A stretch of 64,000 nucleotides of DNA, taken from the IMG/VR virus record IMGVR_UViG_2537561875_000003; one strand, 5' to 3'. This stretch comes from a virus. Its lineage: Duplodnaviria > Heunggongvirae > Uroviricota > Caudoviricetes. Shown here piece by piece: positions 1 through 64,000 of the stretch. The position numbers were made by a program, and so were the translations under genes. Within the stretch, counting starts at the first letter, position 1; the number at the start of each line of letters is the position of its first letter. Below the pieces are notes generated by a model. That model had not been told where the DNA came from and made no database searches. It saw only the letters and a list, made by a program, of their open reading frames with translations.

Positions 1-1081
1 CAGACATGTGCTCCTGCGACTGTGCCTGCAGGGCATCCAGACCGTTAAGCGGGGCGTTAACGAACTCAACCGTTTCTGGCTGGGTAGGGTTGTTGTCTTT
101 AGCGAATGCGCCACGGTTATCGCGGCATCGGTTGAAGACATCAAGCCTTGCCAGAAGACTATCTGCCCCACCGCCCTGCAGAATCGTGCTCATATTTGTT
201 CCGATTACCGGAACTGAGAACGAGTGAATCATGTCGCTGACGCTGTCGCGGGTACGAAGCCAGTTATTGACGTATGGCTCGGCAATCTGCGAGAGAGACA
301 GGCCGCGGAAGTTATACGATGCTTTCAGCAGATCAGGGACCTGCCGCGAGACGAAATCAATCATCCGGCTTGCATGTACGGTCCGGCCCATGACAAACCA
401 CTGCGTCGGCTTGTAGAAATCCGGGCTCAGCGGGTTGTCGGAGTTATAAATACCCGGATAGGTCCAGATAGGCTCGATGACCCTGAACCCCTGCAGGCTG
501 CCTTTCGTGATTTTCTTGTCGCTCATGAAGAGCTTCGATTGCAGCTCGTTGTCGTCCATCCATGCGGAGATTCCCCGCGGCGAACGAACGTCGATGTAAA
601 TCTGGCCGCCGCCGAAGTAACCGTCATGCTCTGCGGCTTCTTTAAAGCGCTCGCGCACCTTAAACCGCTTCATGGCCTCTTCGAGCTGCTTCACCCGATC
701 TGCCTTGTCTTCATCGCCGACAGTTTTGAGCTTTATCCATTTGCGGGTCATTTCTTCCGCGATGGTGCCGACCATCTTGCGATATTCAGGCTTCTGCGCC
801 AGCGTGGCCAGATACGGGTAGCCGGGAAAGCTATCAAAGTCGCCGTAGCCGTAACCGCCATACGCAGCATTGAGATCATCGTAAGGCGTGGAGTCCATTG
901 CCAGAATGGCGCTTTTGATAGCCTCGGGGATCACCCCTTTCGGCGGCTCGTAGCGCTGAAACTCTCTTTTCGGTAATGCACGGACTTCGGCCACGGCCTC
1001 TGGTCTGATCCCGACCTTCGGTGCTTCCGGTTCTTTTGCCGGCTCAGGCGCGGCGACTTCTTTCTTTTTAAACCACCACAC
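1..1081 (-). CDS. Portal protein, N-terminal part only (gene runs off the left edge). GTG start at 1081.
   Basis: Manual translation of the minus strand gives an open frame from the GTG at 1081 to the window edge (VWWFKKKEVAAPEPAKEPEA...YDDLNAAYGGYGYGDF...). It lies immediately downstream of terminase large, the usual position of the portal. It is absent from the ORF track because it is incomplete. Confidence 0.5.
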   Translation of the reverse strand, partial: MWWFKKKEVAAPEPAKEPEAPKVGIRPEAVAEVRALPKREFQRYEPPKGVIPEAIKSAILAMDSTPYDDLNAAYGGYGYGDFDSFPGYPYLATLAQKPEYRKMVGTIAEEMTRKWIKLKTVGDEDKADRVKQLEEAMKRFKVRERFKEAAEHDGYFGGGQIYIDVRSPRGISAWMDDNELQSKLFMSDKKITKGSLQGFRVIEPIWTYPGIYNSDNPLSPDFYKPTQWFVMGRTVHASRMIDFVSRQVPDLLKASYNFRGLSLSQIAEPYVNNWLRTRDSVSDMIHSFSVPVIGTNMSTILQGGGADSLLARLDVFNRCRDNRGAFAKDNNPTQPETVEFVNAPLNGLDALQAQSQEHMS

Positions 1082-2758
1082 TTAAATTCTCCTGAGTTGA
1101 TTCGGGTCGATAACCATCGGCTGCGGGCCGGAAATCAGGTTGTCGTCGATTGCGTCCATCCAGGTATCAAGGATGTCGTCGTTGTCGTGACTGTCATCAG
1201 CGGAGAAAGCAGCGCATTCCGTCATCGCCGTCAGCACCCACTCCGTTGAGCCTGCGATCGTGCCGTCCTCGTAGAAGATTCTGGAAAGCTTCTGTCCGTC
1301 GTCGGTGTGCGTCGCGGGGACAAACACTTTCCCGGTTTTGATTTGAGGGATGACGTTAAGGCAGCGAACGAGCTTGTTCTGCCCGGTGCCGCGCGGGATT
1401 TCCCTCACCGGGATGGCGAGTTGCCCGGGCGTCTGGCTACGTTTTTTCAGCGTGGTGATGAGGCCCTGTCCGGCTTGCTTCTCTTCAATGGCCATATGGC
1501 GGAGCGGCATAACCCGCATGGAGCCAGACAGGCGCCATTTTTCCCAAACCTCTTCCGCTTTCTTCAGGAGGTCTTCCGGGTCCCACCGTCCGCGAACGAC
1601 GTCGATGATGTACAGGTTCCCGTCCACGCCCATGCCAGCCAGCGTAAACACGGTGTAATCCAGCCAGTCCTCTACCTTCCCGCTGTTCGTATCGACGTAC
1701 ACGGCGCGGTGCGTAAGCTTCGGCAGCGTGGTGTACGTTCTGAACCAGCTGGTGTCGATAATCCCGCCAGTCAGCGCCATCGGGTTTTGCTGGTATTGCG
1801 ACAGGAAGGTATAGCGATCCTTTTCCCACAGTTGCAGGAGGTCGTTAACGTCTTCCATCTGCGGCCAGTAGGACCAGTAGCGAACACCACCAACGACCAC
1901 AGAATCGGTATCTTTGACCGTTTCCCAGCAAAGCGAACGCCATGGCTCATCGAGCGACTGGATGTACTTCTCGTCGATCATGGCCGGTATGGCGACATGG
2001 TGAAACGGCACCCCCATTCCGCCGGCAAGCATGAATCCCGTTGCATCGTCGGTGTGCAGGCGCTGCTGAATGCTCACAAACGGAGTCGGGTGCTCTTTCG
2101 ACTTATCGCCGCGGCGTGATCGAATGGTGTTTACCAGCAGCGTATTCGCGCTTTTGCGTCGGGACTCGCTGAGCATGTCCACCGGCTTGTTGTAGTCGTC
2201 CAGCATCACCATGCCGGAGAACTCTGGTCCGTAGTAGCCACCACGACCCCCGGTGATCTGCCCGTTGCTTGAGCGCGATACTGTCTGGCCTATAGAGCGC
2301 CCTCGCTCGTCCTTTATCTCCCACTCTTCTGCCTGGTTGACACCAAACGAGCAGGGCCAGAACTCCTGATACTCACGGCTGGCGATAATGTCGCGGGTGC
2401 GCCGGCTGTTACGCTTTACCAGCGTGTCAGCAAAAGAGATATTCAGGTTGCGAAAGCGTTTAAGCCGCTTCTCCTGCACCAGGGCGTTGACATACGCCGG
2501 GAAGTGGATGGAGAAGAACTCAGTTTTCGTACCGCCTGGCGGGATGTTGATAATCAGGTTTCGCGGGACAAGGCGCCCGGCAAGCAGATCATCAATTTTC
2601 GAAGCCATCAGGCGGTGATGCCAGTTAACCAGCAGCCGATCACCCTGAATCAGCTCGAACCATATCCGGGTGAAGTTCAGGAATGACTTCGTAGACTTTG
2701 AACGGATGATCACGCGCTCCGGGAATGACAGGTCATCCCATTCGATAATTCCGCTCAT
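1082..2758 (-). CDS. Terminase large subunit
   Basis: 558 aa with ATPase and C-terminal nuclease acidic motifs (DDILDTWMDAIDDN). It is preceded by a small terminase gene. Confidence 0.85.
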   Translation of the reverse strand: MSGIIEWDDLSFPERVIIRSKSTKSFLNFTRIWFELIQGDRLLVNWHHRLMASKIDDLLAGRLVPRNLIINIPPGGTKTEFFSIHFPAYVNALVQEKRLKRFRNLNISFADTLVKRNSRRTRDIIASREYQEFWPCSFGVNQAEEWEIKDERGRSIGQTVSRSSNGQITGGRGGYYGPEFSGMVMLDDYNKPVDMLSESRRKSANTLLVNTIRSRRGDKSKEHPTPFVSIQQRLHTDDATGFMLAGGMGVPFHHVAIPAMIDEKYIQSLDEPWRSLCWETVKDTDSVVVGGVRYWSYWPQMEDVNDLLQLWEKDRYTFLSQYQQNPMALTGGIIDTSWFRTYTTLPKLTHRAVYVDTNSGKVEDWLDYTVFTLAGMGVDGNLYIIDVVRGRWDPEDLLKKAEEVWEKWRLSGSMRVMPLRHMAIEEKQAGQGLITTLKKRSQTPGQLAIPVREIPRGTGQNKLVRCLNVIPQIKTGKVFVPATHTDDGQKLSRIFYEDGTIAGSTEWVLTAMTECAAFSADDSHDNDDILDTWMDAIDDNLISGPQPMVIDPNQLRRI

Positions 2759-2759
2759 A

Positions 2760-3245
2760 TCAGTCCAGCCCTTCTAACCTTCCCTCCAGCTTCTGCTGGG
2801 CCTTCGCATAGTCTTCAGCGGTGTACGTCACCTGATTCAGCGGGCCGCCGTCTTTACCGGTCAGCTCGACCTTTTGCTTGTTGCTGTAGGCATCGCCAAC
2901 CTCTTTTGCCGCCTGCTCCAGTAGCTGAGCTGTCATGCCGAGGTTTTTCATACCTTCGGCAGTCGTAGACATTCGCTGAAGGACGCGTAGGCGATAGGCT
3001 TTGTTGGCGATCGGGATGTCGGAGATTTCGTTGAGGAATCGGTCTCGGGTGCAGTTGAAAAGGTCTACCCATTTTTGAGCCAAACCTTTCCCAGCCACCT
3101 TTGTCGGGTCATGCGATGCCACCTGCTGGCGCGTCACCTGAACCTTAAATTCTTTTTGTACGGACTCGACGATTTGGGATGGCGTATCAAAGCAAGCGAG
3201 CTCTTGAACGATAAAGGCTCTCACTTCTGGTTTTAGTGCAGCCAT
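2760..3245 (-). CDS. Terminase small subunit (DUF2280-like)
   Basis: 161 aa, immediately upstream of terL and coupled to it. N-terminal MAALKPEVRAFIVQELACFDTPSQI is typical of lambdoid terS. Confidence 0.55.
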   Translation of the reverse strand: MAALKPEVRAFIVQELACFDTPSQIVESVQKEFKVQVTRQQVASHDPTKVAGKGLAQKWVDLFNCTRDRFLNEISDIPIANKAYRLRVLQRMSTTAEGMKNLGMTAQLLEQAAKEVGDAYSNKQKVELTGKDGGPLNQVTYTAEDYAKAQQKLEGRLEGLD

Positions 3246-3275
3246 AACCCACCGTCCGTATAAAGCAGTATAAAA

Positions 3276-3935
3276 TCACGCCAGTTTCAGCATGCACGTC
3301 CCGCAAGCTCTGGCAACATCGATATGAGCAACCTCCGCCGGCCTGTTCGCCGCATCCACCATTTCCTGCACATCTTTGCTGGCGCCGTAACGCCGGACCA
3401 CTCCGACGAATTCCTCGACATCATGGCCGCGAAGTTTGAGCACCGGCATCCCGGTCTCTTTGTTGAACTTCGGCGCGCCATAGTCATCGGTAGCCTGGGC
3501 GATGTGGTAAAGCTCATGCTCTACCAGTGCGCAGAACTCCAGATCGTTACATTGCTCGCAGTAGTCAGCAGCCAGGGTGATGATGAACTTCGGTATGCGA
3601 CCGAACCATTCATGCATCTGTTGCTCCATTCGGGCTTTCTGCCAGCCGCCGGCGCGCATCATTACCTGCTCACACTGGCCAAGCACAATGCGGCCGCTTT
3701 TGGCGAATGAGCCAGAAGCCCACAAGAACGCCACATCAGCGTCGAGCAAGTGCGCATGGTCAGGGTTATGGATTCGGCCGTCTTCGGAGAGGATGTTCTG
3801 ATTTACCCATTCCCCGATTTCGGCAGCAGGGATCAGCCGGGTATACGGCAGCCAGTTTTCGCCAGTGAAGTTGACGGGAGGGTATGGTCTGCGATTGTCA
3901 TTTTCAGTCATGCAGAACAATCCTCTGGAAACCAA
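3276..3935 (-). CDS. Phage protein with an HExxH (HELYH) metallopeptidase-like motif
   Basis: 219 aa ORF between the lysis cassette and terS; carries an HELYH motif. Confidence 0.4.
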   Translation of the reverse strand: MVSRGLFCMTENDNRRPYPPVNFTGENWLPYTRLIPAAEIGEWVNQNILSEDGRIHNPDHAHLLDADVAFLWASGSFAKSGRIVLGQCEQVMMRAGGWQKARMEQQMHEWFGRIPKFIITLAADYCEQCNDLEFCALVEHELYHIAQATDDYGAPKFNKETGMPVLKLRGHDVEEFVGVVRRYGASKDVQEMVDAANRPAEVAHIDVARACGTCMLKLA

Positions 3936-4232
3936 ACATACTTGCTCGGTAATTTCGACATCAAGGCATCAACAAACTTATATAAAACTCTGTCAATGGC
4001 GCTTTTAATGCACCATTTGCAGATCTTTATAATTACGCCTGCTTGCCAATTACAGGGCCAATCCGGATGCACTTCTTAGTGAGCCAACCCCAGCGCAAAA
4101 GCACTGAAAGAATCAGCAGCGGCTTCATGTATGGGCGAAGCGTAATTTCCGCCATTAGGATTCCAGTGGTGCGCATATGGCTTACCTCGTTGTGACATTA
4201 TCGAGCCACCTCTTGAAGTGGCTCTGTAATGC

Positions 4233-4508
4233 CTATAGCAACGGACTGCACAAAGCGCCGGTGTTGCGAGGACGGCGGCCGAAAATATTAACTTGCTCGC
4301 GCACGCTTTCACTGCACATTCGCTCTACGATTCGCCAGTCAGCCTTTTCAGGCGAGGCTTTCACGGAGACTGCGGAAATGACCCGCTCCACCACCCGGCG
4401 CAACTTACTAACCGCTCGGCTCACCGAGATGTCTTCAAACGAAATGGTAGTGATAATTGCCCAGCAAGCCGAGATGAAGCGCGAACACATATGACGCAAA
4501 CTGACCAT
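4233..4508 (-). CDS. Hypothetical protein
   Basis: 91 aa. Strong RBS (CAGGAGTAAATCC-ATG) upstream of the ATG at 4508. Confidence 0.35.
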   Translation of the reverse strand: MVSLRHMCSRFISACWAIITTISFEDISVSRAVSKLRRVVERVISAVSVKASPEKADWRIVERMCSESVREQVNIFGRRPRNTGALCSPLL

Positions 4509-4543
4509 GGATTTACTCCTGTTTGTTGATTTTCAGTGCCAGG

Positions 4544-5029
4544 TTATTTAAGGCACTGCGTGGTGATGTATTCCTGCAGCGCCCTCAGGGCTGTTTGGTC
4601 GCTGAGGATTCCGGACCGGATACCGAGAACGTTTCGTCCAGCAACTGCAGAGAGTTCGACGGTGGCATCATCGCCCACGCTGGCGGCGCCGGCGGTTTGG
4701 GTTGCGGCTGACACTGGACACTTGCCTTTGACGAGCACCCGACCACCATTATCAAGCTTGCGCTGCAGAGCATCATTTTCAGCTTTTGCATCGGCTAATT
4801 CCTTCGTGTATTTAGCATCAAGCGCTGCGACGTCACGCTGTCGAGTCTGCATGTCCGCGATCGTGTCATTTGCCAGGCTGAGTTGCTCAGTCACTTTGTC
4901 CCGCTGCCTTTTGAACTCGGTGGCATTGCTGTGGTAGTGACTGGCCAGCCAGCCGAGGCTGACTATCAGGCAGATCACAATGGCGCTGATAATGGCGGTT
5001 AACCGGCTCATTTCTGCCCCCACAAACAA
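4544..5029 (-). CDS. Rz-type i-spanin
   Basis: N-terminal TM, coiled-coil body, position after the endolysin, and an embedded +1-frame lipoprotein ORF. Confidence 0.75.
4585..4791 (-). CDS. Rz1-type o-spanin (embedded)
   Basis: 68 aa; lipobox LMVVGC; proline-rich mature part; fully inside the Rz gene in another frame. Confidence 0.7.
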
Positions 5030-5517
5030 ACTTCACGCTCAATCTCGCGGCGAGTTACCAGGCCTTTCCACTGTTTGCCCTTGGCATAGGTCCAGCGGCG
5101 CAGCTGATCGCAGGCACCTTTCTGGTCGCCCTGGTTGATTTTGCGCAGCAGCGTGGAGGCCTGGAAGTTACCAGCACCGACGTTATAGGCGAATGAGTAG
5201 AGGGCCCCGCGCATTGTTACGGGGATCGGCTTCTGGATGTACGGATCAATCTGGCGGGCGACGGTGTTCAGGTCTTTATTGAGCAGCGCACGGCATTCAG
5301 CCTCGGTGTACTTCTTGCCGAGCATGATGTCTTTGCCAGTGTGGCCATAGCAGACAGTCCAGACGCCTACCACATCCTGATAAGGGTTGTATCGCACACC
5401 TTCAAGACCATCGTTACCGGTTGGGCCGGTGATGAGCGCAGAGGCAATGGCTATGGCGCCACCACCGCCGGCGATCACGCCAATCAGTTTTTTCCTCATT
5501 GATGGCGTCATGCTCAC
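5008..5517 (-). CDS. SAR endolysin (GH24 T4-type lysozyme with N-terminal signal-anchor-release domain)
   Basis: Gly/Ala-rich N-terminal TM ([20 protein letters not shown]) followed by the GH24 catalytic E/D/T region ([23 protein letters not shown]). Confidence 0.75.
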
Positions 5518-5828
5518 CCCTGTGTATCATTTGCGATCCGCTTCAAGGCCTCGGTTACCACTTCGGCTGAAGCCGGGCGGTCACTTCCTGGCTTGTCGGA
5601 GACATCAGCCAGATAACTGGCCAACAGCTGCGTGCGTTTTTTCTCTTCATCCAGTCGCTCTCGCTCTTCTTTACGCTTTGCGTAATACGTCTTGATTGTG
5701 AAGAAGGCAGAGATCAGGGCGCCAATGATGAAGACATAATCCTGCAGACTCAGGACGGAAAAGATACCAAGCAAGGCTGACCACCAGTAAGGCAGATTGT
5801 GACCATCGGTTGGGTTCATACGTTGCAT
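5514..5828 (-). CDS. Holin (class II, two TM)
   Basis: 104 aa with two hydrophobic helices and a charged C-terminus, directly upstream of and coupled to the endolysin. Confidence 0.55.
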
Positions 5829-6096
5829 CTCTCACCTCCGATAATGTTCGGGGTGCTATCTGTAGTCAGTAAAAGGTTCAGGGCCGTCGGGCTGATTTAC
5901 CAACAAAGCGTCGAGGGTGATTCCCGCGACCCTGAAAATAAAAAACCCGCTCAAGGCGGGAAGAAATACCAAGGGTAAAAGCGACGGCGGTAGCCGTAAT
6001 GGTCCCAAGGTAGAGGGATATGGTGGCCTGTTGCGTTGCGCCAACAACGCCCTGATGGATTGGATTATGAGCCCGTCATCAGGTCAGGCCATTATC

Positions 6097-6173
6097 TGGT
6101 GCACCATTCAGGACTCGAACCTGAAACCGATAGCTTAGAAGGCTATTGCTCTCTCCGGTTGAGCTAATGGCGC
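6097..6173 (-). tRNA. Phage-encoded tRNA-Arg (anticodon UCU)
   Basis: 77-nt cloverleaf by hand: acceptor GCGCCAT/ATGGTGC, anticodon stem ATAGC/GCTAT, loop CUUCUAA, T-loop GTTCGAGTC, CCA end. Confidence 0.8.
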
Positions 6174-6178
6174 TGAAT

Positions 6179-6256
6179 TGGTGCTCGCATCAGGGTTCGA
6201 ACCTGAAATCATCCGATTATGAGTCGGGTGCTTTAACCTTGTTAAGCTATGCGAAC
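6179..6256 (-). tRNA. Phage-encoded tRNA with CAU anticodon (Met or Ile2)
   Basis: Acceptor GTTCGCA/TGCGAGC, anticodon loop CUCAUAA, GGTTCGAACC T-arm, CCA end. Confidence 0.65.
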
Positions 6257-6672
6257 AATCTGGTTCAGGGCTCTTGCGCGGCGGGTTTCAACGTGTCGTG
6301 CAGCACGTCTCTACCCAAGAGCCCTGACCGGATCGCACAACCACACTCTCGCAGTGGTTCGCGCTCATGCCCTTGAGTACCTGCCGCATCATCGCCGCTT
6401 ATAACCGGTGCGCGTCTGGCATTCGCGCTGCTTTACCGGGGCTTGTGTTGTTTATGAACCCTTACCCATCACCACACAGGCTCGCAATTACGCGACTCGG
6501 GGCAGCATCACTACTGCAGCATGGCCATTAGGCCGCGGTCGACCCGTTCCTATTCACATTTCCTGCCTCCAGAAACGCAAAAGCCCCGACGTTTCCGCCA
6601 GGGCCTTTTTATTCATCATGCCGCCACTTAAAGTTAAGGCAGCATATCAAAGTAGACTCAAATATGACGCAT

Positions 6673-7362
6673 TTAATCCAGTTTTGCAAGACTTGAGTCA
6701 AAATTTGTCGCCTTTTGTTGTGAACGTGATCGCGTTACCTGCAACAGGGCATCGCTATCAAGGCGCCGCAAGGTTGTTTTCATCTCCTCCCACCGCTCCG
6801 TAAACGTTTCTGACCAGTTCTTCGGGGTCACTCCGACCAGAGCGGCAAGTTTTTGGTATTCATACGTCTCCCGCCCTGCCAGCTCGGCTTTGACATCCTG
6901 CGCGGCCAGCCAGATGAGTTGACGCAGGCGATCGACTGTTTTCTTTGCAATGCGCACGCCGGCCAGCTTTTCGTAGAATTGCTCCCATGCCCACCGGGTG
7001 ATCGTCTCCTGGTGCTCCCAGCGGATATTGTCGCTGTAGTTCCACAGCAGCCACGATTTCTGATGCTCTTCCAGCGACAGCAGAGCCCGGCGCCAACTGG
7101 CCGTCGAATACTCAACGGGCAGAACGAGAGCGATTGATGAACCCTTAGCGCGGGACTGCTGCCCGGGAATTGGTGGGCTGGATGGGTTTACCATGCGGCC
7201 GGTTACCGGATCGGCTATTTTCTTCCTTCCCCGGCTGCGCGCCGTAGCGGTGAATTGCGCGTTTTCTGCAAAAGCAACCAACTGTCCTTTCGTCGCGCCG
7301 CTCAGATCGGCGGTGGCCACTATCAGCTGCTGGCGAACATACTCAAGATACTGGGTATTCAT
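6673..7362 (-). CDS. Late-gene antiterminator Q-like
   Basis: 229 aa in the Q position (after rusA and nin-region genes, before tRNAs and lysis). N-terminal [13 protein letters not shown] resembles lambdoid Q. Confidence 0.5.
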   Translation of the reverse strand: MNTQYLEYVRQQLIVATADLSGATKGQLVAFAENAQFTATARSRGRKKIADPVTGRMVNPSSPPIPGQQSRAKGSSIALVLPVEYSTASWRRALLSLEEHQKSWLLWNYSDNIRWEHQETITRWAWEQFYEKLAGVRIAKKTVDRLRQLIWLAAQDVKAELAGRETYEYQKLAALVGVTPKNWSETFTERWEEMKTTLRRLDSDALLQVTRSRSQQKATNFDSSLAKLD

Positions 7363-7499
7363 GCTTTCTCTCCTGAAGCCTGATAGATGCGGACGAAATT
7401 CTTCAAAATTCGGTAGTCAACCAGTACGGTGCCGCGGTGCCGGCAGAGACGGAGCTTTTGCCAGCGGTCGTGGATGCGTTCGATAACTTCACGGTTCAT
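7359..7499 (-). CDS. Small nin-region protein (46 aa, YlcG-like position)
   Basis: Found by manual translation ([23 protein letters not shown]...). ATGA overlap with the Q start. Confidence 0.3.
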
Positions 7500-7858
7500 G
7501 CGGCCTCCATTTCGGTAATGGTTAGCTCAAGCCGCCCACCTTTGACGACAGGCATTCTCTTCACGCTGTAGTAGTCAACCTGCTGGTCATCGAGCCAGAA
7601 ACCCGATTTCGTCAGGGCGTCGAATGCAGCTTTTTGCAGGTTGTCCAGGTCACGGCGCCGGCGATCCGGCATGTGGCACTCAATACGGATTCTCAGTGGC
7701 GTGGAAAGGCCGATATCAAGCATCAAGTCTTTGATGATTCTGGCGACACTGTCGCGGTATGCCTGCCCTTCCGCGCTGATGTGTGTGCGCCCCCGGTTAT
7801 GCCGGTAGTAGCGGTTGTTGCTTGGTGGCCAGGGTAATGAAATTCGATATTGGTTCAT
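7496..7858 (-). CDS. rusA: RusA Holliday-junction resolvase
   Basis: [18 protein letters not shown]...[26 protein letters not shown] matches the RusA family. Start taken at the internal Met, not the longest ORF. Confidence 0.8.
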
Positions 7859-8148
7859 GCTTTTATCAGCCCCTCTTTCATCCAGATAACCTGCGTTCTG
7901 GCCATTCCCTCCAGCGCGCACTCCTTCGCATACTCCGCATCTACCAGGCGCGTGCGGCGGTCTATTTCATCGTGACAGGATGAACAGGCGATAGCGGCGA
8001 TCAGATCAGGCGGCTTAATCCCGGTCCCGCACAATCCAGCAATGCGGATATGGGCCAATACCGTGGTTTCTGAGTTGCCGTTGCAGACGCCCGGGATGCG
8101 AACCTGGCATTCACGACCGCGAGCTGCTTTACGAAGATTGGCCATGCT
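7855..8148 (-). CDS. Cys-rich nin-region protein (YbcO/DUF1364-like)
   Basis: Synteny with DLP12 (ybcO-rusA-ylcG-quuD) and conserved Cys residues. Start chosen at [10 protein letters not shown]. Confidence 0.45.
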
Positions 8149-8357
8149 CACCCCCATATACGTTGACGAAGTGATCGCGGAGTATGCTCCGGGCGAACAC
8201 AAACCGGCAGCCGGGCGCTGACCGTCCAACTCAGATAATCCGCGTTAAGGCTTTTCTCTGTGACAATGCCTCGCGCCTGATATCTGGACACTAACTGTTC
8301 GGCCTGCTCGGTTGTGCAGTCGGGATGCTGGAACCATGAGTATTTCATCGCCATCAC
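8148..8357 (-). CDS. Hypothetical nin-region protein
   Basis: 69 aa ORF coupled to its neighbours. Confidence 0.3.
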   Translation of the reverse strand: MMAMKYSWFQHPDCTTEQAEQLVSRYQARGIVTEKSLNADYLSWTVSARLPVCVRPEHTPRSLRQRIWG

Positions 8358-8950
8358 CCCGCAAAGCTCAGCAGCTGACTGGCGGCGTTTTCAGCCTCAG
8401 CCGGCGAGTGGAACTTGCGACGCAGAATGTAGTTCCAGAGCACATTCAGCACTGATTTGTAGACGCCGTTGAACTGGCTGTCGTCCATGCTGGCGAAGGA
8501 GATCGACTTTGCGACACGACGACGGCTACCGTCAGGCATCTGGTATTCGTCGTAAAAGCCAGCCTGAATGGTTGCCCACTCGCGGAAGGATTCGAAGTGT
8601 TTCAGAAGCGCCATATCGCGGGAACGAGAAATGCCGACCGAGGAGAGATACATCTCCGCGGCGTTCTGGAGTGCAGCGCGCTGATCGAGGTCGGATGAAA
8701 GGAAGTCGATAAACCCGGATATGAGGTTGCGCTCCGCGGGCTCAATGAGACCACCGGAAGGCGTCCAGTAGTGATACCCGAGAGTCAGAAGTTTGAAGAA
8801 CTTCTTGTGGAATGCGTAATTCCGGGGCTTGCGGAACTCACCGCAAAGCAGTTGCCCCACGGGGATAAGTTGCAGGTATTCGCTGGTTCCCGGCTCTGCG
8901 GGAATCAGTACGTTTTGATAACTCTTCTCAAATTGCAGTGTTTGCGCCAT
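8354..8950 (-). CDS. Nin-region phage protein (DUF1367-like)
   Basis: 198 aa; recognisable conserved lambdoid nin-region family. Confidence 0.4.
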   Translation of the reverse strand: MAQTLQFEKSYQNVLIPAEPGTSEYLQLIPVGQLLCGEFRKPRNYAFHKKFFKLLTLGYHYWTPSGGLIEPAERNLISGFIDFLSSDLDQRAALQNAAEMYLSSVGISRSRDMALLKHFESFREWATIQAGFYDEYQMPDGSRRRVAKSISFASMDDSQFNGVYKSVLNVLWNYILRRKFHSPAEAENAASQLLSFAG

Positions 8951-9106
8951 GTGTCCCCACTTGGCGCCGGATAATCGTGTCAGTTGCTCAGGCTGACGAG
9001 GTAATTATCGCCCTTCCCGGGGAGAAAAGCAAAATGAGCATATACGATAAAAACCCCTCCGGAGAGGGGTTGAGATTAGCGGATGGCTTTGCGTTCTGCG
9101 GGGGAT

Positions 9107-9298
9107 TTAGGCACCGTTTACCTCTACGCATTGAATATTATCTACGCTTGGCGAAACGTCGTCCCAGGACCTCTTATCATCTGCAACTTTCATCGCCTTA
9201 ATGGCTGCTTTGCACTGCTCCATACTCTGCATGGGAACCACCTGCATATTCGATGTATTGCTGCTGATGACGAAAATCAGGAAGAAGTACGGCATCAT
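9107..9298 (-). CDS. Small protein with a hydrophobic N-terminus
   Basis: ATGATG start overlaps the stop of the upstream gene. MMPYFFLIFVISS looks like a signal or TM segment. Confidence 0.3.
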   Translation of the reverse strand: MMPYFFLIFVISSNTSNMQVVPMQSMEQCKAAIKAMKVADDKRSWDDVSPSVDNIQCVEVNGA

Positions 9299-9888
9299 TT
9301 CACCTCCTGCGGCGCTGCTGGCAGCGGCATCCAGTGAGTTGGTGTCCATGACGCGCCGGGGATCAACCAGCCGCTACTCTGCGCATCAGGGTGTCCAGGG
9401 ATATACGTTGCCCATTTGCAACACCACCGCGGCTTCTCTCCCCACCAACACCCGACCAAAACCTCATGACGATTGGGCGGCATGCGCTCGCTTACCGGAA
9501 TCCATTTACCCGGCACGGTAGCGGGTTCACTGCCGGGTGACTGCGGGGCGGCTGCTAGCATGGAGGCTCGGCAGGCGTTCCAGCCTGCGCTAAACTCATT
9601 TTCCTGCCAATCCACCATCAATTCAGGAACTACCGGCGCTGGCGGCGCTGGCGGATAATTTGCCAGCATCCAACTAATGACGTAGTCGGCCTTGAACCGC
9701 TCAACCGGAAATCCTTCATTCCAGTCACGGAAGTGATAGATAACTTTTGCCAGCTCAGGTTGAAGCGCCACCGGCTCGCTGTCCATTGCGGCCAGCGCCA
9801 TACGGGCCAACGCTTTGCTTTCGCCATGCTTCAGGAAACCGTCTTCAGCGATTTCCTGCAGGCGATCTCTGGATAGTTTGCTGGTCAT
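9295..9888 (-). CDS. DUF551-domain phage protein
   Basis: C-terminal WIPVSERMPP...HEVLV...WMPLP pattern typical of DUF551. Confidence 0.45.
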   Translation of the reverse strand: MTSKLSRDRLQEIAEDGFLKHGESKALARMALAAMDSEPVALQPELAKVIYHFRDWNEGFPVERFKADYVISWMLANYPPAPPAPVVPELMVDWQENEFSAGWNACRASMLAAAPQSPGSEPATVPGKWIPVSERMPPNRHEVLVGCWWGEKPRWCCKWATYIPGHPDAQSSGWLIPGASWTPTHWMPLPAAPQEVK

Positions 9889-10060
9889 TGCCGTTCCACC
9901 TTAATTTTTCTCAGCGATTCAAAATGCTTACGCATGGTTTCCTGCACATCTGGATGCCGCCAGTTGGTATGGATGCCGCCGTCTTCGTCGATGGTGAATT
10001 TACCTGCGTTTTCTTTGAGAACTCGCTTCAGGCGCTGCTCAGGGCTTTCGATCATGAACA

Positions 10061-10597
10061 TCACTCAGCCTCCACCTTGATGCCAGCGTCGGTTAGCATT
10101 GCCAGCACATCATCAAACTTGAGATATTCTCCTTCATCGTCGCTGTGCACATACCAGTCATCCCAACCATCAGCGCCTGGCTGAAGTCGTTGTGGCAGCT
10201 TCACGGTGACGGTGCGGGACTCCAGCTCGGCGATGCGCTTAGCTTGCCAGTCAACTAAGTCTGCAAGGCCAACACCTTTTTCGCGTAAACCGTAGTCATC
10301 CCGAAGCATGTCGTATACATCTGCTTTGGTCTGCGCCTTCTCCAGCGCCTCTACCAGCGCGAGGACGTTGGTAGGGTTAGCCAGGGCGATAAACTCTGCA
10401 TTCGCCTTTGCTTTGCGCTGACCGTCAAAACCAGCCCACTTAATGACGTCCCCGCAACGTTTGTCATCTGGCGTATGCACTGAGAAGGTCCGAGAGTCTG
10501 TATGGGTAAATGCCACCCATTGACCGGGCGTCGCTTTCATAGCTGCCGCTTTCATAGCTGCCGCCAGTTCGGTGATATCAGTTGTCATGCTCGCCAT
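10061..10597 (-). CDS. Ead/Ea22-like early protein
   Basis: 178 aa; PGQWVAFTHTD motif; position in the early region. Confidence 0.4.
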   Translation of the reverse strand: MASMTTDITELAAAMKAAAMKATPGQWVAFTHTDSRTFSVHTPDDKRCGDVIKWAGFDGQRKAKANAEFIALANPTNVLALVEALEKAQTKADVYDMLRDDYGLREKGVGLADLVDWQAKRIAELESRTVTVKLPQRLQPGADGWDDWYVHSDDEGEYLKFDDVLAMLTDAGIKVEAE

Positions 10598-11229
10598 CCT
10601 TCGCAGCTATAATTGCTGCATCCATCAAAGTCGTATGGGTTGTATTGCCAGGTAATGCGGCCACAATGTGGGCAGTTCCAGCGAACCTTTCCACTTTTTG
10701 CCTTCTGTCTGCGATTGTATTTTTTTAGCCATTCAGGCATCACCAGTCCGGCACCTTGAACCATAGTTCGGCGGTTGAAATCATTGATATTGAACGTGCG
10801 GCGCTTTACTGCATCTGCCATATGGAAGGGCAGCCACACAACGCCTGGCTCATCCGTGTTGGCTGATACAAAAACGAATGCCTTGCTGAAATCATCGGTT
10901 GGCAACCCTCCGCTTTGTAACCAGTAAACATCGTTCCCGTTCCAGTCACCTTTTTTATACGCAACGTATGCGCTGCAACCTTGCTCAACCACGCTATCGC
11001 ATGGGATGTACTGGCAATCCACATGCCATACAGCCAGGGCATCAACAGCATCAGCGCAAATCGGCTGGTCAATCTCTCTCCCGTAGTCCCAGCATCTCTG
11101 CGCCTCTTCCTGCGTATAAACGTGCGCGCGGTCGATATTGGAGCTGTATCCGTTTCCGTTATGGCAATGAAACGAGGCGTTGCTCCCCACAGTTTCTCGC
11201 GTGCAAAGCATGTAAAAACGGTTGCTCAT
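10585..11229 (-). CDS. Cys-rich hypothetical protein with a C-terminal zinc ribbon (CPHCG...CEGW)
   Basis: 214 aa ORF overlapping its neighbours by a few codons. Confidence 0.4.
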   Translation of the reverse strand: MSNRFYMLCTRETVGSNASFHCHNGNGYSSNIDRAHVYTQEEAQRCWDYGREIDQPICADAVDALAVWHVDCQYIPCDSVVEQGCSAYVAYKKGDWNGNDVYWLQSGGLPTDDFSKAFVFVSANTDEPGVVWLPFHMADAVKRRTFNINDFNRRTMVQGAGLVMPEWLKKYNRRQKAKSGKVRWNCPHCGRITWQYNPYDFDGCSNYSCEGWRA

Positions 11230-11675
11230 TTGTCGGCCCCCTCGCGCAGCTGCTTGGCCTGCTCATTAGCAACTCGACCTGATTCGCGCCATTGCTCGGC
11301 AATCAAACTATTCGCCTCATCTTTGGCTAATTTGAAAAAAAGGTTAGCCATATCCTCCACCCCATCAGCCTTAATCCCGGCTACGATGCGATCGGTGGCG
11401 GGGGTTTTTTCCGCTGCCAAATTAGCCCGGTGGTCATTCCATCCGCGCGCATATATCGGGTTTATGGACATGCCGTCCTTCACGCAGTACGCCTGACCGC
11501 CACGATTGATAACTTCAATTTCTTCTGCAATGCCAGCCTTCAGCCCCGCATTCTCCGCAGCCAGCTGCTGGTACGCTTTCGCCAGCTTCAGGAACTTCTG
11601 CTCTCTGATCGACGGCTCGCCTGCGCTCTCAAGGGAGGCGATGAGCTCATTTACAGCCTGTAGTGTGATAGTCAT
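11226..11675 (-). CDS. Hypothetical protein
   Basis: 149 aa ORF in the operon. Confidence 0.35.
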   Translation of the reverse strand: MTITLQAVNELIASLESAGEPSIREQKFLKLAKAYQQLAAENAGLKAGIAEEIEVINRGGQAYCVKDGMSINPIYARGWNDHRANLAAEKTPATDRIVAGIKADGVEDMANLFFKLAKDEANSLIAEQWRESGRVANEQAKQLREGADK

Positions 11676-11917
11676 TTGGCGGCTCCTTCTGCGAGCATGG
11701 CGATGATTTCTTCCGGGGTCTCTTTCACGTCAATGCGTTCTCCGGAGGTCATTTTCAGAATCGTCAGACCAGCGAAATACATGCTGGCGATGTGGTCTGC
11801 AGCAACAAACACAGGCTCGTAGACTGTTTCTGGTTCCCAACCGTATGCACCCTGGTGCTGTACCACGATTTTTTGTGTTAATTTCAGAAAAATCATTTTC
11901 TTACTCCCGCCAGGCAC
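11672..11917 (-). CDS. Hypothetical protein
   Basis: 81 aa ORF, coupled. Confidence 0.3.
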   Translation of the reverse strand: MPGGSKKMIFLKLTQKIVVQHQGAYGWEPETVYEPVFVAADHIASMYFAGLTILKMTSGERIDVKETPEEIIAMLAEGAAK

Positions 11918-12195
11918 TGGTTAAACAGTTTGGTCATTGGGTTTACACCGCCAGGACGCTGGCGATACTGAACAGACGGATCGCTGTCGGTTACGGCTGT
12001 TGTGTCAATCAGGGTGTAGCGGTAGCTCCTGCACTCACCCTCACGCTTAACCTGGCCGTCACGGTGCATCTGCCACAGGGAGGAATTGACCACTGAAGAG
12101 TCAAGCCCGGTGCCGCGGCGGATATCCTGAAAGTTGCAGCCAGGATGCTGGCCGATGAAGTTAATAACGGCTTGTTTGCCAGAGTTCTTTTTCAT
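11893..12195 (-). CDS. Hypothetical protein (possible winged-helix)
   Basis: 100 aa ORF. Confidence 0.3.
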   Translation of the reverse strand: MKKNSGKQAVINFIGQHPGCNFQDIRRGTGLDSSVVNSSLWQMHRDGQVKREGECRSYRYTLIDTTAVTDSDPSVQYRQRPGGVNPMTKLFNQCLAGVRK

Positions 12196-12929
12196 GACCG
12201 CCCTCTCCCCAGTCCAAATTTCGCCCGAATTTCTGCGATTTTGTTTAACCCCTGCTCCTGACTTAATGGCCGACCGCCAAGTTTTGGAATCTGCTTAACC
12301 GGCTCTGGAATCGCTTCTCCTGCGTTTAAACGACGCACCATACGCATCAGCTCATCCTGCGCCTTACGACGCAGCTCAGCGTCACTGAGGCCGTTTGCGC
12401 GCATGTCTGCGTACAGGCCAGTAACCATCCAGTAGCAGGCTTTGTGCTTCAGCGTTACCGGTGTGACGTTGTGCTCTGGCCACGGATAGGATTCAGCATC
12501 CGGGTATTGCCCGCGGGTCCTGCAGTACTGGTAAACCATATCGACCAGCTCCACTGCATCCGGCAGTCCGGAAGATACGGCTGATTCCGATTTGCACCAG
12601 GCGACAAACTGACCCGGCGATGGCATGAATGGGCGATCCTGTTTGCGGGCAACGCGCATTCCGGCGTTGATTTGCTCCATGGAGACAATCCCGTTTTCCT
12701 TGAACGCCAGGAGCCACTGCCGGCGCATCTCGTTCATCTCCTCGGGTGTTTTGCTGGCCAGCGCCGGAAACACAGCGAGCAACTGGCGGAACAGTTCGTT
12801 GAAGATCTCCGCAGTCTTTGCCGCCTGGCGCTTTACTGCCTGCTCGTCCTGCATTTCAGGAAGCCCGGCAGCCACGCGCTGGAAATTTTCCCGATCGAAG
12901 TTGTGCATGCTTTCAGCGATTGATTTCAT
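12192..12929 (-). CDS. P: Replication protein P (lambda P-like DnaB-helicase loader)
   Basis: Near-colinear similarity to lambda P that I recognise (FDRE...VAWC..ESYPWP...GEAIPEPVKQLP...AEI.AKFGL). Confidence 0.85.
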   Translation of the reverse strand: MKSIAESMHNFDRENFQRVAAGLPEMQDEQAVKRQAAKTAEIFNELFRQLLAVFPALASKTPEEMNEMRRQWLLAFKENGIVSMEQINAGMRVARKQDRPFMPSPGQFVAWCKSESAVSSGLPDAVELVDMVYQYCRTRGQYPDAESYPWPEHNVTPVTLKHKACYWMVTGLYADMRANGLSDAELRRKAQDELMRMVRRLNAGEAIPEPVKQIPKLGGRPLSQEQGLNKIAEIRAKFGLGRGRS

Positions 12930-13954
12930 TCGAGCACCCCGTAAATCCAGTCAGTGTTGTTCAGGTCGACTTTTGGCTTCCAGGCAACCTGAATCCCTGG
13001 CGCGCTGCGCTGCATGGTCAACTTGTCCCACTGCTTGCGCAGCGCATCAGGGCTCAGGATGTTGCGATGCCAGAACGAGTCTTTGCTGGCCCAGTCGTAC
13101 ATGCCGCAGATATTCTGGTGGCTACGATTGTCGATCTGACGCATCAGTCGAACCGTGTTTGACCAAGCGGTCATGTCAGGGGTTTTGCAGGTTGGGTTGA
13201 TCATCCTGACCCTGGAGAAAATCCACTCGGCAACGCGAACGTCTTCGGCGGTTCCCCACTTGCTGCCGCTGGGTGTGTAAACCGCAGCATCAGGATGAGC
13301 AGACAAAAATTTCTTCAGGCGGGCGTCAGAGGATTCGCCAGAATTCTCGGACGAAGATCTTTTAATGTTTTTATTCTTGTTATTACCTTCTTGTTCATGT
13401 TGTGCGGTTGTTTGTGCGGCTTCATGTGCGCCATCATGTGCGGGTACCACCTTCAAACCCGCGCCATTGCTGGACTCGTCATGTGCGCAAGTATGTGCGG
13501 CTTCATGTGCGGCTTCATGTGCGGGTAAATTGTCTGTTTTTTGAGCATATTCTGCAAAATTTGTGATGGTGATCACTCTCCCTTTTTGCTTCTCGCCTTC
13601 GATAGAAATCATCCCTTCGCGCACAAAAACGGCCAGCATTCTCTCCACTGAATCGCGACTAGTAGGATTCCCTTTCCGGTCGCAAAGCTGCAGCCCTAAA
13701 TCGGCCGCTGTGACCACCAGTTGTCCGGGCAGCAGTGACCACTCATGACCTTTGAAAGTCGCTTTGAATGGCTGACGAGCAGCATTAAGCAGCAGGTTTT
13801 CCCACAGGGTTCTGAGGTACACATCTTTTGCCCAGGACTGCTTGAGAACGCTCCGGTACAACGGGATGTAGCCAGATTTCTGGTTTTCCATCCGGTTGCT
13901 CCTGAATTGCCCCGGCGCGGCGCCGGGAAACTTGAGTATTTCTGCGGTGTTCAT
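12926..13954 (-). CDS. O: Replication initiator O-like
   Basis: Upstream of and coupled to P. Contains the iteron array, translated as AHEAAHEAAHTCAHD... Confidence 0.7.
   Translation of the reverse strand: MNTAEILKFPGAAPGQFRSNRMENQKSGYIPLYRSVLKQSWAKDVYLRTLWENLLLNAARQPFKATFKGHEWSLLPGQLVVTAADLGLQLCDRKGNPTSRDSVERMLAVFVREGMISIEGEKQKGRVITITNFAEYAQKTDNLPAHEAAHEAAHTCAHDESSNGAGLKVVPAHDGAHEAAQTTAQHEQEGNNKNKNIKRSSSENSGESSDARLKKFLSAHPDAAVYTPSGSKWGTAEDVRVAEWIFSRVRMINPTCKTPDMTAWSNTVRLMRQIDNRSHQNICGMYDWASKDSFWHRNILSPDALRKQWDKLTMQRSAPGIQVAWKPKVDLNNTDWIYGVLE
13395..13527. repeat. Origin iterons (about 12-bp period, YTCATGTGCGG-like, roughly 8 copies) inside the O gene, followed by an AT-rich stretch at 13528-13570
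   Basis: Direct repeats visible at 13395-13527: ttgtgcggttgtttgtgcggcttcatgtgcgccatcatgtgcgg...catgtgcgcaagtatgtgcggcttcatgtgcggcttcatgtgcgg. Confidence 0.6.
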
Positions 13955-14748
13955 GCTTCACTCTCCCAGCCGGCCTCTTTCAGGAATTCGCGATAGTTAT
14001 CCAGGATGGCGCGCGCATCAGCTGGCAGTTCAATGTCAGCCTGATCAGCGACTATCTGGAGAAACTGGCGCGCCTTTGCTGCGCTAAACTGCGGCAGCGC
14101 CGCGCTGCGGGTTAATTTCGATTTACCTGACGCTCTGGCCTTATCCATCTGGCGAATGGCTACAGAGGCCGCCTGGGGGCCGTGCTCGCGGGATAGTGCA
14201 ACCGCGGTTGTTGGGGATACCTCGCCGGCACGCACCATGCTGATCAGCTCTTCTCCACAGGTCAGCAAATGCAGGTGATAGTCGACGTCGGACAGAGAAC
14301 GCTTAACCTTCTTCGCGATCTCGTCCGGTTCCCACCCCTGATTTCTCAAACGCTGATATGCAGCTGCGCGTTCCAGAGCAGTGAGAGGCTTGCCCTGGTT
14401 CCGGGTAACCATGAAGGCGATACGATCAGCTTCGTTCCCGACGAAGTCTTTGCACTCAAGCCGGATGATGTCAGCGCCTGCTTTCGTCGCTTCAATGGCG
14501 CCGTAATAGCGGTGGTGGCCGTCGATAACCTTCACGCCCTTCTCGGTAACCTGGACGTCCAGCGGAGGCACCGACTCGCCGGCGATAAACGCATCGCGGA
14601 ACTCAGCGACGTGATCCTGGTCGATTTCGCGGATATTCAGTCCGGGCTCGACGTACAGCTCTGACAAAGGAACGGTGTAAGTTTTGTTAACCACCGTTCC
14701 GGTGCCGTTTTTGTCTTTGTGCTTGTAAAGCTGGTAAAGTGAACTCAT
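13951..14748 (-). CDS. ParB-like nuclease-domain protein
   Basis: N-terminal ParB/Srx motif (IDGHHRY). Confidence 0.55.
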   Translation of the reverse strand: MSSLYQLYKHKDKNGTGTVVNKTYTVPLSELYVEPGLNIREIDQDHVAEFRDAFIAGESVPPLDVQVTEKGVKVIDGHHRYYGAIEATKAGADIIRLECKDFVGNEADRIAFMVTRNQGKPLTALERAAAYQRLRNQGWEPDEIAKKVKRSLSDVDYHLHLLTCGEELISMVRAGEVSPTTAVALSREHGPQAASVAIRQMDKARASGKSKLTRSAALPQFSAAKARQFLQIVADQADIELPADARAILDNYREFLKEAGWESEA

Positions 14749-14834
14749 AATTACTCCTGTGAATTGATCCAGTTAATTCGCGTAGAAAGCCGTTAGTGCT
14801 CGAACACTGCGGCTTTCGCCTTTTCTACCCTTCA

Positions 14835-15155
14835 TTAGTCCCATCCCAACGGTCCTGGTCGGCACCGCTCTGCACGTAATCCGATATCTGCCAGCGTTTC
14901 TACCGACTGCAGGTAATGCCGGGAAACCACTACCGCTTCAGGCGGCACAACCTGCAGACCAAGCACGGACAACTCTTTTGCTATGTCAGCGAAATGCCCT
15001 TCCCCCTTTCTGCGACTGACTGTTGATTCACTGATACCCAATATCTCCGCGTAAGCCTTCTGCCCAATGGATGAAAGGCGGTTGAGTAAAACCCCTTCCA
15101 GCTCAATCGGGTTGAGGATCGGCGGTTCTAAGTTGCGGGCTATTGCGCTTTGCAT
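14835..15155 (-). CDS. CII-like transcriptional activator
   Basis: HTH (QKAYAEILGISESTVSRRK) and position immediately after cro. Confidence 0.45.
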   Translation of the reverse strand: MQSAIARNLEPPILNPIELEGVLLNRLSSIGQKAYAEILGISESTVSRRKGEGHFADIAKELSVLGLQVVPPEAVVVSRHYLQSVETLADIGLRAERCRPGPLGWD

Positions 15156-15173
15156 TTGTGATATTTCCTGTTG

Positions 15174-15407
15174 TTAAGCCGCGGAACATCTCGGACGTGA
15201 AAAAACAAGGCTCTCTTTTGATACGGGTTGGTAATGGCTAAACCCTTTGGTTGCCTCTTCTATTGCCTCTGCCTTCTCAGGCGATGCCCGACGGTTTCCA
15301 TAGGCGATTTGATCCAGATAACCAACGGTTGTGTTTGCCAGTTTTGCCAACTGAGCCCACTCGCCTGTGCTGGCATCTTTTCGCCAGCGTAAAAGTTCAT
15401 TACTCAT
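15174..15407 (-). CDS. cro: Cro-like repressor (YdaS/Cro HTH)
   Basis: 77 aa; divergent from cI; RBS GGGGAGG upstream. Confidence 0.55.
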   Translation of the reverse strand: MSNELLRWRKDASTGEWAQLAKLANTTVGYLDQIAYGNRRASPEKAEAIEEATKGFSHYQPVSKESLVFSRPRCSAA

Positions 15408-15438
15408 GGGACCTCCCCGTGACTTATTTAAAATGGAG

Positions 15439-15488
15439 TTTAGCGTTATGCTAAATACTAATCAAGAAAGATTTAGCAATTTGCATAT
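15439..15488. promoter_or_regulatory. OR-type operators of prophage A: TTTAGC-N5-GCTAAA palindrome at 15439-15455 and a half-site at 15472-15488
   Basis: 17-bp palindrome tttagcgttatgctaaa lies between cro and cI. The same consensus recurs downstream of cI. Confidence 0.5.
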
Positions 15489-15522
15489 TTATCATTCTGC
15501 TAAAAATGACAAAAATGAGCAG

Positions 15523-16200
15523 ATGGAAAGTAAAGAGATTAGAAAAGCGAATCTGGAGAACTTGATCGAACAGCAGCGTGTAGATGCAGGCCTGAACAAG
15601 GCTCAATTTGCAGAGCTTATCGATACAAGCCCAGCAGCTCTGAGTCAGCTGATAGGTGATAAACCTCATAGAAACATCGGCGATAAAATGGCTCGTAAAA
15701 TTGAATCTGCACTCAATCTGCCTTTCGGCTGGATGGATACGTTACATGCCAAAGAGAACCACACGAACGTAACATTCAGATCAGTAAATACCCCTCAGGG
15801 GAGCTACCCAGTGATCAGCTGGGTTAGTGCCGGACAGTGGATGGAAGCAGTAGAGCCTTATCACCGAAGAGCGATTGACCGCTGGTATGAAACAACCGTC
15901 GAATGCTCTGACGATTCTTTCTGGTTAGATGTCCACGGCGATTCTATGACATCTCCTGTCGGCCTTAGCATTCCTGAAGGTGCAGCTATCCTGGTTGATC
16001 CTGAAGTAGAGCCTATTAATGGGAAATTGGTTGTGGCCAAGTTGGAAGGCGATAATGAAGCCACTTTCAAAAAGTTAGTAATTGATGCTGGAAGGCGCTT
16101 CCTGAAGCCCTTAAACCCACAGTATCCGATGATTGAAATTAACGGAAACTGTAGGATTGTAGGGGTTGTAGTAGATGCTAAGATATTGAATATTCCATGA
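15523..16200 (+). CDS. cI: CI repressor (XRE HTH plus S24 LexA-like peptidase)
   Basis: C-terminal S24 motifs (GDSM, K dyad region). Start at MESKEIRK because the longer ORF overlaps the operator palindrome. Confidence 0.75.
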   Translation: MESKEIRKANLENLIEQQRVDAGLNKAQFAELIDTSPAALSQLIGDKPHRNIGDKMARKIESALNLPFGWMDTLHAKENHTNVTFRSVNTPQGSYPVISWVSAGQWMEAVEPYHRRAIDRWYETTVECSDDSFWLDVHGDSMTSPVGLSIPEGAAILVDPEVEPINGKLVVAKLEGDNEATFKKLVIDAGRRFLKPLNPQYPMIEINGNCRIVGVVVDAKILNIP

Positions 16201-16296
16201 TAATACCCCTTTAACAAACCCGCTCCGGCGGGTTTTTTTATGCCTAAAAACTCCCCAATACACTTCATCCAAAAATTAAACCCTAAGCAAATCAAA

Positions 16297-16362
16297 ACGC
16301 TAAATACCACATAGCGATAATTTAGCATTTTGCTATTGCCATTTATTTAGCATCGCGCTAAA
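16297..16362. promoter_or_regulatory. OL-type operators of prophage A (TTTAGCATTTTGCTATT at 16321-16337; TTTAGCATCGCGCTAAA at 16346-16362)
   Basis: Same palindromic consensus as the OR sites, located just downstream of cI and upstream of the first pL-side gene. Confidence 0.45.
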
Positions 16363-16392
16363 TTTAAGCCATCCAAACAACACAGCGATGAG

Positions 16393-16602
16393 GTGAACGT
16401 GAAACTTTTAGCAAACATAGATGAGGGCGTAGCAATTGACCTTGAAAAGGTTGCGTGCCTTCTGCGTGAAAAAGACACAAAAAAAACATTGGTTATTTTG
16501 GTTTCTGGCAGTCGCTTTGTCATAGAGCAGCCTCTTACGGAGGTATTGAAGATGATTAGTGACTACGAAGTTATGAGCAAAGAGGAGAAGGGTCTCGGTT
16601 AA
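16393..16602 (+). CDS. Hypothetical protein, first gene of the leftward (pL-like) operon
   Basis: GTG start with GAGGTG RBS; 69 aa. It is not arginine-rich, so not an obvious N. Confidence 0.35.
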   Translation: MNVKLLANIDEGVAIDLEKVACLLREKDTKKTLVILVSGSRFVIEQPLTEVLKMISDYEVMSKEEKGLG

Positions 16603-17206
16603 AGCCTCTCCCGAGAGGCGTTACCAAAGCCAGTTTACGAGCTGGTTTTGGTATCCAAACAACAACGTTGGCGCCGGTAATAGGTAACAACGCTCCGTTA
16701 GCCGCGATAAGGCAAAGGTGAAGAGATGATCCGCGAAGAAGATAAAACTGAGTGGTTTAAGTTTCTGGCACACGCATTCGCCATCGTCGTATGCGTACTG
16801 ATAGCAAGTGCATTCTGCCTGATACCTGGTGGTTCAGCATGAGCAAACAAGGCATTCGTTCACTGATTTACTGCCTGCTGATCTGCGGCGTTATCTGGAC
16901 AGCGTTGATTATCAAAATTCTGCACGTTACGGGGGTGTTCAATGGTTAGTCATCATTACGGGACACAGACCGTTAACCGCGGCGCCGTTCTCCCAGGGAT
17001 GCTCGTTAAGCATCGGGAAAGCACCTGGACAGCATCAGCAAATAAACGCGGCCGCCTGTACCTGCATCGCGGGATTGAGCGGACTTACACAACCGACTTG
17101 CTGGTTGAAGTTTATCTGAACGGGTTGGGACAAGGTCTCAGCCGGTAATCGAAACGAAGAATTTAACTGAACTATCAGGCGGCTTTCATCGCGCCGGGAG
17201 GCACGC

Positions 17207-17731
17207 ATGCTGAATAAAGAAAGACTTGATGAGTTATTAGATTATTCGCCTGATTCAGGGTTATTTACTTGGAAGGTTAACCGCCGGGGAAAGGCTAAGT
17301 CTGGATGTATCGCAGGAAGCAAAAATGGACAAGGTTACATTCTCATAAAAATTGACGGGAAGTTTTATTTTGCTCATCGCCTCGCGTGGCTAGTTACGCA
17401 TGGAACATTCCCAGTCAACATGATAGACCACATTGATGGCAACAGAGAAAACAATAAAATCAATAACCTAAGAGAAGCCACCGCTGAACAAAATATGTGG
17501 AATAGCGCAGCCGGGAAAAATAACAAAACAGGAGTAAAGGGTGTTAGCTGGGATGGCAGAAGGAAAAGATTCCGGGCCAGCATATCCATAAAAGGGAAAA
17601 ACAAAGAAATAGGGAGTTATTTGTCACTTAAAGATGCTGAGTCGGCAATAAAGGATTATCGGCTGAAACTCCATGGCAAATTTGCAAATAACGAAGTTAT
17701 TAATAACAACCTTTTGGAGGGGAAACCATGA
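17207..17731 (+). CDS. HNH homing endonuclease with an AP2 DNA-binding domain
   Basis: HNH_3 motifs (IDHIDGNRENNKINNLR) plus an AP2-like segment (GVSWDGRRKRFRASI). The region is AT-rich. Confidence 0.65.
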   Translation: MLNKERLDELLDYSPDSGLFTWKVNRRGKAKSGCIAGSKNGQGYILIKIDGKFYFAHRLAWLVTHGTFPVNMIDHIDGNRENNKINNLREATAEQNMWNSAAGKNNKTGVKGVSWDGRRKRFRASISIKGKNKEIGSYLSLKDAESAIKDYRLKLHGKFANNEVINNNLLEGKP

Positions 17732-18699
17732 GCGAAATAATGGATTTAGTCGTCATCGAGAAAAGGAACGCGATGGCGGTTTTCACCAATAACGACCAAC
17801 TCGATCCGCTTATCGAAGCGATCGAAAAAGAGGCTCGCAGTCTGGTGCCGGACGTGACCACCAAAAAAGGCCGCGACGCCATCGCATCCATGGCTCACAA
17901 GGTGGCGCGCTCTAAAACCTACATCGACAACGCAGGTAAAGACCTGGTCGCTGAGCTGAAGGCGCTGCCAAAGCAGATTGATGAAAGCCGCCGCGTTGTC
18001 CGTGAGCGTCTCGATGCACTGAAAGATGAAGTGCGTCGCCCGTTGACCGAATGGGAGGCGGAGCAGGAACGCATTAAGGCCGAAGAAGCCATGCTCGCCC
18101 TTCACGTCGAAGCACTGGCCATGAATGAAAACTTCGATCGGCGGCTGGCAGCTCGTATTGAGTCTGACCACGAAATGGCTCTGCTGATGAATGACGCTTT
18201 CGATCGTGAGCAGGCAGATAAAGCGGCTGAGGCTGAGCGCCAGCGCATTGCCCATGAAGAAGAAATTAAGCGACTGGCAGCAGCTGCAGCAGCCCGCGAA
18301 GTTGAGCAGCGCGCACAGCGTGAACGTGAAGAAGCGGCGCATCGTGAAGCTGTGTTGAAAGCACAAGCTGAGCAGGCAGAGCGAGATCGCATTGCAGCCG
18401 AGCAGAAAGCTGAGGCTGACAAGCAGGCCGCTATCGAAGCGGAGCGCCGCAAAGCTCAGGAAGAAGCCGATCGCATCCGCCGCGAGGCAGAGCAACGCGA
18501 ACAGGCCCGCCTGGCTGAGGATAAACGCAAAGCCGATGAGCAGGCGCGACGCGAAGCCGACGTTAAGCACCGCAAGGCTGTAGGCACTGAAATCGTCAAA
18601 GCTCTTCTGGCCAATACCAGCCTTACTCGGGATCAGGCTATCGAGGTGCTCACCGCGGTTAAAGACGGCCGCATTCTTCATACCGGTATCAGTTACTGA
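17728..18699 (+). CDS. Coiled-coil phage protein (Glu/Ala/Arg-rich)
   Basis: 323 aa with a long EAERQR/AEQKAEADK-type coiled coil; coupled to its neighbours. Confidence 0.4.
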   Translation: MSEIMDLVVIEKRNAMAVFTNNDQLDPLIEAIEKEARSLVPDVTTKKGRDAIASMAHKVARSKTYIDNAGKDLVAELKALPKQIDESRRVVRERLDALKDEVRRPLTEWEAEQERIKAEEAMLALHVEALAMNENFDRRLAARIESDHEMALLMNDAFDREQADKAAEAERQRIAHEEEIKRLAAAAAAREVEQRAQREREEAAHREAVLKAQAEQAERDRIAAEQKAEADKQAAIEAERRKAQEEADRIRREAEQREQARLAEDKRKADEQARREADVKHRKAVGTEIVKALLANTSLTRDQAIEVLTAVKDGRILHTGISY

Positions 18700-18700
18700 G

Positions 18701-18904
18701 GTGCTTATGAACATCAAATGTGAATGCACAGACATGCGCACATCTGTAGGCCCACATAACACGTTAACCGTCGAGCTGGAAGACGTGGTGCTGTCGGGAA
18801 CAGTTAACAGTCGTGAAGTCCTCATGCAACTGGATTGGGACGTGGTGATCGAATGTCTGGCGGAACATGGCTACGTCATTACTCATCGGGAGAAAGCAGC
18901 ATGA
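18701..18904 (+). CDS. Hypothetical protein
   Basis: 67 aa ORF. Confidence 0.3.
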   Translation: MLMNIKCECTDMRTSVGPHNTLTVELEDVVLSGTVNSREVLMQLDWDVVIECLAEHGYVITHREKAA

Positions 18905-19055
18905 GCGCGGCGGAAAAATGGGATGACGACGAATTCATTCAGCTGATGAGCGATGCGATCGGCGAACGTGATTTCGACGATGACGAACCAGTAAACCTTT
19001 CTGCGGAACGGCAGAACCCGGTGATCAGCTGGGATGAATTCGCGGGGAATTTTCA

Positions 19056-19709
19056 ATGACGGATAAAAAAGTATACGCCGCTATCAGCGCTGTGGCCGGA
19101 GAGCTGGCAGAGAAAGGCATCAGCAAGGCCAGAAAACAGGGCAGCCAGGTCAACTACGCATTCCGTGGGATCGATGACGTTTACAACGCTCTGGCCCCTG
19201 CCCTGGTGAAGCACAAGTTACTGATCCTCCCGCGGTGTACTGAGCGGTCATGCTGTGAACGAACCAGCAAAAATGGTGGCGCGTTGTTTTATGTAACCGT
19301 CCGGGCTGAGTTCGATTTTGTCAGCACGGAGGACGGCAGCATTCATACCGTCGTCACCTACGGCGAGGCGATGGATAGCGGCGATAAAGCAACGAACAAG
19401 GCCATGTCGATTGCGTACAAATATGCAGCCTTTCAGGCGTTCTGCATCCCTACAGAAGAGACGGCTGTGGACCCTGACTATGAGGCTCACCAGGTAAGGC
19501 CAGCAGACGCAGATCAGATTCTCGCTGATTTCACTGCTTACGCAGGCTCAGAGAACGATCCGAAGGCCCTCCAGGATAACTACGGAAAAGCATGGAACAG
19601 CCTTCATGGCTTCCCTGGGCATCAGGCGAAGTGCAGGGTCGTTACCGGCATCCGCCTGAGAGAGCTGAAACAAGCCGCAAGTGGTGGCAGCCATGAAAGT
19701 AACAGCTGA
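19056..19709 (+). CDS. erf: ERF-family single-strand annealing protein
   Basis: ERF motifs (KISKARKQGSQVNYAFRGIDDVYNAL...). Confidence 0.7.
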   Translation: MTDKKVYAAISAVAGELAEKGISKARKQGSQVNYAFRGIDDVYNALAPALVKHKLLILPRCTERSCCERTSKNGGALFYVTVRAEFDFVSTEDGSIHTVVTYGEAMDSGDKATNKAMSIAYKYAAFQAFCIPTEETAVDPDYEAHQVRPADADQILADFTAYAGSENDPKALQDNYGKAWNSLHGFPGHQAKCRVVTGIRLRELKQAASGGSHESNS

Positions 19710-19983
19710 GTCAATCCTGTCCATCCTGCGCAAGGACGCGCGGAACAACATTACGGTATTTCATCGCTGGCAGACCGCAGCAGGTGCCCTCGGGCACAAC
19801 GCAGGGATAACCCTGAATTTTCATGAACCTTATTACGCCGGGTGGGCGCCAGCACTTGAGATGAAAGAAGTGTTCATCTCGGCGCCGGAACTGGAAATGG
19901 TTAAGCCATTTCTGACCGTCGAGCGCTGGGGAAACGGGACGCTTGGCGGAGAAATATACCGGTTACCACGGGAGGCACAATGA
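19693..19983 (+). CDS. Hypothetical protein
   Basis: ORF overlapping the erf end. Confidence 0.25.
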   Translation: MKVTAESILSILRKDARNNITVFHRWQTAAGALGHNAGITLNFHEPYYAGWAPALEMKEVFISAPELEMVKPFLTVERWGNGTLGGEIYRLPREAQ

Positions 19984-20285
19984 ATAAGCAGAGCATCACA
20001 CCAGAGCAATTCCGCGCCGTCGCCGGAACCATGCCTGCCTGTCGCGCAGCGGATGCGCTGGGGATTAGCCAGGCAAACTTCTACCGCCTGGCACAGAGCT
20101 ATTCCATCAGCACAGCGTTTGTCTACAAGCCCTGGAAGCCAGAAGAGAAGCAGATCGCCGCTGAAATGCGCGCTGCAGGCGAGTCGCATAAAAGCATCGC
20201 AATGAAGATGGGCCGCAGCGTTGCGTCGGTATCCAGGACTTTAAGCCGCATGAGAAAGGCAGACACGAAAAGAGGTGCGCAATGA
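19980..20285 (+). CDS. HTH DNA-binding protein
   Basis: 101 aa with a predicted HTH (ALGISQANFYRLAQS). Confidence 0.4.
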   Translation: MNKQSITPEQFRAVAGTMPACRAADALGISQANFYRLAQSYSISTAFVYKPWKPEEKQIAAEMRAAGESHKSIAMKMGRSVASVSRTLSRMRKADTKRGAQ

Positions 20286-20809
20286 CTGATTATGGCGGAT
20301 CGAAAACTCCAAAAAATGAACGTGACTACTGGCAAACGCCGATTGAAATTTTCAACGCGCTCGACCGCGAGTTTGGCTTCTGGCTGGATGCTGCAGCCTC
20401 TGAGAGTAATGCGCTATGCGCTCACTACCTCACTGAGCTGGATGACTCGCTGAACAGCGAATGGACGTCATACGGGGCGATATGGTGTAACCCTCCCTAT
20501 TCCGATATCGGCCCGTGGGTAGAAAAAGCTGCTGAGCAATCCCGGGCGCAGTCTCAGGCTGTAGTGATGTTGTTACCGGCTGACATTTCTACCGGCTGGT
20601 TTATTTCAGCCATGCAATCAGCTGATGAACTCAGACTCATAACCGGCGGCCGTGTTCAGTTTGTTCCGGCATCCGTTACAGGAAAGCGCAAGAGCAACCC
20701 CAAAGGCTCGCTCCTGTTTATCTGGCGCCCGTACATCACCCCGCGACACATCATCACGACCGTATCGCTGGCTGAGTTAAAGCGGATCGGAAATCTGGAG
20801 GCAGCATGA
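20282..20809 (+). CDS. Phage N6-adenine DNA methyltransferase (Dam-like)
   Basis: NPPY catalytic motif (CNPPYSD) and the PF05869-like layout. Confidence 0.8.
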   Translation: MTDYGGSKTPKNERDYWQTPIEIFNALDREFGFWLDAAASESNALCAHYLTELDDSLNSEWTSYGAIWCNPPYSDIGPWVEKAAEQSRAQSQAVVMLLPADISTGWFISAMQSADELRLITGGRVQFVPASVTGKRKSNPKGSLLFIWRPYITPRHIITTVSLAELKRIGNLEAA

Positions 20810-21723
20810 CGCCAGAAGAACAGGAAAACGCTCTCCGCGCCCAGGCTCGTCGCTGCGCAGAAGAGATAACCAAAGCGATGAGCGTAAAGCCTAAACCGAA
20901 GTGGAACGCTGTATGCCCCCCCTATCCTTCGCAAGCACTACGAGAAGGTAAAGCCGATGGGTGTCAGCCTGGTGAAATTTGTCAGTGTTATTGGCCGCAT
21001 GAATGGGCGGTATGGAGTGGAATCATGAAAGAACGCGGAATGATTTTTAACGGGGAGATGGTGCGGGCCATTCTCGACGGACGGAAGACGCAGACCCGGC
21101 GCCCTATCAAATGGAAACAGACGCGATTCACTGAAATTGGTGAGCGTGAAGATGGTAGCCGCTGGCCTTGGAGTGAAGACGCAGAGCATGCTTGCGATTT
21201 CTGGCACCCATGCCCATTCGGCGCAGTCGGCGACCGCATCTGGGTGAGAGAGACCTTTTGCCCGGTAGATGACACTCAATATGGCGGGGAGAAGTGGGTG
21301 GATTACCGAGCAACTCCTAAGTTTGAAGCAAGCCACCCGGCAGGCTGGGACTGCGCGCCTAATGATGCTGAAGCCCTCAAATGGCGCCCATCTATCCACA
21401 TGCCGCGCTGGGCCAGCCGCATTCTGCTGGAAATCACCGACGTGCGCGTGGAGCGGCTGAACGCTATCAGCGAAGAGGACGCACAAAGCGAGGGCGTTCA
21501 TACCGAGGTATGGGACCAGACTGTAGTCGCAAGGAATTACGCGGCAATTGATGAGTTTTTCCAGTTTTGGTCCGATGACATGCCCCACTACGTAGAAATG
21601 AATCAACTATATCGGTCCTCATTCAGAAGCCTGTGGGACTCCATCTACGGCGAGGAAAGCTGGAAGGCCAACGGTTGGGTTTGGGTCATTTCGTTCAAAC
21701 GCGTTGAAGGCGGTGCAGCATGA
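20806..21723 (+). CDS. ASCH/PUA-like domain protein
   Basis: MVRAILDGRKTQTRRP matches the ASCH signature (ILxGxKTxTxR). ATGA coupling to the methylase. Confidence 0.45.
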   Translation: MTPEEQENALRAQARRCAEEITKAMSVKPKPKWNAVCPPYPSQALREGKADGCQPGEICQCYWPHEWAVWSGIMKERGMIFNGEMVRAILDGRKTQTRRPIKWKQTRFTEIGEREDGSRWPWSEDAEHACDFWHPCPFGAVGDRIWVRETFCPVDDTQYGGEKWVDYRATPKFEASHPAGWDCAPNDAEALKWRPSIHMPRWASRILLEITDVRVERLNAISEEDAQSEGVHTEVWDQTVVARNYAAIDEFFQFWSDDMPHYVEMNQLYRSSFRSLWDSIYGEESWKANGWVWVISFKRVEGGAA

Positions 21724-22424
21724 GATTCTTTGAAATCGACTCCAGATTTTTGATCGATACAGCATTTCACCGCCTGGAAATCATTCGTGATGATGGCTTG
21801 TATCGCCACCTGCGCATGCAGCAGCCTGGAACATCCTGCTACTACTACGACGTTATCACCTGGCCTGGTTACTTAACCGTAACCGGCGACATGGGAACGT
21901 GGACATTCAGTCGCATCGCGGACATGTTCGACTTTTTTGGCGCCTGGGAAGGTGGAATCAATACCCATTACTGGGCTGAAAAACTGGAGGCTGGCGCGGG
22001 ATGTTCGGCACGCGAAATGCTGGCGAAAGAGTATGACCACGACGCGTTCTGCAAAAGCCTGAAAGAGTCTATGAGTGATTACCTGGAGGACGACGAAAGC
22101 GAGGAGCCAGAAGAAGATGACGACTGGGACGACGATGACGAAACTCCGGATAGCGAAAAGGCTAAGGTGCGCGAAATCGTCCGTGAGTTGTGTCTGGCTG
22201 AGTTTAACAACGATTTTGAAGCCTATAACGCTGTTTATGATGCCGACTGGCCCGAAAGGTTTAGCGCCTGGGATATCTGCGACGGGCTGACCTTTAAGAC
22301 GTATACCAGCCATTTCCGGTGGATTTTATTCGCTATCACCTGGGCAATCAGCAAATACCACAATGCGAAGATTGTTGATAAAGCGATGGCTACGTTTCTG
22401 GCCGTGAAAGGAGTCGAAGCATGA
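21720..22424 (+). CDS. Hypothetical acidic protein
   Basis: 234 aa with a DDESEEPEEDDDWDDDDE stretch. Confidence 0.35.
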   Translation: MRFFEIDSRFLIDTAFHRLEIIRDDGLYRHLRMQQPGTSCYYYDVITWPGYLTVTGDMGTWTFSRIADMFDFFGAWEGGINTHYWAEKLEAGAGCSAREMLAKEYDHDAFCKSLKESMSDYLEDDESEEPEEDDDWDDDDETPDSEKAKVREIVRELCLAEFNNDFEAYNAVYDADWPERFSAWDICDGLTFKTYTSHFRWILFAITWAISKYHNAKIVDKAMATFLAVKGVEA

Positions 22425-22642
22425 GCGCAGAACTCATCGATCAGGCCAACGAGCTGGCAGAGCGCCGGCTGGAAATGACCATCCAGAACATGCGCATCAA
22501 CCATGCGGCGGTATCGGCTACTCACTGCCGCGACTGCGGGGAAGAGATACCAGAACCGCGCTGGGAAGCTGTGGCGGGCTGTCAGCGCTGCGCTGACTGT
22601 CAGGAAGATGAGGAATTACGCGGTAAACACCGGAGGCCGTGA
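22421..22642 (+). CDS. TraR/DksA-family C4 zinc-finger protein
   Basis: CRDCGEEIPEPRW...CQRCADC. Confidence 0.6.
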   Translation: MSAELIDQANELAERRLEMTIQNMRINHAAVSATHCRDCGEEIPEPRWEAVAGCQRCADCQEDEELRGKHRRP

Positions 22643-22881
22643 TGTTCAAACTAATTCAGAGAGGTCAGCTCTTTGCCGATTGCCACGGATGGCCGGTAAT
22701 TATCGCCAGCAGCGACGAAAAGACGGTTCGCTACTGGCGCCAGGGGCGGATCAACACCGCAAGCATAGACCGCTTTAACAATGACTTCGAGCCGCTCTCT
22801 CACGAAGAGTCCCAGCAGATAAAGGCAGAGCTGGAGCAGAGCGAACACATTAAGAAACTGCGCGCCCAGCAGGCGGCGTAA
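22639..22881 (+). CDS. Hypothetical protein
   Basis: 80 aa ORF. Confidence 0.3.
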   Translation: MMFKLIQRGQLFADCHGWPVIIASSDEKTVRYWRQGRINTASIDRFNNDFEPLSHEESQQIKAELEQSEHIKKLRAQQAA

Positions 22882-22893
22882 CCGGGAGGAAAT

Positions 22894-23229
22894 ATGGCGT
22901 CTGACAAACCGATAACAGCACAGCAGGCCGCCGATTTGCTCATCGTGTCGGCGCGGGTGATCTATCGTCTCATTGAATCTGGTGAGCTCGCCGGCCGCAA
23001 GGTCGGCAACAAGTACAGAACGACCGAGGCGGCTTGTATTGCATATTTGAAAACCCCGCGCGATCCTGTCATCGCGAACGCGGGTGAACATAAAGGAGAA
23101 GTTTTATGTCAATCACCCTCAGGGGCGGCGTGTGGCACTGTCATTTCTTTACGCCGTCAGGAAAAAGAGTTAGGCGATCTCTTGGCACGGGGGACAAAAA
23201 GCAGGCTCAGGAGCTCCACGACAAGCTGA
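22894..23229 (+). CDS. xis: Excisionase (Xis-like HTH)
   Basis: N-terminal [32 protein letters not shown] is excisionase-like. The ORF overlaps the int start by about 124 nt. Confidence 0.5.
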
Positions 23230-24269
23230 AGGCGGAAGCGTGGCGGGTTGACCAGATCGGAGACCTTCCCGTCAGAACCTTCGAAGAATGCTGCATCAGG
23301 TGGCTGCGGGAAAAAGACCATAAGCGATCGCTGGATGATGACAAAACCAAAATTGAGTTTTGGCTGCAGCATTTTTCCGGCCGTGATGTCTCGAAGATAA
23401 CGGCGGAGGAAGTTCACGAAGCCGTTAACGGGATGATCAACCGTAAGCACCTGCAGGTATGGGAGAGTAAACGCGATGCCGCGGTGAGGAAGGGTAAGCC
23501 GGTTCCTGAGTACAAACCACGGCAGGTTTCTCAGGCGACGAAGGCGCAGCACCTTTCCTTCATTCGGTCCCTTCTCAGGGCCGCCGCGAATGACTGGGGC
23601 TGGATAAAAACAGCCCCTGTTATCAAAACCCGCAAGCCTATCAGTAAGCGGATACGGTGGCTGACCAGAGAAGAAGCTGAGCGGTTGATCGAGTGCATGC
23701 CGGAGAGCATTAAGCCAGTGGTGATATTTGCACTGGCAACCGGCCTGCGCCGCTCAAACATCATCGGGCTTGAGTGGCAGCAGGTCGATATGCAGAGAAA
23801 GGTTGCATGGGTAAATCCGGAGAACGCAAAAGCGGGCAAGGCGATTGGCGTAGCTCTGAATGATACCGCATGCAGGGTATTAAGGGATCAGATAGGGAAG
23901 CACTCCCGGTGGGTATTCGTTCATACCACGGCAAAACATCGCTCTGACGGAACGCTGACGCCCGCGGTGAGAAAAATGCGGGTGGATGACAATAACGCCT
24001 GGCGCGCCGGGCTGAAAAAAGCGGGGATAGAGGATTTCCGTTTTCACGACCTCCGGCACACCTGGGCGAGCTGGCTGATTCAGTCCGGCGTCCCGCTTTC
24101 TGTTTTGCAGGAAATGGGCGGATGGGAGAGCATCGAGATGGTGCGTCGGTATGCTCACCTGGCGCCGAACCATTTGACCGAACACGCACGGAAAATTGAC
24201 GCCATTTTTGGCGCTAGCGACACAAATACGACACAAGGAGGAAATCAGGCTGGTTTAAAACTGGCGTAA
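23106..24269 (+). CDS. int: Tyrosine integrase, DLP12 IntD-like (argU-specific family)
   Basis: 387 aa, highly similar along its length to IntD as I recall it (...[44 protein letters not shown]). It converges on the tRNA 3'-end copy. Confidence 0.9.
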
Positions 24270-24280
24270 GTTACTGTTTC

Positions 24281-24330
24281 TTAATGGTACGCCCTACAGG
24301 GTTCGAACCTGTGACCTACGGCTTAGAAGG
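24281..24330. repeat. att core copy: 50 bp identical to the 3' end of tRNA-Arg(UCU). It is the junction between prophages A and B.
   Basis: ttaatggtacgccctacagggttcgaacctgtgacctacggcttagaagg is identical to 62714-62763. Confidence 0.85.
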
Positions 24331-24474
24331 GCGAAAATCTTTGATTCCTTTCAATTACCATCGATTTCATTAAATTTCACTTCATTGTTTTTAAAAGAGT
24401 TTATAGTGTTGAATGATTTCATACAGTCTCTTATCATTTCATCACAACTTGACCCGTAACCTGACCTTAAAACT

Positions 24475-25695
24475 ATGGCTAGCACTCTTTTAACAGACAG
24501 CAAAATCAGGGGCCTGAAGCCTAAAAATTCAGCCTATTATACCTGGCAAGCAGCCGCAACCCGCGGCACTGGCAGACTCGGTGTAAAGACTTACCCATCA
24601 GGAAGAAAAACATTCGTCTATCGGTATTTCATCAGCGGAAAAGAGAAGTTTATCGGTCTGGGCGACTTCCCTACCCTTACTCTTTCCGATGCAACCGAGA
24701 AAGCCAGAGCCGCTGCGGCCAGCATATCCGATCCCGCTAAGGCCCAGGTAGAACATGCATCACTTAAAAAGCTGTTTGATGATTATATTGCAGACCAAAA
24801 GGCCAGAGGCAAGCGATCTTACGACAAAACACAAAACCGAATTAATCAGGTTCTGGCAAGCCCGCATATCACCCCAGAGATGCCAGCAAAAGATGTAACC
24901 CCGGACCATATCAAACGCATACTTTCAGAATTTATTGCGAGGGATGCGCGCGCCGGCGCAAACAAAGTACGTTCGAATCTGCATGCCATTTTTAACTTTG
25001 GCCTGTTTGCAGATAACGACCCTGCGAATATCGATAAGAAAACAGTTTATGGTCTGGATCGCAACCCGGTGGCCGCGGTCCCATCGCAGCGCGGAGCAGA
25101 TAAAGCCCTTGACCGATTTTTATCATGGGATGAATTATCTGCGCTGCTGGCAGTCCTTTCCCGCCCAGCAGAAGCAATCCCAATGCATCCCGATTTCGTT
25201 CAGCTGCTGTTGTGTTGTTTACACACAGCAGGGCAGCGCCCGTGGGAGCTAATGACAAACACAAAAGATAACTGGGATAAGAAAGAAAAAACGTTGACGG
25301 TGCCGCCGCACATATCTAAAACGGGTGATTATCATGTCATTCCGTTGAGTGATTCAGCGACGCAGATCCTGCATGTGATGGAAAAACGCTATCCCAAATC
25401 CGATTTTCTTTTCCCCGCGGATACGGCTGAAGGGCATCTTCTTTCAGCTGAGTTCGGGAAGCAGGTAAGAAAATTTTGTGAACGGGAGCCATTTAATAAA
25501 TTCACGCCGAGGGACGTTCGGCGCACATTTAAAACGCTCGCCGGCGCGATGGGTGTAAGCACCGAAATGCGCGACAGATTGCAGAACCATAAAAGAGCCG
25601 GCGTATCAGCCAAGCACTATGACCGATACGACTACATTAAGGAAAAACGCGAAATTATATCGCAATGGGAAGAAAAGTTACTTTCACTCTGTTGA
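24475..25695 (+). CDS. int: Tyrosine integrase, P4-like (DUF4102 arm-binding N-terminus)
   Basis: 406 aa with an N-terminal LTDSKIRGLKPK arm-binding domain and a C-terminal catalytic R...H..R..Y region. Confidence 0.85.
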   Translation: MASTLLTDSKIRGLKPKNSAYYTWQAAATRGTGRLGVKTYPSGRKTFVYRYFISGKEKFIGLGDFPTLTLSDATEKARAAAASISDPAKAQVEHASLKKLFDDYIADQKARGKRSYDKTQNRINQVLASPHITPEMPAKDVTPDHIKRILSEFIARDARAGANKVRSNLHAIFNFGLFADNDPANIDKKTVYGLDRNPVAAVPSQRGADKALDRFLSWDELSALLAVLSRPAEAIPMHPDFVQLLLCCLHTAGQRPWELMTNTKDNWDKKEKTLTVPPHISKTGDYHVIPLSDSATQILHVMEKRYPKSDFLFPADTAEGHLLSAEFGKQVRKFCEREPFNKFTPRDVRRTFKTLAGAMGVSTEMRDRLQNHKRAGVSAKHYDRYDYIKEKREIISQWEEKLLSLC

Positions 25696-25776
25696 TCGGA
25701 TGTCGGGCCCAGCAGTGCAGTCGGGGAAGCCTGCTGGGTCCTTCCAGAAGGTGCCTCTATGCTGGAGTACTGACGC

Positions 25777-26100
25777 TCAAATTGGGCATTTATCTTCATC
25801 CTTCCCTATCCGGTTGATAACGAATGTCACTATTCCTAACACTACGACGTCGTCCAATGCCTCGCCTTCCAGCGCCTCACCATCACGAGTAATAAACGCC
25901 TTCCCAAAAACTTTCGCAAAATCTGTACCGCCGGAGTACTGGATCAATACCGTGTCCTGCTGCTTTGGTTTAACGGAGAAATCAACTACGGCATAACCAG
26001 TTTCTGTTTGCACGATCCGAGTATTGGGGCCGGTACCACAGAGTTTATCGACGGTCAGACGCCCTTCTACATAGTCTGCTGCTGGCGATGGAAAGCCCAC
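25777..26100 (-). CDS. Hypothetical protein, second gene of a 2-gene moron operon
   Basis: GTG start with GGAGGG RBS, coupled to the upstream ORF. Confidence 0.35.
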   Translation of the reverse strand: MGFPSPAADYVEGRLTVDKLCGTGPNTRIVQTETGYAVVDFSVKPKQQDTVLIQYSGGTDFAKVFGKAFITRDGEALEGEALDDVVVLGIVTFVINRIGKDEDKCPI

Positions 26101-26102
26101 GA

Positions 26103-26342
26103 TTACAGCCCTCCATTCGGGTTGTAAAGCTGGAAAGTGCGATCGTCACCTTCCTGAGTTGAGACGTCGCGGAATGTTGTCACGTAGTGCTCTATCCACT
26201 GGTTAGCCTGGCGCGGTGACCAGTGCCAGTTATATCTCTCCAGTTCCTGCAGAAATCGCCTGGTGGTGAGGATGCGCTTTCCGTTAGACAGGATATCTAT
26301 TGCGTTCCGGCACGCCGTCTCGATTTCGTATAAACGCGGCAT
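26103..26342 (-). CDS. Hypothetical protein, first gene of a 2-gene moron operon
   Basis: Start at the internal Met with a GGGGGAAG RBS. Confidence 0.35.
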   Translation of the reverse strand: MPRLYEIETACRNAIDILSNGKRILTTRRFLQELERYNWHWSPRQANQWIEHYVTTFRDVSTQEGDDRTFQLYNPNGGL

Positions 26343-26636
26343 ACTTCCCCCTATCAAACATACTGTATATAAATACAGTAAATGCATGTGTGCAGCAGAT
26401 CAATATTGGCAGTGGCTATCAATGATCGGCGCTGACGTAACGCATTGATGCCTCAATTCGACTGGCAACATTGAGCAGGGAAATATTTATAAATCGTCTT
26501 CACCCCCCCTCATATTACATCGGCTACCGACCCAATGTTTTAACTGCTCAGACCAGAAATATCTGGAAGCTTTAGGCATCTTCTTGGAAGATAGATGAGC
26601 GCAAAGACGCACACAGCAATAATTTATTCATCGCTT

Positions 26637-26669
26637 TCCCCCCGGCGTCCCTCCGGGGGGATTTTTTCT
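26637..26669 (+). terminator. Intrinsic terminator on the plus strand (ccccccggcgtccctccgggggg plus T-run)
   Basis: Perfect 8-bp GC stem followed by TTTTTTCT. No plus-strand ORF upstream. Confidence 0.45.
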
Positions 26670-26704
26670 CTACGTGCCCGTCAGGTAATCAGTAACGTAA
26701 ATAT

Positions 26705-27505
26705 TTAACCTAAATCGGTGATTCCCCATGCTGCACTGAGGTAGGCACTTACACTATCGAGGACTGATGCAACCTGAGCCTGAGTCAGCGCTGTTTCGAA
26801 AATAAGCTCCATCCCCATCGTTATGGCTGCGCCTGCAGGGTATGCAGCTGGCGCATGGTGTGAACCGATCCGGATCGTGCGGTCGGTATAAGCGGTTCGG
26901 TTGACCAGCGCTTTCGAGTTCTGCCAGTTAAGCGGCCCTCCCTGCCGGGCAGCAATCCTGGCGATCCCATTATCACCATCAACCAGCTCCACAAAAGCGG
27001 CCCACTTCGTTGTGTCGTATGCCGCGCTGTAGTAGTTGATCATGTTCGTTGGCGTTACGTTGTTGTCCTCTACAAAGGCCCCGTAAAGACTTTGCCCGGA
27101 AAACAGAAAAGCGAGTCCGTCGCCGCGATACACCGCCGGTGAGCCGGAATAGCTGTAGTTACCCATCATGAAGGCCTGCTGGGTTTCGGTAGCTGCCGTT
27201 GGTTTTACCGGCTTACAGATCACGATATGGGTCTGGTTTTTGGTAGAAACTTTTCCGGTATCAAAACAGTTACCGAAACTACAGACCGCCCCGAAATCAG
27301 CCTGGATCGATGGCGAACCGACTTTGGTCAGTGGAGCATTGTTGTCGGCACGGTTTCTCATGCTCAGCTCTAAGGTTCCGCCGTGGATGTACATCGCTTT
27401 CAACCCTGCGATAACAGGTAAATCCGGCTGCATGAAATGCCCTTTTTTCGGATGAGTTCCCGGAATAACGACGTCACCGAGTTTTGGGATATAGATATTG
27501 TTCAT
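26705..27505 (-). CDS. Tail-fibre-associated protein (distal receptor-binding or fibre-assembly candidate)
   Basis: 266 aa, immediately downstream of the tail fibre gene. Confidence 0.35.
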   Translation of the reverse strand: MNNIYIPKLGDVVIPGTHPKKGHFMQPDLPVIAGLKAMYIHGGTLELSMRNRADNNAPLTKVGSPSIQADFGAVCSFGNCFDTGKVSTKNQTHIVICKPVKPTAATETQQAFMMGNYSYSGSPAVYRGDGLAFLFSGQSLYGAFVEDNNVTPTNMINYYSAAYDTTKWAAFVELVDGDNGIARIAARQGGPLNWQNSKALVNRTAYTDRTIRIGSHHAPAAYPAGAAITMGMELIFETALTQAQVASVLDSVSAYLSAAWGITDLG

Positions 27506-27511
27506 AAGAAA

Positions 27512-29458
27512 TTAACCTTTAATCAGTGCATTGTAGAGTGACGTTGCGACCAGATTGCTGCCCGTAGCATTCGGGTGCAGGTTATCGAGAAAGCAGCCGA
27601 GGCTGTTCATTTCAGCCCAGGAGTCGAAAAGGTCATAGATGCTGAAAAACTCGACATTCAGCGTCTGTGACAGGTCGTACATGACGTCACGGAAATCAAC
27701 GATGGGCGTTATCGCTGTTCCGTTCGTGCGGGGTGGTGCCATCAGAATAAATCCCACGTCAGGGAGCACAGCACGACAGGCGGCCATGTACGTTTGCAGA
27801 GCAGTACGGAATGTGGCTGTCGATTCAGAAATCCTGTAATCGTTATTCCCGATGACAATCGCAATCACGTCAGGCTGCATTGTGCTCAGGTACTCCGCGA
27901 TTTTGTCGGAGAACAGCAGGAACTGATCGGCAAGAATCCCGGAATTCCCCGCCTTGCTCATCACACACCCCGCCACGCCACTGCGCCACAGATAAAACCC
28001 GTGGATAGCGACACGCCCCGTGTTGCCATCGGTTTTGATGTATATGGTTCTGACCTCGTCAGCCATGCCTGTCAGCAACACCGATTTTGTCGTGCCGGTA
28101 TTCCCGCAGACAACCTCTGTCCACTGAGTGATCCCGCCAGCGTCGTAGCCGTACTGGAAACGCCCGTTCAAATCCTGGTAGTAAATACGGCAGTCCGTGC
28201 AGCGGACATTCGTCACCCTGAAATAGTCGGTCGCCATGGTCGTATTGACTGACTGACCATCAATTCCGCAGCCGTACAGCGGCGCACCACTTGTCGGCGA
28301 TGAGTCATACAGATTCCACCCTGCAGAGCGGTTGATATTCGAGCCATCGCGTGCCGCTCCGTAGTTAACCGTGCGCCAGCCAAGACCGGCATCACCATAA
28401 TCATCATGCAGCAGCCCGGCGATAGCGGTCGCCAGTTCGTTATTCTGCGTCCAGCTGTCGCCCGTCAGCATGAAGTGTGGCCGGGTTGCAAGGCCAGCTT
28501 TGAGCTGCGCTTTCTTTGCTTTCCAGCGCCACAGGGTTCGCCCGTCGGTATGCAGAGGAATGTTATAAGCGGCGGTGTACATACGCCGCTGATACCATCT
28601 TGCGAAAATTCCCCTGATGTTTGGTCCGATACCCGTCGCATCAAGCTCGCCATCCTGGAACCAGAACGGGACATTTCCGGCGGCATCCATCATCCCTGGT
28701 ACAAAACCAGGGGAAACCAGAGGGACATTCTGGTTAAGCGCGCTGGCGATGATACCGTTGATATAAGCCCATATTTTTTCCAGCAGCCCCGTCGCAATTG
28801 CCGACGCATCCAGCCCACCATTCCAGTACACCGGTACATTGCCGGCGCTGTCCATGAATAACGGGAAAAACAGAGGGGAAACCCCCGTTACCTGCACATT
28901 CAACGCATCCCCCAGCCGCGCATGAACATCCTCATAGATCATCTGATACAACGATGTGGCAATCCGGGAAACCGCAAAACCGTTATCCCAGTACACAGGC
29001 ACGTTCCCGGCCCCATCGACAAAGAAAGGGAAGAAGTCACCACTGACAGCCCCGCTGGCAATAAACTCATCGATAAACTGGATAACTGCGTCGACAGAAC
29101 TCTGTGATGGCATCCTGCGCCCGGTTGCCGTCAGCGTCCCGGCGACATTTCGGTATTCGATCGCCAGAGCGGAATCATCCGGACTGCGTACGTAGGTGGT
29201 GGCACCTACTGGAATACTGGCAATATCAGCCTGAGCCTCTTCCACACTCTGGTATTGCTTGCCAAGTGGGATCAGGTTCTGGCGCGTTTCATCCACAAGT
29301 GCGGCGTTGTCTTCCTGCATTTTCCGCCAGGAGTCCAGCGGTTCACCGGCGCGATCGGGAACAGTAGCCGCAGGCCCGTTCGCCAGCTCATCGATTCGCT
29401 TTGCATTATCGAGCAGCACCTCCGGAGAAGTGCTCCCCAACGGCGGATTAAAGGCCAT
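27512..29458 (-). CDS. Tail fibre with a C-terminal SGNH/GDSL esterase domain
   Basis: Conserved fibre N-terminus (MAFNPPLGSTSPEVLLDNAKRIDELANG), three internal approx. 40-aa repeats (FFPFFVDGAGNVPVYW...), and SGNH blocks (LTGDSWTQN; GNNDY; DNLHPN). Confidence 0.7.
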   Translation of the reverse strand: MAFNPPLGSTSPEVLLDNAKRIDELANGPAATVPDRAGEPLDSWRKMQEDNAALVDETRQNLIPLGKQYQSVEEAQADIASIPVGATTYVRSPDDSALAIEYRNVAGTLTATGRRMPSQSSVDAVIQFIDEFIASGAVSGDFFPFFVDGAGNVPVYWDNGFAVSRIATSLYQMIYEDVHARLGDALNVQVTGVSPLFFPLFMDSAGNVPVYWNGGLDASAIATGLLEKIWAYINGIIASALNQNVPLVSPGFVPGMMDAAGNVPFWFQDGELDATGIGPNIRGIFARWYQRRMYTAAYNIPLHTDGRTLWRWKAKKAQLKAGLATRPHFMLTGDSWTQNNELATAIAGLLHDDYGDAGLGWRTVNYGAARDGSNINRSAGWNLYDSSPTSGAPLYGCGIDGQSVNTTMATDYFRVTNVRCTDCRIYYQDLNGRFQYGYDAGGITQWTEVVCGNTGTTKSVLLTGMADEVRTIYIKTDGNTGRVAIHGFYLWRSGVAGCVMSKAGNSGILADQFLLFSDKIAEYLSTMQPDVIAIVIGNNDYRISESTATFRTALQTYMAACRAVLPDVGFILMAPPRTNGTAITPIVDFRDVMYDLSQTLNVEFFSIYDLFDSWAEMNSLGCFLDNLHPNATGSNLVATSLYNALIKG

Positions 29459-29534
29459 AGTTTTTGCTCCAAAAAAGAGGTTTCGCCCAAACGAGGGTTT
29501 GAGCGAAAAGAGTTAATTAGGGGAATTTGTGGTT

Positions 29535-32500
29535 TTAGGCGACGTCGCCGGGGTATGTGGCGTCGTCGTACTGGTAGAAAATTTCTTTATATTCAGGTGC
29601 AGTAATCTGACAGTTGCTGTCACCCGATGGGGCAACCTCCTGGACTATCCCATGCCGCGCACCCTTTTCACTGTCGCAGAACAATAACTTCGGCAGATCA
29701 ATATCTGGGTCGTCCATAATCCAGTCGCCGGGATACAGGTCGTCGTTGTACGGCACCGTCAGCGTGAAATCATCTACCCGTTGCGGCGTTAGCATTCGCG
29801 ATGATGGTCGACCGTCCTGAAACTGTATCCAGCAGCGAGGATTCGCGTAGCTCCAGTCCAGTGGCTCCGTGACGTGCAGCGTGATTTCCTGGAAGTCGTA
29901 AATCATCGCGTCAATCAGGCAACTTTGGGTTTTCCCGGTTGGAATATCGTCGGACAAAATGATGTGATCACCGAAGTCATGACACCATCCCAGCATCGAC
30001 GTCGTAGCCGTATAGGTTCGGCGTTGGTGGAGATATTTCATTAACCGACGCATCCCGATACGCCAGGCGCGATCTGCAGTCATGGCAACATCAATGGTGT
30101 ATGCCTCCGTTTTGCGCGGAAAAGGATTTTCCGGCGTCCGGCACTGTACGGTTTCCTCCGCCCAGGTCACAGGGTTGATATATTTCACATCCACGCCATC
30201 AAAATCATCCTCCGACGGGACCCTGAATGACGTCTGCATTTCCTCGACGGTATCCTGAGGAGTAATGATCCCTGTCCAGCTTTTGACGCCCTCTCTCCCG
30301 ACAGAAAGCAACCCGTCAGACAGCAGAAAATACCCCATGCCAGCCTCGGCTATTTTGTCGAAAATATCCTTTGCTGACGTGCTGTCACTGCTTGCCTGGT
30401 GATCAAAATATTCGCCCCTTGGCGTCCAGTAGGTAGCCTCCAGCGTACTGAGCGCCGCAATGTCGATCTGGTCGTCGCGATATCCCAGACTGCGGGCAAG
30501 ATGCAGGAACGCACCGCTGATTGTCCTGTCACCACCGCCATCATAATTTCGTGTGGCGACAACACTCACACGCTTGTCTGACTGGGCCGCCAGCTGGCCG
30601 CCGGTTTCAACCGTGATCCCTATTGTTGATATCCCTGCGTAGGAGGTCGGACGGGAAAGCAAACGACCTCTGAGCGCCTGCCAGAACATGCTGTCTCTCG
30701 CGTTGTTGCTCCCCTGCTCGTTACGGCGGCGGCATCGAACCTCCACCAGCCCGGGAGAGGACAGATCAAAACGCTCTGTAAACCCGAGACCATTAATGTT
30801 TTTAAGCGCGTAAACCCCTGGCTTACTCGTCCACCCTGATCCGGAACCATAAACGCGATACTGGATTTCATACTCGACATGGCGGACCCGCTTATTCCCG
30901 TTGTTCTGGAACCCGCAAATTCCGTTTGGGAAAGCAAAGTTGACCTCGAAGGCGTCCACAACTTCATTTTGCGGGCAGGCCAGAAAGGGGCCGAGCCAGG
31001 TTTCATTATCGTTAATACCAGACGCGGCAAAATCCACGACGGTACGGGTCATAAAGCCTGACCAGGTGCTGTCAACGACACCGTTAACCACACGCTGTAC
31101 GGTCGCAGAGGGACCATCAGTAGACGCTATCTGGTATTCGTTGCCACGGTGCGCCAGGGAAATCCGCTGAGTGCCTTCCGGCAATCCGGAAAAGGCAGTG
31201 CCAGAATCGTATGCCAGCGTCACGCTGGCTGTTACCGCAGGGATTCCGCCGCTGGAGGCTGTACCAGCTGTAAATACCGGGCTGTCGCCAAATACTGACG
31301 CAGGCAGGAATGATGACGTAATGGAGCCGCCACGCCAGGGGCTGGAGATCTCGACGATACGTATCACGCCGCCATCATCCTGAGCAATGAGCCCAGAACC
31401 ATTCAACCCGCCGTTAATCGCTGCGAGCAAGCCAGACATTGTGCCGTAGTTGGCGACCAGAGATATGGTATAGGTGATACCCTGCCAGGTCAGAGCAAAG
31501 GTCTGGCTGGTTGTCGTAAAGTCATACGTTGACGGCGAGGCACTGGCGCGTAATACCGCAGTCGCTCCCCCTGTTCCCGGAACGGCGTCCTGGTGAGGGG
31601 TATACGTGGCGATCTGCAGGTCATAGTCAGTACCGTTAAACGTTAGGGTGACAGGCATTCCGCTGAATGGCGCAATCTCTGACACGACGTCGCCTGTCAG
31701 CACGTTAAAACCGCCCTCGATGGATACCTGATAATTCACTGGCGCTTTCAGGGTGACAATTGCACCGGCGATCCAGCCAGGAGGAAGTTTGTTCTCATCC
31801 TCGTCTTCATCATTATCATCATCGACATCGAGGCCAGAAAACGAGACAGAGGCACCGCTGACGCTCATGGCATCAGCAACGATATCACTGGCTTCAGGGG
31901 CAGTCTGAGCCATATCGAGGCCGCTGCCGCTCGAAGTTCCACCAACTTCCGTTGAGTTGAACCATATCTCACTGCGACGATCCCCGGCCACATTATCGCC
32001 GGGCCCATAGCTGGTATATGAAAAGCCCTCGCCTAAGGTCAACGCCGGAGTTTCCCCTACCCGAAAATCTCCACCGGTATAGGAGAAACGTCCATATCCA
32101 AGGCAGACAAACATTTCTACCGTCATTCTGGTGGGATCAGCGGGGTCGAATCGCGTTACCGGCTGCACCAGGTAATCCGGGTAAATCCGGTTTCGCCCAA
32201 ACGCCTCCCTAACGGGATCACCGAGTTTTGCGGTGTTTGCCCGCGCCGGGTTCAGATCCAGCGATGAAGCGTTACTGGATGAAAAACCGCCCAGCTCTGG
32301 TTTTGGGGCAAAGAATAATGCATAGGCCGTAGACGCAATGGATACGGCCACCGAAACCCACGCGGCAATTTCAAGACCCGTGCCATACGGAATGGGATAT
32401 ATCCGCACGTCACTGTCTGGCCGCAACAAACATAACGGCCATTCCGCCGGGGGGACTGCCTGGCCGTTCAGCTCGATCACGACAGGATGAGTTTTATCCT

Positions 32501-32612
32501 GTGAATAGCTCGGGACATTTCTGCTCATCCACTCATGCAGCGTCAGCACACCATGCTCGTGCGTTTCAAGGGGTTCACCCGGTAGCCGGGACGGGTAAAA
32601 CTTTATCGTCAT
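29535..32612 (-). CDS. Host-specificity protein J-like with an N-terminal gpI-like region (I-J fusion)
   Basis: 1025 aa after the K-like gene. The N-terminal approx. 100 aa resemble lambda tail-assembly protein I (hydrophobic anchor AAWVSVAVSIASTAYALF). Confidence 0.75.
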   Translation of the reverse strand: MTIKFYPSRLPGEPLETHEHGVLTLHEWMSRNVPSYSQDKTHPVVIELNGQAVPPAEWPLCLLRPDSDVRIYPIPYGTGLEIAAWVSVAVSIASTAYALFFAPKPELGGFSSSNASSLDLNPARANTAKLGDPVREAFGRNRIYPDYLVQPVTRFDPADPTRMTVEMFVCLGYGRFSYTGGDFRVGETPALTLGEGFSYTSYGPGDNVAGDRRSEIWFNSTEVGGTSSGSGLDMAQTAPEASDIVADAMSVSGASVSFSGLDVDDDNDEDEDENKLPPGWIAGAIVTLKAPVNYQVSIEGGFNVLTGDVVSEIAPFSGMPVTLTFNGTDYDLQIATYTPHQDAVPGTGGATAVLRASASPSTYDFTTTSQTFALTWQGITYTISLVANYGTMSGLLAAINGGLNGSGLIAQDDGGVIRIVEISSPWRGGSITSSFLPASVFGDSPVFTAGTASSGGIPAVTASVTLAYDSGTAFSGLPEGTQRISLAHRGNEYQIASTDGPSATVQRVVNGVVDSTWSGFMTRTVVDFAASGINDNETWLGPFLACPQNEVVDAFEVNFAFPNGICGFQNNGNKRVRHVEYEIQYRVYGSGSGWTSKPGVYALKNINGLGFTERFDLSSPGLVEVRCRRRNEQGSNNARDSMFWQALRGRLLSRPTSYAGISTIGITVETGGQLAAQSDKRVSVVATRNYDGGGDRTISGAFLHLARSLGYRDDQIDIAALSTLEATYWTPRGEYFDHQASSDSTSAKDIFDKIAEAGMGYFLLSDGLLSVGREGVKSWTGIITPQDTVEEMQTSFRVPSEDDFDGVDVKYINPVTWAEETVQCRTPENPFPRKTEAYTIDVAMTADRAWRIGMRRLMKYLHQRRTYTATTSMLGWCHDFGDHIILSDDIPTGKTQSCLIDAMIYDFQEITLHVTEPLDWSYANPRCWIQFQDGRPSSRMLTPQRVDDFTLTVPYNDDLYPGDWIMDDPDIDLPKLLFCDSEKGARHGIVQEVAPSGDSNCQITAPEYKEIFYQYDDATYPGDVA

Positions 32613-32989
32613 TGCCAGAACTCCACGCGGTTAAAGCGACGGATGAATCGCGCCAGTGGCAGAAACGTAACCCCCGAGCCTGGATTACATTCCGCGACCT
32701 GCAGCTGGTTATCGAGCATCACAACAATCCCAACATGGGAAACCGTTGAACCCGAATAGCAAGCAACTCCGGCGCCTTCACACGGGGCACAACGTTTCAG
32801 CGAAAGCATCAGCTTTCTCGCTTCCCGGTCGAGGCCCCCGCCGTCTTTGGTCACACCTGCAAAATCCGGCCATTCAGGTAGCCCAAGGTCGCGACGTATC
32901 TCATTTACAATGCCGAAGCAGTCGAGTAGCGGGTAGGCTCTACCGCCCTTCTGCCATTTAACAGAACGGTATTTATCAGGATTAAACAT
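32609..32989 (-). CDS. Tail assembly protein K-like (NlpC/P60 / C40 peptidase fold)
   Basis: Conserved Cys/His region (DCFGIV...HVGIV). Confidence 0.7.
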   Translation of the reverse strand: MFNPDKYRSVKWQKGGRAYPLLDCFGIVNEIRRDLGLPEWPDFAGVTKDGGGLDREARKLMLSLKRCAPCEGAGVACYSGSTVSHVGIVVMLDNQLQVAECNPGSGVTFLPLARFIRRFNRVEFWQ

Positions 32990-33001
32990 ATTTGCCTCAG
33001 G

Positions 33002-33478
33002 TTAGTAACGTAAGCCCGGATGTTCGGCGAGGTTGTAACGTTTACGGGGCCAGGCTGTTTTGAGGACATTCATATAGCCTGCCGTGACCTGAACTGCTGT
33101 CGGGGTCCAGGAGCCGGATTTGATATCGAGCGTATACGGTGATGATGCCGGAGCAGACAGATCGGATGAAATGTACCGCCGGAATGTCAGCGTGGCTGAT
33201 TTCATTTCATCCAGAATTTTATCGATCGCCTCAGAAACCCGTCCGTCAATATTGCTGATAGCAAACTTTAAATCCTGTGTCCCGTCGGCGTTCCTGGCTG
33301 GTAAGGCGATATCTATCGCGCTGGCCTCAAACGTCACCGGCTGACCATTTTCCAGCGTCACTGGAACGTCATCCCAGCCACTGGTTAGCCAGTAGTTATC
33401 ATCGCCTGCTGATATCTGCAGCGTATCGTGAATAACCTCCGATCCACTGCTGGCATATAGTCGCTCAAGAATTGTCAT
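33002..33478 (-). CDS. Minor tail protein (L-like position)
   Basis: 158 aa in the lambda M-L-K-I-J order. Confidence 0.45.
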   Translation of the reverse strand: MTILERLYASSGSEVIHDTLQISAGDDNYWLTSGWDDVPVTLENGQPVTFEASAIDIALPARNADGTQDLKFAISNIDGRVSEAIDKILDEMKSATLTFRRYISSDLSAPASSPYTLDIKSGSWTPTAVQVTAGYMNVLKTAWPRKRYNLAEHPGLRY

Positions 33479-33938
33479 GCTTCGGCCACTCTCTGTTTAG
33501 CGCGATATCCAGTAACGACTGGCCCGCCAGCCATTCCGGGTAATTTCCCCAGCCTGAAGGCGGTAACGGGCGTTCCCATAATTCCAGCGTTGCGCTGTAC
33601 TGCCAGTATTTTGGCGCGACCAGCGTCGGCCCTTCGTAAATATCCACGAACCTGGCTTTATAGGGCTTTACCCCGATGGGAGTCTGAAGTTTCAGATAGA
33701 ACCAGGACTGGCCATCTTTAAGCGCATCCCTGAAAAACGCCTCAAACACCTGCGCCAGAGCATCAGTTTTAAAAATCCATTTAACCGATGCCTGGGTGGG
33801 TGTTGAGGTATATCGCCTTCGTTGTTGAGCGCGACCGGACGTCATCTCCGTTCGCAGTAAAGGTGATATGGGCTTAAACCCGTACCCGTCCATAAGCGGC
33901 ATGGGCAGGTATTCATCCGGGTAGAAAATATCTGCCAT
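33465..33938 (-). CDS. Minor tail protein (M-like position)
   Basis: Immediately after the tape-measure gene. Confidence 0.45.
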   Translation of the reverse strand: MADIFYPDEYLPMPLMDGYGFKPISPLLRTEMTSGRAQQRRRYTSTPTQASVKWIFKTDALAQVFEAFFRDALKDGQSWFYLKLQTPIGVKPYKARFVDIYEGPTLVAPKYWQYSATLELWERPLPPSGWGNYPEWLAGQSLLDIALNREWPKHDNS

Positions 33939-33959
33939 GAATATTCCCTCCGGGCAGGT

Positions 33960-36900
33960 CTATCTTGGTTTTTTGGATTGGAGATTTGAATAAATAGCCC
34001 GACCGAATTTCTTCTGTGGGTTATCTATCTCGGCGGTTAGAGAGTTAATAATCCGCTGTTCAAGAGCATTATTTCTTCGCTCAACGGCCTGCATCGTTAT
34101 GTCATCCGGTTTGCCGGTGAACGTGCTTCGTGCGTCCACGCTAACAGCTATCCGTGGCTGCGCCTGAATCTGACTTGCTGCGTTCTGTACCGCAGGGGAC
34201 TCACGACCTACAGCACGAACCCCCAGCGAACCATCAGCACCACGGGTAAGCGGCATGATGGCTTCCGGCCCGGCCTCGCCGAATACACCCGCACCTTTCG
34301 CAAACGCAAAATATTGGGGAGTGCTGTAAACACCATTGCTGTAGGCAGAAAGTGACGGAGAATCGTAAACGCCTCCGAGAGCGTTAAATGAAAAATTAGC
34401 TCCCGCGCTTTGAATAGCGGTACCACTACTTGCCGCACCGCTGGCACCGCCAAAAAGACTACCGAACAACCCACCCGCTCCGCCGCCAAATGACGCCATA
34501 ATCGCTTTAGTGATCAACGCCTGTGTTGCCATCTGGATCAGCGTCTTAATCACCGTTTCGCCCAGGGAAGAAAAAATATTCGACATCCCATCTTTAAACG
34601 AAGCAGCGCCTGTCAGGACGTTTGTCAGGTTGTTGGAGATAGAGTTAGTGGTGGCATCCAGAATCTCGCTGGTTGCAGTGGCAGCCATTGAGCTCAGATC
34701 AGAAGCCTGATTGGCATAATTCATCAGGGAATCGCTGATCCCCGTGCGCCAGTCTGACTGCTGTTCATCGGTCTTTTTGTAGTAGTCCTCCTGAATCGCT
34801 AACCGTTCAGCAAGCGCCGCCTGCAGCGCTTCCGTTTGCTGTTTGTACTGGTCTTCAGAAATTTGCTTCTTGTTAAAGTCACGCTGAAGCTCATCCTGCT
34901 GCTTACGGAAGTCAGTGCGAATATCCGCCATTTCCTTCATGCGGTCGCGGGCTTTATCTCCCATCCCGGCGCCAAGAAAATCTATATTCCCCCGGTCACG
35001 CGCAGCGGCATTACTGTCAGCCAGCCCATCACGGAACGTTTGCAACTGTTCAGCAATGTTTTTCTGATCGATTAGTGCAGCATTTTGCAGGATTATTTCT
35101 TTTTTGGCTTGCTCAAGAGAGGCTAGCTCCCCCTGCGTCACCTGATATTTCATTTTAGCCAGTTCGGTATTCTGGCTTCCCAGGGCAATTTGTTCCTGCT
35201 GCTGTTTAATAAGGCGCTTGTAAACGTCTTCTGTCTTTTCAGCCGCTTTAACCTCTTCGCTTTTTGGCGCTTTCCGGGTGGGTTTATTGGATTCATCATT
35301 TCGCCATTTCGCCAACCCCTGATTAATATACAGATCGCGGTTAGTTTTAAACTGAGGTTCATCCTTGAGCCCTAATTCGTCAGCGGCATAACCTAACCGG
35401 GCTCTCTCCCTTGCTTCTCCTTTAAGCTTTGATAGTTCAAGGTCCTGACGGCTTTTTTCCAGAGCATTGGCTTGCTGTGATGTTAAATCAGCCTGAGGCA
35501 TTCGCATTGGCACGTTAACCAGCCCTTGCCTTTCCATTAAAAGCTGATTCCCCAATCCAAGTAAACGGTTAACTTCGGAATACTTACCAGTCATCATTAC
35601 AAGGTTCTGGTATTCAGAATTTTGCCGCCATGCTCTTTCTTTTATAAGATCGTTTCTTCTTCTTTCTTGTTCCTCCTGTGCCTTTAGTATATCACTTGCC
35701 TTTTCTCGCATCTGCCGTAGTTTGTCTTCTTCTACGACAACCTGTTCGGTAAGAATTGCGATAGCCTTTGTAATATTCAATTCATTTTCTTGAGTAATAC
35801 CTGGCTTGCTTCTACTTTCATTTAAATCCTTTATTTGTCCGTTAAGACTTTTAACGCTCCTTTCTTGTTCTTCGATTAGGCGCTTTTGTTCCTGCATCGC
35901 CTCAACCGATAATCTGCGATTACTATCGACCTCAGGCAGGGTCATTGAGGAGGTTTTTTCTCTGATTTGATCTATTTGGCTGGCATACTCCTGAGCTGAT
36001 TTTCTTGCTTGTTCCTGGCTTTGATACATAGCGTACCATGCGCCAGCACCCAGCATAACTAACCCGGGTATACCGCCGACCAGCCCAAGAGCCCCGCTCA
36101 TTAACCGGGTGCCGACAGAGGTAACGCTGTTAAGGTTATTTTGAGCAGAAATCCTGCCTGAAATATTACGGTTAAGCGCCGCTTGTGCTGCGGCAAGTTT
36201 TCTTTCTGCAATAGCCTGTGCATCGGCATTTTTTGCAGCTACAAGCCCCGCCTGAGCCCGCTCCAGAGCTGTTCGTGCTCGTACTTTTTCTGTAGCTGTT
36301 CCGGTGGAGAGAGCTGTGGTCAATCGACCTTGCGCAGCAGTAACCTTAGCTTCTGCGGCCGCAACCCTCTCCTGTTGTGCAGCCTGAACATCTGCACTTT
36401 TAGCACTCTGAAGGGCTTGCTGGGCGCGGTAAACGGCGGCGCGGGAAGCGGCAACAGAAGATTGCGCGGCTTTTTCCTGAGCGACTGCAAGAGCTACCTC
36501 AGATTTTGCCGCTGAGATAAGTGCGCCAGTAGCACTGCTTGCGCTGGTAACAATCCCGCCAAGATACCGTGCTAATCCAATCCCAACCAGACCACCTGCA
36601 GCGGTGGTAACCAGTGACATATTATCTGCTACGTCACTGAGGGCCCCGCTGACAGCAGAAGATGTAAGTGAATCCAGCGTACCTGCCAGCCCATCAAGAC
36701 CGCCAGAAAGTGCGTCTGTTGCACCAGTCGCCTGGTTTACCCCACCGACCCATGCCATAAACGAGTTAGTGACTTTTTGCATTGAGCCGGACACTGTCGG
36801 CGGTAACGAGGAAAACTCCCCCTGTAACACACCTAACTGGCTGATTAATGCTGGTACGACTTTATCAATCGTGAGTTGCCCCTGGTCAGCCATCGCTTTA

Positions 36901-37538
36901 AGATCTTTTCGGGCAACCCCCATACCAGCAGCCAGGGCACGGATGACACGATCCCCAGCTTCGTTAACCGCGTTAAACTCTTCGCCACGCAAAACACCCT
37001 GAGCAAGCGCCTGGCTAAACTGGGTAATAACAGAACCGGCTTCTTCTGTACTTGCACCAGATAGCTTTAGTCCTGTTGATACCGCTTCGGTGATTTTGAG
37101 TACTTCATCTGAGCTGTAACCAAATTCACGCATTGATGCTGCGGCGCGTGAAAATAAATTAGCGTTATCAGTAAAAGCAGTGCCCGTACTCTGGCTGATC
37201 GCCATTAATCGGGTCTGAGATAAAGTAAAATCATTCGTAGACACTGAGGCTTGTTTAAGCCGTGCATTTACTGAGTTCCATTGATCTGCAATCTGAACCA
37301 GTTTTCCTGTTGCAAATGCTGCAGCTGCAGCTGTGGCAGCCCGACCCGCTGAAGCAAATCCATCCGTTAAATCGGAAAGAGCTTTTTGGCTTTCTTTCGC
37401 AGCGGCAGCAGCCTGGCGCCCACCATTCTGCATGGTTTTATAATAGTCTTGCCCCATGCGTGAAGCTCGGGCGATCTCAGTCTGGAATGATTGAGAGTTT
37501 GCTGAAACCTTTATGATAAGCTCACGTAGGGTTGCCAT
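33960..37538 (-). CDS. Tail tape measure protein
   Basis: About 1190 aa, Ala/Gln-rich helical, with a Gly-rich C-terminal region. Start at ATG 37538 with GAGGA RBS. Confidence 0.85.
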   Translation of the reverse strand: MATLRELIIKVSANSQSFQTEIARASRMGQDYYKTMQNGGRQAAAAAKESQKALSDLTDGFASAGRAATAAAAAFATGKLVQIADQWNSVNARLKQASVSTNDFTLSQTRLMAISQSTGTAFTDNANLFSRAAASMREFGYSSDEVLKITEAVSTGLKLSGASTEEAGSVITQFSQALAQGVLRGEEFNAVNEAGDRVIRALAAGMGVARKDLKAMADQGQLTIDKVVPALISQLGVLQGEFSSLPPTVSGSMQKVTNSFMAWVGGVNQATGATDALSGGLDGLAGTLDSLTSSAVSGALSDVADNMSLVTTAAGGLVGIGLARYLGGIVTSASSATGALISAAKSEVALAVAQEKAAQSSVAASRAAVYRAQQALQSAKSADVQAAQQERVAAAEAKVTAAQGRLTTALSTGTATEKVRARTALERAQAGLVAAKNADAQAIAERKLAAAQAALNRNISGRISAQNNLNSVTSVGTRLMSGALGLVGGIPGLVMLGAGAWYAMYQSQEQARKSAQEYASQIDQIREKTSSMTLPEVDSNRRLSVEAMQEQKRLIEEQERSVKSLNGQIKDLNESRSKPGITQENELNITKAIAILTEQVVVEEDKLRQMREKASDILKAQEEQERRRNDLIKERAWRQNSEYQNLVMMTGKYSEVNRLLGLGNQLLMERQGLVNVPMRMPQADLTSQQANALEKSRQDLELSKLKGEARERARLGYAADELGLKDEPQFKTNRDLYINQGLAKWRNDESNKPTRKAPKSEEVKAAEKTEDVYKRLIKQQQEQIALGSQNTELAKMKYQVTQGELASLEQAKKEIILQNAALIDQKNIAEQLQTFRDGLADSNAAARDRGNIDFLGAGMGDKARDRMKEMADIRTDFRKQQDELQRDFNKKQISEDQYKQQTEALQAALAERLAIQEDYYKKTDEQQSDWRTGISDSLMNYANQASDLSSMAATATSEILDATTNSISNNLTNVLTGAASFKDGMSNIFSSLGETVIKTLIQMATQALITKAIMASFGGGAGGLFGSLFGGASGAASSGTAIQSAGANFSFNALGGVYDSPSLSAYSNGVYSTPQYFAFAKGAGVFGEAGPEAIMPLTRGADGSLGVRAVGRESPAVQNAASQIQAQPRIAVSVDARSTFTGKPDDITMQAVERRNNALEQRIINSLTAEIDNPQKKFGRAIYSNLQSKKPR

Positions 37539-37552
37539 TTGTATCCTCACAG

Positions 37553-37577
37553 GTATAAAAAAAACCGCCTAAGCGGT
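37553..37577 (-). terminator. Intrinsic terminator on the minus strand (aaccgcttaggcggtt plus U8) between the moron and the tape-measure gene. The hairpin is symmetric, so bidirectional.
   Basis: Hairpin flanked by an A-run on one side and a T-run on the other. Confidence 0.5.
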
Positions 37578-37600
37578 TTTCTTTAATTAGCAAGAATGTA

Positions 37601-38122
37601 TCAACTACAAATCTCGCCCCATAGTTTAGAAAATTCAGTTCCACCATCATCAATAATGGTTATTCCACTTTTACTTACATACCTTTTAAACCCAGCATAT
37701 GCACCAAAGCTGTTTTTAGCATTTACTTGTCCGCATACATATCCGTCACGACCAATGATCTGGTTTTTGAAGGTTGCAGATTCGGGGTCTTTTAATTCAG
37801 CCTTAACACTAGGGTTGCTTGCTGATATAACATTCATGTTGTTGTATCTTTTCTGCCTATCGTTCTCGCTAATTCTCATTAGCTCCTCATGGTTCTCATA
37901 CCTCTCCCCCCACAAAGGGACCATTGAGTTAACAAAAAACAAGACAAAAACAGAACCGAGAATTATCAAAAGAGAAGCAATTTCCCCGCCAATCTTATCT
38001 ATATATTTTAAAGGAATAACCAAAACAGCAAAAAGAAACACAATTGATATTGGTTGCCTTAACGCAATAATAAATGCTATAGCAAAAACTACTAAAGATA
38101 AAACGCCCAATATTTTTTTCAT
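37601..38122 (-). CDS. Moron: membrane protein (3 predicted TM helices plus an approx. 100-aa C-terminal soluble domain)
   Basis: The gene region (37560-38190) is clearly lower in GC than both flanks. It is inserted between the GT chaperone genes and the tape-measure gene and has its own downstream terminator. Confidence 0.6.
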   Translation of the reverse strand: MKKILGVLSLVVFAIAFIIALRQPISIVFLFAVLVIPLKYIDKIGGEIASLLIILGSVFVLFFVNSMVPLWGERYENHEELMRISENDRQKRYNNMNVISASNPSVKAELKDPESATFKNQIIGRDGYVCGQVNAKNSFGAYAGFKRYVSKSGITIIDDGGTEFSKLWGEICS

Positions 38123-38196
38123 TTTTTATCCCAATAGGTAGAAAAGAACTAAAATCCTACCATTGGATAAGTAAAACTTCAGCTATCATTGTTTGT

Positions 38197-38502
38197 TCAA
38201 GCTGATGCTGCGAGCAAAGCGGCCTCCAAGCCTGCAAAGGGATCGCCGCCGTCGTTTACCTCAATCTCTTCTGTGCTCCACTGAAGCTGAGCATCTTCAA
38301 TGGTGACTTTAACGCCCTGCGCTCCGTAAACCGCAGATACCAGCTGAGCATTGAGGATATCGCCGCGAATATCGCCGATTGGGCTGATACGGTCGTACTC
38401 AGCCCACATCCTGAATTCGCCGACCGTCATGGTTTGTCGCAGTTCGCCCAGCGTGCGGCCCATCCGGAGCGCCAGCGCCATCAGGAACTGCATGCCAGGC
38501 AT
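38197..38502 (-). CDS. T segment of the tail assembly chaperone G-T (expressed by -1 frameshift)
   Basis: Open in the -1 frame relative to G from 4 codons before the G stop. Candidate A_AAG slip site. Confidence 0.5.
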   Translation of the reverse strand: MPGMQFLMALALRMGRTLGELRQTMTVGEFRMWAEYDRISPIGDIRGDILNAQLVSAVYGAQGVKVTIEDAQLQWSTEEIEVNDGGDPFAGLEAALLAASA

Positions 38503-38504
38503 TT

Positions 38505-38909
38505 TTACTTTGCATTAGCATCATCCGCGTCACGAATGAGATCAAGTGCCTGCTTCAACAGCCGGGAATGCACGGGGCCATAGATCGCTTCAACCTGTTC
38601 GGTGTCATCGACAGTAAAGACGGGCTGCAGGTCGGTATCCAGCAAAATATCGATGAAAAGCGTGACGTCGGCCCGCATCGTGCGGAAGGCTCGTTCTGAA
38701 GGGGTCAGTTCTGGTGCCTCTGGTGCTTCCTGCCCTTCCGGTGGTTTGGGTTGTTCCGGGCTGGCGATCCCCTGCCAGCGAATCCAGGCTTCTGCTGAAG
38801 GCTCACGAATGATGACTTTGGCGTTATCCCACTCCGGAACGGAGACTTCTTTTTTACGAAAGCCCGCCATCGGTGCCAGTGCCAGTGCTTTAAGACTCGG
38901 TTTTGACAT
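38505..38909 (-). CDS. Tail assembly chaperone G-like
   Basis: 134 aa acidic protein between the major tail gene and the tape-measure gene. Confidence 0.6.
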   Translation of the reverse strand: MSKPSLKALALAPMAGFRKKEVSVPEWDNAKVIIREPSAEAWIRWQGIASPEQPKPPEGQEAPEAPELTPSERAFRTMRADVTLFIDILLDTDLQPVFTVDDTEQVEAIYGPVHSRLLKQALDLIRDADDANAK

Positions 38910-38939
38910 TAATTTTATCGCCGGTCTCCCGGCGCTCCG

Positions 38940-39656
38940 TTAATTGATGGTGACGGTGCAATCAGAAGAAGTGATCACAGTGCCATCGGCATCAGTAACC
39001 ACGCAGGAATAAACCCCGGCATCACCGGATACAGCGCTGGCTTTCGTAAACGTTGCGCTGGTCTGGCCGCTGACCGTCGAGGTGCCCTTTTTCCAGACGT
39101 AGGTATAAGGTGCCGTACCGCCCTGGACGACTACGCCCATAGTCAGGGCGCTTCCTGCCGCGACCGTTTGAGACGCCGGAAGGTCAGTAGCAAACGACAG
39201 AACTCCTGGGGCGTTAATATTGGTGGGTTTACCTTTCAGACGCAGCGAGAACGTTGCAGCAACAACACCGTTGGTTTGAGAATCCCAGGTGTGCTGACGT
39301 ACCTCAGCGCGCATCAGGAATCCATTACCAGACGGGAAAATAACCTTAAACCCATAAACCCCGTCGTTATCATATGCTTCACGAAGTGCATCCTGCGCCG
39401 GGTTGCGGTAGAAGTTACCGGAAAGTGACATTTCAGACGGAGCAGGAAGGCCGTTGATATTTTCCGTTTCATCCGAACAGAGCGTTGTCACGTCAATATC
39501 GTTTTTCTGACCAGCGGTAAAGCTTGCCTGTTTGATAGTGCAACTCAGGTTTAACCAGGTTGCGGTATCCAGCTCTGCCGCAGTGACCGGCACAGAGGTA
39601 ATCATTACTACCGTTTTTTGGGCACGTTCAAATAGTGCTGACATCGCAGCCTCCAT
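38940..39656 (-). CDS. Major tail protein with a C-terminal Ig-like (Big_2) domain
   Basis: V-like N-terminal region plus a C-terminal Big_2-like segment (...YTYVWKKG...GVYSCVVTDADG). Confidence 0.7.
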   Translation of the reverse strand: MEAAMSALFERAQKTVVMITSVPVTAAELDTATWLNLSCTIKQASFTAGQKNDIDVTTLCSDETENINGLPAPSEMSLSGNFYRNPAQDALREAYDNDGVYGFKVIFPSGNGFLMRAEVRQHTWDSQTNGVVAATFSLRLKGKPTNINAPGVLSFATDLPASQTVAAGSALTMGVVVQGGTAPYTYVWKKGTSTVSGQTSATFTKASAVSGDAGVYSCVVTDADGTVITSSDCTVTIN

Positions 39657-39700
39657 AAATGAAAAAACCGCCAGCGGCGGTCGGATTGGATTGGTTTTTG

Positions 39701-40048
39701 TCAGGCAATAACCGTTATTTCGAGAGTTGCCCGATGAAGATGGGTTGTCGTGTCGTAGCCAGGAATTTTTGTCACCTCGACAGGTGAAAGAACCTGCAGG
39801 CGAGCCAGGGCGTCCAGGCGTAACGCTCTGGCTTCGTCATTCGTTTCAGCCCATACATCAACCTGAATGCGCAGTGTCGACTCTGCCTGGCCGCAGAAAA
39901 CATCCCCGGATACTTCAGTCGGTATCGAGAAGATGATGTAAGGCGCGGGGACATCGGGAAGCCCGTCACTACCCAGCGATACCACATACGGATAAACCCG
40001 CCCGTCTGCCAGCGGCGACAGCAGGTCATAGAGATCATCCTCTGTCAT
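39701..40048 (-). CDS. Tail terminator / tail completion protein
   Basis: 115 aa between the gp10-like gene and the major tail gene. Confidence 0.45.
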   Translation of the reverse strand: MTEDDLYDLLSPLADGRVYPYVVSLGSDGLPDVPAPYIIFSIPTEVSGDVFCGQAESTLRIQVDVWAETNDEARALRLDALARLQVLSPVEVTKIPGYDTTTHLHRATLEITVIA

Positions 40049-40494
40049 TTTGATAACACCTCATCAATAGCCTGATTCATCCGCTGCATCGCCACCTGCG
40101 CAGCCTCTTCCATGCGGGTATCAAAGGCCGGACGAACAAACGGATGTGCTGGCGCCGTAGCTGTCCCCAGCTCCACGAAGCGCCAGTAAAACGCATTCCG
40201 CTTGTTGCTGGCCTTCATGGTGATGTCGCTGTTCCCCGTTTGCGGATTAACACCGCGAATATGCACCCCTGAAGCGATTTCACCGCGACGGCGGCTTTTC
40301 TGAGTGACGACAACAACGTTTTTCTTCAGCTTGCCGGTTTGCTCGGGAGCACGATCAATCACCTCCTGCCGGAGAACTTCAGCCCCGGCACGAGTGGAAT
40401 CACGAAGGACTTTATTGTTTTCGGCTTTGCTGAGGGTTTGCAGATCTCGGGCGATATCCTGCAGCCCGGAAAAATCCAGATTCACATCAATCAT
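40045..40494 (-). CDS. HK97 gp10-family neck protein
   Basis: 149 aa resembling the HK97 gp10 family (MIDVNLDFSGLQDIARDLQ...). Confidence 0.55.
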   Translation of the reverse strand: MIDVNLDFSGLQDIARDLQTLSKAENNKVLRDSTRAGAEVLRQEVIDRAPEQTGKLKKNVVVVTQKSRRRGEIASGVHIRGVNPQTGNSDITMKASNKRNAFYWRFVELGTATAPAHPFVRPAFDTRMEEAAQVAMQRMNQAIDEVLSK

Positions 40495-40829
40495 TTTTCG
40501 GCCCCCTGTTTGCAGAGAATTTCCAGCCGGGTACCTTTTATATCCGGAACCGGAGGCCCGGTAACGTTAAGAACTGCGCCTTTAAACGGACCAGTACGGA
40601 CCTTCAATCGGGATGAGGCTGAAATATCCCTGCGAAAACGCACCCAGACTCGGATTGTCGCATCGGCATGCTCTGCGCCAGCGGCTAAGAGCTCCCGACC
40701 GCTTATCCCCTTAACCTCGGCCCAGATGGTTTTCCCATCTTCCCAATTTTCAACTGGCTGGCCTGAAGGCGTTCTGGTGGTGGTGAAATTTTGGATGGTG
40801 ACCCGGTGCCGTAATCGTCCTGCCTGCAT
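40491..40829 (-). CDS. Head-tail adaptor / head closure protein
   Basis: 112 aa; position and size. Confidence 0.55.
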   Translation of the reverse strand: MQAGRLRHRVTIQNFTTTRTPSGQPVENWEDGKTIWAEVKGISGRELLAAGAEHADATIRVWVRFRRDISASSRLKVRTGPFKGAVLNVTGPPVPDIKGTRLEILCKQGAEK

Positions 40830-40840
40830 AATTCCCCCGC

Positions 40841-41167
40841 TTAAATACCATAAATTTTGTAAGGCTGGAGAAGTGACTCGACAGTAAACGGAATATCTGT
40901 AGCAGCCTGACCGACAGAGACCGTTTCACGGTTTTCGTACCAGTGACCGATAAGCAGAAGCATCGCTGCTTTCACATCATCGCCAGGGAGAATTGAATCA
41001 GGATCATCTGCATACCCCTCGCTGGTTTCGGACTCATACATTTTGCGACGAGTCCATGTTTCGACATAACGAGAAGCAGCTCCGATGTAGAGGGTCAATA
41101 GTGAGTCGTCATCGGTAAAGTCAGGCTCAATGCGACAGTGCTTTTTAACCACTTCAAGTTCTAACAT
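40841..41167 (-). CDS. Head-tail connector (gp6-like)
   Basis: 108 aa; gp6-like N-terminus. Confidence 0.55.
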   Translation of the reverse strand: MLELEVVKKHCRIEPDFTDDDSLLTLYIGAASRYVETWTRRKMYESETSEGYADDPDSILPGDDVKAAMLLLIGHWYENRETVSVGQAATDIPFTVESLLQPYKIYGI

Positions 41168-41463
41168 TATTTTTTAGCCTTCTTCTCTGGCACAGTTTCC
41201 GGCTGTTCCGGCTGTTCCGGCTGTTCCGGCTGTTCCGGCTGTTCCGGCTGTTCCGGCTGTTCCGGCTGTTCCGGCTGTTCCGGCTGTTCCGGCTGTTCCG
41301 GCTGTTCCGGCTGTTCCGGCTGCGCAGAATTATCAACATCTACCAGCCGTGCATAACCTTTTTGAACCAACTCACGGCCATGCTGTTCCAGCGTCTCCAG
41401 TGACTCGCCTTCAGTCACCACTACCCCACCAAAATAAACTGGTTTCACCGCGATAAGTTTCAT
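41167..41463 (-). CDS. Small head-region protein with a (PEQ)n repeat of about 13 units
   Basis: 98 aa between the major capsid gene and the connector gene; contains the tandem repeat. Confidence 0.5.
   Translation of the reverse strand: MKLIAVKPVYFGGVVVTEGESLETLEQHGRELVQKGYARLVDVDNSAQPEQPEQPEQPEQPEQPEQPEQPEQPEQPEQPEQPEQPEQPETVPEKKAKK
41195..41330. repeat. Perfect tandem repeat of a 9-bp unit (ccggctgtt), roughly 13-15 copies
   Basis: Directly visible at 41195-41330. The frame-shifted ORF giving SRNSRNS is an artefact of the same repeat. Confidence 0.9.
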
Positions 41464-41505
41464 CGTGTTACTCCGAAAATAGCGGCCCGGAGGCCGCCAG
41501 AAAAA

Positions 41506-42723
41506 TTACTGGCCGCCGGAAGCCGGCACAGTAAAGGAGCCATAAATAAATGCTTCAGGGCGTTTTACTGCTAACGCCAGACGCTCTTCACAGCGAATAG
41601 AGATCATGTTTTTCTCGAAGTCATCGCTGTTCTCCGTCGAGATCACAACGTTTGCGTCTTCGCGGTCGAAAAGCTGTGCCGCAGCATTAAATGCACCTGT
41701 CAGGAACTTGCCCTGGAAAGCTGCTGCTTCAGTGGCGACAACCGGAAGCCCCCACAGCGTCGGCCCCGTCAACGCAGCCGGGTTCGCCAGGATATAGCGC
41801 CCCAGGGTGTCTTTAGTCAGTTCGATTTTCGCCCAGTCCATGAAGTGCAGGACGTGACCGGATGCAGGGAATCGGGCAAGTTGAGCCTGAAGCATTGCCA
41901 GGCGCAGATCGTCAATACCGTTCTGCTGTTCAACGGCAAATGCCGCGCTGTAAGCCGTGGCCTGCGGCACGATGCCATGGAGGTGAGCGCCAGTGCCATC
42001 ACCAAACAGAATCTCCTGCTCTTCGACGTACTTAAGGCCGTAACGCATTTCCGCATCAATCATGGACTGCAACTGGGCGAAGTCGTCCAGAATCTGCTTG
42101 GATGCCTTGAACATGTGCGCGATGGTTGTCACTGGAGTGATTTTCGGCGTGAACTCAATATTGCTGTACGGCTTGGTTGTGTTCTCCGGTACCACTGCCG
42201 CAGCATTGGTAAAGCCGGTCTGCTGCACCCAGAAAATGGCCGGTGAACCCGTACGGCCTGGCGCGATAAGATCGCGAATAAATAACCGCTGCTTTGGCGC
42301 TACATCAATACCCGGCAGTCGTTGTGGTTCAACAACCCCCTCAGGAACGTCACTGGAAATCAGCGCAGCTTTTACAGGAACAGAAATACGCTTGTTCCCT
42401 TCGATGCTGGACGACAGAACTTTAATGGCTTCAGCAGAGATAACCTGCTGGCCGACAGTTTCAATAACCTGTTTTGCGTTTGCCAGCGGCATCTGTGCAA
42501 CATGCTGCTCCAGTTCGCCCAGCGCAGCCTTCAGAGTCTTTTCGGCTTCTTTCAGCGCATTAAACTCAGTCGCCATTTTGTCCACGGTTTCTTTGGTTTC
42601 CGCCGACAATTTGCCGTTCTTTTTCGCTTCAGTCAGCGCTTCTTCCGCTTTGGCGTTAAATTTGCCGGTTGCTTCTTCAATGGAAGCGGTGACTTTTTTC
42701 AGAATCTCGTTTACATCAGACAT
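41506..42723 (-). CDS. Major capsid protein (HK97 fold)
   Basis: 405 aa; N-terminal delta-domain-like coiled coil then HK97-fold body; follows the protease. Confidence 0.85.
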   Translation of the reverse strand: MSDVNEILKKVTASIEEATGKFNAKAEEALTEAKKNGKLSAETKETVDKMATEFNALKEAEKTLKAALGELEQHVAQMPLANAKQVIETVGQQVISAEAIKVLSSSIEGNKRISVPVKAALISSDVPEGVVEPQRLPGIDVAPKQRLFIRDLIAPGRTGSPAIFWVQQTGFTNAAAVVPENTTKPYSNIEFTPKITPVTTIAHMFKASKQILDDFAQLQSMIDAEMRYGLKYVEEQEILFGDGTGAHLHGIVPQATAYSAAFAVEQQNGIDDLRLAMLQAQLARFPASGHVLHFMDWAKIELTKDTLGRYILANPAALTGPTLWGLPVVATEAAAFQGKFLTGAFNAAAQLFDREDANVVISTENSDDFEKNMISIRCEERLALAVKRPEAFIYGSFTVPASGGQ

Positions 42724-42732
42724 AAATGGTCC

Positions 42733-43581
42733 TTATTTGACTAACGCCGCAAGAGCGCTTTCAAGTGAATTGAGGGTTTCAGGTTTGATATCTTCGGCAG
42801 CGCCCGGCTTACCATCGGGATCGGTAACAGCGCCCGGCGTGTTACCTGTTAATGCTTTGATTAATTTCCGGCGCTCGGACCGGGGGGTATTTGTTTTCGC
42901 CAGCAGTGCATCAAGTTTGCGAAGCGCAGCTGCAGGTGATTCGTCGCCGTCGCTGACCGCATCAGCAGAAAGCAGGCTGTCTGCCAGTCCCTTCGCCACA
43001 GCATCGCTGCCACCGATATAACTTTCGGCGTCCATTAGTTTCTGAACGGCGGCAAAATCAAGGCCGGATCGCGCCGCGTAAATATCAGCCATTGCGGTAT
43101 CGAATGGCTCCAGTGACTGCGCCAGTTCAGCGAAGTCATGGCGGTTTCCCATCGCGTACAACCAGCAGTTATGGATCATCAGAAAGGCACCGCGGCCAAT
43201 CTGAATATCATCCCCGGCCATCGCAATTATTGAGGCGGCACTGGCGGCAATGCCCAGCACCTTCACCGTTACATGGCCTTCGTATTCGCGGAGAAGGTTA
43301 TAAATAGCCAGACCTTCGAACATGTCGCCACCCGGCGAGTTGATATTCACCGTAACATCTGCGCCGTTCATCGCCCGAAGCGCACCGGCAATACGTTTAG
43401 CTGTTATCCCTTCACCCCAGTAGTCCTGCCCTATAACATCAAAAACAGAAATAGTGTTATCGTCAGTAGTCGCCGCCTTGATCCCACCGTCCCAGCGGTC
43501 CAGTGCGGACGGTAATGTTTCACAGGTAACGCGCGCGCAGGGGCGACCCGCCGGCGCCACCGGAAGTTGTTTTTTGCTCAT
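42733..43581 (-). CDS. Prohead protease (ClpP/S49-like)
   Basis: 282 aa with a ClpP-like Ser/His region, between portal and major capsid. Confidence 0.8.
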   Translation of the reverse strand: MSKKQLPVAPAGRPCARVTCETLPSALDRWDGGIKAATTDDNTISVFDVIGQDYWGEGITAKRIAGALRAMNGADVTVNINSPGGDMFEGLAIYNLLREYEGHVTVKVLGIAASAASIIAMAGDDIQIGRGAFLMIHNCWLYAMGNRHDFAELAQSLEPFDTAMADIYAARSGLDFAAVQKLMDAESYIGGSDAVAKGLADSLLSADAVSDGDESPAAALRKLDALLAKTNTPRSERRKLIKALTGNTPGAVTDPDGKPGAAEDIKPETLNSLESALAALVK

Positions 43582-43594
43582 CAGGAAAGTGCTC

Positions 43595-44902
43595 CTAAGC
43601 GGCCTGTTTCAGCGGAGATTGTTCAAAGGAAATGTCGGGGAATACGTGGTTATGCAGCTCTCGCAAAGCCAGCGCCTGAACGGCAGGGTTGCTGCTTTCG
43701 AGATTTTTCAGTTGCGTCAGGTTGAGCTGAACGGTGTAAATATCGCCCCCTTCTATCGGCGGCATGTTCTCAAGACGGCGAACGTCATTGCGAGACATCC
43801 AGCCATTCTGCAGTGCGCTGGTATAGTAAGCAGCACGACCAGCGCTATCGGCGCGCAGAAGCCCTTCAACGGAGAACTCAGCAAACAAGTCCTCATCACT
43901 GTTCAGAAGACAACGCGATATTTCCTGCTCAATATTGACCAGGAGAGGACGCAGGGTATGAGTCAGGAACAGCATGTTCATCCCTTCAAGACTCGAAGCC
44001 CAGCTGGATTGTTTTGTCGTATGGCCGACCATAAATGGCGGTACGCGAAACCAGCGACAAATTTCCTCAATACTGAATGAACGGCTTTCAAGGAGTTGCG
44101 CGGCCTCCGGGTTCATAGTGACATTCTGGTAAGTCAGTTCATTTTCCAGAACCATCAGTTTCCCGGCGTTTTTAGAACCAATAAAAGACTGAAGGTTTTG
44201 ACGCAATCTTTCTCGCTGTTCCTTATTAAGCGCCGTTTTTGAAGACAGGAAACCGGTACTTTGCAGGCCATTTTCGAAGATTTTTGCCGCGGCTTCATCA
44301 ACCGACATAGCAGCGCCGAAAACGTCAACCCCGGCCATTGTCGGCATCATCCCGCACACACCATCAAGACCAAATCCGCGGATATGCATCATCCGGTCTA
44401 CTGGAATGATCCGCTTAACGCTATTTTCCGTGTATGTATACTGTAACTTCCCGCTATCGAGTCGCTTTACAACCATATTCTGCGGAAGTAACGGCACCAG
44501 CGAAACCAATTTGCTGCCGATATATAGCTTCTCGACAAATGCATTACCACGCAGGCAAATACTGGCCACAATCATCAACATGAAACGGGAAGGGGTCATT
44601 TCCGGGTTAGGACGCCTGCATAATATCTGGTAGGCGGGATTGTTCTGGGCCAGCTTTCGCGATCCATCAGCCTGCCGCTCGTAAATTTTAAGCGGAAGCG
44701 TGGAAACTGACTCACTTAAGAGTCTTACGCACGCCCAGACAGCAGAAAGCCGGATAACTTTGTCAGCGGTAACCACTTTTCCGCTACTGCTGGTTCCGTA
44801 CCACTCCCGCCAGAATTCACCGGTCGTCAGGCTTATGGGAACACCAAGCCAGTTTAAAAGAGCGCTCTTAACGCGCCCTGGTTGCTGTTTATTCTTAGCC
44901 AT
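43595..44902 (-). CDS. Portal protein (HK97 family)
   Basis: 435 aa after terL. Confidence 0.85.
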   Translation of the reverse strand: MAKNKQQPGRVKSALLNWLGVPISLTTGEFWREWYGTSSSGKVVTADKVIRLSAVWACVRLLSESVSTLPLKIYERQADGSRKLAQNNPAYQILCRRPNPEMTPSRFMLMIVASICLRGNAFVEKLYIGSKLVSLVPLLPQNMVVKRLDSGKLQYTYTENSVKRIIPVDRMMHIRGFGLDGVCGMMPTMAGVDVFGAAMSVDEAAAKIFENGLQSTGFLSSKTALNKEQRERLRQNLQSFIGSKNAGKLMVLENELTYQNVTMNPEAAQLLESRSFSIEEICRWFRVPPFMVGHTTKQSSWASSLEGMNMLFLTHTLRPLLVNIEQEISRCLLNSDEDLFAEFSVEGLLRADSAGRAAYYTSALQNGWMSRNDVRRLENMPPIEGGDIYTVQLNLTQLKNLESSNPAVQALALRELHNHVFPDISFEQSPLKQAA

Positions 44903-46644
44903 CAGATACCCACTATGATCGGATCGTCAAAAAAGCCCTCTATATCGCCATCATCAGGCTCATAACCTTCTGCAGCACCAATTGCCATCGCCGACGCAAC
45001 CACACCATCTATTCGACCAGTACTCTTTTTCTTGGCGAATATGCGGTTTTCTTTTTGGTCGGCTTCGGTTACGGCGGAAGCAGCGTTCCATCGGAGGCAG
45101 GGGTTTGTTTTAATAATGATTACGCCATCATCGAGCATCTGTTCAAAAAGTTCGATGGAATGAGGCATCCACAGTCCGGAATCCTGCGCCTTGTAGTATC
45201 CCTGCCCGTGAGGTATCAGCGGTACTGATACAGAAGCGCTCTCTAATTCCGGCTCAAGATATTTTATGCGGTACTGGTCGAAGGCGATCGCCTTGATATC
45301 GAACAACATGGAAAGATCAGCAATGCGCTCAGCAACAAAGCCATATTTCACCGCCTTTCCGGGAGTGGTATGAATATGGCCTCCCCGTTCCCATGCGTCG
45401 TAAGGTACGCGGTCTGTTTTCGCTCTATCCAGCAAAGTATCTTTTGGTGTCCAGAACTCCACCAGCAGCTTTCTTTTTTTAGGGAAAAAGAGCGCCAGAG
45501 ACGTAAGGTCGCGAGTTCCTGAAAGGTCCAGGCCGCCATAACATTCTTCTCCCTGCAGCTCCTGCAGGTCAAAGTCCTCTTCGCACCCCATCCACACATC
45601 GCTACTCATCCATGGGTTATCGGCATCCACCCACTGACAGAAGTTTAACCGCCGAACAATGCTTTCCTTCGACGGCATCCCCCGAGCCTGAGTAACCTGC
45701 TCACGCAGGTAGCGATCGGTAAAAGTATGACCGAGAGAGGGGTTTGCTTTTTTCCAGCAGGACTCGTCCTTGAATGGGTCTTCTCCTTCGTCCAGGGAGC
45801 AAATGAAAGAAAAGAAACTGTCATCCTCAATCGAGCCTTCGGCAACTTTACGCCCATACTCGTGATAGTCGTAGCAGACGCTGGTTTTGTCGTGGCCGCT
45901 GTTAGTGATCATGAAAATCAACGCCTGGCGACGACCTTTCGTCCCGGCGCGCATCATTTCCACAACCTGGTTGTTTTTGTGCTCGTGAATTTCGTCAATC
46001 AGTGCACAGTGTGGGCGTGGCCCTGACTGCCCATCATCCGAACTGATAGGCCGGAAAAATGAGCCGGTCTGAAGAAATGCAAGGTTCCACTCTTTCCCGG
46101 CACCGCCTGATTTATTTATTCGCTGTGCTAACGCAGGGGACTGATCCACCATCGCGACAGCATCACGAAAAAGGATCATGGCCTGGTCTTTTTTCGTTGC
46201 TGCTGCATATATCTCGGCACGAGGCTCCTTATCTGCTGTTAGACAGTAAAGCCCCACTCCGCCAGCCAGTGGTGATTTGCCGGAACCCTTACCAGATTCA
46301 ACGTACACCATGCGAAATCTACGATAACCATCCGAGTTCTTCCAGCCGAATATCGACCCTACAATAAAGCACTGCCACGGTAGCAGGTTGAAGGGTTTAC
46401 CTTCATGCTCACCACCGTTGAGCTTCAGTACCTTGGCAAAAAAGTCGATGGCGCGCTGCGCCGCTGCAACATCCCATACCAACCCGCGAGCATGGCAGGA
46501 TTCCAAATCTTTGAGATGTCGCTTACAGGCATTCCTGATGTCAGGCCCGGCAATTTCTTTGCCGGAGTCTACATCCCGCGCATATTGCGTGGCGGGATCA
46601 ACCGAAGAACTGGTTGAGCGGGTCTTCTTCTTTTTCTCCACCAT
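44902..46644 (-). CDS. Terminase large subunit
   Basis: 580 aa with Walker A (VESGKGSGKS) and a C-terminal RNaseH-like nuclease domain. Confidence 0.9.
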   Translation of the reverse strand: MVEKKKKTRSTSSSVDPATQYARDVDSGKEIAGPDIRNACKRHLKDLESCHARGLVWDVAAAQRAIDFFAKVLKLNGGEHEGKPFNLLPWQCFIVGSIFGWKNSDGYRRFRMVYVESGKGSGKSPLAGGVGLYCLTADKEPRAEIYAAATKKDQAMILFRDAVAMVDQSPALAQRINKSGGAGKEWNLAFLQTGSFFRPISSDDGQSGPRPHCALIDEIHEHKNNQVVEMMRAGTKGRRQALIFMITNSGHDKTSVCYDYHEYGRKVAEGSIEDDSFFSFICSLDEGEDPFKDESCWKKANPSLGHTFTDRYLREQVTQARGMPSKESIVRRLNFCQWVDADNPWMSSDVWMGCEEDFDLQELQGEECYGGLDLSGTRDLTSLALFFPKKRKLLVEFWTPKDTLLDRAKTDRVPYDAWERGGHIHTTPGKAVKYGFVAERIADLSMLFDIKAIAFDQYRIKYLEPELESASVSVPLIPHGQGYYKAQDSGLWMPHSIELFEQMLDDGVIIIKTNPCLRWNAASAVTEADQKENRIFAKKKSTGRIDGVVASAMAIGAAEGYEPDDGDIEGFFDDPIIVGI

Positions 46645-47062
46645 CCACTTTCACCTTCGTTCTGGCGGCCGGAGTCAGACCGAATTCAACCAGGTAACTT
46701 TTAAAACGTCGATCAGCATCCGCCAACATTGCTACTGCCGGGTTAGCCTTAATCAAAAAACCGCCCTCGGTCTGCACGGTGTAAGTTCGCCCCTCGTCAG
46801 CAATAGTCAGGCGAAGCTGCAGAATGTCGGCGTAAATATCGCAGAGTCGTTCGAGCGCCAGCGTATCGGCAATGGTTAAAATGCCCATGCCATCCAGCAG
46901 CACGGTCAGCTTCCCCCACGCCACCTTTCCCCAGTCAGTGAGGTGCTCTGGAGGGCTTGGTATTTCTCGCGCTGGCGATGGTTCTTTGTCATTAAGTTTG
47001 CGTTTGCCCGGGTTGCCGGTAACCACTTTGAGGTGGGTCGGTTTCGGGCGTCGTCCTGCCAT
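46598..47062 (-). CDS. Terminase small subunit (P27 family)
   Basis: 154 aa overlapping the terL start. Confidence 0.7.
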   Translation of the reverse strand: MAGRRPKPTHLKVVTGNPGKRKLNDKEPSPAREIPSPPEHLTDWGKVAWGKLTVLLDGMGILTIADTLALERLCDIYADILQLRLTIADEGRTYTVQTEGGFLIKANPAVAMLADADRRFKSYLVEFGLTPAARTKVKVDGGEKEEDPLNQFFG

Positions 47063-47164
47063 CGGAACCTCCCGGAAAAAAACTTTTCATTTCGCGGTTG
47101 TGCACAAAAAGGACTGGCGGCGGTCATTTGGGTTCGAGGTTCTGAACTTTTGACCCGCCCCTCC

Positions 47165-47255
47165 CCCTCAGATGAGAATTGATATCATTTGATTCAAAAT
47201 GATTTCATTTGCAATCATTCCCCCGCAAAAAATGAGATTAAATATCATTTAAACC
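47165..47255. promoter_or_regulatory. Candidate cos/terminase-binding region with two 21-bp direct repeats (atgagaWtRatatcatttRa) and ATCATTT repeats
   Basis: atgagaattgatatcatttga and atgagattaaatatcatttaa lie between HNH and terS. Confidence 0.4.
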
Positions 47256-47586
47256 AATGTGAGTTAGGATCCAGGGGCATTCCGCTCTCATCACAACCGA
47301 TGACGGTGCCACGCTTCTCCATTCGCTGCTTCGTTGAGTCGTGGTGCTGCTTACACAACCCTTGCCAGTTCTTCCGGCTCCAGAAAAGCTTTTGCGCCTT
47401 CGCTATTTCCTGGCTGTCACCAGAGCGCAGAGCCTCTTTCAGTTTGTGCGGGATGATGTGGTCAACCACCGTTGCCGCTGTCACCCTGCCTTGCTCCTGG
47501 CACATGACGCACAAGGGGTGCGCACGTAGGAAGATAAGACGCTCTCGGTCCCACTTGCTGCCATAGATACGGGGCTCTTTGTTCAC
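47245..47586 (-). CDS. HNH endonuclease (packaging-associated)
   Basis: Cys4/His motif (HPLCVMC...VDHIIPH...CKQHHD). Typical HNH-terS-terL arrangement. Confidence 0.75.
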   Translation of the reverse strand: MNKEPRIYGSKWDRERLIFLRAHPLCVMCQEQGRVTAATVVDHIIPHKLKEALRSGDSQEIAKAQKLFWSRKNWQGLCKQHHDSTKQRMEKRGTVIGCDESGMPLDPNSHWFK

Positions 47587-47641
47587 GTAATCGCTCCTTG
47601 AGCATTATCACAGGCACTCAGCGAGTGCCTGCTGTAATGCC

Positions 47642-47887
47642 TTAGCTCGCCTGTTCTGCGATGGTATCAAACAGCGCCAGCGCCTCGGTCGACTCCTGAA
47701 CTGCTTTGATGGTCCGCGCCACCACTTCGGATTCAGTTGTCACGCGACTGTACTGCTGGATGAACAGCTGATATTTGAGCTGGCTATCCTGGACGAACTC
47801 AATCGCCTTAGCAGCGGCCGCGGTGTCGTAGTTCAGGGTGGAAAGCAGATTCAGTCGAATCTGTTCTGCCGGTGTGATCTCTGCCAT
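47642..47887 (-). CDS. Hypothetical protein
   Basis: 81 aa. Confidence 0.35.
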   Translation of the reverse strand: MAEITPAEQIRLNLLSTLNYDTAAAAKAIEFVQDSQLKYQLFIQQYSRVTTESEVVARTIKAVQESTEALALFDTIAEQAS

Positions 47888-48179
47888 GTTTTACCTCTGT
47901 GCGATGTGGGGAGCTTATCGAAGCCACTCGGCAGAATGGCTCCTGTAATGCTTTAGCTGCGGTGCTCCATTATTAGGAATGCCCCGCTACGCTTGTTATA
48001 TCCGAAATGTTACCTAAACTAACTTATGACTTTGCTCTGCCATGACAAAGTCTGCCGTTCTACCCGTGAGCTTATGGATGAGCCACTCTCAAGCCTTCCT
48101 GGCTCTCAGTTTTATTCTCAACCAGTAGAAAATAAACCAACTTCGTGGCTACAATCAGTCATTGGCTGGCTGTACAGCA

Positions 48180-48217
48180 CCCCGTAGCTTTGGGATTTCC
48201 TCCACGGGGTTTTTTAT
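48180..48217 (+). terminator. Intrinsic terminator on the plus strand (ccccgt...acgggg plus T6) in a noncoding stretch
   Basis: Stem at 48180-48185 / 48204-48209 followed by TTTTTTAT. Confidence 0.4.
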
Positions 48218-48284
48218 AACACTTAAGGCAGATGCTTCGGTTTAGCATTATCGAAGCCCCTTAGCTCAGGAGCTTCTGTAATGC

Positions 48285-48485
48285 CTACTGCTGGGCCCTG
48301 TGTTCGTAACGGGAAATGGTCTTGCCGTTTGCGTTCATCACATAGGCCACCTCCCCCTGCTTCAGGAACACGTTCTGGTCCATTCCAGACACTGAGATAC
48401 TCTGCTGATTGGGGTTGAAACCAACGCTCAGGCCGCTATGGATTTCTTCGCCGCCGCCAGGCGACATCACTTTTACTGTCAACAT
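48285..48485 (-). CDS. Small hypothetical protein (66 aa)
   Basis: AGGAGAAGAAGC-ATG RBS at the internal Met. Confidence 0.4.
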   Translation of the reverse strand: MLTVKVMSPGGGEEIHSGLSVGFNPNQQSISVSGMDQNVFLKQGEVAYVMNANGKTISRYEHRAQQ

Positions 48486-48611
48486 GCTTCTTCTCCTACT
48501 TCTGGTAATAAAAATGCCGCACGGTGGCGGCACTGATCGAATATCAGGATGTTGCAAAAAGTAACGCTCGCTTATCTTTGAGTTTTCACACAAAAAGTAA
48601 GGAGCGTTTTA

Positions 48612-48863
48612 ATGTCCGTTGATAATCAGAAACTTTTACAGAAAATCGTCGAGGAGCTGGAGTCACTCAAAGGTGAGACCGAGATCTTATCTATCGCTGT
48701 ATCCTGCCTCTTCAGCGAGTTGCCAACAGATAGCGCCAGTAACGTGAGGGCTAAATTCACAAAATCCGTGAATGAACTAAAAACAGCGGCAGCAGCTAGT
48801 CGGAGGAGGTCGCGTCGCGACGTATATTCAAAAGCTCTGTCAATGATGACCAAGCCTGAGTAA
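48612..48863 (+). CDS. Hypothetical helical protein
   Basis: AAGGAG RBS; 83 aa. Confidence 0.45.
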   Translation: MSVDNQKLLQKIVEELESLKGETEILSIAVSCLFSELPTDSASNVRAKFTKSVNELKTAAAASRRRSRRDVYSKALSMMTKPE

Positions 48864-49068
48864 TTTCGGCATCAAGGTTGCTAAGGAATACGCTTCTGGC
48901 ATCCTGCGTGTTCCTTTCCTCTTCCGGCTTTAATGCTGCCGGCACTGCAACAGAGATGTTGATCGGCAGGTTAAGGCTTCTCAGTTCATCCTTGAGCAGG
49001 CGCACCTTTTCGATGACTGAATCAATGGCGTTGTCATCAATTTCAATTACGAGTTTTCGTTCTTTCAT
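48796..49068 (-). CDS. Hypothetical protein
   Basis: GGAG RBS at the internal Met; converges on and overlaps the 48612-48863 gene. Confidence 0.4.
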   Translation of the reverse strand: MKERKLVIEIDDNAIDSVIEKVRLLKDELRSLNLPINISVAVPAALKPEEERNTQDARSVFLSNLDAEITQAWSSLTELLNIRRDATSSD

Positions 49069-49200
49069 AGATACTCCGTTCCGGGCATAAAAAGTCCCGC
49101 TATTGCCAGTCATCACGATTGAAAGTTGCCACAGAGTAGCGGGCAATATTTCTCCGCTATACTGTTAAATCGCCGAGCTCAACAGAACAGGAATGAAAAT

Positions 49201-49485
49201 ATGATCGATCATTACTATGTAACTCATGCTCAACTCCTGGCGCTGAGAAACGTTGTTGCTTTTATTGTGCAAACGATGCCTGAAGAACAAAAAGAGAGTG
49301 TCCTTCAGGTTTTGAAAAAATTTGCTGAAATAGAATTAATGGATGGTATCGACGCGCCGCCTACGAGTGATATCACCCCGAAAACAGTTGAGAAGTTAAA
49401 TAAAGCCTACAAGGCAATCTTCACTGACATTATCGATCTTTCAACGCCTGGCAGGAAATCTGCTTCAGCAAGCTACCTGCAATAG
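49201..49485 (+). CDS. Hypothetical protein
   Basis: Start at MIDHYY with AGGAATGA RBS. Divergent from 48796-49068. A weak terminator hairpin follows at 49508-49537. Confidence 0.4.
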   Translation: MIDHYYVTHAQLLALRNVVAFIVQTMPEEQKESVLQVLKKFAEIELMDGIDAPPTSDITPKTVEKLNKAYKAIFTDIIDLSTPGRKSASASYLQ

Positions 49486-49575
49486 CTCTCGACCTTATCT
49501 CCATGATGGCCAGAACGTTCTCGTCTGGCCCTTTCTCAAGTTTGCTCAGTCGAAATTCAATATTCTTTGCCTTGG

Positions 49576-49806
49576 TCATCGCGTAACCCTGCCGGTTAGT
49601 TGCGGGCAGTTAGCCTGCACTGATTTGTTTTGCGCCAGGATGTCACGCTTGGTCTGCTTATCCAGCACGTCGATATCGTGGTCGGTCAGGTAGATGACCC
49701 TCACCCAGCTGCAGGCCGTATCAACGACTACCGGGGCGGGTAAATCTTTCGCGCAGCTCGCGATCAACATCGTCATCGCCCATACGCTTAACGTCTTCCT
49801 GTACAT
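49576..49806 (-). CDS. o-spanin (Rz1-like lipoprotein), overlapping the i-spanin
   Basis: Lipobox LIASC; 76 aa. Confidence 0.6.
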   Translation of the reverse strand: MYRKTLSVWAMTMLIASCAKDLPAPVVVDTACSWVRVIYLTDHDIDVLDKQTKRDILAQNKSVQANCPQLTGRVTR

Positions 49807-49996
49807 CGCTTGCCTCTTTCACAACTTCCGCCTTACGTTCTGCCGCGGCGACGGTGGCGGCGGCGTTCTCTTCGGTACGCTGCTGATCGGCTTTGGCTTC
49901 TGCCTTACTGGTCCCGCGTGAATGACCAATGCCGAACGCACCAGCGATAGCACCCAGGATGACAACCACCAGCCCAGCAATAATTTCAAAGCTCAT
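49721..49996 (-). CDS. i-spanin (Rz-like)
   Basis: N-terminal TM plus a charged coiled coil. Confidence 0.6.
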   Translation of the reverse strand: MSFEIIAGLVVVILGAIAGAFGIGHSRGTSKAEAKADQQRTEENAAATVAAAERKAEVVKEASDVQEDVKRMGDDDVDRELRERFTRPGSR

Positions 49997-50340
49997 TGCT
50001 GCGGATCCTTCAGTTCGTCGGCCTTCTCTTTCAATGCTGGCTGGCGCACGTATTGCGATAGCACGGCCAGCACCACCAGCGCCGGGCTAATCAGTGCAAC
50101 GATGTTTGGCGGCAGGATATTTTTGATATCCGGCGGCAGCATCGCCCAGGCGTGCAGCGCAGCATCCGGGAACGACTGCGCCCATACACCAACCAGCGCG
50201 CCGATAGCTCCCAGCTTTACAGACCACGTTTTCAGCAGCAAGCTGGCATGCCCTACGAACTCCAGCCGGGTATATTTGCGAAGAAGTAACAGAACGAGCA
50301 CAGCCACCAGCACAAGCAAAGCGAAAATAATCATCTTCAC
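49993..50340 (-). CDS. Membrane lysis-accessory protein (LysB/antiholin-like)
   Basis: 115 aa with multiple TM segments, between endolysin and spanins. Confidence 0.4.
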   Translation of the reverse strand: MKMIIFALLVLVAVLVLLLLRKYTRLEFVGHASLLLKTWSVKLGAIGALVGVWAQSFPDAALHAWAMLPPDIKNILPPNIVALISPALVVLAVLSQYVRQPALKEKADELKDPQQ

Positions 50341-50876
50341 ATGACACGCTCCTTAACCCAGCCGTAGAGAAAATCCTCGTTGGCTTCGCGGCCCTCCGCC
50401 AGTTCGAGGTATCTGGCACCCTGGCTGCAGTTCAGCGCACGCAACAGAACCTGTTCACCCTCTTTCCCGCGGGCTGAAAGGTATCCCTTAAGCGCGGTGA
50501 TGGTTCGGGGGCCAATGGCGCCATCCGGGATCAGATCGGGGTATAGCTTCCCGCGCATGTTCAGAGCAGTGAGCCAGCGCTGGAAAAACTTACTGGCGAC
50601 GCTGGGCCCCATGTTCACGCCAGTGTCGCAAAGCTCATCCGCCAGTAACGTAGACAAACTCGCTACCTGGTCGAACCGGGGGCCGGTCCAGTAATCGCTC
50701 AGCAGGATTTGCTTTGCTGTTTCCCTTGGCAGGTTTCGCATATCACCGGTGTAGCCATGCGCACGGGCGGTGGTTTGCGTGATGCCCCAGCGGGTTGGCC
50801 CGCCTTTATCAGAGGGGTGATCGACATAACCACCCTCTTTGCCGAGGATCCCCTCGATAATCTGGTCTGCTGTCAT
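50337..50876 (-). CDS. Endolysin (GH108 N-terminal domain plus peptidoglycan-binding domain)
   Basis: GH108 motifs (EGGYVDHPSDKGGPTRWGIT). Confidence 0.75.
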   Translation of the reverse strand: MTADQIIEGILGKEGGYVDHPSDKGGPTRWGITQTTARAHGYTGDMRNLPRETAKQILLSDYWTGPRFDQVASLSTLLADELCDTGVNMGPSVASKFFQRWLTALNMRGKLYPDLIPDGAIGPRTITALKGYLSARGKEGEQVLLRALNCSQGARYLELAEGREANEDFLYGWVKERVM

Positions 50877-51184
50877 GGCGCCTTGACTCCGGTAATGCGC
50901 TCCCAGAAATAGGTCAAAGCAACAGAACCCATTGCCCCGCTAATCCCGGAAGTGGCCAGTATCATGTAAATGCTCAGTCCGCTTTCAATGCTCACCAGGC
51001 CAGCAATAACGCCGGTAAACCCTGAAACCACCATTTGGGCAAGAGCATTGATCAAGCTCCATGTTGCCTTGCTCTGCTTCACATCTATCAGGTAGCGGAC
51101 AAGTCCACCCCAGCAAGCAATAATCAGCAGAACCAGCCAGGACATCCCGGCAATGCTCTCTTTGTCTTGCATACGTTTAGCCAT
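50873..51184 (-). CDS. Holin
   Basis: 103 aa, about 3 TM, upstream of and coupled to the endolysin. Confidence 0.6.
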   Translation of the reverse strand: MAKRMQDKESIAGMSWLVLLIIACWGGLVRYLIDVKQSKATWSLINALAQMVVSGFTGVIAGLVSIESGLSIYMILATSGISGAMGSVALTYFWERITGVKAP

Positions 51185-51349
51185 AGTTACCGCCTCCGAT
51201 GAAAGATCGGGAAGCTGAGTGAATAAATGTGCGGGCTCTGCGCAAGCGCCCTGCGATTGGGTTATGAACCGTCGCAGGTGAGCCCTGTATGGGGAAAGGC
51301 CGCCAGATGGATTTACGACAAAGCACAGAGTGAGTGACGTTCTGGCGGC

Positions 51350-51385
51350 ACAAATAAAAAAGGCCGCGCTAATGCGCAGCCTGTT
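51350..51385 (-). terminator. Intrinsic terminator on the minus strand upstream of the lysis cassette (ggctgcgcattagcgcggcc plus U-run)
   Basis: Hairpin followed by TTTTTTATTTG on the minus strand. Confidence 0.4.
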
Positions 51386-51457
51386 ATTGTCGTGGGTAAT
51401 ATTTTTACGTCACTTAAGGAAAGCTACTACCGAAATAGCCAGTATGTAGGTGCCAGA

Positions 51458-51703
51458 TTACTTACCAAGTGCTTTTTTTACCTCTTCTGGCATGGAATCC
51501 CGAAGTTTCGTCGCTTCCAAAAAATATGATGTCAGCATTTTCATTACATCCAATTCCAGCATGCTTTCTTCACCGCCACGTCGAACCCTGGCAATAATCT
51601 CCTTTACCTGGGCCACAGGGGGAGCCACCGGAGCCATATGTTTAACCATTGCTTCTGCTACTATCTTTGCCTTTTGATTCGGATCTAATGGTTTATTTTC
51701 CAT
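51458..51703 (-). CDS. Hypothetical protein
   Basis: 81 aa. Confidence 0.3.
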   Translation of the reverse strand: MENKPLDPNQKAKIVAEAMVKHMAPVAPPVAQVKEIIARVRRGGEESMLELDVMKMLTSYFLEATKLRDSMPEEVKKALGK

Positions 51704-51899
51704 AACTGATATCTCCTGATCTGGGAGAGTTTGTTATAGCGCGTAATCTTCCCCCAGAAAAGCAAAAACCCCGCCGGTTGGCAGGGTTCAGAATCAGTTT
51801 CATTTGGATGTACGTATCCATGATTAGAAGCATACAGGACACTTTTATGCAAAGTCAACATTAACGTGCAAAAAAATGTCGCCATTTGCTCCGATCACA

Positions 51900-52682
51900 T
51901 TAGTAAGTCGTTGCCTTCTCGAATTCTACAGCCGCTTGTCGCTCACCCTTACGCAGCATGTCCACCAGCCCCTCATAGAACGGTTTCCAGTTGCGTGACC
52001 ACGAAGACTGATGGAGATCAGGGAGACGCTTCAGAATGGCGCGGTGAACCGTCGCTGAGGGTACAACAGAGAAGCCATTTCCAGAGCAGCGCTCACATGT
52101 TTTGAAAACCGGTGCGCCAAGTTCTTTGGTCGCTTTGCGATCTAACACCTCCCCTTTACCACCACACCTGCATCGCGCATGGATCACTTTCTTTCCTCCA
52201 CACACTCCACAGACCCTTTTCACCAGTTCATTTTTAATCTTTGGGGCCTTCACCTCGACACCGTCTGCATCGAAAATACCAGGGTGCTTAATTACATCTT
52301 CATGGCGGGAAATAAAGCCGGTACCGCTGCAGTTGTGACACGTTGCGCTGGTGGCCGCCGAACGTGAGTATTCCGCAAAGGCAAATTGCGCCAGCGTAAA
52401 CATGCAGCCTCCGAGCTCGTCACCAGCGGCTTTGCGGACATTTTTAGGAGCGTTTTTGATGGCAAACTGCGCCAGCGCTTGAACTGCGAGCTGTTCATCC
52501 GTTTTGCTGATACCAGCCTTTCCGAAGAAAGCGGCCAAGCCGAAGCGTGCCCTGCTGCTGGTCACACCGATCCCGGTCATAATGTCTGTGCCATTCAGGC
52601 GATTCGGCGATGTGCTTTTCACGTCGTCGCTGATATGCATCCCCTGCGGGCTAAAGTGTTTGAGGGAGGCTTCCAGTTTCAT
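51900..52682 (-). CDS. Putative late regulator in the Q position, with four CxxCxGxG (DnaJ-type) zinc-finger repeats
   Basis: CHNCSGTG, CGVCGGKK, CRCGGKG, CERCSGNG. Upstream of a candidate late promoter/terminator pair and the lysis genes. Confidence 0.4.
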   Translation of the reverse strand: MKLEASLKHFSPQGMHISDDVKSTSPNRLNGTDIMTGIGVTSSRARFGLAAFFGKAGISKTDEQLAVQALAQFAIKNAPKNVRKAAGDELGGCMFTLAQFAFAEYSRSAATSATCHNCSGTGFISRHEDVIKHPGIFDADGVEVKAPKIKNELVKRVCGVCGGKKVIHARCRCGGKGEVLDRKATKELGAPVFKTCERCSGNGFSVVPSATVHRAILKRLPDLHQSSWSRNWKPFYEGLVDMLRKGERQAAVEFEKATTY

Positions 52683-53155
52683 TCTTCGCACTCCCCGACC
52701 AGGTTCAAAATAATGCAATCAAACAGCGAATCCCGTTCCTCAAAATAGTCACATGCCAGTAACCACTTGCAGACTGTTAATGCTTCAGCCCGGGTAACAG
52801 GTTTCATGACGCACAAAAGGTCAGTGAGCCACCCACGCCGATCCCAGATAATCTGGACGTAGCCATCGCCATTTTGTGTTTTATACCTGTGACGAAGTAC
52901 AGATTCCCAATAATCCCATTCAATGGTTACATCGCTTAATGTCCAGGGAGAGAGGAGGATGTTTTTAAAACCTTTTATTTCTCTTACGCGAAGTTCTTCT
53001 GCCTCACGACTTAAGTTTTTTTCATCGGCCCAGTTTGCATAAATATGACTGAAGCACTCCATAACAAGACGCTCAGCATCAGTAATTTTCTCAGGCGAAA
53101 AGTCCTGTTCGATGGTGAAGAATTGGTTATGTTGCAGATTGTTATTGTTCATCAT
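52679..53155 (-). CDS. Hypothetical protein
   Basis: 158 aa, coupled. Confidence 0.35.
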   Translation of the reverse strand: MMNNNNLQHNQFFTIEQDFSPEKITDAERLVMECFSHIYANWADEKNLSREAEELRVREIKGFKNILLSPWTLSDVTIEWDYWESVLRHRYKTQNGDGYVQIIWDRRGWLTDLLCVMKPVTRAEALTVCKWLLACDYFEERDSLFDCIILNLVGECEE

Positions 53156-54114
53156 ACTGCCACCTTTTTATAGAAAACTTGTTCACGAACCTGATCGCCG
53201 TTCATAAGCATATCATTGAAATCTCCGTTATCCGGCCAGCGTATGCTGACTTTCACCAGGTCGTTTTTCGCCAGCAGGTTTGCGTGGGCGCACTCGAACG
53301 CCGCGGCATGTCCAGTTGCAGAGTGCTTGTCCATGTCGGCAAAAATAATCAGATGCTTCACACCCGCCGGTACCCGGAATTTCTTCATAAACCCGCTGTT
53401 GATTACCGCCCAGGTATTGACGCCATAAACCTGATTACAGGAGAGTGCTGTTTCGATACCTTCGGCGATGCCGATCGTCGTTGATACCGGAAACATGCGA
53501 ATGGCCACAGAGCGGGCGTGATCCAGATAGCTGTCCTCTTGAAGCGACTTAAGACGTTTGGCGCTATCAATATCTGCCTTCCTGTCGCCGTCCAGCAGCG
53601 TCTGGTGCAGGTAACAAAGCTCAGCTTTGTCATCGGTAGCCAGGGCATACAGAGCTTGATAAACGCGCCCCGCATGGCGTTGGCGGTCACAAAAACGGAT
53701 GCCTTCTGCCGGCAGGCGGCTTATCCCACGTTGCAGAAGGTAACCAGCCGCGCTAGTTCCCCTTAAATCGAGCAACTTTGAAAACTTACTAATGACTCGC
53801 TGGCGCTGCCGCGCCGCCGAACTGTTAGCAGGCACGTTGATGCGCTGATAGTTATTCCCGATGAGCTGGTCCACTTCTGCGCAGATGGCGGAAAAGCTTT
53901 TTGACTGGGTAAGGGTCAGCAGCTTCATACCGTCGCCGCTACCGCATACGCAAATCCATGTGCCCTGACCATCACGGTCATCTACGCGGAACTTCCCCCT
54001 CGCCTTACATACCGGACACTCACCTTTGTAATGGTGTTTCCCGGTGAAAGGAGGTAAGCCGTAATATTCAAAGATTTCAGCCCACCGGCCTTTTGCAGCT
54101 TCTGCTGTTTTCAT
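53152..54114 (-). CDS. DNA primase (zinc-ribbon plus TOPRIM)
   Basis: CPVCKARGKF...WICVCG zinc ribbon; TOPRIM acidic motifs (IIFADMD). Confidence 0.7.
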   Translation of the reverse strand: MKTAEAAKGRWAEIFEYYGLPPFTGKHHYKGECPVCKARGKFRVDDRDGQGTWICVCGSGDGMKLLTLTQSKSFSAICAEVDQLIGNNYQRINVPANSSAARQRQRVISKFSKLLDLRGTSAAGYLLQRGISRLPAEGIRFCDRQRHAGRVYQALYALATDDKAELCYLHQTLLDGDRKADIDSAKRLKSLQEDSYLDHARSVAIRMFPVSTTIGIAEGIETALSCNQVYGVNTWAVINSGFMKKFRVPAGVKHLIIFADMDKHSATGHAAAFECAHANLLAKNDLVKVSIRWPDNGDFNDMLMNGDQVREQVFYKKVAV

Positions 54115-54115
54115 A

Positions 54116-55774
54116 TCACTGACTCACTCTGTTTACGTTTTCCTGAAACTTTCGTTTTGCTTCGATAATTAATTGCCCATCGCTACCCTCAGGAGGCTCA
54201 TATTTGATACTGGCGCTCGGAGGTGGAAATAGATCCTGGTCAGGTTTCTTCCCCATCTGCTGCAGGCGTTCGCGGCGTTTAGCAAATTTGATAAGTTTGT
54301 GTTTGATGTGATTGCTGACCTCCGGTGTGATCTCCATTGGAAAGTCGCTTAAGCCGTTGGGCCATTCGCCGAATTTCTCCTGAAAGGTATGAGCACACCA
54401 GCCATCGCTGACAGGTTTCCCCTGCGCCGCACGATGACGCTGGTAAAACTTGATCTGACTCCACCAGGACTGCTTGTCGCTTTTGGTATAAACCGTTTCG
54501 TGCTTGCTCATTTTTTTGATGTTGCGGGTGCCGTCAGTCTCGACGTCCTGACCAACGAGCGGTTTAAATCCGCACTTTGGGCAGACGTAAACGCCGGATG
54601 GCTTCATGAAATGACATTCGGGGCATTCTTTCGGAAGTTTTTCTTCGCGTTCCTTAGTTGCGCCGGCAGCGGCCGCTTTCATGCCGTCGTTTTTGGATGG
54701 CAGATCGTCGTATTCGATGGAGTCAGGGAAGCCGAGGCGATGCACAGTGCCACTGTGATCAAAAATCAGGCAGGCATCTTTCCCGGGTGCAGTTCGCAGT
54801 CCGCGGCCAAGCGCCTGCAACCAGCGGATTTCACTCTTTGTCGGCCGGGCGTAGATAATGCAGCGAACATCGCTATCAAAACCGGCTACCAAAACACCAA
54901 CACTGACGATTATTTTTGTGGCGCCAGTCTCGAAGCGATGAATCATCACCTGCCGTTCTTCGTGGGGTGTTTCTGCGACCATGACCTCAGCATTAATACC
55001 CGCCTTGTTAAACTGCATGGTTACAAAGTTTGCGTGAGCCTTGTTAACGCAGAACGCCACCGTAGGAAGGTCACGACCATGACGAAGCCAGTTATCGACG
55101 ATATCGCCCACCAGGTCAGAACCGCACATGATTTCCGCCAGCTGGGACTCGTCGTAATCAGTACCGAACTCTATAGATGGCTTTGTTTCTACCCCGCTAA
55201 GATCTGGTTTTGTTGGGGCGAAAAATTCGTACTTACTGAGGTCACCACGCTGGATCAATTCGCCAATCGTCGTTGGCTTAATCAGGTGTTGATAGTAATG
55301 GCCCAGGAACGGCGCAAAAGGGGTACCAGATAAACCGATAACCTTCGCTTTTTTCTCCGCTGTGATCCGTTCGATTTCTTTCAGGATACGGCGTTTACGC
55401 AGGTGCGCCTCATCGACAATAAGCAGATCGATGTTTTTGGGAAATTCACGCCTAATGAGCGTGTCAGCACTCGCAATCTGGATCAGCAGATTAGGGTCGT
55501 AGTTCGGGTGATCACGCCAAATAAAACTAATCTGGTCTTCCGGCAACCCGTATTCTGTAAAGCGCTGGGCGGTCTGGTTAATCAGGATCGTATACGGGGC
55601 GACAAACAGAACACGCATACCACGACTGACCAGGCCGGAAGCGATAAACGCAGCCAGGCCTGTTTTTCCGCTTCCGGTCGGTGCGTAGACCATGAAGGAA
55701 TCGTGCGCCTTCCAGGTGCGCCGCAGCATGTTAAGCCCGCGTTCCTGTGCAAAGTTCGGTGTGATGTTAAGCAT
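54116..55774 (-). CDS. SF2 DEAD/DEAH-box helicase
   Basis: Walker A (APTGSGKT), DEAH box (LLIVDEAH), and a C-terminal zinc ribbon (CPECHFMKPSGVYVCPKCG). Confidence 0.8.
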   Translation of the reverse strand: MLNITPNFAQERGLNMLRRTWKAHDSFMVYAPTGSGKTGLAAFIASGLVSRGMRVLFVAPYTILINQTAQRFTEYGLPEDQISFIWRDHPNYDPNLLIQIASADTLIRREFPKNIDLLIVDEAHLRKRRILKEIERITAEKKAKVIGLSGTPFAPFLGHYYQHLIKPTTIGELIQRGDLSKYEFFAPTKPDLSGVETKPSIEFGTDYDESQLAEIMCGSDLVGDIVDNWLRHGRDLPTVAFCVNKAHANFVTMQFNKAGINAEVMVAETPHEERQVMIHRFETGATKIIVSVGVLVAGFDSDVRCIIYARPTKSEIRWLQALGRGLRTAPGKDACLIFDHSGTVHRLGFPDSIEYDDLPSKNDGMKAAAAGATKEREEKLPKECPECHFMKPSGVYVCPKCGFKPLVGQDVETDGTRNIKKMSKHETVYTKSDKQSWWSQIKFYQRHRAAQGKPVSDGWCAHTFQEKFGEWPNGLSDFPMEITPEVSNHIKHKLIKFAKRRERLQQMGKKPDQDLFPPPSASIKYEPPEGSDGQLIIEAKRKFQENVNRVSQ

Positions 55775-55940
55775 TGTCAGCCCTTTTTGAGTTCTACTTT
55801 TCCAGGAAGAAACCTTCCCTACCTCTTATCGGGATCCCGCGTACCAGTTTGCTAGTGCACCGCTCTTTTATGGCTCTGCCTTCAAGATCGGTACCTACTT
55901 AACCCATGTACCTGTCTATTGGAAAAGGACGCTATTCCTG

Positions 55941-55990
55941 CCCTAACTCCCAACTCCCCCCAAACCCCCCTCTTCCCTCTTCCCCATCCC
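55941..55990. repeat. Strongly strand-biased poly-C tract (G-rich on the minus strand; G-quadruplex candidate)
   Basis: ccctaactcccaactccccccaaacccccctcttccctcttccccatccc inside a 300-bp noncoding region. Confidence 0.6.
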
Positions 55991-56083
55991 ATGTACTCGC
56001 AATCTGGTACGCAGAACAAAAAACAGTCAAGGTGGTTACCCTGCTATCACCCGGCACCTTTAAGCCCGGTGACAATCGGATCG

Positions 56084-56368
56084 TTACCGTGATCCGGCCA
56101 GGGGTGGCTGGGTCGTATACCCCTGCAGTGCGCGTCCGTGCGCATCCACGAATCTGCGAAGCCTCACATTGGCTTCATGCCGAGCTCGGTTCTCCTGTCG
56201 GAATGAAACGGGCTCGGCGTTAAACTCAATTTCGTAAACCTCTGAATACTTCAGAGCTATTTTCCGGCGCAGTGATGAAGGCAATCTCAACAACTGCTCC
56301 TGTATCCACTGAGCATCCGCATGGCAGTAAAGCGCTGGCATTTCAACCCTGACGAAATCCTGTTGCAT
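56084..56368 (-). CDS. Hypothetical early protein
   Basis: 94 aa. Confidence 0.35.
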   Translation of the reverse strand: MQQDFVRVEMPALYCHADAQWIQEQLLRLPSSLRRKIALKYSEVYEIEFNAEPVSFRQENRARHEANVRLRRFVDAHGRALQGYTTQPPLAGSR

Positions 56369-56492
56369 TGCTTACTCTGCCCGCTTCGCAATGAGGTAAA
56401 AAATCCCGCTTATTGGGTCATACCTGATGCTGCGTGGCAGCAACTTCAGGAAGTAGCGCGGATCAGGCATAGCGGTTGACTGTTGTGACATG

Positions 56493-56726
56493 TCACACCT
56501 CTGCAATTCGTGGCATCCCATCAAGCTCGCTTGGATACAAGTCAGGGCGAACCTGATGAGGGGTAATGGCCCAGCCGACAAATTCGCAAAGTTTCAATAC
56601 AAAGCGAGCAGGGATTACAGACTTAGCAAACCACTGATTCACTGCCTGGGGAGTTACTCCCAAGCCTTGAGCAATCGCTCTTTGGGAAGTAATGGCACAC
56701 AATTTCACCCGAATCTCTTCGTTCAT
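56493..56726 (-). CDS. cro: Cro-like repressor (YdaS/Cro HTH)
   Basis: HTH (RAIAQGLGVTPQAVNQW); divergent from cI. Confidence 0.55.
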   Translation of the reverse strand: MNEEIRVKLCAITSQRAIAQGLGVTPQAVNQWFAKSVIPARFVLKLCEFVGWAITPHQVRPDLYPSELDGMPRIAEV

Positions 56727-56745
56727 AAATCACCATCAAGTTAAA

Positions 56746-56831
56746 CTTTATTTGAATGAGTCTATATCAAGATTTAATTAACATGCAAGAAGTAAAACCA
56801 TGCGTTAAACTTGAGATCAAGCATTGCTTTA
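56746..56831. promoter_or_regulatory. OR-type operators of prophage B (variants of TCAAGTTTAACTTGA)
   Basis: tcaagttaaacttta and gttaaacttgagatcaag lie between cro and cI. Confidence 0.45.
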
Positions 56832-56866
56832 GATAATGGCTTTAATGAAACTTTTGGAGAGATACA

Positions 56867-57541
56867 GTGGCCATGGCAAACATGATTCAAGAACTTCTGA
56901 AGGAAAAAGGGTGGAGTAAAGCCGAGCTGGCTCGTCAGTTAGGGGTTAGCACGCAGACGGTTGTCTACTGGACGAAGGGAGACACTGTCCCAAGGGGTAA
57001 GAGATTAGCCCAGCTTTCTGAAATCAGTGGATACCCACAATCCTGGTTTCTGGGTGAGGGACAACCCGCCACCTTCCCTGCGTCCGCTCAAAAAGGAGAT
57101 ACTGATAGCGTTAAATTCAAAGTATTAGATATTGAATTCAGTTGTGGTGATGGAGTTAGCGTGAAAAGTGACTTCATTGATGTGGTCCGCTCCATAGAGT
57201 TAGACCCCGAGTACGCCCGTCAAGTTGTAGGCAACAGACCCTTCAAGAACATTGAGATTGGCAATGCCAGGGGTGATAGCATGTCGCCAACAATAGCACC
57301 GGGTGATTTATTATTTCTAGATAAAACAATAACATACTTCGATGGTGACGGGATTTATGCTTTTTGTTTTGAAGGTGAATGTTATGTAAAGAGGCTGCAA
57401 AAAATAGGCAGCAAAATTGTAGTATTATCTGACAACTCGAATTACCAATCTTGGAGCATCGAGAAGGATGCCTTGGATATGCTCTACATCCAGTCAAAAG
57501 TTATCTCATCAGTTCCTTTCAACATTAACAGATTCGGTTAA
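56867..57541 (+). CDS. cI: CI repressor (HTH plus S24 peptidase)
   Basis: XRE HTH (WSKAELARQLGVSTQTVVYW) and S24 motifs (GDSMSPTI). Confidence 0.8.
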   Translation: MAMANMIQELLKEKGWSKAELARQLGVSTQTVVYWTKGDTVPRGKRLAQLSEISGYPQSWFLGEGQPATFPASAQKGDTDSVKFKVLDIEFSCGDGVSVKSDFIDVVRSIELDPEYARQVVGNRPFKNIEIGNARGDSMSPTIAPGDLLFLDKTITYFDGDGIYAFCFEGECYVKRLQKIGSKIVVLSDNSNYQSWSIEKDALDMLYIQSKVISSVPFNINRFG

Positions 57542-57552
57542 TTATTGATAGA

Positions 57553-57583
57553 CAACGGGCTTTTGCCCGTTCCTCCCTTTTAA
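57553..57583 (+). terminator. Terminator after cI (aacgggcttttgcccgtt)
   Basis: Hairpin followed by a T-rich stretch. Confidence 0.4.
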
Positions 57584-57606
57584 ATCTACCTATACCAAAA
57601 AAACAA

Positions 57607-57668
57607 TCAAGTTTAACTTGACTGCATAAAATCATAAAGCTAACCTCTCACTATCAAGTTTAACTTGA
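57607..57668. promoter_or_regulatory. OL-type operators of prophage B: two perfect 15-bp palindromes TCAAGTTTAACTTGA (57607-57621 and 57654-57668)
   Basis: Perfect palindromes spaced 47 bp apart, upstream of the first pL-side gene. Confidence 0.55.
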
Positions 57669-57703
57669 TTTAGTAAGCGCTCAATACTTGTGTGAGGTGA
57701 ACA

Positions 57704-58117
57704 ATGAAAACTCCAATCCAAATGCTTGAAGTGTTTGTATCAGACATAATAGAAAACACTGTTCTTCTGGAGGAGATCTATAAAAAAAGTAACGAGAATT
57801 ACGAAACAGATTGTTCTATAAACAGCCTAATTCGTTCAATGCAAAAGACCGTAGATAACATGAACGGATATATTAAGAGTCATATTAATTCAGTCAAACC
57901 CTGCATACCTGTAGCGGCCAGAAACGATCTGGCTGATGATATATTCGATGTGATTCTTACTGCTAAAAAACTTGAAGCACTCGCACAAACTTATAGTGAG
58001 TCTTTTTTTACTGACGAGGACAATGACAACCCCGCGTGCCATATGTCAGCTGTGATATTTGACTATGCTCGTGAACTTTGCACTGATCTTAAGGCTATCG
58101 AGAATAAAATAGGCTAA
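57704..58117 (+). CDS. AT-rich acidic hypothetical protein (first gene after OL)
   Basis: 137 aa; clearly AT-rich relative to its surroundings. Confidence 0.4.
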   Translation: MKTPIQMLEVFVSDIIENTVLLEEIYKKSNENYETDCSINSLIRSMQKTVDNMNGYIKSHINSVKPCIPVAARNDLADDIFDVILTAKKLEALAQTYSESFFTDEDNDNPACHMSAVIFDYARELCTDLKAIENKIG

Positions 58118-58299
58118 TTACGAAACCAGTTTAGAACGGCCTTGGGGTGCCGGGGGTTCTTGCCCCCTAAATATTGCGAGGTATTTGTTATGAGTTTCAT
58201 TATTGACCGCAACGCATATAAAACCGCCCTGCTTTATGCAGCTAACGGGCACGAAATAATAGCAGGCCTTTATCTGCGTAAAGCCTACGGGAGGTAATT

Positions 58300-58524
58300 A
58301 TGGGTATGCAGCGCCGCCAAGATATTCAGTGCGTCACCATTAAGGCTGAGCAACTTAACTTCCTTATGCAGACAATTTTCACACATCATAAGGACTTTGA
58401 CTGCCATCAACTTGATGGGGTTTTAGGTCTTGCATATGACCTTGCTGGCGAGGTCTATTCATGGATGGAAAAAGAGGAAAAGATTGTACAGCAAAATGAA
58501 GAACACAAAAGAAGGGGTAATTAG
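58300..58524 (+). CDS. Hypothetical protein
   Basis: 74 aa. Confidence 0.3.
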   Translation: MGMQRRQDIQCVTIKAEQLNFLMQTIFTHHKDFDCHQLDGVLGLAYDLAGEVYSWMEKEEKIVQQNEEHKRRGN

Positions 58525-58890
58525 ATGAGTAACTTAATTACTACCTATCGCCGCCGAATTTTAAAAGCAGCCTTGTTACGCCACCAGCGAAAGACTGGGA
58601 GTAGCTTACTTGTCATTAAGCTTAACAAGGGTGGGATTAGTACTATCGAATTAACTGAGATTCTTCTTGATGGATTGTTGCGGAAATTCGAGCGACTGGC
58701 GCTCGGTGAATACGGAAATGTGGAAGGTGTGAAAGTTCTTAAGGGAATTTACAGCAACTCTGTTGATGTTAATGGCAGCGGCGAATTCCTCACAGAAAGC
58801 GGGAAAGAGTTAATCGACGAGCTTATTTCTGAACTGGTGGAGTTCGTCAAAAAGCAGAAACCAGTTACTGCGGAGTCCGGCAATGAATAA
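58525..58890 (+). CDS. Hypothetical protein
   Basis: 121 aa. Confidence 0.35.
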   Translation: MSNLITTYRRRILKAALLRHQRKTGSSLLVIKLNKGGISTIELTEILLDGLLRKFERLALGEYGNVEGVKVLKGIYSNSVDVNGSGEFLTESGKELIDELISELVEFVKKQKPVTAESGNE

Positions 58891-59137
58891 CCAGCAAACA
58901 ATGCTCTATCAGGGTGTGCTGATCCCCCGCCCCGTGTTGAACGTGGATCTGCATGTCCTCCCTGATTTTACCGGGCGGGTAGTCGTGCACATCGAGAACG
59001 GGAGGGTGATATGCGACCGCCAGCTGTTCGACGACGAGCACATTTGCACACTGGCCACGTTTATCGAAATGGCGCGAGAAATGGAGCTGAGATTTGAGGA
59101 GGTAGCTGGTGGCACTGACAGCGATACGAATTCCTGA
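58883..59137 (+). CDS. Hypothetical protein
   Basis: 84 aa. Confidence 0.3.
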   Translation: MNNQQTMLYQGVLIPRPVLNVDLHVLPDFTGRVVVHIENGRVICDRQLFDDEHICTLATFIEMAREMELRFEEVAGGTDSDTNS

Positions 59138-59323
59138 GAGGGTTCACCTGCAGGCGCTGCAGGTCCTGCTGCGGTATCGGCGCCGGAGGATATTCCCGCG
59201 GCGAATGCGCCGCACCGGCTACCTCAGCCTGAAGGTTAACCCACGCTGGCGCCTGTTATCGAAAGACGATGGCCGGAACTGGGAAGTTATGAGTCATGAA
59301 ACCTATAACCGGGAGAAAGACAA

Positions 59324-59749
59324 ATGATCGACAACCGCACTGCCAGCGCTATTGATCTGGCATTACAGAAGCACCACACGCCAGTCGGCGACCTGTACGC
59401 CGCTATTCGTCACGGCCGCATGAAGCGTTGCTTTAGCCGGGATACCGCAATTCGTTACCTGGCGTTCTTCATGACCTCCCGAGCTTTTGGGCGTTCTGGT
59501 TTCAAGCAGCGTTATCCGGACGTGCAGGTAATTCATCCACTGAATCCAGAACTGAGTAGCTGGCAACGTGGCGCCGTGACCACTGAGTATTTCAACGCCC
59601 ACCAGCGCACCGTTCGCCGGCTGCGTCGCATCCTCGCCCGCAAAAGAGAAATGCAAAAGTGGTGCAAAAAGTGGGATGCCATGCACGACCGCTACGTGAA
59701 AGAGCGCGAAGAACTACAGGCCTGTAAGCCTGGAGGGCTGAGTCGATGA
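59324..59749 (+). CDS. Hypothetical basic protein
   Basis: 141 aa. Confidence 0.35.
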   Translation: MIDNRTASAIDLALQKHHTPVGDLYAAIRHGRMKRCFSRDTAIRYLAFFMTSRAFGRSGFKQRYPDVQVIHPLNPELSSWQRGAVTTEYFNAHQRTVRRLRRILARKREMQKWCKKWDAMHDRYVKEREELQACKPGGLSR

Positions 59750-59940
59750 TTGCTTACTTACGCGTTGTTCTATCGGTGGTGATTGTCGCCAGCGTTTATG
59801 GGCTGTTCGTTCCGATCCTCATTTCGATGAAGGACACGACAGCAGTTATATCCGGTTTTGCCCTGGCGATTCTGACCCCGCCGTGCATCTACGCCATTTG
59901 TAAGGGTCTTGCACTTACCGTAACGAAGGAAAAGAAATGA
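59746..59940 (+). CDS. Small 2-TM membrane protein coupled to the SPFH gene
   Basis: GGAGGG RBS; 64 aa with two hydrophobic helices; ATGA overlap with the next gene. Confidence 0.45.
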   Translation: MIAYLRVVLSVVIVASVYGLFVPILISMKDTTAVISGFALAILTPPCIYAICKGLALTVTKEKK

Positions 59941-60872
59941 AAAATGCAATTATGGCTTCAATTATCGCACTCTCTGCCATCGGCCTTGTTGGTTGCGATC
60001 GAGTTGAGCCCGGCAACGTGGGTATCAAGGTGAATAAGTTGGGTGACGATAAAGGCGTTGGTGAAGTCGTCGGAGTCGGCCGCTACTGGACCGGCTGGAA
60101 TACCGAGGTTTATATCTTTCCGACCTTCAAGCAGATGAAAACGTATGATGACGCTTTCAACTTCCAGATGAGCGATGGCACCACCATCGGCTACCACATC
60201 GGGGTCGCGTACAAGGTTGATCCGACCAAAGTTACAACTGTTTTTCAGACCTACCGTAAAGGCGTGGACGACATCACCGACACCGATCTGCGGCAGAAAA
60301 TTGCTGACGCCCTTAATCGTCTCGCAAGCCGGATGAGCACCGATAAATTCATTGACGGCGGGAAAGCTGAGCTGCTTGAAAACGCACTGAAAGAGATCCA
60401 GTCCGATATGGGGCCGGTTGGTATCCAGGTGATCAGCCTTTCTTACGTCGGCCGTCCGGAATACCCGCCGACAGTGATCGAAAGCATCAACGCCAAAGTT
60501 ACGGCAAATCAGAAAACGCTGCAGCGTGAACAGGAAGTTAAACAACGTGAAGCTGAAGCCAACATGTTGCGAGCCGAAGCCGATGGACAGGCGGATGCAA
60601 AGCTGAAACTGGCTGAAGCAGAAGCAAAGTCTATCCAGATCCGTGGGCAAGCCATGCGTGAGAATCCTGAAGTACTGCAACTGGAGGCCATCAACAAATG
60701 GAATGGCACCCTGCCCCAGTACATGACCAGCGGAACAAACACCCCGTTTATCCAGGTTAAATGCTCCACCAGCCCGGCGACAAGCCGGGCACATATGAGA
60801 GGTTCGCAATGCTTCAGAATATGCTTAACCCGGAACCAACCTCAACAGGGATCCGGTCTGGAAACCGGGTGA
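59937..60872 (+). CDS. SPFH/band-7 (flotillin/HflK-like) lipoprotein
   Basis: Lipobox LVGC and an SPFH core (GNVGIKVNKLGD...YHIGVAYKV) followed by a coiled-coil Ala/Glu-rich region. Confidence 0.65.
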   Translation: MKNAIMASIIALSAIGLVGCDRVEPGNVGIKVNKLGDDKGVGEVVGVGRYWTGWNTEVYIFPTFKQMKTYDDAFNFQMSDGTTIGYHIGVAYKVDPTKVTTVFQTYRKGVDDITDTDLRQKIADALNRLASRMSTDKFIDGGKAELLENALKEIQSDMGPVGIQVISLSYVGRPEYPPTVIESINAKVTANQKTLQREQEVKQREAEANMLRAEADGQADAKLKLAEAEAKSIQIRGQAMRENPEVLQLEAINKWNGTLPQYMTSGTNTPFIQVKCSTSPATSRAHMRGSQCFRICLTRNQPQQGSGLETG

Positions 60873-61387
60873 TAGGCTACTCCGCTGCTATTCGCCTGCT
60901 GGATAACGGTCGCTATGACAAACACCTCGCCGAAGGAATGGAAATTCTGGCCTGCATCATGGAAGCGGTAGAAAGCTGCTGGATCACGCTTAACATCGAG
61001 AAGCAAATCATCGTCTGGCGCTGGTTGCTTGCCGCAGTATTCATTACTGAGGAACTGGAGAAAAACGGAACTGTCGACGTTCCGAATGATACTGGCGGTG
61101 TTGATACTGCTGTTATCTATTCCAGCAAGCATGGCGCCATTAGCGTTTACCCAGGGCCGGAACGCTTTGCGCTCGCAAACCACATTGAGGCCGGCGCCAT
61201 TGAGAAGTACGGACCTGATGTTGGCCCGCAGCTGGCGCTGCGGATGTATCAGGACATGGTTGTTGCTGATGAAGAACACGGCTTCAGGTTGTCGGCTATG
61301 GGCCGGGAAGGTTTCAACCTTCTGCATGACGGCTTTATAGAACAAATCCAGACCGAAGGTGTGCCAGAAGCACCGATTATGCATTGA
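60809..61387 (+). CDS. Hypothetical protein
   Basis: About 192 aa. Confidence 0.35.
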   Translation: MLQNMLNPEPTSTGIRSGNRVIGYSAAIRLLDNGRYDKHLAEGMEILACIMEAVESCWITLNIEKQIIVWRWLLAAVFITEELEKNGTVDVPNDTGGVDTAVIYSSKHGAISVYPGPERFALANHIEAGAIEKYGPDVGPQLALRMYQDMVVADEEHGFRLSAMGREGFNLLHDGFIEQIQTEGVPEAPIMH

Positions 61388-62118
61388 GGGGAATGATGAT
61401 GAATAACTTGATCACCAACAAACCATCCATGACCAGCCTTGAGATCGCCGAGCTGGTAGAGAAACGCCACGACAACGTGAAACGTACCATTGTGACACTG
61501 GCTTCAAAGGACGTTATCCGGTCTCCTCAAATTGAGGTTCTCGAAAGAATCAATAACTTAGGATTTGCCGTCAATGATGAGGTTTACAAATTCGCAGGTG
61601 AAGAAGGAAAACGCGACAGCATCATTGTGGTCGCGCAACTTAGCCCCGAGTTTACCGCCAGACTGGTAGATCGCTGGAAGGAACTGGAAGAAGAACGAAC
61701 CCGGCCAAAATCACAGGCAGAGCTTATTGCGGAAATGGCCCTGCTGAATGTTGAGCAGGAGCGCCGCCTGTATCAGGTAGAAGAACAGGTCGAGGCTGTA
61801 GCTGAAACGGTTGAGAACATTAAGCGTGGCAATATGCGGGCCGGGTATGTCGGTTATCGCCAGGTGGTCGCAAAAAGCGGTATGACCGATGCCAAGTGCC
61901 GAAACCTTGTTAACGCATACCGTATTCCGACCGATACACACGAGTTCATGACCCCTGACGGCCTGCTCTCCCGCAGGGCTATTGTGGAACTTGAGCCGTT
62001 CATGAAGGCATTCCGCCAGATGATGGCAGAAGCCGAGCCCCGCGGCACCCGCTGGTACCACCCGAAGATGGGACTATTTCAGGCAATCGGATGGGAGGAA
62101 AAACATTGTGAAGATTGA
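61384..62118 (+). CDS. Rha-family phage regulatory protein
   Basis: N-terminal pRha motif (MTSLEIAELVEKRHDNVKRTI). Confidence 0.6.
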   Translation: MRGMMMNNLITNKPSMTSLEIAELVEKRHDNVKRTIVTLASKDVIRSPQIEVLERINNLGFAVNDEVYKFAGEEGKRDSIIVVAQLSPEFTARLVDRWKELEEERTRPKSQAELIAEMALLNVEQERRLYQVEEQVEAVAETVENIKRGNMRAGYVGYRQVVAKSGMTDAKCRNLVNAYRIPTDTHEFMTPDGLLSRRAIVELEPFMKAFRQMMAEAEPRGTRWYHPKMGLFQAIGWEEKHCED

Positions 62119-62329
62119 GTTTCACGATCAAGGGGCGGTTTCGGCCATCACGGTCACCAGCACCGTATTTGAGTTCCGCCGGCACAATCGGGCGATTGAT
62201 GTCGCACTGTTCCTGACGCCCGAGATGACCAGCCAGAGCAGCGGCTTTTTCATTATGAAGACGATTTTAAGTGGCAAGACACATCACGCGCTGCGTGCCT
62301 ACAAACATCTAATCCGTGAGGCGAAGTGA
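62108..62329 (+). CDS. Hypothetical protein
   Basis: 73 aa. Confidence 0.3.
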   Translation: MKIEFHDQGAVSAITVTSTVFEFRRHNRAIDVALFLTPEMTSQSSGFFIMKTILSGKTHHALRAYKHLIREAK

Positions 62330-62462
62330 TGGACTGGCCAACAGCGTTTTGCACCGTCGGTTGTGCGTTTGCCATTGCCTGGTGCTTAAGGATCTAATCG
62401 ATGAATAGTGAATTTGAATTGTGGCGCCACTGTCGTGGCCTGAAAGTGGTGTGAGGTTGAAA

Positions 62463-62645
62463 ATGGCGACTCGATATATTGGCATTAAAGAAATGTGCAC
62501 GCTGACCGGAAAGAGTAAGCCGACCTTGTGGAGGATGTACGCGAAGAGGAAGGAATTTCCGGCACCAGAGAGAACGCCCAGCGGAATTTTTCTCGGATGG
62601 CCCGAAACGGTTTACGAAGCCTGGGTAAACAAAGCAAAAACCTAA
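62463..62645 (+). CDS. AlpA-family excisionase-like regulator
   Basis: YIGIKEMCTLTGKSKPTLWRM...FPAP...LGW matches the AlpA family. GAGG RBS. Confidence 0.65.
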   Translation: MATRYIGIKEMCTLTGKSKPTLWRMYAKRKEFPAPERTPSGIFLGWPETVYEAWVNKAKT

Positions 62646-62713
62646 TACTTGACCCGTTACCTGACCTGCTCATGTAGCGGGTTTTCTTATTATAATAGTT
62701 AACTTATTGATTA

Positions 62714-62763
62714 TTAATGGTACGCCCTACAGGGTTCGAACCTGTGACCTACGGCTTAGAAGG
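62714..62763. repeat. att core copy (attR-like) inside the 3' end of the intact tRNA-Arg
   Basis: Identical to 24281-24330. Confidence 0.85.
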
Positions 62764-62794
62764 CCGTTGCTCTATCCAGCTGAGCTAAGGGCGC
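62718..62794 (-). tRNA. argU: tRNA-Arg (anticodon UCU), argU-like chromosomal integration target
   Basis: 77-nt cloverleaf: GCGCCCT acceptor, D-loop AGCTGGATAGAGC, anticodon stem-loop ACGGC-CUUCUAA-GCCGU, T-arm ACAGGTTCGAACCCTGT, ACCA end. Close to E. coli argU. Confidence 0.9.
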
Positions 62795-63133
62795 CCTGAG
62801 AAGCGAGTGCTTCGCGGAGTGAAACGCGTGGAATTATACGGTCCACGTCGGTCGAGTCAATCCATTTTGCCAGGAAACTGCGGAGCTTATACGACGCTGG
62901 CGAAATATCCCCCACCAACTGTACAAGAAGCATACCGCCGGGGCTAATGCGCGCGTAAATCGACTCAGTGGCCAGGCGCAACGCACCTATAACCATGTAA
63001 TAACCATGGTCATAACAGGCTAAATTAGCCTCAGACAGGATAAAACAGCAAACGAGGACTGACAGCGAGGCCCGCTTCTGACAAAATATCCTCATCCCCC
63101 TTTCGTAAAGATACAGATGGAATCCTCTCTCTG

Positions 63134-64000
63134 ATGGCAGCAAAAATTATTGACGGTAAAACGATTGCGCAGCAGGTACGCTCTGAGGTTGCGGAAAAAG
63201 TGAAGGCTCGCGTTGCGGCCGGAAAACGCGCCCCTGGGCTGGCCGTCGTGCTGGTCGGCAGCAACCCGGCCTCGCAGATTTATGTCGGCAGCAAGCGCAA
63301 AGCATGTGAAGAAGTGGGCTTCGTCTCCCGCTCTTACGATCTCCCGGAAACCACCAGCGAAGCCGAGCTGCTGGAGCTTATCGACACTCTGAATGCCGAT
63401 AAGACCATCGACGGTATTCTGGTTCAGCTGCCCCTGCCGGCAGGGATCGATAACGTCAAAGTTCTCGAGCGCATCGCGCCGGATAAAGACGTCGACGGCT
63501 TCCATCCTTACAACGTTGGCCGCCTGTGCCAGCGCGCGCCGCGCCTGCGTCCGTGCACTCCGCGCGGTATCGTGACCTTGCTGGAACGCTACAATATCGA
63601 CACCTACGGCCTCAATGCGGTGGTCATTGGCGCTTCCAATATCGTCGGTCGCCCGATGAGCATGGAGCTGCTGCTGGCCGGCTGCACCACCACCGTCACC
63701 CACCGCTTTACAAAAAACCTGCGCCATCATGTCGAAAACGCCGACCTGCTGATCGTCGCGGTGGGCAAACCGGGCTTTATTCCTGGCGAGTGGATTAAAG
63801 AAGGGGCGATTGTGGTCGATGTCGGCATCAACCGTCTGGAAAGCGGCAAAGTGGTCGGCGACGTGGTGTATGAAGATGCCGCCGAACGCGCGTCCTACAT
63901 CACCCCGGTTCCCGGCGGCGTTGGCCCGATGACCGTCGCCACCCTGATCCAGAACACGCTGCAGGCGTGCGAAGAGTATCACGACGTTGAGGAGGCCTGA
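63134..64000 (+). CDS. folD: Bifunctional methylenetetrahydrofolate dehydrogenase/cyclohydrolase FolD (complete, 288 aa)
   Basis: Near-identical to enterobacterial FolD along its full length ([19 protein letters not shown]...[15 protein letters not shown]). Confidence 0.9.

What the first reader, a model, noticed from the sequence alone, without database searches (positions are those of the whole stretch)
37553..38190. Low-GC membrane-protein moron with its own terminator between the G/GT chaperones and the tape-measure gene, at the same position as HK97 gp15
A 173-aa protein (three N-terminal TM helices plus a soluble C-terminal domain, GRDGYVCGQVNAKNSFGAYAGFKRYV) sits inside an otherwise tightly packed tail operon. 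The gene region is clearly lower in GC than the flanking tail genes. A clean hairpin plus U8 terminator separates it from the tape-measure start. In HK97, the moron at exactly this position (gp15) is an inner-membrane superinfection-exclusion protein that blocks tape-measure-dependent DNA injection. This is a candidate new exclusion or defence protein, and its soluble C-terminal domain looks unlike any family I recognise.
Basis: partly seen in the sequence, partly recalled or inferred. Interest (0 to 1): 0.7.

Follow-up and report, generated by a model that had tools for sequence, protein, structure and literature searches.

The report
Swappable prophage membrane-protein cassette before tape-measure gene
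A Klebsiella prophage carries, at the spot where phage HK97 keeps its gp15 exclusion gene, an unrelated, exchangeable gene for an inner-membrane protein; its periplasmic domain belongs to a very large uncharacterised family that recurs in prophage "extra gene" slots, so it is a good but untested candidate for a new anti-phage or lysogenic-conversion protein.

Summary
A real 173-aa gene (window 38122..37601, minus strand) lies between tail chaperone T and the tape-measure gene. Its GC is 0.36 against 0.50-0.58 in the neighbours. A hairpin plus T-run sits just before the tape-measure ribosome-binding site. The protein has three N-terminal TM helices, a long stalk helix and a compact C-terminal alpha+beta domain.

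The moron reading is strongly supported. In 80 relatives with a T protein at least 95% identical, this slot holds five alternative cassettes. The commonest, in 54 of 80, is a YebO-family homologue of HK97 gp15. Four cassette types occur on tape-measure genes at least 97% identical.

ORF173 is not related to gp15 or to P22 SieA. Its domain (KDPxSA...CGxVNAKNxxGxYxG...C) has no Pfam, PADLOC or PDB relative, but about 14,600 50%-identity clusters carry it. It nearly always follows a signal peptide, lipobox or TM segment. It recurs in other prophage accessory slots, including directly downstream of CI-like repressors, and is sometimes fused to peptidoglycan-binding domains.

Exclusion of incoming phage at the cell envelope is the most likely function, but it rests on position and topology alone. 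No experiment or characterised homologue supports it.

The parts
38123..38196 (-). AT-rich upstream spacer of the cassette (GC 0.30). It holds the only promoter-like site: CTGAAG, 17 nt, then TGgTAGGAT (38182..38154), an extended -10 ending 31 nt before the ATG.
   Evidence: The first ~50 nt, including this site, are nearly identical (one substitution) in locus L136, where a different gene follows. The consensus match is weak (3/6 + 4/6 + TG), and the tool scan found no minus-strand promoter.
37601..38122 (-). ORF173 coding sequence (173 aa plus stop), the cargo gene of the cassette.
37913..38122 (-). Residues 1-70, the membrane anchor: three TM helices at 2-20, 24-39 and 46-70. K2 and K3 at the N terminus and K39 and K43 in loop 2 point to N-in, C-out.
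   Evidence: AlphaFold2 and hydropathy. The orientation is inferred from the positive-inside rule and from homologues that carry the same domain behind a signal peptide or lipobox.
37799..37906 (-). Residues 73-108: a single long charged helix acting as a stalk. Its sequence and length vary across the family.
   Evidence: alignment.
37604..37798 (-). Residues 109-173: the conserved periplasmic alpha+beta domain, with motifs LKDPESAxF and CGQVNAKNSFGAYAG and a conserved cysteine pair (C130, C172).
   Evidence: pLDDT 92.7; both cysteines present in 145 of 146 representatives.
37557..37580 (-). Intrinsic-terminator-like hairpin AAAACCGC/TTAG/GCGGTTTT followed by TTTT, 18 nt upstream of the tape-measure ATG. 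The A-tract makes it symmetric, so it could act in both directions.
   Evidence: Every alternative cassette in this slot, and HK97 gp15, ends with its own hairpin and T-run at the same place.
33960..37538 (-). Tape-measure gene, the downstream boundary of the slot. The start is revised to ATG 37538.
38197..38909 (-). Tail assembly chaperone genes G (38505-38909) and T (38197-38502), the upstream boundary of the slot. Cassette junctions fall within the last ~30 nt of T.
51900..52718 (-). Q-type antiterminator of the same prophage. It explains how late transcription could read through the cassette terminator to reach the tape-measure gene.
   Evidence: PF03589, E 2.2e-45. Read-through is inferred from established lambda and HK97 biology.

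Best explanation
The segment 37557-38196 is an exchangeable moron cassette in the tail operon of an HK97-like Klebsiella pneumoniae prophage. It occupies the same slot as HK97 gene 15 and behaves like an allele of it.

**What the product is.** The protein is anchored in the inner membrane by three TM helices. A helix of about 36 residues holds a small, probably disulfide-bonded alpha+beta domain out into the periplasm.

**Most likely function.**
1. The gene is transcribed in the lysogen from a weak promoter of its own and stopped by its own terminator.
2. During lytic growth, Q-antiterminated late transcription reads through that terminator.
3. The protein acts at the cell envelope against incoming phages. 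It interferes with passage of the tail tip, tape-measure protein or DNA across the peptidoglycan and inner membrane. This is superinfection exclusion at the DNA-entry step.

**Shown here:**
- the anatomy of the cassette;
- the composition shift;
- cassette swapping on near-identical backbones;
- the extracytoplasmic nature of the domain;
- recurrence of the domain in prophage accessory slots.

**Inferred:**
- expression from the prophage;
- the target;
- the exclusion phenotype.
For: **1. Slot survey.** Eighty IMG/VR loci have a T protein at least 95% identical. Their slot contents are:

| Slot content | Loci |
|---|---|
| 77-aa YebO-family protein | 54 |
| ORF173 | 14 |
| 137-aa lipoprotein | 4 |
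| ~94-aa secreted, Cys-rich protein | 4 |
| Lipoprotein with the same KDPxSA domain | 1 |
| Cassette plus an extra ~1.07-kb segment with a transposase-like ORF | 3 |

**2. Link to gp15.** The 77-aa protein is 49% identical to HK97 gp15. Both pass the Pfam gathering score for PF13974 YebO. gp15 is a proven inner-membrane exclusion protein whose block depends on the incoming phage's tail (PMC3594210).

**3. Swapping.** One cluster of tape-measure N-termini, at least 97% identical over residues 1-400, carries ORF173 (14 loci), the 137-aa lipoprotein (4), the secreted protein (4) and YebO (1). The T protein of an E. coli 219 prophage that carries YebO is 100% identical to the window's T.

**4. Cassette ends.** Every cassette ends with its own hairpin and T-run directly before the tape-measure ribosome-binding site. 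Every product is a membrane or exported protein.

**5. Composition.** GC 0.36 and GC3 0.32.

**6. The domain lies outside the cytoplasm.** Of 146 representatives, 140 have a hydrophobic segment or lipobox upstream of the domain, and 145 keep both cysteines.

**7. Other homes of the domain.**
- The K-I tail-tip slot of Klebsiella, Escherichia and Pseudomonas lambdoid phages.
- Between ogr and int in P2-like SEN5.
- Divergently placed next to a tape-measure gene in Paracoccus Pkon1 and in metagenomic phages.
- Next to a tape-measure gene in Sphingomonas.
- Immediately downstream of an S24 CI-like repressor on the same strand.
- Beside integrases or a type I restriction-modification methylase.

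**8. Peptidoglycan link.** The domain is fused to SPOR or PG_binding_1 domains in two phages.

**9. Read-through.** A Q antiterminator is present in the prophage.

**10. Selection.** dN/dS is 0.12-0.14.
Against: - No member of the family has a tested function. Literature searches found nothing.
- There is no similarity to gp15 or to P22 SieA. PADLOC gives no hit.
- The promoter evidence is weak.
- Position alone does not fix function. Morons also encode virulence and fitness factors such as Bor, Lom and SopE (PMC3594210).
- The polar motif is strongly conserved across Alpha-, Beta- and Gammaproteobacteria. That suggests a conserved host ligand rather than a variable phage protein. It fits receptor or peptidoglycan-level interference, but it fits a non-phage envelope function equally well.
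Confidence: 0.45

Rival explanations
1. It is a lysogenic-conversion envelope factor that benefits the host for reasons unrelated to phage exclusion. The periplasmic domain would bind peptidoglycan or another conserved envelope component. Examples: protection against lysozyme, bacteriocins, type VI secretion effectors or serum, or a change in envelope physiology.
For: - The polar motif is highly conserved in about 14,600 clusters across Proteobacteria, which points to a conserved host ligand.
- The domain is fused to the SPOR and PG_binding_1 peptidoglycan-binding domains.
- Morons are known to encode such factors, for example Bor and Lom (PMC3594210).
Against: - The slot's commonest occupant is a proven exclusion family.
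- Several homologues sit directly beside tape-measure genes, or directly downstream of a CI-like repressor on the same strand, where lambda carries its exclusion genes rexAB (the lambda comparison is from general knowledge).
- All seven chromosomal homologues whose neighbours were scanned lie in mobile-element or defence contexts, not in housekeeping operons.
Confidence: 0.3
2. It is a membrane-bound abortive or sensing defence rather than a passive block. The periplasmic domain would sense phage penetration, and the three-TM module would then depolarise or permeabilise the membrane.
For: - The three-TM bundle plus periplasmic sensor architecture.
- Family members combine the domain with varied N-terminal modules: one to three TM segments, cytoplasmic zinc ribbons, or a ~95-aa cytoplasmic extension in KpLi5.
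- Prophage and defence-island contexts.
Against: - Most family members are simple lipoproteins or signal-peptide proteins with no membrane effector part. The conserved activity therefore lies in the periplasmic domain itself.
- No PADLOC match.
Confidence: 0.1
3. It is an accessory protein of the phage's own lytic cycle, for example in tail assembly, injection or lysis timing, and is not a prophage-expressed gene.
For: - It lies inside the late tail operon on the same strand, and Q-antiterminated late transcripts would include it.
- The promoter evidence is weak.
Against: - Near-identical tail operons do without it or carry unrelated genes in its place.
- Its GC differs sharply from the operon.
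- Homologues occur on the opposite strand from the tail genes, or next to the repressor or integrase.
- An inner-membrane protein with a periplasmic domain has no obvious role in cytoplasmic tail assembly.
Confidence: 0.08

Closest known systems
HK97 gp15 / YebO family (PF13974), the first described moron; an inner-membrane superinfection-exclusion protein
   Same: - Exactly the same slot (T, gene, hairpin with T-run, tape-measure gene) in an HK97-like tail operon.
- Lower GC than the neighbours.
- A membrane protein.
- In close relatives of this prophage the slot holds a true gp15 homologue, 49% identical, so ORF173 is a positional alternative to it.
   Different: - No sequence similarity, and no PF13974 match.
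- 173 aa with three TM helices and a folded periplasmic domain, against 62-77 aa with one TM helix and a short helical tail.
- Function untested.
P22 SieA, an inner-membrane exclusion protein that blocks the ejection-protein conduit
   Same: - Similar size: 162-164 aa against 173.
- Three predicted TM helices.
- Prophage-encoded, lying beside virion or injection genes (PMC10883804).
   Different: - No similarity by BLASTP or profile comparison.
- In SieA one hydrophobic segment lies at the N terminus and the others near the C terminus, with no folded C-terminal domain visible in the sequence. ORF173 has three N-terminal TM helices followed by a periplasmic domain.
PHROG 16400 and 2320 (with 35207, 36625, 21797 and 38187): phage protein families of unknown function
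   Same: Direct sequence membership: E 2e-42 and 2.5e-26. The lipoprotein variant in locus L136 also falls in phrog_2320.
   Different: These families carry no functional annotation, so membership says nothing about mechanism.
Envelope-level exclusion lipoproteins and periplasmic proteins: Cor (phi80, N15, HK022), T5 Llp, T4 Sp and Imm, Streptococcus TP-J34 Ltp (from general knowledge)
   Same: Small exported or membrane-anchored proteins, encoded near tail genes, that act outside the cytoplasm on entry of a superinfecting phage. Many homologues of ORF173 are lipoproteins.
   Different: - No sequence family shared.
- The resemblance is in logic only.
Cystatin-like, NTF2-like and PepSY-like alpha+beta rolls (SnoaL, VirB8 periplasmic domain, YpmB, YpeB)
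   Same: One helix packed against a four-stranded antiparallel sheet. VirB8 and PepSY proteins are also extracytoplasmic domains tethered by an N-terminal TM helix.
   Different: - Foldseek against the PDB gives nothing below E 0.68.
- This is a generic fold resemblance, not evidence of homology.

Membership tests
Moron (Juhala/Hendrix sense, as summarised in PMC3594210) | An extra gene present in some, and absent from or replaced in other, otherwise collinear phage genomes | tested here: met
   Of 80 relatives, 14 carry ORF173 and the rest carry other cassettes. Four cassette types occur on tape-measure genes at least 97% identical. Only 1 of 5,426 complete E. coli genomes has it, while 11 others match only the 200 bases of T.
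Moron (Juhala/Hendrix sense, as summarised in PMC3594210) | Base composition differs from the surrounding genes | tested here: met
   GC 0.36 and GC3 0.32, against 0.50-0.58 and 0.44-0.64. 0.55th percentile of the window.
Moron (Juhala/Hendrix sense, as summarised in PMC3594210) | Own transcription terminator | tested here: met
   Hairpin plus T-run at 37580..37557, -10.1 kcal/mol. The same feature ends all alternative cassettes and HK97 gp15. This is sequence-level evidence only.
Moron (Juhala/Hendrix sense, as summarised in PMC3594210) | Own promoter | tested here: inconclusive
   The only candidate is a weak extended -10 site, CTGAAG-17-TGgTAGGAT. It is shared with the L136 cassette. The consensus scan found none on this strand.
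Moron (Juhala/Hendrix sense, as summarised in PMC3594210) | Expressed from the repressed prophage | not testable with these tools
   Needs RNA-seq or 5' RACE on a lysogen.
HK97 gp15 / YebO family (PF13974) | Sequence match to the YebO profile or to gp15 | tested here: not met
   No Pfam hit at E <= 0.1. BLASTP against gp15 gives E 0.85. As positive controls, gp15 (35.4 bits) and the 77-aa slot protein (60 bits) both pass the 27-bit cut-off.
HK97 gp15 / YebO family (PF13974) | Small (about 60-80 aa) protein with a single TM helix | tested here: not met
   173 aa, three TM helices plus a folded domain.
HK97 gp15 / YebO family (PF13974) | Located between the tail chaperone T and the tape-measure gene | tested here: met
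HK97 gp15 / YebO family (PF13974) | Excludes phage at DNA entry in a way that depends on the incoming phage's tail | not testable with these tools
   Needs plating and DNA-entry assays.
P22 SieA family | Sequence similarity to SieA (types A-C) | tested here: not met
   BLASTP E 0.68. hhalign probability 0.4% against alignment A1. Only type A (P22) was tested.
Known anti-phage defence systems (PADLOC-DB v2) | Match to any defence-protein model | tested here: not met
   No family matched at E <= 10.
KDPxSA / CGxVNAKN periplasmic domain family (PHROG 16400, 2320 and others; no Pfam entry) | Conserved motifs K-D-P-x-S-A-x-F and C-G-x-V-N-A-K-N-x-x-G-x-Y-x-G, plus a C-terminal cysteine | tested here: met
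   D112, G131, N137 and G144 are invariant in both alignments; C130 is invariant among 146 representatives and at least 90% conserved among 20 homologues. C172 is at least 90% conserved. PHROG E-values are 2e-42 and 2.5e-26. The profile search finds 14,581 clusters at E <= 1e-3.
KDPxSA / CGxVNAKN periplasmic domain family (PHROG 16400, 2320 and others; no Pfam entry) | Domain lies on the extracytoplasmic side, behind a signal peptide, lipobox or TM segment | tested here: met
   140 of 146 representatives have an upstream hydrophobic segment or lipobox. ORF173 has three TM helices with a predicted N-in, C-out orientation. The orientation itself is inferred.
Cystatin / NTF2 / PepSY-like fold | Significant structural match to a solved member | tested here: inconclusive
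   [not shown]

The most novel reading that the evidence does not exclude
The KDPxSA/CGxVNAKN domain defines a very large, unannotated family of periplasmic prophage modules: about 14,600 clusters at 50% identity, with no entry in Pfam, PADLOC or the PDB. They would block phage genome entry by binding a conserved envelope component such as peptidoglycan, at the point where the tail tip and tape-measure protein cross the periplasm. ORF173 would be its inner-membrane-tethered version. It would be a functional alternative to gp15 in the same slot, making this a widespread new class of superinfection exclusion across Proteobacteria.
Probability: 0.3. Interest if true: 0.7.

Novelty: new variant of a known kind. 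Interest (0 to 1): 0.52.

Why it matters
**Why the slot is useful.** Envelope-level superinfection exclusion is poorly catalogued, because the proteins are small, diverse and absent from defence-system databases. Here one tail-operon slot holds five interchangeable envelope proteins, and one of them is the proven gp15/YebO family. That gives a natural guilt-by-position screen for new exclusion factors in Klebsiella pneumoniae, where prophage-encoded resistance matters for phage therapy.

**What a positive result would give.** If ORF173 excludes phage, its domain would assign a function to thousands of hypothetical lipoproteins and membrane proteins in prophages of Alpha-, Beta- and Gammaproteobacteria. 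It would also offer a tool for studying how siphophage tape-measure proteins cross the periplasm.

**What a negative result would leave.** The locus would still be a clean, well-sampled example of cassette exchange at a moron site.

Tried and rejected
**Searches that found nothing**
- Pfam, NCBIfam and PADLOC scans of ORF173. The only marginal hit was TcaA at 13 bits and E 0.032, far below its 550-bit cut-off, so it was disregarded.
- Foldseek against the PDB with the full-length model: best E 0.68.
- BFVD: only uncharacterised phage homologues.
- A profile search of PDB sequences.
- The afdb50 structure library was not available.
- Literature searches for a characterised member or for this slot in Klebsiella phages. 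The original gp15 paper (PMC3430355) is not held, so gp15 facts come from the authors' addendum (PMC3594210).
- A genome-contig scan with ORF173. It found no close full-length relative among species-representative genomes, only distant domain-level hits.

**Hypotheses tested and rejected**
- Homology to HK97 gp15.
- Homology to P22 SieA.
- A link to the Tai tail-assembly-interference systems. Those lie mostly upstream of the packaging module, and the paper's text gave no sign of membrane proteins.

**Analyses that were uninformative**
- Tape-measure variant and cassette type are associated, but this was not used as evidence for a functional interaction. Physical linkage would produce the same pattern.
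- dN/dS among alleles at least 95% identical rests on too few substitutions to mean anything.
Full report
**1. What is in the sequence**

- The minus strand carries a late operon of an HK97-like siphophage.
- In transcription order the genes are: major capsid, connectors, major tail protein (38940-39656), chaperone G (38505-38909, PF06222), T (38197-38502, PF06223) and a tape-measure gene (PF06120, PF20155, PF09718).
- Between T and the tape-measure gene lies a 173-aa ATG-initiated ORF, 38122..37601.
- It is a real gene.
  - It matches phrog_16400 at E 2e-42 and phrog_2320 at E 2.5e-26.
  - It has full-length homologues at 47-56% identity.
  - Against 91%-identical alleles dN/dS is 0.12-0.14.
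- All megablast hits of the surrounding 5.7 kb in the phage collection are Klebsiella phages. The best is vB_VIPKPNMC05, at 96.9% identity over the whole stretch.

**2.

- GC of the ORF is 0.360 (GC3 0.322). T is 0.578, G is 0.548 and the tape-measure gene is 0.495.
- The ORF lies at the 0.55th percentile of all 522-nt windows of the 64 kb.
- The 62-nt spacer after the stop codon contains AAAACCGC-TTAG-GCGGTTTT-TTTT (37580..37557), with a predicted energy of -10.1 kcal/mol.
- One correction: the tape-measure gene most likely starts at ATG 37538 (MATLRELII, preceded by GAGGA), not at the GTG at 37550 found mechanically.
  - This gives 3579 nt, the length annotated in vB_VIPKPNMC05 and E. coli W409.
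- HK97 has the same layout: T stop, 59 nt, gene 15, a hairpin with T8, then the tape-measure ATG.

**3. The protein**

- AlphaFold2 on the full length (pLDDT 86) predicts TM helices at 2-20, 24-39 and 46-70.
- These are followed by a 36-residue helix (73-108), four strands (117-157) and a terminal helix (162-171).
- The C-terminal part alone, modelled with 133 sequences, reaches pLDDT 92.7.
- Lysines at the N terminus and in loop 2 suggest N-in, C-out. That would place the domain in the periplasm.
- This placement is backed by the family.
  - The domain follows a signal peptide, lipobox or TM segment in 140 of 146 representatives.
  - Two cysteines (C130, C172) are present in 145 of 146.
- The conserved motifs are LKDPxSAxF and CGxVNAKNSFGxYxG.

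**4. Not a known family, but not rare**

- Pfam, NCBIfam and PADLOC give nothing.
- None of the 146 representatives has a Pfam hit on the domain. Twelve carry N-terminal zinc ribbons.
- An exhaustive profile search finds 14,581 clusters at 50% identity with E <= 1e-3, and 7,145 with E <= 1e-10.
- Structure searches find no homologue.
  - Foldseek against the PDB: best E 0.68.
  - PDB sequence profile: nothing.
  - BFVD: only uncharacterised phage proteins.

**5. The slot is a swap site, and gp15 is its usual occupant**

I collected 80 IMG/VR loci whose T protein is at least 95% identical to the window's. I then extracted the T-to-tape-measure interval from each.

| Slot content | Loci |
|---|---|
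| 77-aa single-TM protein | 54 |
| ORF173 | 14 |
| 137-aa lipoprotein (phrog_6823) | 4 |
| ~94-aa signal-peptide, Cys-rich protein | 4 |
| 134-aa lipoprotein with the same KDPxSA domain (phrog_2320; L136) | 1 |
| Cassette plus an extra ~1.07-kb segment with a transposase-like ORF | 3 |

- The 77-aa protein is 49% identical to HK97 gp15. Both pass the gathering score of PF13974 YebO.
- ORF173 has no similarity to gp15.
- Within one cluster of tape-measure N-termini at least 97% identical over residues 1-400, four cassette types occur: ORF173 (14), the 137-aa lipoprotein (4), the secreted protein (4) and YebO (1).
- The T protein of a YebO-carrying prophage in E. coli 219 is 100% identical to the window's.
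- Junctions lie in the last ~30 nt of T and at the tape-measure ribosome-binding site.
- Every cassette brings its own hairpin and T-run.
- Only 1 of 5,426 complete E. coli genomes has ORF173.
- Together these results satisfy the comparative, compositional and terminator criteria of a moron as described in PMC3594210.

**6. Promoter and read-through**

- The only promoter-like element in the 74-nt upstream spacer is CTGAAG-17-TGgTAGGAT (38182..38154).
- It is weak. However, the ~50 nt that contain it are shared nearly verbatim (one substitution) with the L136 cassette, and the two sequences diverge just downstream of the -10.
- The other cassettes have comparably placed weak candidates. I rate the promoter inconclusive.
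- The prophage encodes a Q antiterminator (51900-52718, PF03589, E 2.2e-45) upstream of the holin, endolysin and late genes.
- Late transcription can therefore plausibly ignore the cassette terminator. This is inferred from lambda and HK97 biology.

**7. Where else the domain lives**

Homologues occupy other classic accessory positions of temperate phages:

- The K-I tail-tip slot:
  - Klebsiella KpLi5 and relatives, at 36-37% identity over the full length with an added cytoplasmic N-terminus;
  - Klebsiella Kpn74;
  - Escherichia phage Fraca;
  - Pseudomonas AUS531phi.
- Between ogr and the integrase in P2-like SEN5.
- Between tail and lysis genes in PAJU2.
- Divergently placed beside the tape-measure gene in Paracoccus Pkon1 and in metagenomic phages.
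- Next to a tape-measure gene in Sphingomonas.
- Immediately downstream of an S24 CI-like repressor on the same strand, in a marine phage group and in Pseudooceanicola.
- Beside HTH regulators, integrases or a type I restriction-modification methylase.

All seven chromosomal homologues whose neighbours I scanned are in mobile-element or defence contexts. In AUS531phi the domain is fused to a SPOR domain, and in Pkon1 to PG_binding_1. Both fusions point to action at the peptidoglycan layer.

**8. Interpretation**

- Shown: an exchangeable, compositionally foreign cassette that encodes an inner-membrane-tethered extracytoplasmic protein.
- That protein is positionally allelic to a proven exclusion gene. 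Its domain is recurrently recruited to prophage accessory slots.
- Inferred: expression in the lysogen, and interference with entry of incoming phage.
- I put exclusion at DNA entry at about 0.45.
- The main rival is a phage-unrelated envelope or host-fitness role, at about 0.3.
  - It is favoured by the very strong conservation of a polar motif across proteobacterial classes.
  - That conservation argues for a conserved host ligand rather than a fast-evolving phage target.
- A sensing or abortive membrane defence is at about 0.1, and a lytic-cycle accessory role at about 0.08.
- The protein is not a member of the gp15/YebO or SieA families. The resemblance to them is in location and logic only.

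**9. Verdict**

- The moron interpretation is strongly supported and extended.
- The exclusion function is plausible but untested.
- This is a new variant of a known kind: a non-homologous cargo in a known moron slot, built on a large uncharacterised domain family.
- Interest is moderate. The locus offers a ready-made comparative panel, five cassettes on near-identical backbones, for experimental tests.

Noticed in passing
window 37538-37550: The mechanically listed tape-measure ORF starts at GTG 37550 (MRIQMATL...). Relatives, and the GAGGA ribosome-binding site, indicate ATG 37538 (MATLRELII), which gives a 3579-nt gene.
   Followed up: yes
IMG/VR loci L111, L144-L146; L089, L147-L149; L136: Three further cassettes of unknown function occupy the same T-to-tape-measure slot, each with its own terminator. 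They are a 137-aa lipoprotein (phrog_6823), a ~94-aa secreted Cys-rich protein with a GTG start (phrog_21025, weak match), and a 134-aa lipoprotein carrying the same KDPxSA domain (phrog_2320).
   Followed up: partly
L006:5061-5159 (HK97 genome 13560-13658, between K and I): The K-I gap of HK97 contains a 32-aa ORF, MYTVGFGWIFVGIFIGLILWFFINRASVRANR, that by eye resembles the N-terminal TM part of gp15/YebO proteins. A putative terminator is annotated after it. If so, both the YebO family and the KDPxSA family would occur in both the T-to-tape-measure slot and the K-I slot.
   Followed up: no
L071, L094, L103 (IMG/VR relatives): In three of 80 relatives the slot is about 1,066 nt longer than a plain ORF173 or YebO cassette, and the extra DNA carries a transposase-like ORF. 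In L071 the extra DNA lies downstream of the ORF173 start. ORF173 matches intact on the same contig (L010), so the insertion is probably between ORF173 and the tape-measure gene, where it could be polar on tape-measure expression.
   Followed up: partly
window 41167-41463 (minus strand), repeat at 41197-41322: A 98-aa ORF between the major capsid gene and the head-tail connector carries 14 perfect copies of a 9-nt repeat, which encode (PEQ)n. It matches phrog_5463 (unknown function). Relatives such as W409 and vB_VIPKPNMC05 have only a 78-nt gap at this place.
   Followed up: partly
window about 15981-16600 and about 57081-58240: These are the only other stretches of the window with GC below 0.40 in 522-nt windows. 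They may be further foreign cargo genes.
   Followed up: no
window 23106-24269 and 24475-25695: Two tyrosine-integrase genes lie 200 nt apart on the plus strand. This suggests two mobile elements integrated side by side at the prophage end.
   Followed up: no
window 27512-29458 (minus strand): The 648-aa protein downstream of the J-like gene has a C-terminal GDSL/SGNH esterase domain (PF13472, PF00657). It may be a receptor-binding protein that deacetylates polysaccharide.
   Followed up: no
window 37596-38141 (plus strand): A 181-aa ORF lies antisense to ORF173. It is a low-complexity shadow of the AT-rich gene and is not treated as coding.
   Followed up: partly

What the first reader, a model, noticed from the sequence alone, without database searches (positions are those of the whole stretch)
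47601..48292. Thrice-repeated approx. 50-bp intergenic element (hairpin plus conserved CTGTAATGCYTWRCTG / YGATAAKGCT flanks) in the packaging-proximal late region
Copies lie at 47601-47652, 47911-47962 and 48244-48292. Each holds a different GC hairpin (caggcact/agtgcctg; gccact..gtggc; gaagc..gcttc) flanked by near-identical motifs. Each precedes, on the minus strand, the next gene or the noncoding stretch. The conserved GATAAT-like box suggests promoter -10 elements. Alternatively they are RNA-processing or antitermination (nut/qut-like) sites. A repeated structured element of this kind is unusual in HK97-like late operons.
Basis: seen in the sequence. Interest (0 to 1): 0.5.

Follow-up and report, generated by a model that had tools for sequence, protein, structure and literature searches.

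The report
Conserved hairpin punctuating phage late-operon cassettes
The three repeats are copies of a widespread, previously unannotated ~40-nt hairpin that sits between gene cassettes in the lysis-to-packaging stretch of temperate phages of enteric bacteria; it most likely acts in the late messenger RNA as a processing or stabilising signal and also marks the points where phages swap genes.

Summary
The two "conserved flanks" are complementary to each other. On the minus (transcribed) strand each copy folds as a 6-bp lower stem GCAUUA/UAAUGC, a 2x2 internal loop CA/GA, a 9-11 bp variable upper stem and a small loop. A fourth copy lies at 4192-4235, in a second prophage in the window.

The same hairpin occurs in more than 100 IMG/VR phage contigs. 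It is also in phi80, HK97, phiP27, ST64B, Fels-1, cdtI and ZF40, and in prophages of many Enterobacterales. It is always in sense orientation, between the lysis genes and the terminase genes.

- The upper stem covaries: 7 pairs change on both sides and 97.7% of cells are paired.
- G.U outnumbers A.C by 95 to 7, so one strand folds.
- Flank identity falls to random exactly at both edges, so the element marks mosaic junctions.

It is not in Rfam and is not annotated in any record examined. No sigma-70 promoter, boxA/nut site or U-tract terminator fits.

Best reading (confidence 0.4): an intercistronic RNA processing and 3'-end-stabilising hairpin, with RNase III the likeliest enzyme. The architecture resembles T7 RNase III sites, but sequence membership failed. 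Short-homology recombination at the element would be a by-product.

The parts
47599..47643 (-). Copy 1 of the hairpin element (core 47602-47640). It starts 1 nt after the TAA stop of the DUF2560 gene and ends 12 nt before the GTG start of the HNH gene; the Shine-Dalgarno sequence AAGGAG follows directly.
   Evidence: Model R1: 63.6 bits, E 3e-17. Fold -27.2 kcal/mol, z -4.0. Sequence read.
47910..47954 (-). Copy 2 (core 47913-47951). The 3' arm has a 1-nt deletion (UAA-GC). It is followed 25 nt later by the ATG of the DUF2560 gene.
   Evidence: R1: 50.7 bits, E 3e-13. Fold -21.1 kcal/mol on the minus strand; the plus strand does not form the hairpin.
48242..48287 (-). Copy 3 (core 48245-48284). 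Its first G overlaps the TAG stop of the 66-aa ORF 48285-48485.
   Evidence: R1: 59.2 bits, E 7e-16. Fold -24.5 kcal/mol.
4192..4235 (-). Copy 4, in a second prophage. It abuts the TAG stop of the 91-aa ORF 4233-4508 and is followed by a Shine-Dalgarno sequence and ATG at 4175. It lies between Rz (4544-5029) and the metallopeptidase/DUF2280/terminase genes (3935..1082).
   Evidence: R1: 44.1 bits, E 3e-11; not in the training set. Sequence; Pfam results.
47642..47887 (-). DUF2560 gene (81 aa), the cassette bracketed by copies 2 and 1. This is the commonest neighbour of the element in other phages, on both sides.
   Evidence: Pfam PF10834, E 6e-20. Neighbour clusters. BLAST hits H18-H20 cover exactly 47601-47954.
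47245..47586 (-). Packaging-associated HNH endonuclease gene, immediately downstream of copy 1.
   Evidence: Pfam HNH; annotation of MK422452.
48285..48485 (-). 66-aa hypothetical gene whose stop codon abuts copy 3. It is preceded by an intrinsic terminator at 48534-48513 (-).
   Evidence: ORF list, annotation, terminator scan.
47963..48241 (.). Cassette between copies 3 and 2 with no minus-strand gene. It holds a plus-strand small ORF (48026-48187) and a plus-strand hairpin with a T-run at 48180-48216.
   Evidence: The same junction sequence (AAAAAACCCCGTGGAGGAAAT) follows copy-3-type elements in L001, L012 and L040.
46598..47062 (-). Terminase small subunit. It marks the downstream end of the accessory interval that holds the elements.
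   Evidence: Pfam Terminase_4, E 5e-23.

Best explanation
The element is a cis-acting structured RNA in the Q-dependent late transcript of temperate phages of Enterobacterales. It sits directly after the stop codon (or the intrinsic terminator) of one cassette and a few tens of nucleotides before the ribosome-binding site of the next. It lies only in the accessory-gene interval between the lysis genes and the terminase genes.

The proposed mechanism is intercistronic punctuation. A host double-strand-specific endoribonuclease, most likely RNase III, recognises the roughly 19-bp interrupted helix. It cuts at or next to the conserved CA/GA internal loop, about 10-11 bp below the apical loop, probably on the 3' side. 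The hairpin would then stay on the 3' end of the upstream mRNA, where it blocks 3' exonucleases. The lysis and accessory messages would be uncoupled from the downstream packaging and head messages.

Because the same ~40-nt sequence recurs between unrelated genes, it also offers short homology for phage recombinases. That would make it the place where cassettes are exchanged.

Shown: the structure, the strand specificity, the position, the distribution and the junction behaviour. Inferred: that the folded strand is RNA, that it is cleaved or stabilising, and which enzyme acts.
For: - **Structure.** The same fold appears in all 4 window copies, on the minus strand only. In 55 distinct sequences 97.7% of cells are paired; 7 upper-stem pairs change on both sides; the covariation score is 0.379 against 0.148 when shuffled (0 of 500 shuffles reach it) and 0.03-0.10 when slid.
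- **Lower stem.** Rare variants compensate here too while keeping CA/GA: HK97 GUUAUUG/CAAUGAC, L101 GUAUUG/CAAUAC, L064 CCAUUA/UAAUGG.
- **Strand specificity.** G.U:A.C is 95:7 in the upper stem.
- **Sense orientation and position.** An endolysin homologue lies upstream on the same strand in 61 of 104 loci, and TerL lies downstream on the same strand in 52 of 104. The reverse same-strand order never occurs. Arrays of 2-3 copies are co-oriented, apart from one opposite-strand hit in L057 that I take to be the palindrome read backwards.
- **Stop-codon adjacency.** 57 of 100 same-strand upstream genes end within -3 to +6 nt of the element.
- **Fixed geometry.** The layout is 6 bp / 2x2 loop / 9-11 bp in 74 of 81 unique hairpins.
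- **Architectural precedent.** T7 RNase III sites have a 10-bp upper stem, an internal loop and a lower stem. The R1.1 top CAUUC...GAGUG is the same as in many copies.
- **Linkage.** The variable stem is inherited with the upstream flank, as expected for a 3' appendage.
- **Host range.** Confined to Enterobacterales, while the phages carry at least four small-terminase types (Terminase_4, DUF2280, Nu1-like, DUF1441). This points to a host factor.
- **Literature precedent.** Lambda late RNA is reported to be processed by RNase III in vivo (Daniels et al. 1988, seen only as reference 49 of PMC7547250).
Against: - No cleavage or transcript-end data exist for any copy.
- A covariance model of seven T7 RNase III sites does not detect the window copies at E up to 10.
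- The element model hits T7 R1.1 only locally, at E 0.75. The link to RNase III therefore rests on architecture and context alone.
- The strict sequence conservation of GCAUUA-CA / GA-UAAUGC exceeds what RNase III is known to need. It would fit a sequence-specific binding protein equally well.
- G.T pairs are also tolerated in folded single-stranded DNA.
- MG1655 cryptic prophages lack the element, so published K-12 RNase III maps cannot be used.
Confidence: 0.4

Rival explanations
1. The hairpin is the operator for a sequence-specific RNA-binding protein, from phage or host. The protein reads the conserved lower stem and the CA/GA loop. It regulates translation, decay or transcription elongation of the neighbouring cistrons without RNase III cleavage being the point.
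For: The lower stem and internal loop are nearly invariant in sequence, whereas the upper stem only keeps its pairing. This pattern is typical of protein-recognised hairpins. Sense orientation and fixed position also fit.
Against: No gene is shared by all carriers within the fetched flanks. DUF2560 is present in 38 of 104 loci and HNH in 42 of 104; 49 loci have neither. Terminase types also differ between carriers. No known RNA family matches. Neither the ribosome-binding site nor the start codon is sequestered by the hairpin.
Confidence: 0.2
2. The element works at the DNA level as a recombination site. It could be a folded single-strand substrate in the manner of integron attC sites. It could instead be a short conserved linker in the manner of T4 PeSL cassettes or lambdoid boundary sequences. 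On this reading its reason to exist is cassette exchange.
For: Among 131 instances there are 68 upstream and 79 downstream flank clusters in 96 combinations. Pairwise identity falls to about 0.25 exactly at both edges. One upstream flank is joined to 12 different downstream flanks, and one downstream flank to 10 upstream flanks. BLAST homology with other phages breaks at the copies. The hairpin travels with the upstream gene, as attC does with its cassette. It has a conserved base, an unpaired spacer and a variable top, as attC does.
Against: Plain homology needs no hairpin, yet the pairing is maintained by compensatory changes. The strict sense orientation relative to transcription in all loci is unexplained by a duplex-DNA role. 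The core motifs are unlike attC R boxes. No integron-type integrase is annotated in the MK422452 stretch or in the two whole phage genomes examined. Arrays hold only 1-3 units.
Confidence: 0.13
3. It is a passive barrier to 3' exonucleases (REP-like). It stabilises the upstream cistron without any specific endonuclease, and the conserved sequence is only shared ancestry spread by recombination.
For: It lies directly after stop codons or terminators and is linked to the upstream gene. The hairpins are stable, -17 to -27 kcal/mol.
Against: Ancestry alone does not explain why the CA/GA mismatches are never repaired to pairs, although repair would make a better barrier. Nor does it explain why the upper stem stays at 9-11 bp.
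Confidence: 0.15
4. The GATAAT box is the -10 element of promoters that drive each downstream cassette.
For: GATAAT is invariant. 12 of 55 variants read TGTGATAAT, an extended -10.
Against: No promoter is called at any copy. The only -35-like hexamer is about 22-23 nt away. The TG is absent in most variants. Covariation and strand asymmetry are irrelevant to a promoter. Several copies are followed by convergent genes or non-coding DNA.
Confidence: 0.04

Closest known systems
RNase III processing sites of phage T7 (R0.3, R0.5, R1.1, R1.3, R4.7, R18.5)
   Same: Both are repeated intercistronic hairpins in a long polycistronic phage transcript. Both have a 10-bp upper stem, an internal loop and a lower stem. 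Both families share a lineage-specific consensus. The top of R1.1 (CAUUC-loop-GAGUG, with the same U.G wobble) is identical to that of many copies.
   Different: There is no sequence-level relationship. The T7-site model misses the element, and the element model hits R1.1 only locally at E 0.75. The T7 loop is asymmetric (ACUC/UAUGAU), whereas here it is a symmetric 2x2 CA/GA. The carriers are temperate phages using host RNA polymerase. Cleavage is not demonstrated.
PeSL (promoter-early stem-loop) cassettes of T4-type phages, and the 'boundary/linker sequences' of lambdoid mosaics
   Same: Both are short conserved regulatory hairpin sequences that flank small accessory genes in a hyperplastic region and coincide with mosaic breakpoints.
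   Different: There is no promoter in the element. It is found in the late operon of temperate enterobacterial phages. It has a conserved internal loop and clear covariation.
Integron attC sites
   Same: Both lie at the 3' end of each cassette, with conserved complementary ends, an unpaired central spacer, a variable top and strand-specific folding. Both mark cassette junctions.
   Different: The core sequences differ (GCATTA/TAATGC against RYYYAAC/GTTRRRY). The element is 38-44 nt rather than 57-141 nt. No integron integrase is present. Orientation is locked to transcription.
REP/BIME extragenic palindromes
   Same: Both are imperfect palindromes placed just after stop codons that can protect upstream mRNA.
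   Different: REPs are scattered around the chromosome in hundreds of copies and are tied to RAYT transposases. This element was found only in the prophage lysis-to-terminase interval, at 1-3 copies.
nut (boxA/boxB), HK022 put and qut antitermination sites
   Same: These are phage cis-acting elements that act on the transcript or on RNA polymerase.
   Different: There is no boxA. The helix is far longer than boxB and is single rather than the double put fold. The sites lie kilobases downstream of the promoters. No Rfam match was found.

Membership tests
T7-type RNase III processing site | Intercistronic hairpin of about two helical turns, interrupted by an internal loop about 10 bp below the apical loop | tested here: met
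   6-7 bp + 2x2 loop + 9-11 bp in 74 of 81 unique copies; T7 sites folded for comparison
T7-type RNase III processing site | Sequence/structure similarity to the T7 site consensus (ACUCAAGGUC...GGCCUUUAUGAU) | tested here: not met
   Model R2, built from 7 T7 sites, gives no hit on the window copies at E up to 10; the reverse search gives only a local 9.8-bit hit on R1.1
T7-type RNase III processing site | Cleavage by RNase III in vivo or in vitro | not testable with these tools
   No data. MG1655 prophages lack the element, so the published K-12 maps (PMC6212723) are uninformative
Sigma-70 promoter | -35 and -10 hexamers 16-18 bp apart, or an extended -10 | tested here: not met
   No site at any copy; TGn present in a minority of variants only
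Intrinsic terminator | GC-rich hairpin followed by a U-tract | tested here: not met
   The 3' flanks are not T-rich; the scan calls none at the copies
nut site (lambda N type) | boxA consensus plus a short boxB hairpin, downstream of an early promoter | tested here: not met
   The only boxA-like match in the window is at 44863 (+), unrelated; the elements lie between the lysis and terminase genes
Any Rfam 15 family | Covariance-model match | tested here: not met
   Nothing at the copies at E up to 5 in 46000-50000
Integron attC | R''/R' core sites RYYYAAC/GTTRRRY and an adjacent intI integrase | tested here: not met
   The conserved arms are GCATTA/TAATGC; no integrase in the annotated neighbourhoods
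Mosaic-junction linker (PeSL-like) | Conserved short sequence at which homology between genomes starts and stops | tested here: met
   Identity profile drops to about 0.25 exactly at both edges; 96 flank combinations; BLAST breakpoints
Mosaic-junction linker (PeSL-like) | Contains an early promoter | tested here: not met

The most novel reading that the evidence does not exclude
The hairpin is the recognition site of an active, structure-specific cassette-exchange system. It would be a phage counterpart of integron attC sites, with the folded sense strand cut or recombined by a phage or host enzyme. The lysis-to-terminase interval would then be a dedicated, programmable slot for accessory and anti-defence genes in temperate phages of Enterobacterales.
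Probability: 0.08. Interest if true: 0.85.

Novelty: new variant of a known kind. Interest (0 to 1): 0.6.

Why it matters
If the reading is right, many temperate phages of enteric bacteria share a common, unrecognised post-transcriptional punctuation signal. These include laboratory standards (phi80, HK97) and toxin carriers (phiP27, cdtI). The signal lies at the point where the late operon passes from lysis to packaging genes and where accessory genes accumulate.

- It would explain how genes in one long transcript get different message stabilities.
- It would give annotators a positional landmark for the accessory slot.
- It would provide a concrete, testable sequence basis for the sharp mosaic junctions long noted in lambdoid genomes.
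- It is a clean, covariation-supported RNA motif that is absent from Rfam.

Tried and rejected
- **Rfam scan of 46000-50000 at E up to 5.** Nothing at the copies.
- **Full-text search for the motif strings and for descriptions of such an element.** Only chance hits, and nothing relevant in the Pas-sRNA preprint.
- **Bulk catalogue of phage structured RNAs (PMC10690425).** It has no supplements held here, so I cannot tell whether the motif is listed there.
- **Published K-12 RNase III cleavage maps.** I hoped to use them, but DLP12, Qin and e14 of MG1655 have no copy, and the supplement of PMC6212723 is not held.
- **Sequence relationship to T7 RNase III sites, tested in both directions.** Not significant. 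The hits near R3.8 and R18.5 are different small hairpins aligned in another register, and I discarded them.
- **Promoter, terminator and boxA scans.** All negative.
- **A universally co-occurring gene as candidate binding partner.** DUF2560 and HNH are common but not universal.
- **Scan of genome contigs.** It mostly returned chance matches, as expected for a 17-base pattern in 596 Gb. Only the Enterobacterales hits fold like the family.
- **Cruciform or duplex-palindrome reading.** Rejected on the 95:7 G.U/A.C asymmetry.
- **tRNA T-arm likeness of the apical UUC...GAG.** Considered and dropped, because the loop positions that define a T-loop are not conserved.

Full report
**1. The observation**

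The window around 47000-49000 is the late region of a Klebsiella HK97-like prophage. It is 99% identical to phage ST13-OXA48phi12.2, MK422452. Genes there run on the minus strand in this order:
- lysis genes and small hypothetical genes;
- a 66-aa ORF (48485..48285);
- copy 3;
- a stretch with no minus-strand gene;
- copy 2;
- the DUF2560 gene (47887..47642);
- copy 1;
- the HNH endonuclease gene (47586..47245);
- a repeat-rich putative cos region;
- the small and large terminase genes.

CTGTAATGC occurs 5 times in the window against 0.38 expected.

Read on the minus strand, each copy is:
- a stop codon;
- (G)GCAUUA, the 5' arm of the lower stem;
- CA, one side of the internal loop;
- a 9-10 bp variable stem with a 3-8 nt loop;
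- GA, the other side of the internal loop;
- UAAUGC, the 3' arm of the lower stem.

The minus strand gives this same fold for all three copies (-27.2, -21.1 and -24.5 kcal/mol; z -4.0, -2.9 and -3.5). The plus strand does not, because several pairs are G.U.

**2. A family, not a local repeat**

It gave 87 distinct cores, of which 71 fold as the same hairpin. The rest are unrelated chance matches.

I aligned 55 distinct sequences (A1) and counted pairs on the fixed structure:
- 97.7% of cells are paired;
- 7 of the 10 upper-stem pairs show changes on both sides;
- the covariation score is 0.379, against 0.148 for shuffles (0 of 500 reach it) and 0.03-0.10 for slid registers.

The six lower-stem pairs were fixed by the search pattern, so they say nothing there. 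Copies found afterwards by the covariance model do vary in the lower stem, and some compensate while keeping the CA/GA loop. Examples are GUAUUG/CAAUAC (L101), CCAUUA/UAAUGG (L064) and GUUAUUG/CAAUGAC (HK97).

In the upper stem, G.U pairs outnumber A.C mismatches 95 to 7. A transition in a duplex palindrome would give the two equally. So one particular strand is under selection to fold. The energy filter used to pick sequences removed only two or three family-like sequences, so it cannot explain this ratio.

The geometry is fixed: a 6-bp lower stem, a 2x2 loop and a 9-11 bp upper stem in 74 of 81 unique hairpins.

**3. Where it occurs**

Model R1 finds a fourth copy in the window at 4192-4235 (-), 44 bits. 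It was not in the training set. It lies between an Rz gene and the metallopeptidase/DUF2280/terminase genes of a second prophage, again abutting a stop codon and preceding a Shine-Dalgarno sequence and ATG.

Many loci hold two or three co-oriented copies about 310-350 or 640-750 nt apart, so they bracket single small genes.

Named phages that carry it:
- phi80: one copy, right after the rha stop codon. It is not annotated, although that record lists terminators and inverted repeats.
- HK97: one good copy at 38859-38893, plus a weak one after the stop of p61.
- phiP27: one copy between the L33 stop codon and the HNH gene L34, upstream of the annotated cos site.
- ST64B.
- Also Fels-1, cdtI, mEp390, Pectobacterium ZF40, Edwardsiella EPP-1 and many Klebsiella phages.

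Whole-genome scans of phi80 and ST64B find no other copy. Lambda 44000-48502 has none, and neither do DLP12, Qin and e14 of MG1655.

In the species-representative genome collection the pattern mostly hits by chance. The only hits with the family fold are in Serratia, Citrobacter, Mangrovibacter, Leclercia, Yersinia, Pantoea and Kluyvera.

Position and orientation are invariant. An endolysin homologue lies upstream on the same strand in 61 of 104 IMG/VR loci. TerL lies downstream on the same strand in 52 of 104. The reverse same-strand order never occurs.

**4. Relation to genes and to mosaicism**

- About 80% of the nearest genes on either side are on the element's strand.
- 57 of 100 same-strand upstream genes end within -3 to +6 nt of the element.
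- Nine of 98 unique upstream flanks instead carry a T-run, from a related family of intrinsic terminators, 3-4 nt before it.
- The next start codon usually follows 20-55 nt later.

The neighbours are diverse: 31 upstream and 42 downstream protein clusters. They include DUF2560, HNH, Rz, Rha, small terminase and small membrane proteins.

Among 131 instances there are 68 upstream and 79 downstream flank clusters in 96 combinations. One upstream flank is joined to 12 different downstream flanks, and one downstream flank to 10 upstream flanks. Pairwise identity is about 0.25 right up to the first base of the element and again from the first base after it. BLAST homology of the window with other phages breaks at the copies. 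For example, H2 ends at 47951, and H18-H20 cover exactly copy 1 to copy 2.

The variable stem is nearly identical in pairs that share the upstream flank. It is only 0.4-0.8 identical in pairs that share the downstream flank (n = 24, dominated by one cluster, so this is tentative). The hairpin therefore seems to belong to the upstream cassette.

**5. What it is not**

- There is no Rfam match.
- There is no sigma-70-type promoter at any copy on either strand. The nearest -35-like hexamer is about 22-23 nt from GATAAT, and the TG extension is present in only 12 of 55 variants.
- There is no U-tract after the hairpin.
- There is no boxA nearby, and the helix is unlike boxB or put.
- No single protein family accompanies all copies.

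**6. Mechanism**

The evidence shows a folded sense-strand element, fixed in the late transcription unit, between cistrons. It has a sequence-conserved lower stem and internal loop, and an upper stem conserved in length but free in sequence.

The closest known architecture is the T7 RNase III site. It has a 10-bp upper stem, an internal loop where the single cut falls on the 3' side, and a lower stem. It recurs between genes with a lineage-specific consensus, and it leaves a protective hairpin on the upstream message. Folding the T7 sites shows this architecture. R1.1 even has the same apical CAUUC...GAGUG with the same U.G wobble.

Sequence-level membership fails, however. The T7-site model does not detect the window copies. 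The reverse search gives only a local hit on R1.1 at E 0.75.

I therefore propose, at confidence 0.4, that the element is an endonucleolytic processing and 3'-stabilising signal. RNase III is the likeliest enzyme. A host factor is indicated because the phages carry at least four small-terminase types while the hosts are confined to Enterobacterales. Processing of lambda late RNA by RNase III is on record as a title only (Daniels et al. 1988, reference 49 in PMC7547250).

The junction behaviour follows naturally, since a ~40-nt sequence shared between unrelated genes is a substrate for short-homology recombination. Whether recombination is a by-product or the selected function cannot be decided here. 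Rivals are a specific RNA-binding-protein operator (0.2), a passive exonuclease barrier (0.15), a DNA-level recombination site (0.13) and a promoter (0.04).

**7. Novelty and verdict**

The kind of element is known: intercistronic phage mRNA hairpins and module-junction linkers. This family is not in Rfam 15. It is not annotated in any of the GenBank or RefSeq records examined. I did not find it in the searchable literature. I could not check the bulk catalogue of more than 10,000 candidate phage RNAs (PMC10690425).

The promoter idea is not supported, and the 'RNA-processing' alternative is the best fit. The claim that such elements are unusual in HK97-like phages is wrong. Interest: 0.6.

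Noticed in passing
window 47167-47265: Between the HNH gene and the small terminase gene lie three to four direct repeats of about 20-34 nt (consensus about AATGAGAWTNAATATCATTT) plus a short inverted repeat (47177-47190 / 47197-47210). From their position they look like the terminase-binding (cosB-like) repeats of the cos region.
   Followed up: no
window 48026-48216 (+): The cassette between copies 3 and 2 has no minus-strand gene. It holds a convergent plus-strand small ORF (53 aa from 48026, or 37 aa as annotated in MK422452) ending at a hairpin with a T-run (48180-48216). A weak promoter-like site at 48126-48155 could give a ~55-nt antisense RNA. There is no Pfam or Rfam match. The same junction recurs after copy-3-type elements in L001, L012 and L040.
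   Followed up: partly
window 1-6000 and 44900-51000: The window contains the late regions of two different prophages, both on the minus strand. One has a DUF2280-type small terminase plus a phage metallopeptidase. The other has a P27-type small terminase plus HNH. Each carries the element in the same relative position.
   Followed up: partly
IMG/VR loci, e.g. L025:4257-4286, L044:6127-6156, L048, L102, L105 (upstream of the element): A family of intrinsic terminators (AAGCCACC-loop-GGTGGCTTTTTTAATG), with covarying stems of their own, sits 3-4 nt upstream of the element in several phages. Terminator plus hairpin may therefore travel as a composite unit.
   Followed up: no
phages collection, OM284015.1 35844-35883: 'Elizabethkingia phage EKP1' carries a 100% identical copy of the commonest enterobacterial variant of the element. 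This is odd for a Flavobacteriia host and suggests a host mis-assignment or contamination.
   Followed up: no
L252 (HK97, NC_002167) 38637-39053: The 418-nt gap annotated as non-coding between HK97 p61 and the HNH gene gp74 holds two copies of the element (one weak, one good). It also holds at least one unannotated small ORF, starting at record position about 38958.
   Followed up: partly
window 48513-48534 (-): An intrinsic terminator lies inside the late operon just upstream of the 66-aa gene. Late transcription must therefore read through it, consistent with Q-type antitermination.
   Followed up: no

What the first reader, a model, noticed from the sequence alone, without database searches (positions are those of the whole stretch)
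55775..56083. 300-bp noncoding region upstream of the helicase gene with a 50-nt poly-C/poly-G strand-asymmetric tract (G4 candidate); possible origin or regulatory element of prophage B
On the minus (transcribed) strand, 55941-55990 reads GGGATGGGGAAGAGGGAAGAGGGGGGTTTGGGGGGAGTTGGGAGTTAGGG, with seven G-tracts of three or more. Such tracts are rare in enterobacterial phages. It lies between the cro-proximal small genes and the helicase/primase module, where a replication origin would be expected.
Basis: seen in the sequence. Interest (0 to 1): 0.5.

Follow-up and report, generated by a model that had tools for sequence, protein, structure and literature searches.

The report
Conserved G-rich element before phage helicase
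The odd G-rich stretch is real and is the invariant heart of a roughly 310-base noncoding element that hundreds of temperate phages of enteric bacteria, including Shiga-toxin phages, keep just upstream of their helicase-primase replication genes; it is most likely part of their still unmapped replication origin, but that is inferred, not shown.

Summary
Window 55941-55990 has 32 C and no G on the + strand. It is the most strand-skewed 50-mer, the only canonical G4 motif and the most R-loop-favourable stretch in the 64 kb.

It is not an isolated oddity. It is the core of a conserved noncoding module (55775-56083, read on the minus strand) between a small phrog_852 gene and an SF2 helicase / Toprim primase module of the "Eru1" type. 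An element-blind sample found it upstream of 71 of 74 helicase homologues, always on the helicase strand. Hosts include Klebsiella, Cronobacter, Salmonella (Fels-1), E. coli Stx2a phages, Yersinia and Serratia.

Nearly invariant parts are a polypurine run, G6-N3-G6, CUUUUCCA and CAUNGGUUARGUAG. An upstream hairpin with the loop UUAAAGGU shows strong strand-specific covariation. No ORF, Rfam family, iteron array or DnaA box is present.

Two of the three helicase loci that lack the element (a related pair) carry a RepL-like initiator with repeats in the same slot. The 15-mer G6TAAG6 also recurs beside iteron-like repeats inside initiator genes of unrelated phages.

Best reading (about 0.4): it is the origin region of this replicon, with the G tract as an R-loop/G4-prone opening or priming zone. 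Main rival (about 0.3): a structured RNA leader. Nothing here is experimentally tested.

The parts
56084..56368 (-). Upstream gene, 94 aa, PHROG family 852, unknown function. It has an Arg-rich helix (RQENRARHEANVRLRRF) and sits directly 5' of the element in almost all loci.
   Evidence: ORF list and translation. phrog_852 match at E 3e-38. No Pfam, NCBIfam or PDB match. The same family lies upstream in 169 of 176 loci. The AF2 model is poor, pLDDT 57, three helices.
56048..56071 (-). M1 hairpin: stem CACCGGGC/GCCGGGTG around the conserved 8-nt loop UUAAAGGU.
   Evidence: Loop located at 56056-56063. Across 86 distinct family variants the stem is 90.4% paired. There are 129 cells with changes on both sides, against 33 in shuffles; 0 of 500 shuffles reach this, and slid controls give 22-48% paired. 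There are 64 G-U cells against 9 A-C cells, so the structure is on the sense strand. It is present in 132 of 142 distinct elements and duplicated in 80.
56018..56043 (-). Terminator-like hairpin CAGGGUAACCACCUUG followed by ACUGUUUUUU. It is not conserved family-wide.
   Evidence: Consensus scan. A T5+ run at this position occurs in only 47 of 142 distinct elements.
55992..56012 (-). 5' arm (M2) of a 21-nt inverted repeat that brackets the G tract. It contains two GTAC motifs (GCGTACCAG...GAGTAC).
   Evidence: It is the top inverted repeat of the 5-kb replication region: arms 55839-55859 and 55992-56012, 86% complementary, 132 nt apart. Both strands' centroid folds close it. Family-wide, the GTAC cores are conserved but there is no covariation beyond conservation.
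55941..55990 (-). The reported G tract. It holds a 21-nt all-purine run (55965-55985) ending in G6 (55965-55970), a TTT spacer (55962-55964), a second G6 (55956-55961), then GGG runs.
   Evidence: In the family the runs are 6+6 in 116 of 142 distinct elements. The spacer is TAA in 104 and TTT in 16. The purine run is 20-21 nt in 93. C makes up 2.5% of the tract in 24 representatives.
55895..55987 (-). Conserved core of the element (G tract through the M4 motif); this is the part that aligns between distant family members.
   Evidence: blastn of the window against IMG/VR loci aligns query positions 134-226, which is 55895-55987. Against ENT39118 the core is 86% identical, versus 71% for the helicase gene and 61% for the phrog_852 gene. 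An nhmmer profile of the wider core region (alignment columns 150-262 of the 24 representatives) finds it in 195 of 227 fetched loci.
55920..55927 (-). Invariant CUUUUCCA motif.
   Evidence: Invariant in the 24-representative alignment. It was used as an anchor in the genome-contig scan, which returned 21 species.
55895..55908 (-). M4 motif CAUGGGUUAAGUAG (family consensus CAUNGGUUARGUAG). It is a conserved sequence, not a helix.
   Evidence: Nearly invariant. Its left and right flanks recombine freely between subtypes, so the GGTAC/GTACC pairing seen in the window is not supported.
55839..55859 (-). 3' arm (M6) of the 21-nt inverted repeat (GCACTAGCAAACTGGTACGC).
55797..55812 (-). M7 motif UUUCUUCCUGGAAAAG just before the helicase ribosome-binding site. 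It is conserved wherever the helicase follows the element directly.
   Evidence: Alignment columns 361-380 with invariant TGGAA. It is replaced by the start of a phrog_1347 gene in the Fels-1, KPP5665-2, phi467 and PA2 types.
54116..55774 (-). SF2 helicase, 552 aa, of the ResIII/DEAD/Helicase_C type, distantly like RadD and UvsW. It is 66-67% identical to the helicase of the Eru1-type Stx2a phages.
   Evidence: Pfam, PHROG 16, partial NCBIfam RadD match. tblastn gives 66-67% identity to Stx2a phages and PA2, and about 25% to cyanophage 'uvsW' helicases. Eru1A is described in PMC8044961.
53152..54114 (-). Primase, 320 aa (zinc ribbon + DUF7146 + Toprim).
   Evidence: Pfam and PHROG 510.
56737..56749 (.). 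Operator-like palindrome between the cro-like and cI-like genes. It marks the early promoter region from which the minus-strand operon, and so the element, would be transcribed (inferred).
   Evidence: CAAGTTTAACTTG-type sites at 56737, 57608 and 57655. cro-like gene at 56493-56726 (-) and S24 repressor at 56867-57541 (+).

Best explanation
The gap is a conserved cis-acting element of an 'Eru1-type' phage replication module (phrog_852 gene, element, optional phrog_1347 gene, SF2 helicase, Toprim primase). It is most likely the module's replication origin region.

Proposed mechanism (inferred). After derepression, early transcription from the cro-side promoter runs through the element on the minus strand. 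The 21-nt polypurine run and the paired G6 runs lie on the non-template strand. The nascent purine-rich RNA would therefore form an unusually stable RNA-DNA hybrid (R-loop), possibly locked by G-quadruplexes that use the RNA and/or the displaced DNA. This resembles the mitochondrial CSB II site and, more loosely, ColE1 RNA II and the T4 R-loop origins. The result is an opened duplex and perhaps a primer without a classical iteron-binding initiator. The phage SF2 helicase, whose relatives act on R-loops and branched DNA, and the primase would then take over. The conserved single-strand motifs and hairpins (M1, CUUUUCCA, CAUNGGUUARGUAG, GTAC palindromes) on the same strand would act as loading or recognition signals.

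Shown: the existence, conservation, linkage, strand polarity and composition of the element. Inferred: origin function, R-loop/G4 formation, and the roles of the motifs.
For: (1) The tract is the extreme of the window for G4 propensity and for hybrid-versus-duplex stability, in the orientation of the early operon.

(2) The element is tightly linked to the replication genes. It is present upstream and co-oriented in 71 of 74 helicase homologues sampled without regard to the element. It occurs in 21 species of Enterobacterales genomes. It is also in Eru1-type Stx2a phages.

(3) Purifying selection on the core is stronger than on the neighbouring genes in one comparison: 86% against 71% and 61%. 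G6-N3-G6 is nearly invariant and C is excluded at 2.5%.

(4) It is the only sizeable noncoding stretch in the module. There are no iteron arrays inside the helicase or primase genes.

(5) Complementary distribution. In loci L221 and L222, which lack the element, the same slot after the phrog_852 gene holds a RepL-like winged-helix protein. It scores 27.2 bits on PF05732, above the 20.3 cut-off, and has weak PHROG 'replication initiation protein' hits. In L222 the noncoding stretch before that gene, which was the one examined, carries two 28-nt palindrome-bearing repeats.

(6) The exact 15-mer G6TAAG6 recurs in unrelated viral contigs next to iteron-like tandem repeats. It lies inside HTH_36-type initiator genes followed by DnaB, and is read in three different frames there, so it is conserved as DNA. 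Replication-type genes lie within 2.5 kb in 22 of 99 such loci, against 3 of 63 and 4 of 120 for permuted-spacer controls.

(7) The helicase belongs to the SF2 branch that includes RadD-like and UvsW-like enzymes.

(8) The origin of Eru1 phages is not defined in the papers that describe them (PMC8044961, PMC8951638). The precedent for paired G runs driving R-loop/hybrid-G4 priming is in PMC3488243 and PMC4176368.
Against: There is no experimental or coverage evidence for initiation here.

There are no iterons, no AT-rich unwinding region (GC 0.46-0.54) and no DnaA box.

The best-supported structure (M1) shows G-U-tolerant, strand-specific covariation. That is typical of a functional transcript, although displaced single-stranded DNA has the same sequence.

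The element lies in a 5' leader, where regulatory RNAs are common.

A three-tier G4 is not conserved in the Fels-1 subtype.

In the HTH_36 initiator contexts the G strand is the template strand of the gene, the opposite polarity to this window. If the 15-mer has one common role, that role cannot depend on a G-rich transcript.

The complementary-distribution argument rests on two closely related loci. A third (L224) has an uncharacterised protein in the slot instead.

The nearest-neighbour parameters used were recalled from memory.
Confidence: 0.4

Rival explanations
1. Structured RNA leader. The element acts in the early transcript itself, not as DNA. It would control expression of the downstream replication and late-regulator genes. 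Possible modes are processive antitermination in these N-less phages (put-like, or boxB-like with the Arg-rich phrog_852 protein binding the M1 loop), protection of a long untranslated stretch from Rho (a C-poor tract), or translational or stability control of the helicase mRNA.
For: M1 has a conserved loop, covarying stems and a 64:9 excess of G-U over A-C, which is the signature of a transcript or single strand. It is often duplicated. The element lies in the 5' UTR of the helicase or of the phrog_1347 gene. Some subtypes have a terminator-like hairpin plus U run just after M1. Eru1 phages lack N, cII and cIII homologues (PMC8044961). The gene immediately upstream encodes a small Arg-rich helical protein of unknown function. 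The M7 motif abuts the helicase ribosome-binding site. C is nearly absent from the tract, which would disfavour Rho loading (established knowledge of rut sites).
Against: There is no second copy of the UUAAAGGU hairpin or of the G tract in the leftward (pL-side) operon, as a nut/put pair would need. No Rfam family matches. Only M1 shows covariation; the GTAC arms and M4 flanks do not. About 50 nt of invariant G runs have no pyrimidine partner in the RNA. The terminator-like feature is present in only 47 of 142 elements. The M1-M6 part is kept unchanged when a different gene follows, so it is not tied to the helicase ribosome-binding site. This reading does not explain the RepL-like replacement in the same slot or the recurrence of G6TAAG6 at iteron-bearing sites.
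Confidence: 0.3
2. A double-stranded DNA regulatory or architectural site that is not the origin. Examples are a binding platform for a phage or host protein (GTAC palindromes, TTAAAGG/TTAAG repeats) that represses or times replication-gene expression, or a GC-rich barrier element.
For: GTAC occurs 5 times in 309 nt against 0.6 expected. The four GTAC arms are conserved in sequence without covariation, as protein-binding half-sites would be. M4 and CUUUUCCA are conserved as sequences, not helices. TTAAAGG-like motifs recur in M1, M4 and M5.
Against: The strand-specific G-U pattern of M1 argues for a single-stranded form. Subtypes without GTAC (L048 and L138 types) keep the G tract and M4. No cognate DNA-binding protein is identified. 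The extreme purine/pyrimidine asymmetry is unusual for operator-type sites.
Confidence: 0.1
3. A trans-acting noncoding RNA processed from the early transcript, for example a protein sponge. The six GGA motifs suggest CsrA-type binding. Alternatively it could be an anti-defence RNA.
For: The element is long, conserved and noncoding, folds better than shuffles (z -2.3), and has several GGA motifs in the tract.
Against: No promoter or conserved terminator delimits it. No Rfam match. The invariant features are G6 runs rather than GGA in hairpin loops. Its strict position inside the replication module is not required for a trans-acting RNA.
Confidence: 0.07
4. Chance or decaying sequence: a compositional oddity or the remnant of a lost gene.
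For: Other family members carry an extra gene (phrog_1347) just downstream, so the region is a variable slot.
Against: The core is conserved across genera, at higher identity than the flanking genes in one comparison. G6-N3-G6 is nearly invariant. M1 covaries.
Confidence: 0.02

Closest known systems
Human mitochondrial CSB II (G6AG8) at the leading-strand origin
   Same: Two long G runs separated by 1-3 nt on the non-template strand downstream of a promoter. This is the minimal layout for an RNA-DNA hybrid G-quadruplex that stabilises an R-loop and yields the replication primer (PMC3488243, PMC4176368). The window has G6-TTT-G6 and the family has G6-TAA-G6, in that orientation.
   Different: There is no homology. 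This is a bacterial phage context with its own SF2 helicase and primase. R-loop, G4 and primer formation are untested here. E. coli-type RNA polymerase has not been shown to respond in this way. The phage element has a 20-nt polypurine run and many further conserved motifs that CSB II lacks.
ColE1 RNA II pre-primer origin, and T4 oriF/ori(uvsY) R-loop origins
   Same: Initiation without an iteron-binding initiator. A structured transcript forms a persistent hybrid at the origin, and G-rich RNA pairing with C-rich template is important for ColE1 (established knowledge). The helicase family here includes UvsW-like enzymes, which act on T4 origin R-loops (annotations plus established knowledge).
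   Different: No sequence or Rfam similarity. There is no antisense RNA I analogue. No promoter was found immediately upstream. The hybrid-prone stretch is only about 50 nt.
Lambda ori inside gene O, and the iteron origins of HTH_36/DnaD-like initiators
   Same: The position is next to the replication genes of a lambdoid early operon, and there is strong purine/pyrimidine strand asymmetry. The same 15-mer G6TAAG6 lies beside iteron-like repeats in the linker of HTH_36 initiator genes of unrelated phages.
   Different: The window has no iterons, no AT-rich unwinding region and no initiator gene of that type. The polarity of the G strand relative to transcription is opposite.
Lambda nutR boxB / HK022 put antitermination RNA sites
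   Same: M1 is a short hairpin with a conserved loop and covarying stem in the early transcript, next to a gene for a small Arg-rich protein, in phages that lack N (PMC8044961).
   Different: There is no boxA, no second site in the opposite early operon and no sequence similarity. HK022 was not among the 15 phage records that matched the region. The G tract has no counterpart in nut or put.
Eru1 replication unit of Stx phages (TL-2011c, PA2)
   Same: The same gene module: SF2 DEAH helicase, Toprim primase and a small third gene. The helicase is 66-67% identical. A diverged copy of the element sits between the phrog_852 and phrog_1347 genes of PA2.
   Different: The published descriptions cover the proteins only. 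No origin or noncoding element is reported. PA2 has G5-TAA-G5 and an extra gene before the helicase.

Membership tests
Canonical intramolecular G-quadruplex motif | Four or more runs of at least 3 G separated by loops of 1-7 nt | tested here: met
   One match in the window, at 55965-55990 on the minus strand and none elsewhere. G4Hunter score 2.36. ViennaRNA with the G4 option places a quadruplex in the tract.
Canonical intramolecular G-quadruplex motif | The motif is conserved across the homologous elements, as expected if the G4 is the selected feature | tested here: inconclusive
   Most subtypes keep 5-7 runs. The Fels-1, KPP5665-2 and phi467 subtype keeps only GAGAGGAGGGGAGGGGGAGGAG, with two runs of 3 or more. 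The L125 subtype keeps G6-TAA-G6-AGTT-G3. What is invariant is a pair of long G runs, which suits a bimolecular or hybrid G4.
Canonical intramolecular G-quadruplex motif | Folding into a quadruplex in vitro or in vivo | not testable with these tools
   Needs CD or thioflavin T assays, K+/Li+ dependence, and in-cell probing.
Transcript-primed / R-loop replication origin (ColE1, mitochondrial OH/CSB II, T4 oriF) | G-rich or purine-rich non-template strand downstream of an active promoter | tested here: met
   The tract is on the sense strand of the cro-helicase operon. It has the best hybrid-versus-duplex free energy of the window, -22.2 kcal/mol. Promoter activity itself is inferred from the operator-like sites.
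Transcript-primed / R-loop replication origin (ColE1, mitochondrial OH/CSB II, T4 oriF) | A persistent RNA-DNA hybrid and an RNA-to-DNA transition at the site | not testable with these tools
   Needs DRIP/S9.6, bisulfite footprinting and mapping of nascent-strand 5' ends.
Transcript-primed / R-loop replication origin (ColE1, mitochondrial OH/CSB II, T4 oriF) | The fragment is required in cis and sufficient for replication when the replication proteins are supplied | not testable with these tools
   There is only indirect support: linkage in 71 of 74 loci and replacement by a RepL-like gene in the same slot in two related loci, with repeats examined in L222.
Iteron-type origin (lambda ori, P4 ori, plasmid Rep origins) | An array of three or more direct repeats that bind the initiator | tested here: not met
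   No direct-repeat family in or near the gap. The only tandem repeat is the 7-nt CCCTCTT x2.4 inside the tract.
Iteron-type origin (lambda ori, P4 ori, plasmid Rep origins) | An adjacent AT-rich unwinding element, often with DnaA boxes | tested here: not met
   GC is 0.46-0.54 across the gap. There is no DnaA box with up to 1 mismatch in 55701-56400.
Lambda-type nut site (boxA + boxB) | A short hairpin with a conserved loop and a variable, covarying stem in the early transcript | tested here: met
   M1: 90.4% paired, 129 double-change cells against 33 in shuffles, 0 of 500 shuffles reaching this; 64 G-U against 9 A-C cells.
Lambda-type nut site (boxA + boxB) | A matching site in the other early operon (nutL) | tested here: not met
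   TTAAAGGT occurs only 3 times in 64 kb. The other two copies are far away, at 22290 and 27515, and none is near the pL-side operators.
Lambda-type nut site (boxA + boxB) | A cognate N-like arginine-rich RNA-binding protein | tested here: inconclusive
   The adjacent 94-aa protein has an Arg-rich helix but no detectable homology to N. The model confidence is low.
Any curated RNA family (Rfam 15) | A covariance-model match at or near the gathering score | tested here: not met
   No match at E of 1 or below in 55775-56083. The only real hit in 50000-64000 is a tRNA at 62721-62794.
Eru1-type phage replication module | SF2 DEAD/DEAH helicase followed by a Toprim primase, in place of lambda O and P | tested here: met
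   Pfam and PHROG assignments. 66-67% amino-acid identity to the helicases of the Stx2a phages and PA2. The gene order matches PMC8044961.

The most novel reading that the evidence does not exclude
A pair of G6 runs (G6-TAA-G6) is a general DNA-level initiation signal used by unrelated phage replicons. One group is the initiator-less SF2-helicase/primase (Eru1-type) modules, where it sits in a structured noncoding element. The other is the HTH_36/DnaD-like initiator plus DnaB modules, where it sits beside the iterons inside the initiator gene, whatever the reading frame. It would act through a four-stranded or hybrid structure that nucleates or bounds duplex opening and primer hand-off. That would be a bacterial-virus counterpart of mitochondrial CSB II.
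Probability: 0.15. Interest if true: 0.85.

Novelty: new variant of a known kind. Interest (0 to 1): 0.62.

Why it matters
Eru1-type replication modules are carried by the Stx2a phages of highly virulent EHEC outbreak strains (O103:H25 in 2006, O104:H4 in 2011; PMC8951638) and by many Klebsiella, Salmonella, Cronobacter and Yersinia prophages. Their origin and mode of initiation are unknown.

This work defines a precise, testable candidate. It is a roughly 310-nt conserved element with an invariant paired-G6 core. The analysis also names the mutations, orientation swaps and trans-complementation tests that would decide its role.

If it is an R-loop/G4-assisted origin, it would be a bacterial-virus example of transcription-primed initiation served by an SF2 helicase rather than an iteron-binding initiator. 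It would also link replication onset directly to derepression of the early promoter, which bears on the unstable lysogeny and toxin output of these phages. If it is instead an RNA leader, it would be a new antitermination or regulatory RNA family in N-less lambdoid phages.

Either way it is an unannotated conserved element. Some GenBank records currently cover it with a probably spurious ORF on the opposite strand.

Tried and rejected
- Rfam search at permissive E-values: nothing in the gap.
- Sigma-70 promoter scan: none found. A TTGACT-N18-CAGATT site seen by eye in the window is not conserved in other subtypes.
- Coding potential: no PHROG hits for the four ORFs in the gap. The ORFs are not conserved in ENT39118, and G-run length variation breaks any frame.
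- Helix around the M4 motif (GGTAC/GTACC in the window): rejected, because the flanks recombine freely.
- Local versus long-range pairing of the GTAC arms: none of four pairing models exceeds the between-sequence shuffles. Only one position shows T-A to C-G covariation, probably a single lineage event. The L048 subtype shows complementary loops (GUCUAAAU/AUUUAGAC) but too little variation to test.
- M5 hairpin: heterogeneous, with some covariation only in the ENT and Fels subtypes.
- nutL-like second hairpin: absent.
- DnaA boxes: none. GATC enrichment: weak, 3 against 1.2 expected.
- E. coli genomes by megablast with the Klebsiella-type sequence: no hit. The PA2-type copy had to be used instead.
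- Structure prediction of the 94-aa neighbour without an alignment: pLDDT 57, so no fold search was run.
- 'Plasmid' hits of 37-41 kb turned out to be the phage genome itself, not a minimal replicon.
- Test of whether G6TAAG6 is specially enriched: not shown. Only the context differs between them.
- Literature searches for this motif, for an Eru1 origin, and for phage G4 origins found nothing specific.
Full report
**1. The observation.**
The + strand of 55941-55990 reads CCCTAACTCCCAACTCCCCCCAAACCCCCCTCTTCCCTCTTCCCCATCCC.

The gap 55775-56083 lies between the stop of a 94-aa ORF (56084-56368, minus strand) and the ATG of a 552-aa helicase gene (54116-55774, minus strand).

The tract is the most G/C-skewed 50-mer of the 64-kb window. 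It is also the only canonical (G3+N1-7)x4 motif on either strand. Its G4Hunter score is 2.36, against a maximum of 1.36 for the opposite polarity.

Using nearest-neighbour parameters that I recalled from Sugimoto 1995 and SantaLucia 1998, an RNA with minus-strand sense would gain 22.2 kcal/mol by pairing with its template rather than leaving the duplex closed. That is the best 50-mer on either strand (z = -5.4; the next best is -16.1).

**2. Context.**
The neighbourhood is a lambdoid immunity and early region:
- An S24/HTH repressor (56867-57541, +).
- A cro-like HTH gene (56493-56726, -).
- The 94-aa gene (PHROG 852, unknown function).
- The gap.
- An SF2 helicase (ResIII/DEAD/Helicase_C).
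- A zinc-ribbon/Toprim primase (53152-54114).
- A 158-aa protein.
- A Q-type antiterminator.

Operator-like palindromes CAAGTTTAACTTG flank the repressor gene at 56737, 57608 and 57655. The minus-strand operon that contains the element is therefore the early operon released on induction. That step is an inference.

The phage is a Klebsiella prophage. Six Klebsiella phage records match the region at 94.5% identity. Twelve Klebsiella 'plasmid' records also match; those of 37-42 kb are evidently the phage genome itself, and the one examined is.

The gene set is the 'Eru1' replication unit described for Stx2a phages, in which an SF2 helicase, a Toprim primase and a third small gene replace lambda O and P. 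These phages have no N, cII or cIII (PMC8044961, read). The helicase here is 66-67% identical to those of the Stx2a phages and of phage PA2. Neither Eru paper mentions an origin or a noncoding element.

**3. The tract is the core of a conserved element.**
Cronobacter phage ENT39118 has a homologous stretch in the same place, with its G runs preserved.

A pattern scan of IMG/VR and a blastn comparison showed that the part shared by distant relatives corresponds to window 55895-55987. A second pattern, built on the motifs downstream of the G tract, found the element in one genome each of 21 species. These include Yersinia, Serratia, Citrobacter, Enterobacter, Atlantibacter, Pseudescherichia, Trabulsiella and Superficieibacter.

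To avoid circularity I fetched 80 loci using the helicase protein alone. I then searched their upstream DNA with an nhmmer profile of the core. Of the 74 loci with at least 700 nt of upstream sequence, 71 have the element. It is always on the helicase strand. The core ends either about 106-124 nt before the ATG, or about 430-660 nt before it when an extra small gene (PHROG 1347) intervenes.

PA2 carries a diverged copy (GAGGAGGGGGTAAGGGGGTGGAG ... ACATAGGTTAGGTAGATC). That copy occurs in 134 of 5426 complete E. coli genomes and is unannotated in them.

The gene upstream belongs to PHROG 852 in 169 of 176 loci.

Between the window and ENT39118 the core is 86% identical, whereas the helicase gene is 71% and the upstream gene 61% identical. 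For Fels-1 and PA2 the core is only about as conserved as the genes.

**4. Anatomy (transcribed strand, 5' to 3').**
- **M1.** One or two hairpins with the loop UUAAAGGU, at 56048-56071 in the window.
- **A T-rich stretch.** In the window it forms a terminator-like hairpin with a U run (56018-56043). A T5+ run is present in only 47 of 142 distinct elements.
- **M2.** A GTAC-containing arm (55992-56012).
- **The G tract.**
- **CUUUUCCA** (55920-55927).
- **M4.** The motif CAUNGGUUARGUAG (55895-55908).
- **M5.** A variable hairpin or A-rich segment.
- **M6.** A second GTAC arm (55839-55859).
- **M7.** UUCUUCCUGGAARAG just before the helicase ribosome-binding site.

Within the tract the two long G runs are 6+6 in 116 of 142 distinct elements. 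The spacer is TAA in 104 and TTT in 16; the window has TTT. The uninterrupted purine run ending in the first G6 is 20-21 nt in 93. C makes up 2.5% of the tract across 24 representatives.

The Fels-1, KPP5665-2 and phi467 subtype keeps only GAGAGGAGGGGAGGGGGAGGAG. A three-tier intramolecular G4 is therefore not universal. What is universal is a polypurine stretch with two long G runs.

**5. What folds and on which strand.**
M1 is well supported. Across 86 distinct variants, 90.4% of cells pair. There are 129 cells with changes on both sides, against 33 expected. None of 500 shuffles reaches this, and slid controls give 22-48% pairing. G-U cells outnumber A-C cells 64 to 9, so the helix forms on the sense strand, either in the transcript or in displaced single-stranded DNA of the same polarity.

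M2 and M6 form the strongest inverted repeat of the 5-kb replication region: 21 nt, 86% complementary, 132 nt apart. The centroid folds of both strands close it and leave the G/C tract unpaired (z = -2.3 for the sense strand and -3.2 for the antisense strand).

Across the family, only the GTAC cores of these arms are conserved. None of four pairing models beats shuffles. I cannot tell a closing helix from paired protein-binding palindromes.

The apparent stem around M4 in the window is not supported, because its flanks recombine freely between subtypes.

No ORF in the gap is conserved or matches PHROGs. No Rfam family matches.

**6. Evidence bearing on function.**

*For an origin:*
- The element is the only substantial noncoding DNA in the module. 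There are no iteron arrays inside the replication genes.
- It is linked to this helicase family.
- Three helicase loci lack it, and they are informative. L221 and L222 keep the PHROG 852 gene. In place of the element, L222, which was examined in detail, has a noncoding stretch with two 28-nt repeats that contain TGTCCGG...CCGGACA palindromes. Both loci then have a 172-178-aa winged-helix protein. This protein matches Pfam RepL above its gathering score (27.2 against 20.3 bits) and matches, weakly, PHROG families annotated as replication initiation proteins. L224 has an uncharacterised 312-aa protein in the slot. So the slot can hold either this element or a classical initiator with its repeats.
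- The exact 15-mer GGGGGGTAAGGGGGG occurs in at least 99 viral contigs outside this family. Many show a C5-6 run 2-4 nt upstream, then a pyrimidine-rich stretch, then tandem repeats of 6-13 nt downstream.
- In ten of these loci, profile searches place the motif inside an ORF with an HTH_36-like N-terminal domain. Three of the ORFs tested against Pfam score above the PF13730 cut-off. About thirty further ORFs of similar size also contain the motif but were not classified. The motif lies antisense in the proline-rich linker of these ORFs. Eleven of the 99 non-family loci have a DnaB gene near the motif.
- Among all the ORFs that contain the motif antisense, it is read in three different frames (PPLPP, PPYPP, TPLTP). 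It is therefore conserved as DNA, not as peptide.
- Replication-type genes (DnaB, initiator, primase-helicase, SSB) lie within 2.5 kb in 22 of 99 such loci. For the permuted-spacer controls the figures are 3 of 63 (G6AATG6) and 4 of 120 (G6ATAG6). The initiator queries came from the TAA set. The DnaB comparison alone is 11 of 99 against 5 of 183.

*Against an origin, or for an RNA role:*
- There is no AT-rich unwinding region, no DnaA box, and only weak GATC enrichment.
- The one proven structure tolerates G-U pairs.
- The element is a 5' leader.
- Some subtypes have a terminator-like feature after M1.
- These phages lack N, and the adjacent gene encodes a small Arg-rich protein. A boxB-like or put-like antitermination role for M1 is therefore conceivable. 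However, no second site exists on the pL side.
- In the HTH_36 initiator contexts the G strand is the template strand, the opposite of the window. A single shared role for the 15-mer cannot rest on a G-rich transcript.
- G6-N3-G6 pairs are in general frequent in viral contigs.

**7. Most likely mechanism.**
I rate 'origin region of the Eru1-type replicon' at about 0.4. In this model, early transcription through the element places a polypurine/G6-N3-G6 sequence in the nascent RNA and on the displaced strand. The hybrid is exceptionally stable and may be locked by RNA, DNA or hybrid quadruplexes. This has been shown for the G6AG8 block CSB II at the mitochondrial origin (PMC3488243, PMC4176368). 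The opened region, and possibly the RNA 3' end, then serves as the entry point for the phage SF2 helicase and primase. Relatives of that helicase include RadD-like and UvsW-like enzymes acting on branched DNA and R-loops. The sense-strand hairpins and motifs would act as recognition signals.

Every step after 'the sequence is there, conserved, linked and oriented this way' is inference.

The main rival, a structured RNA leader or antitermination element, I rate at about 0.3. A duplex-DNA regulatory site gets about 0.1, a trans-acting RNA about 0.07, and no function about 0.02.

**8. Comparison and novelty.**
The element works most like transcript-primed R-loop origins (CSB II, ColE1 RNA II, T4 oriF). 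It shares no sequence with them, and none of their defining biochemical features could be tested. It fails the tests for an iteron origin. It meets the sequence definition of a G4 motif in this window but not in all relatives. It matches no Rfam family.

I found no description of it in the searched literature. I therefore file it as a new variant of a known kind, a candidate origin of an unusual type. An open possibility is that paired G6 runs are a wider, unrecognised feature of phage origins.

**9. Limits.**
The collection scans were cut at 120 rows. The related sequences are phylogenetically non-independent. The complementary-distribution argument rests on two related loci. The thermodynamic parameters were recalled from memory. 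No transcript, hybrid, G4 or replication data exist for this element.

Noticed in passing
IMG/VR loci L228-L334 (e.g. L263 9552-9566, L283 9962-9976, L324, L319, L242, L312): The exact 15-mer GGGGGGTAAGGGGGG occurs in about 100 viral contigs unrelated to this family. It often has a C5-6 run 2-4 nt upstream, followed by a pyrimidine-rich stretch and tandem iteron-like repeats. In ten loci it lies antisense in the Pro-rich linker of HTH_36-like initiator ORFs, and DnaB genes lie nearby in eleven loci. Across all ORFs that contain it, it is read in three different frames.
   Followed up: partly
IMG/VR loci L228, L233, L239, L277, L280, L315 (also L246, L268): In another phage group the same 15-mer sits exactly at the predicted +1 of a consensus sigma-70 promoter (TTGACA-17 nt-CATAAA-A-G6TAAG6). 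It is followed by TTCTCTTGTTAAAACAG and a small HTH protein gene. Its function is unknown.
   Followed up: no
L222 2200-3008; L221 1814-2350: The helicase homologues that lack the G element have a RepL-like winged-helix gene in the same slot. In L222 that gene is preceded by two 28-nt repeats with TGTCCGG..CCGGACA palindromes. L221 additionally has an HNH endonuclease gene inserted before the helicase.
   Followed up: partly
window 55906-56223 (+); MK416019.1 protein QBP07862.1: Several GenBank phage records annotate a 'hypothetical protein' on the opposite strand that runs through the C-rich tract and antisense to the phrog_852 gene. It has no PHROG match and is not conserved in ENT39118, so it is probably a spurious call.
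   Followed up: partly
window 56084-56368 (-): The PHROG 852 protein (94 aa) is part of the module in 169 of 176 loci and is kept even when the G element is replaced. It has a conserved Arg-rich helix (FRQENRARHEANVRLRRFV) and no known domain. It is a candidate partner of the M1 hairpin or of the origin.
   Followed up: partly
L004 about 3071-3140 (ENT39118 type; alignment columns 470-540): In the ENT-type elements a mini-ORF of about 19 codons (MKTTSQNYYLITAGSAQCS) with its own GAGGGGG ribosome-binding site overlaps the helicase start. It follows a GGCTGGC/GCCAGCC hairpin and may be a leader peptide or a translational-coupling device. It is absent from the window.
   Followed up: no
window 62721-62794 (-): A tRNA gene (Rfam tRNA, 71 bits; the anticodon loop reads CUUCUAA, so probably tRNA-Arg UCU) lies near the end of the window. 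It may be the prophage attachment site.
   Followed up: no
PLSDB records NZ_CP076549.1, NZ_AP024758.1, NZ_CP095237.1 and others (37-42 kb): Klebsiella pneumoniae 'plasmids' that are in fact this phage's genome, with the same cI-cro-element-helicase region. This suggests the prophage is often caught as a free episome in assemblies.
   Followed up: partly
window 55841, 55891, 55908, 55993, 56007: GTAC occurs five times in the 309-nt gap against 0.6 expected, and it is conserved at four positions across most subtypes. No covariation was found and no known GTAC-specific factor could be assigned.
   Followed up: partly
window about 27947-27990 (+): This is the only other place in the window where the 25-nt G4Hunter score reaches 1.5 in absolute value. 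It is a C-rich stretch (CCCCGCC...CACACACCCCGCCACGCCAC). It was not examined.
   Followed up: no
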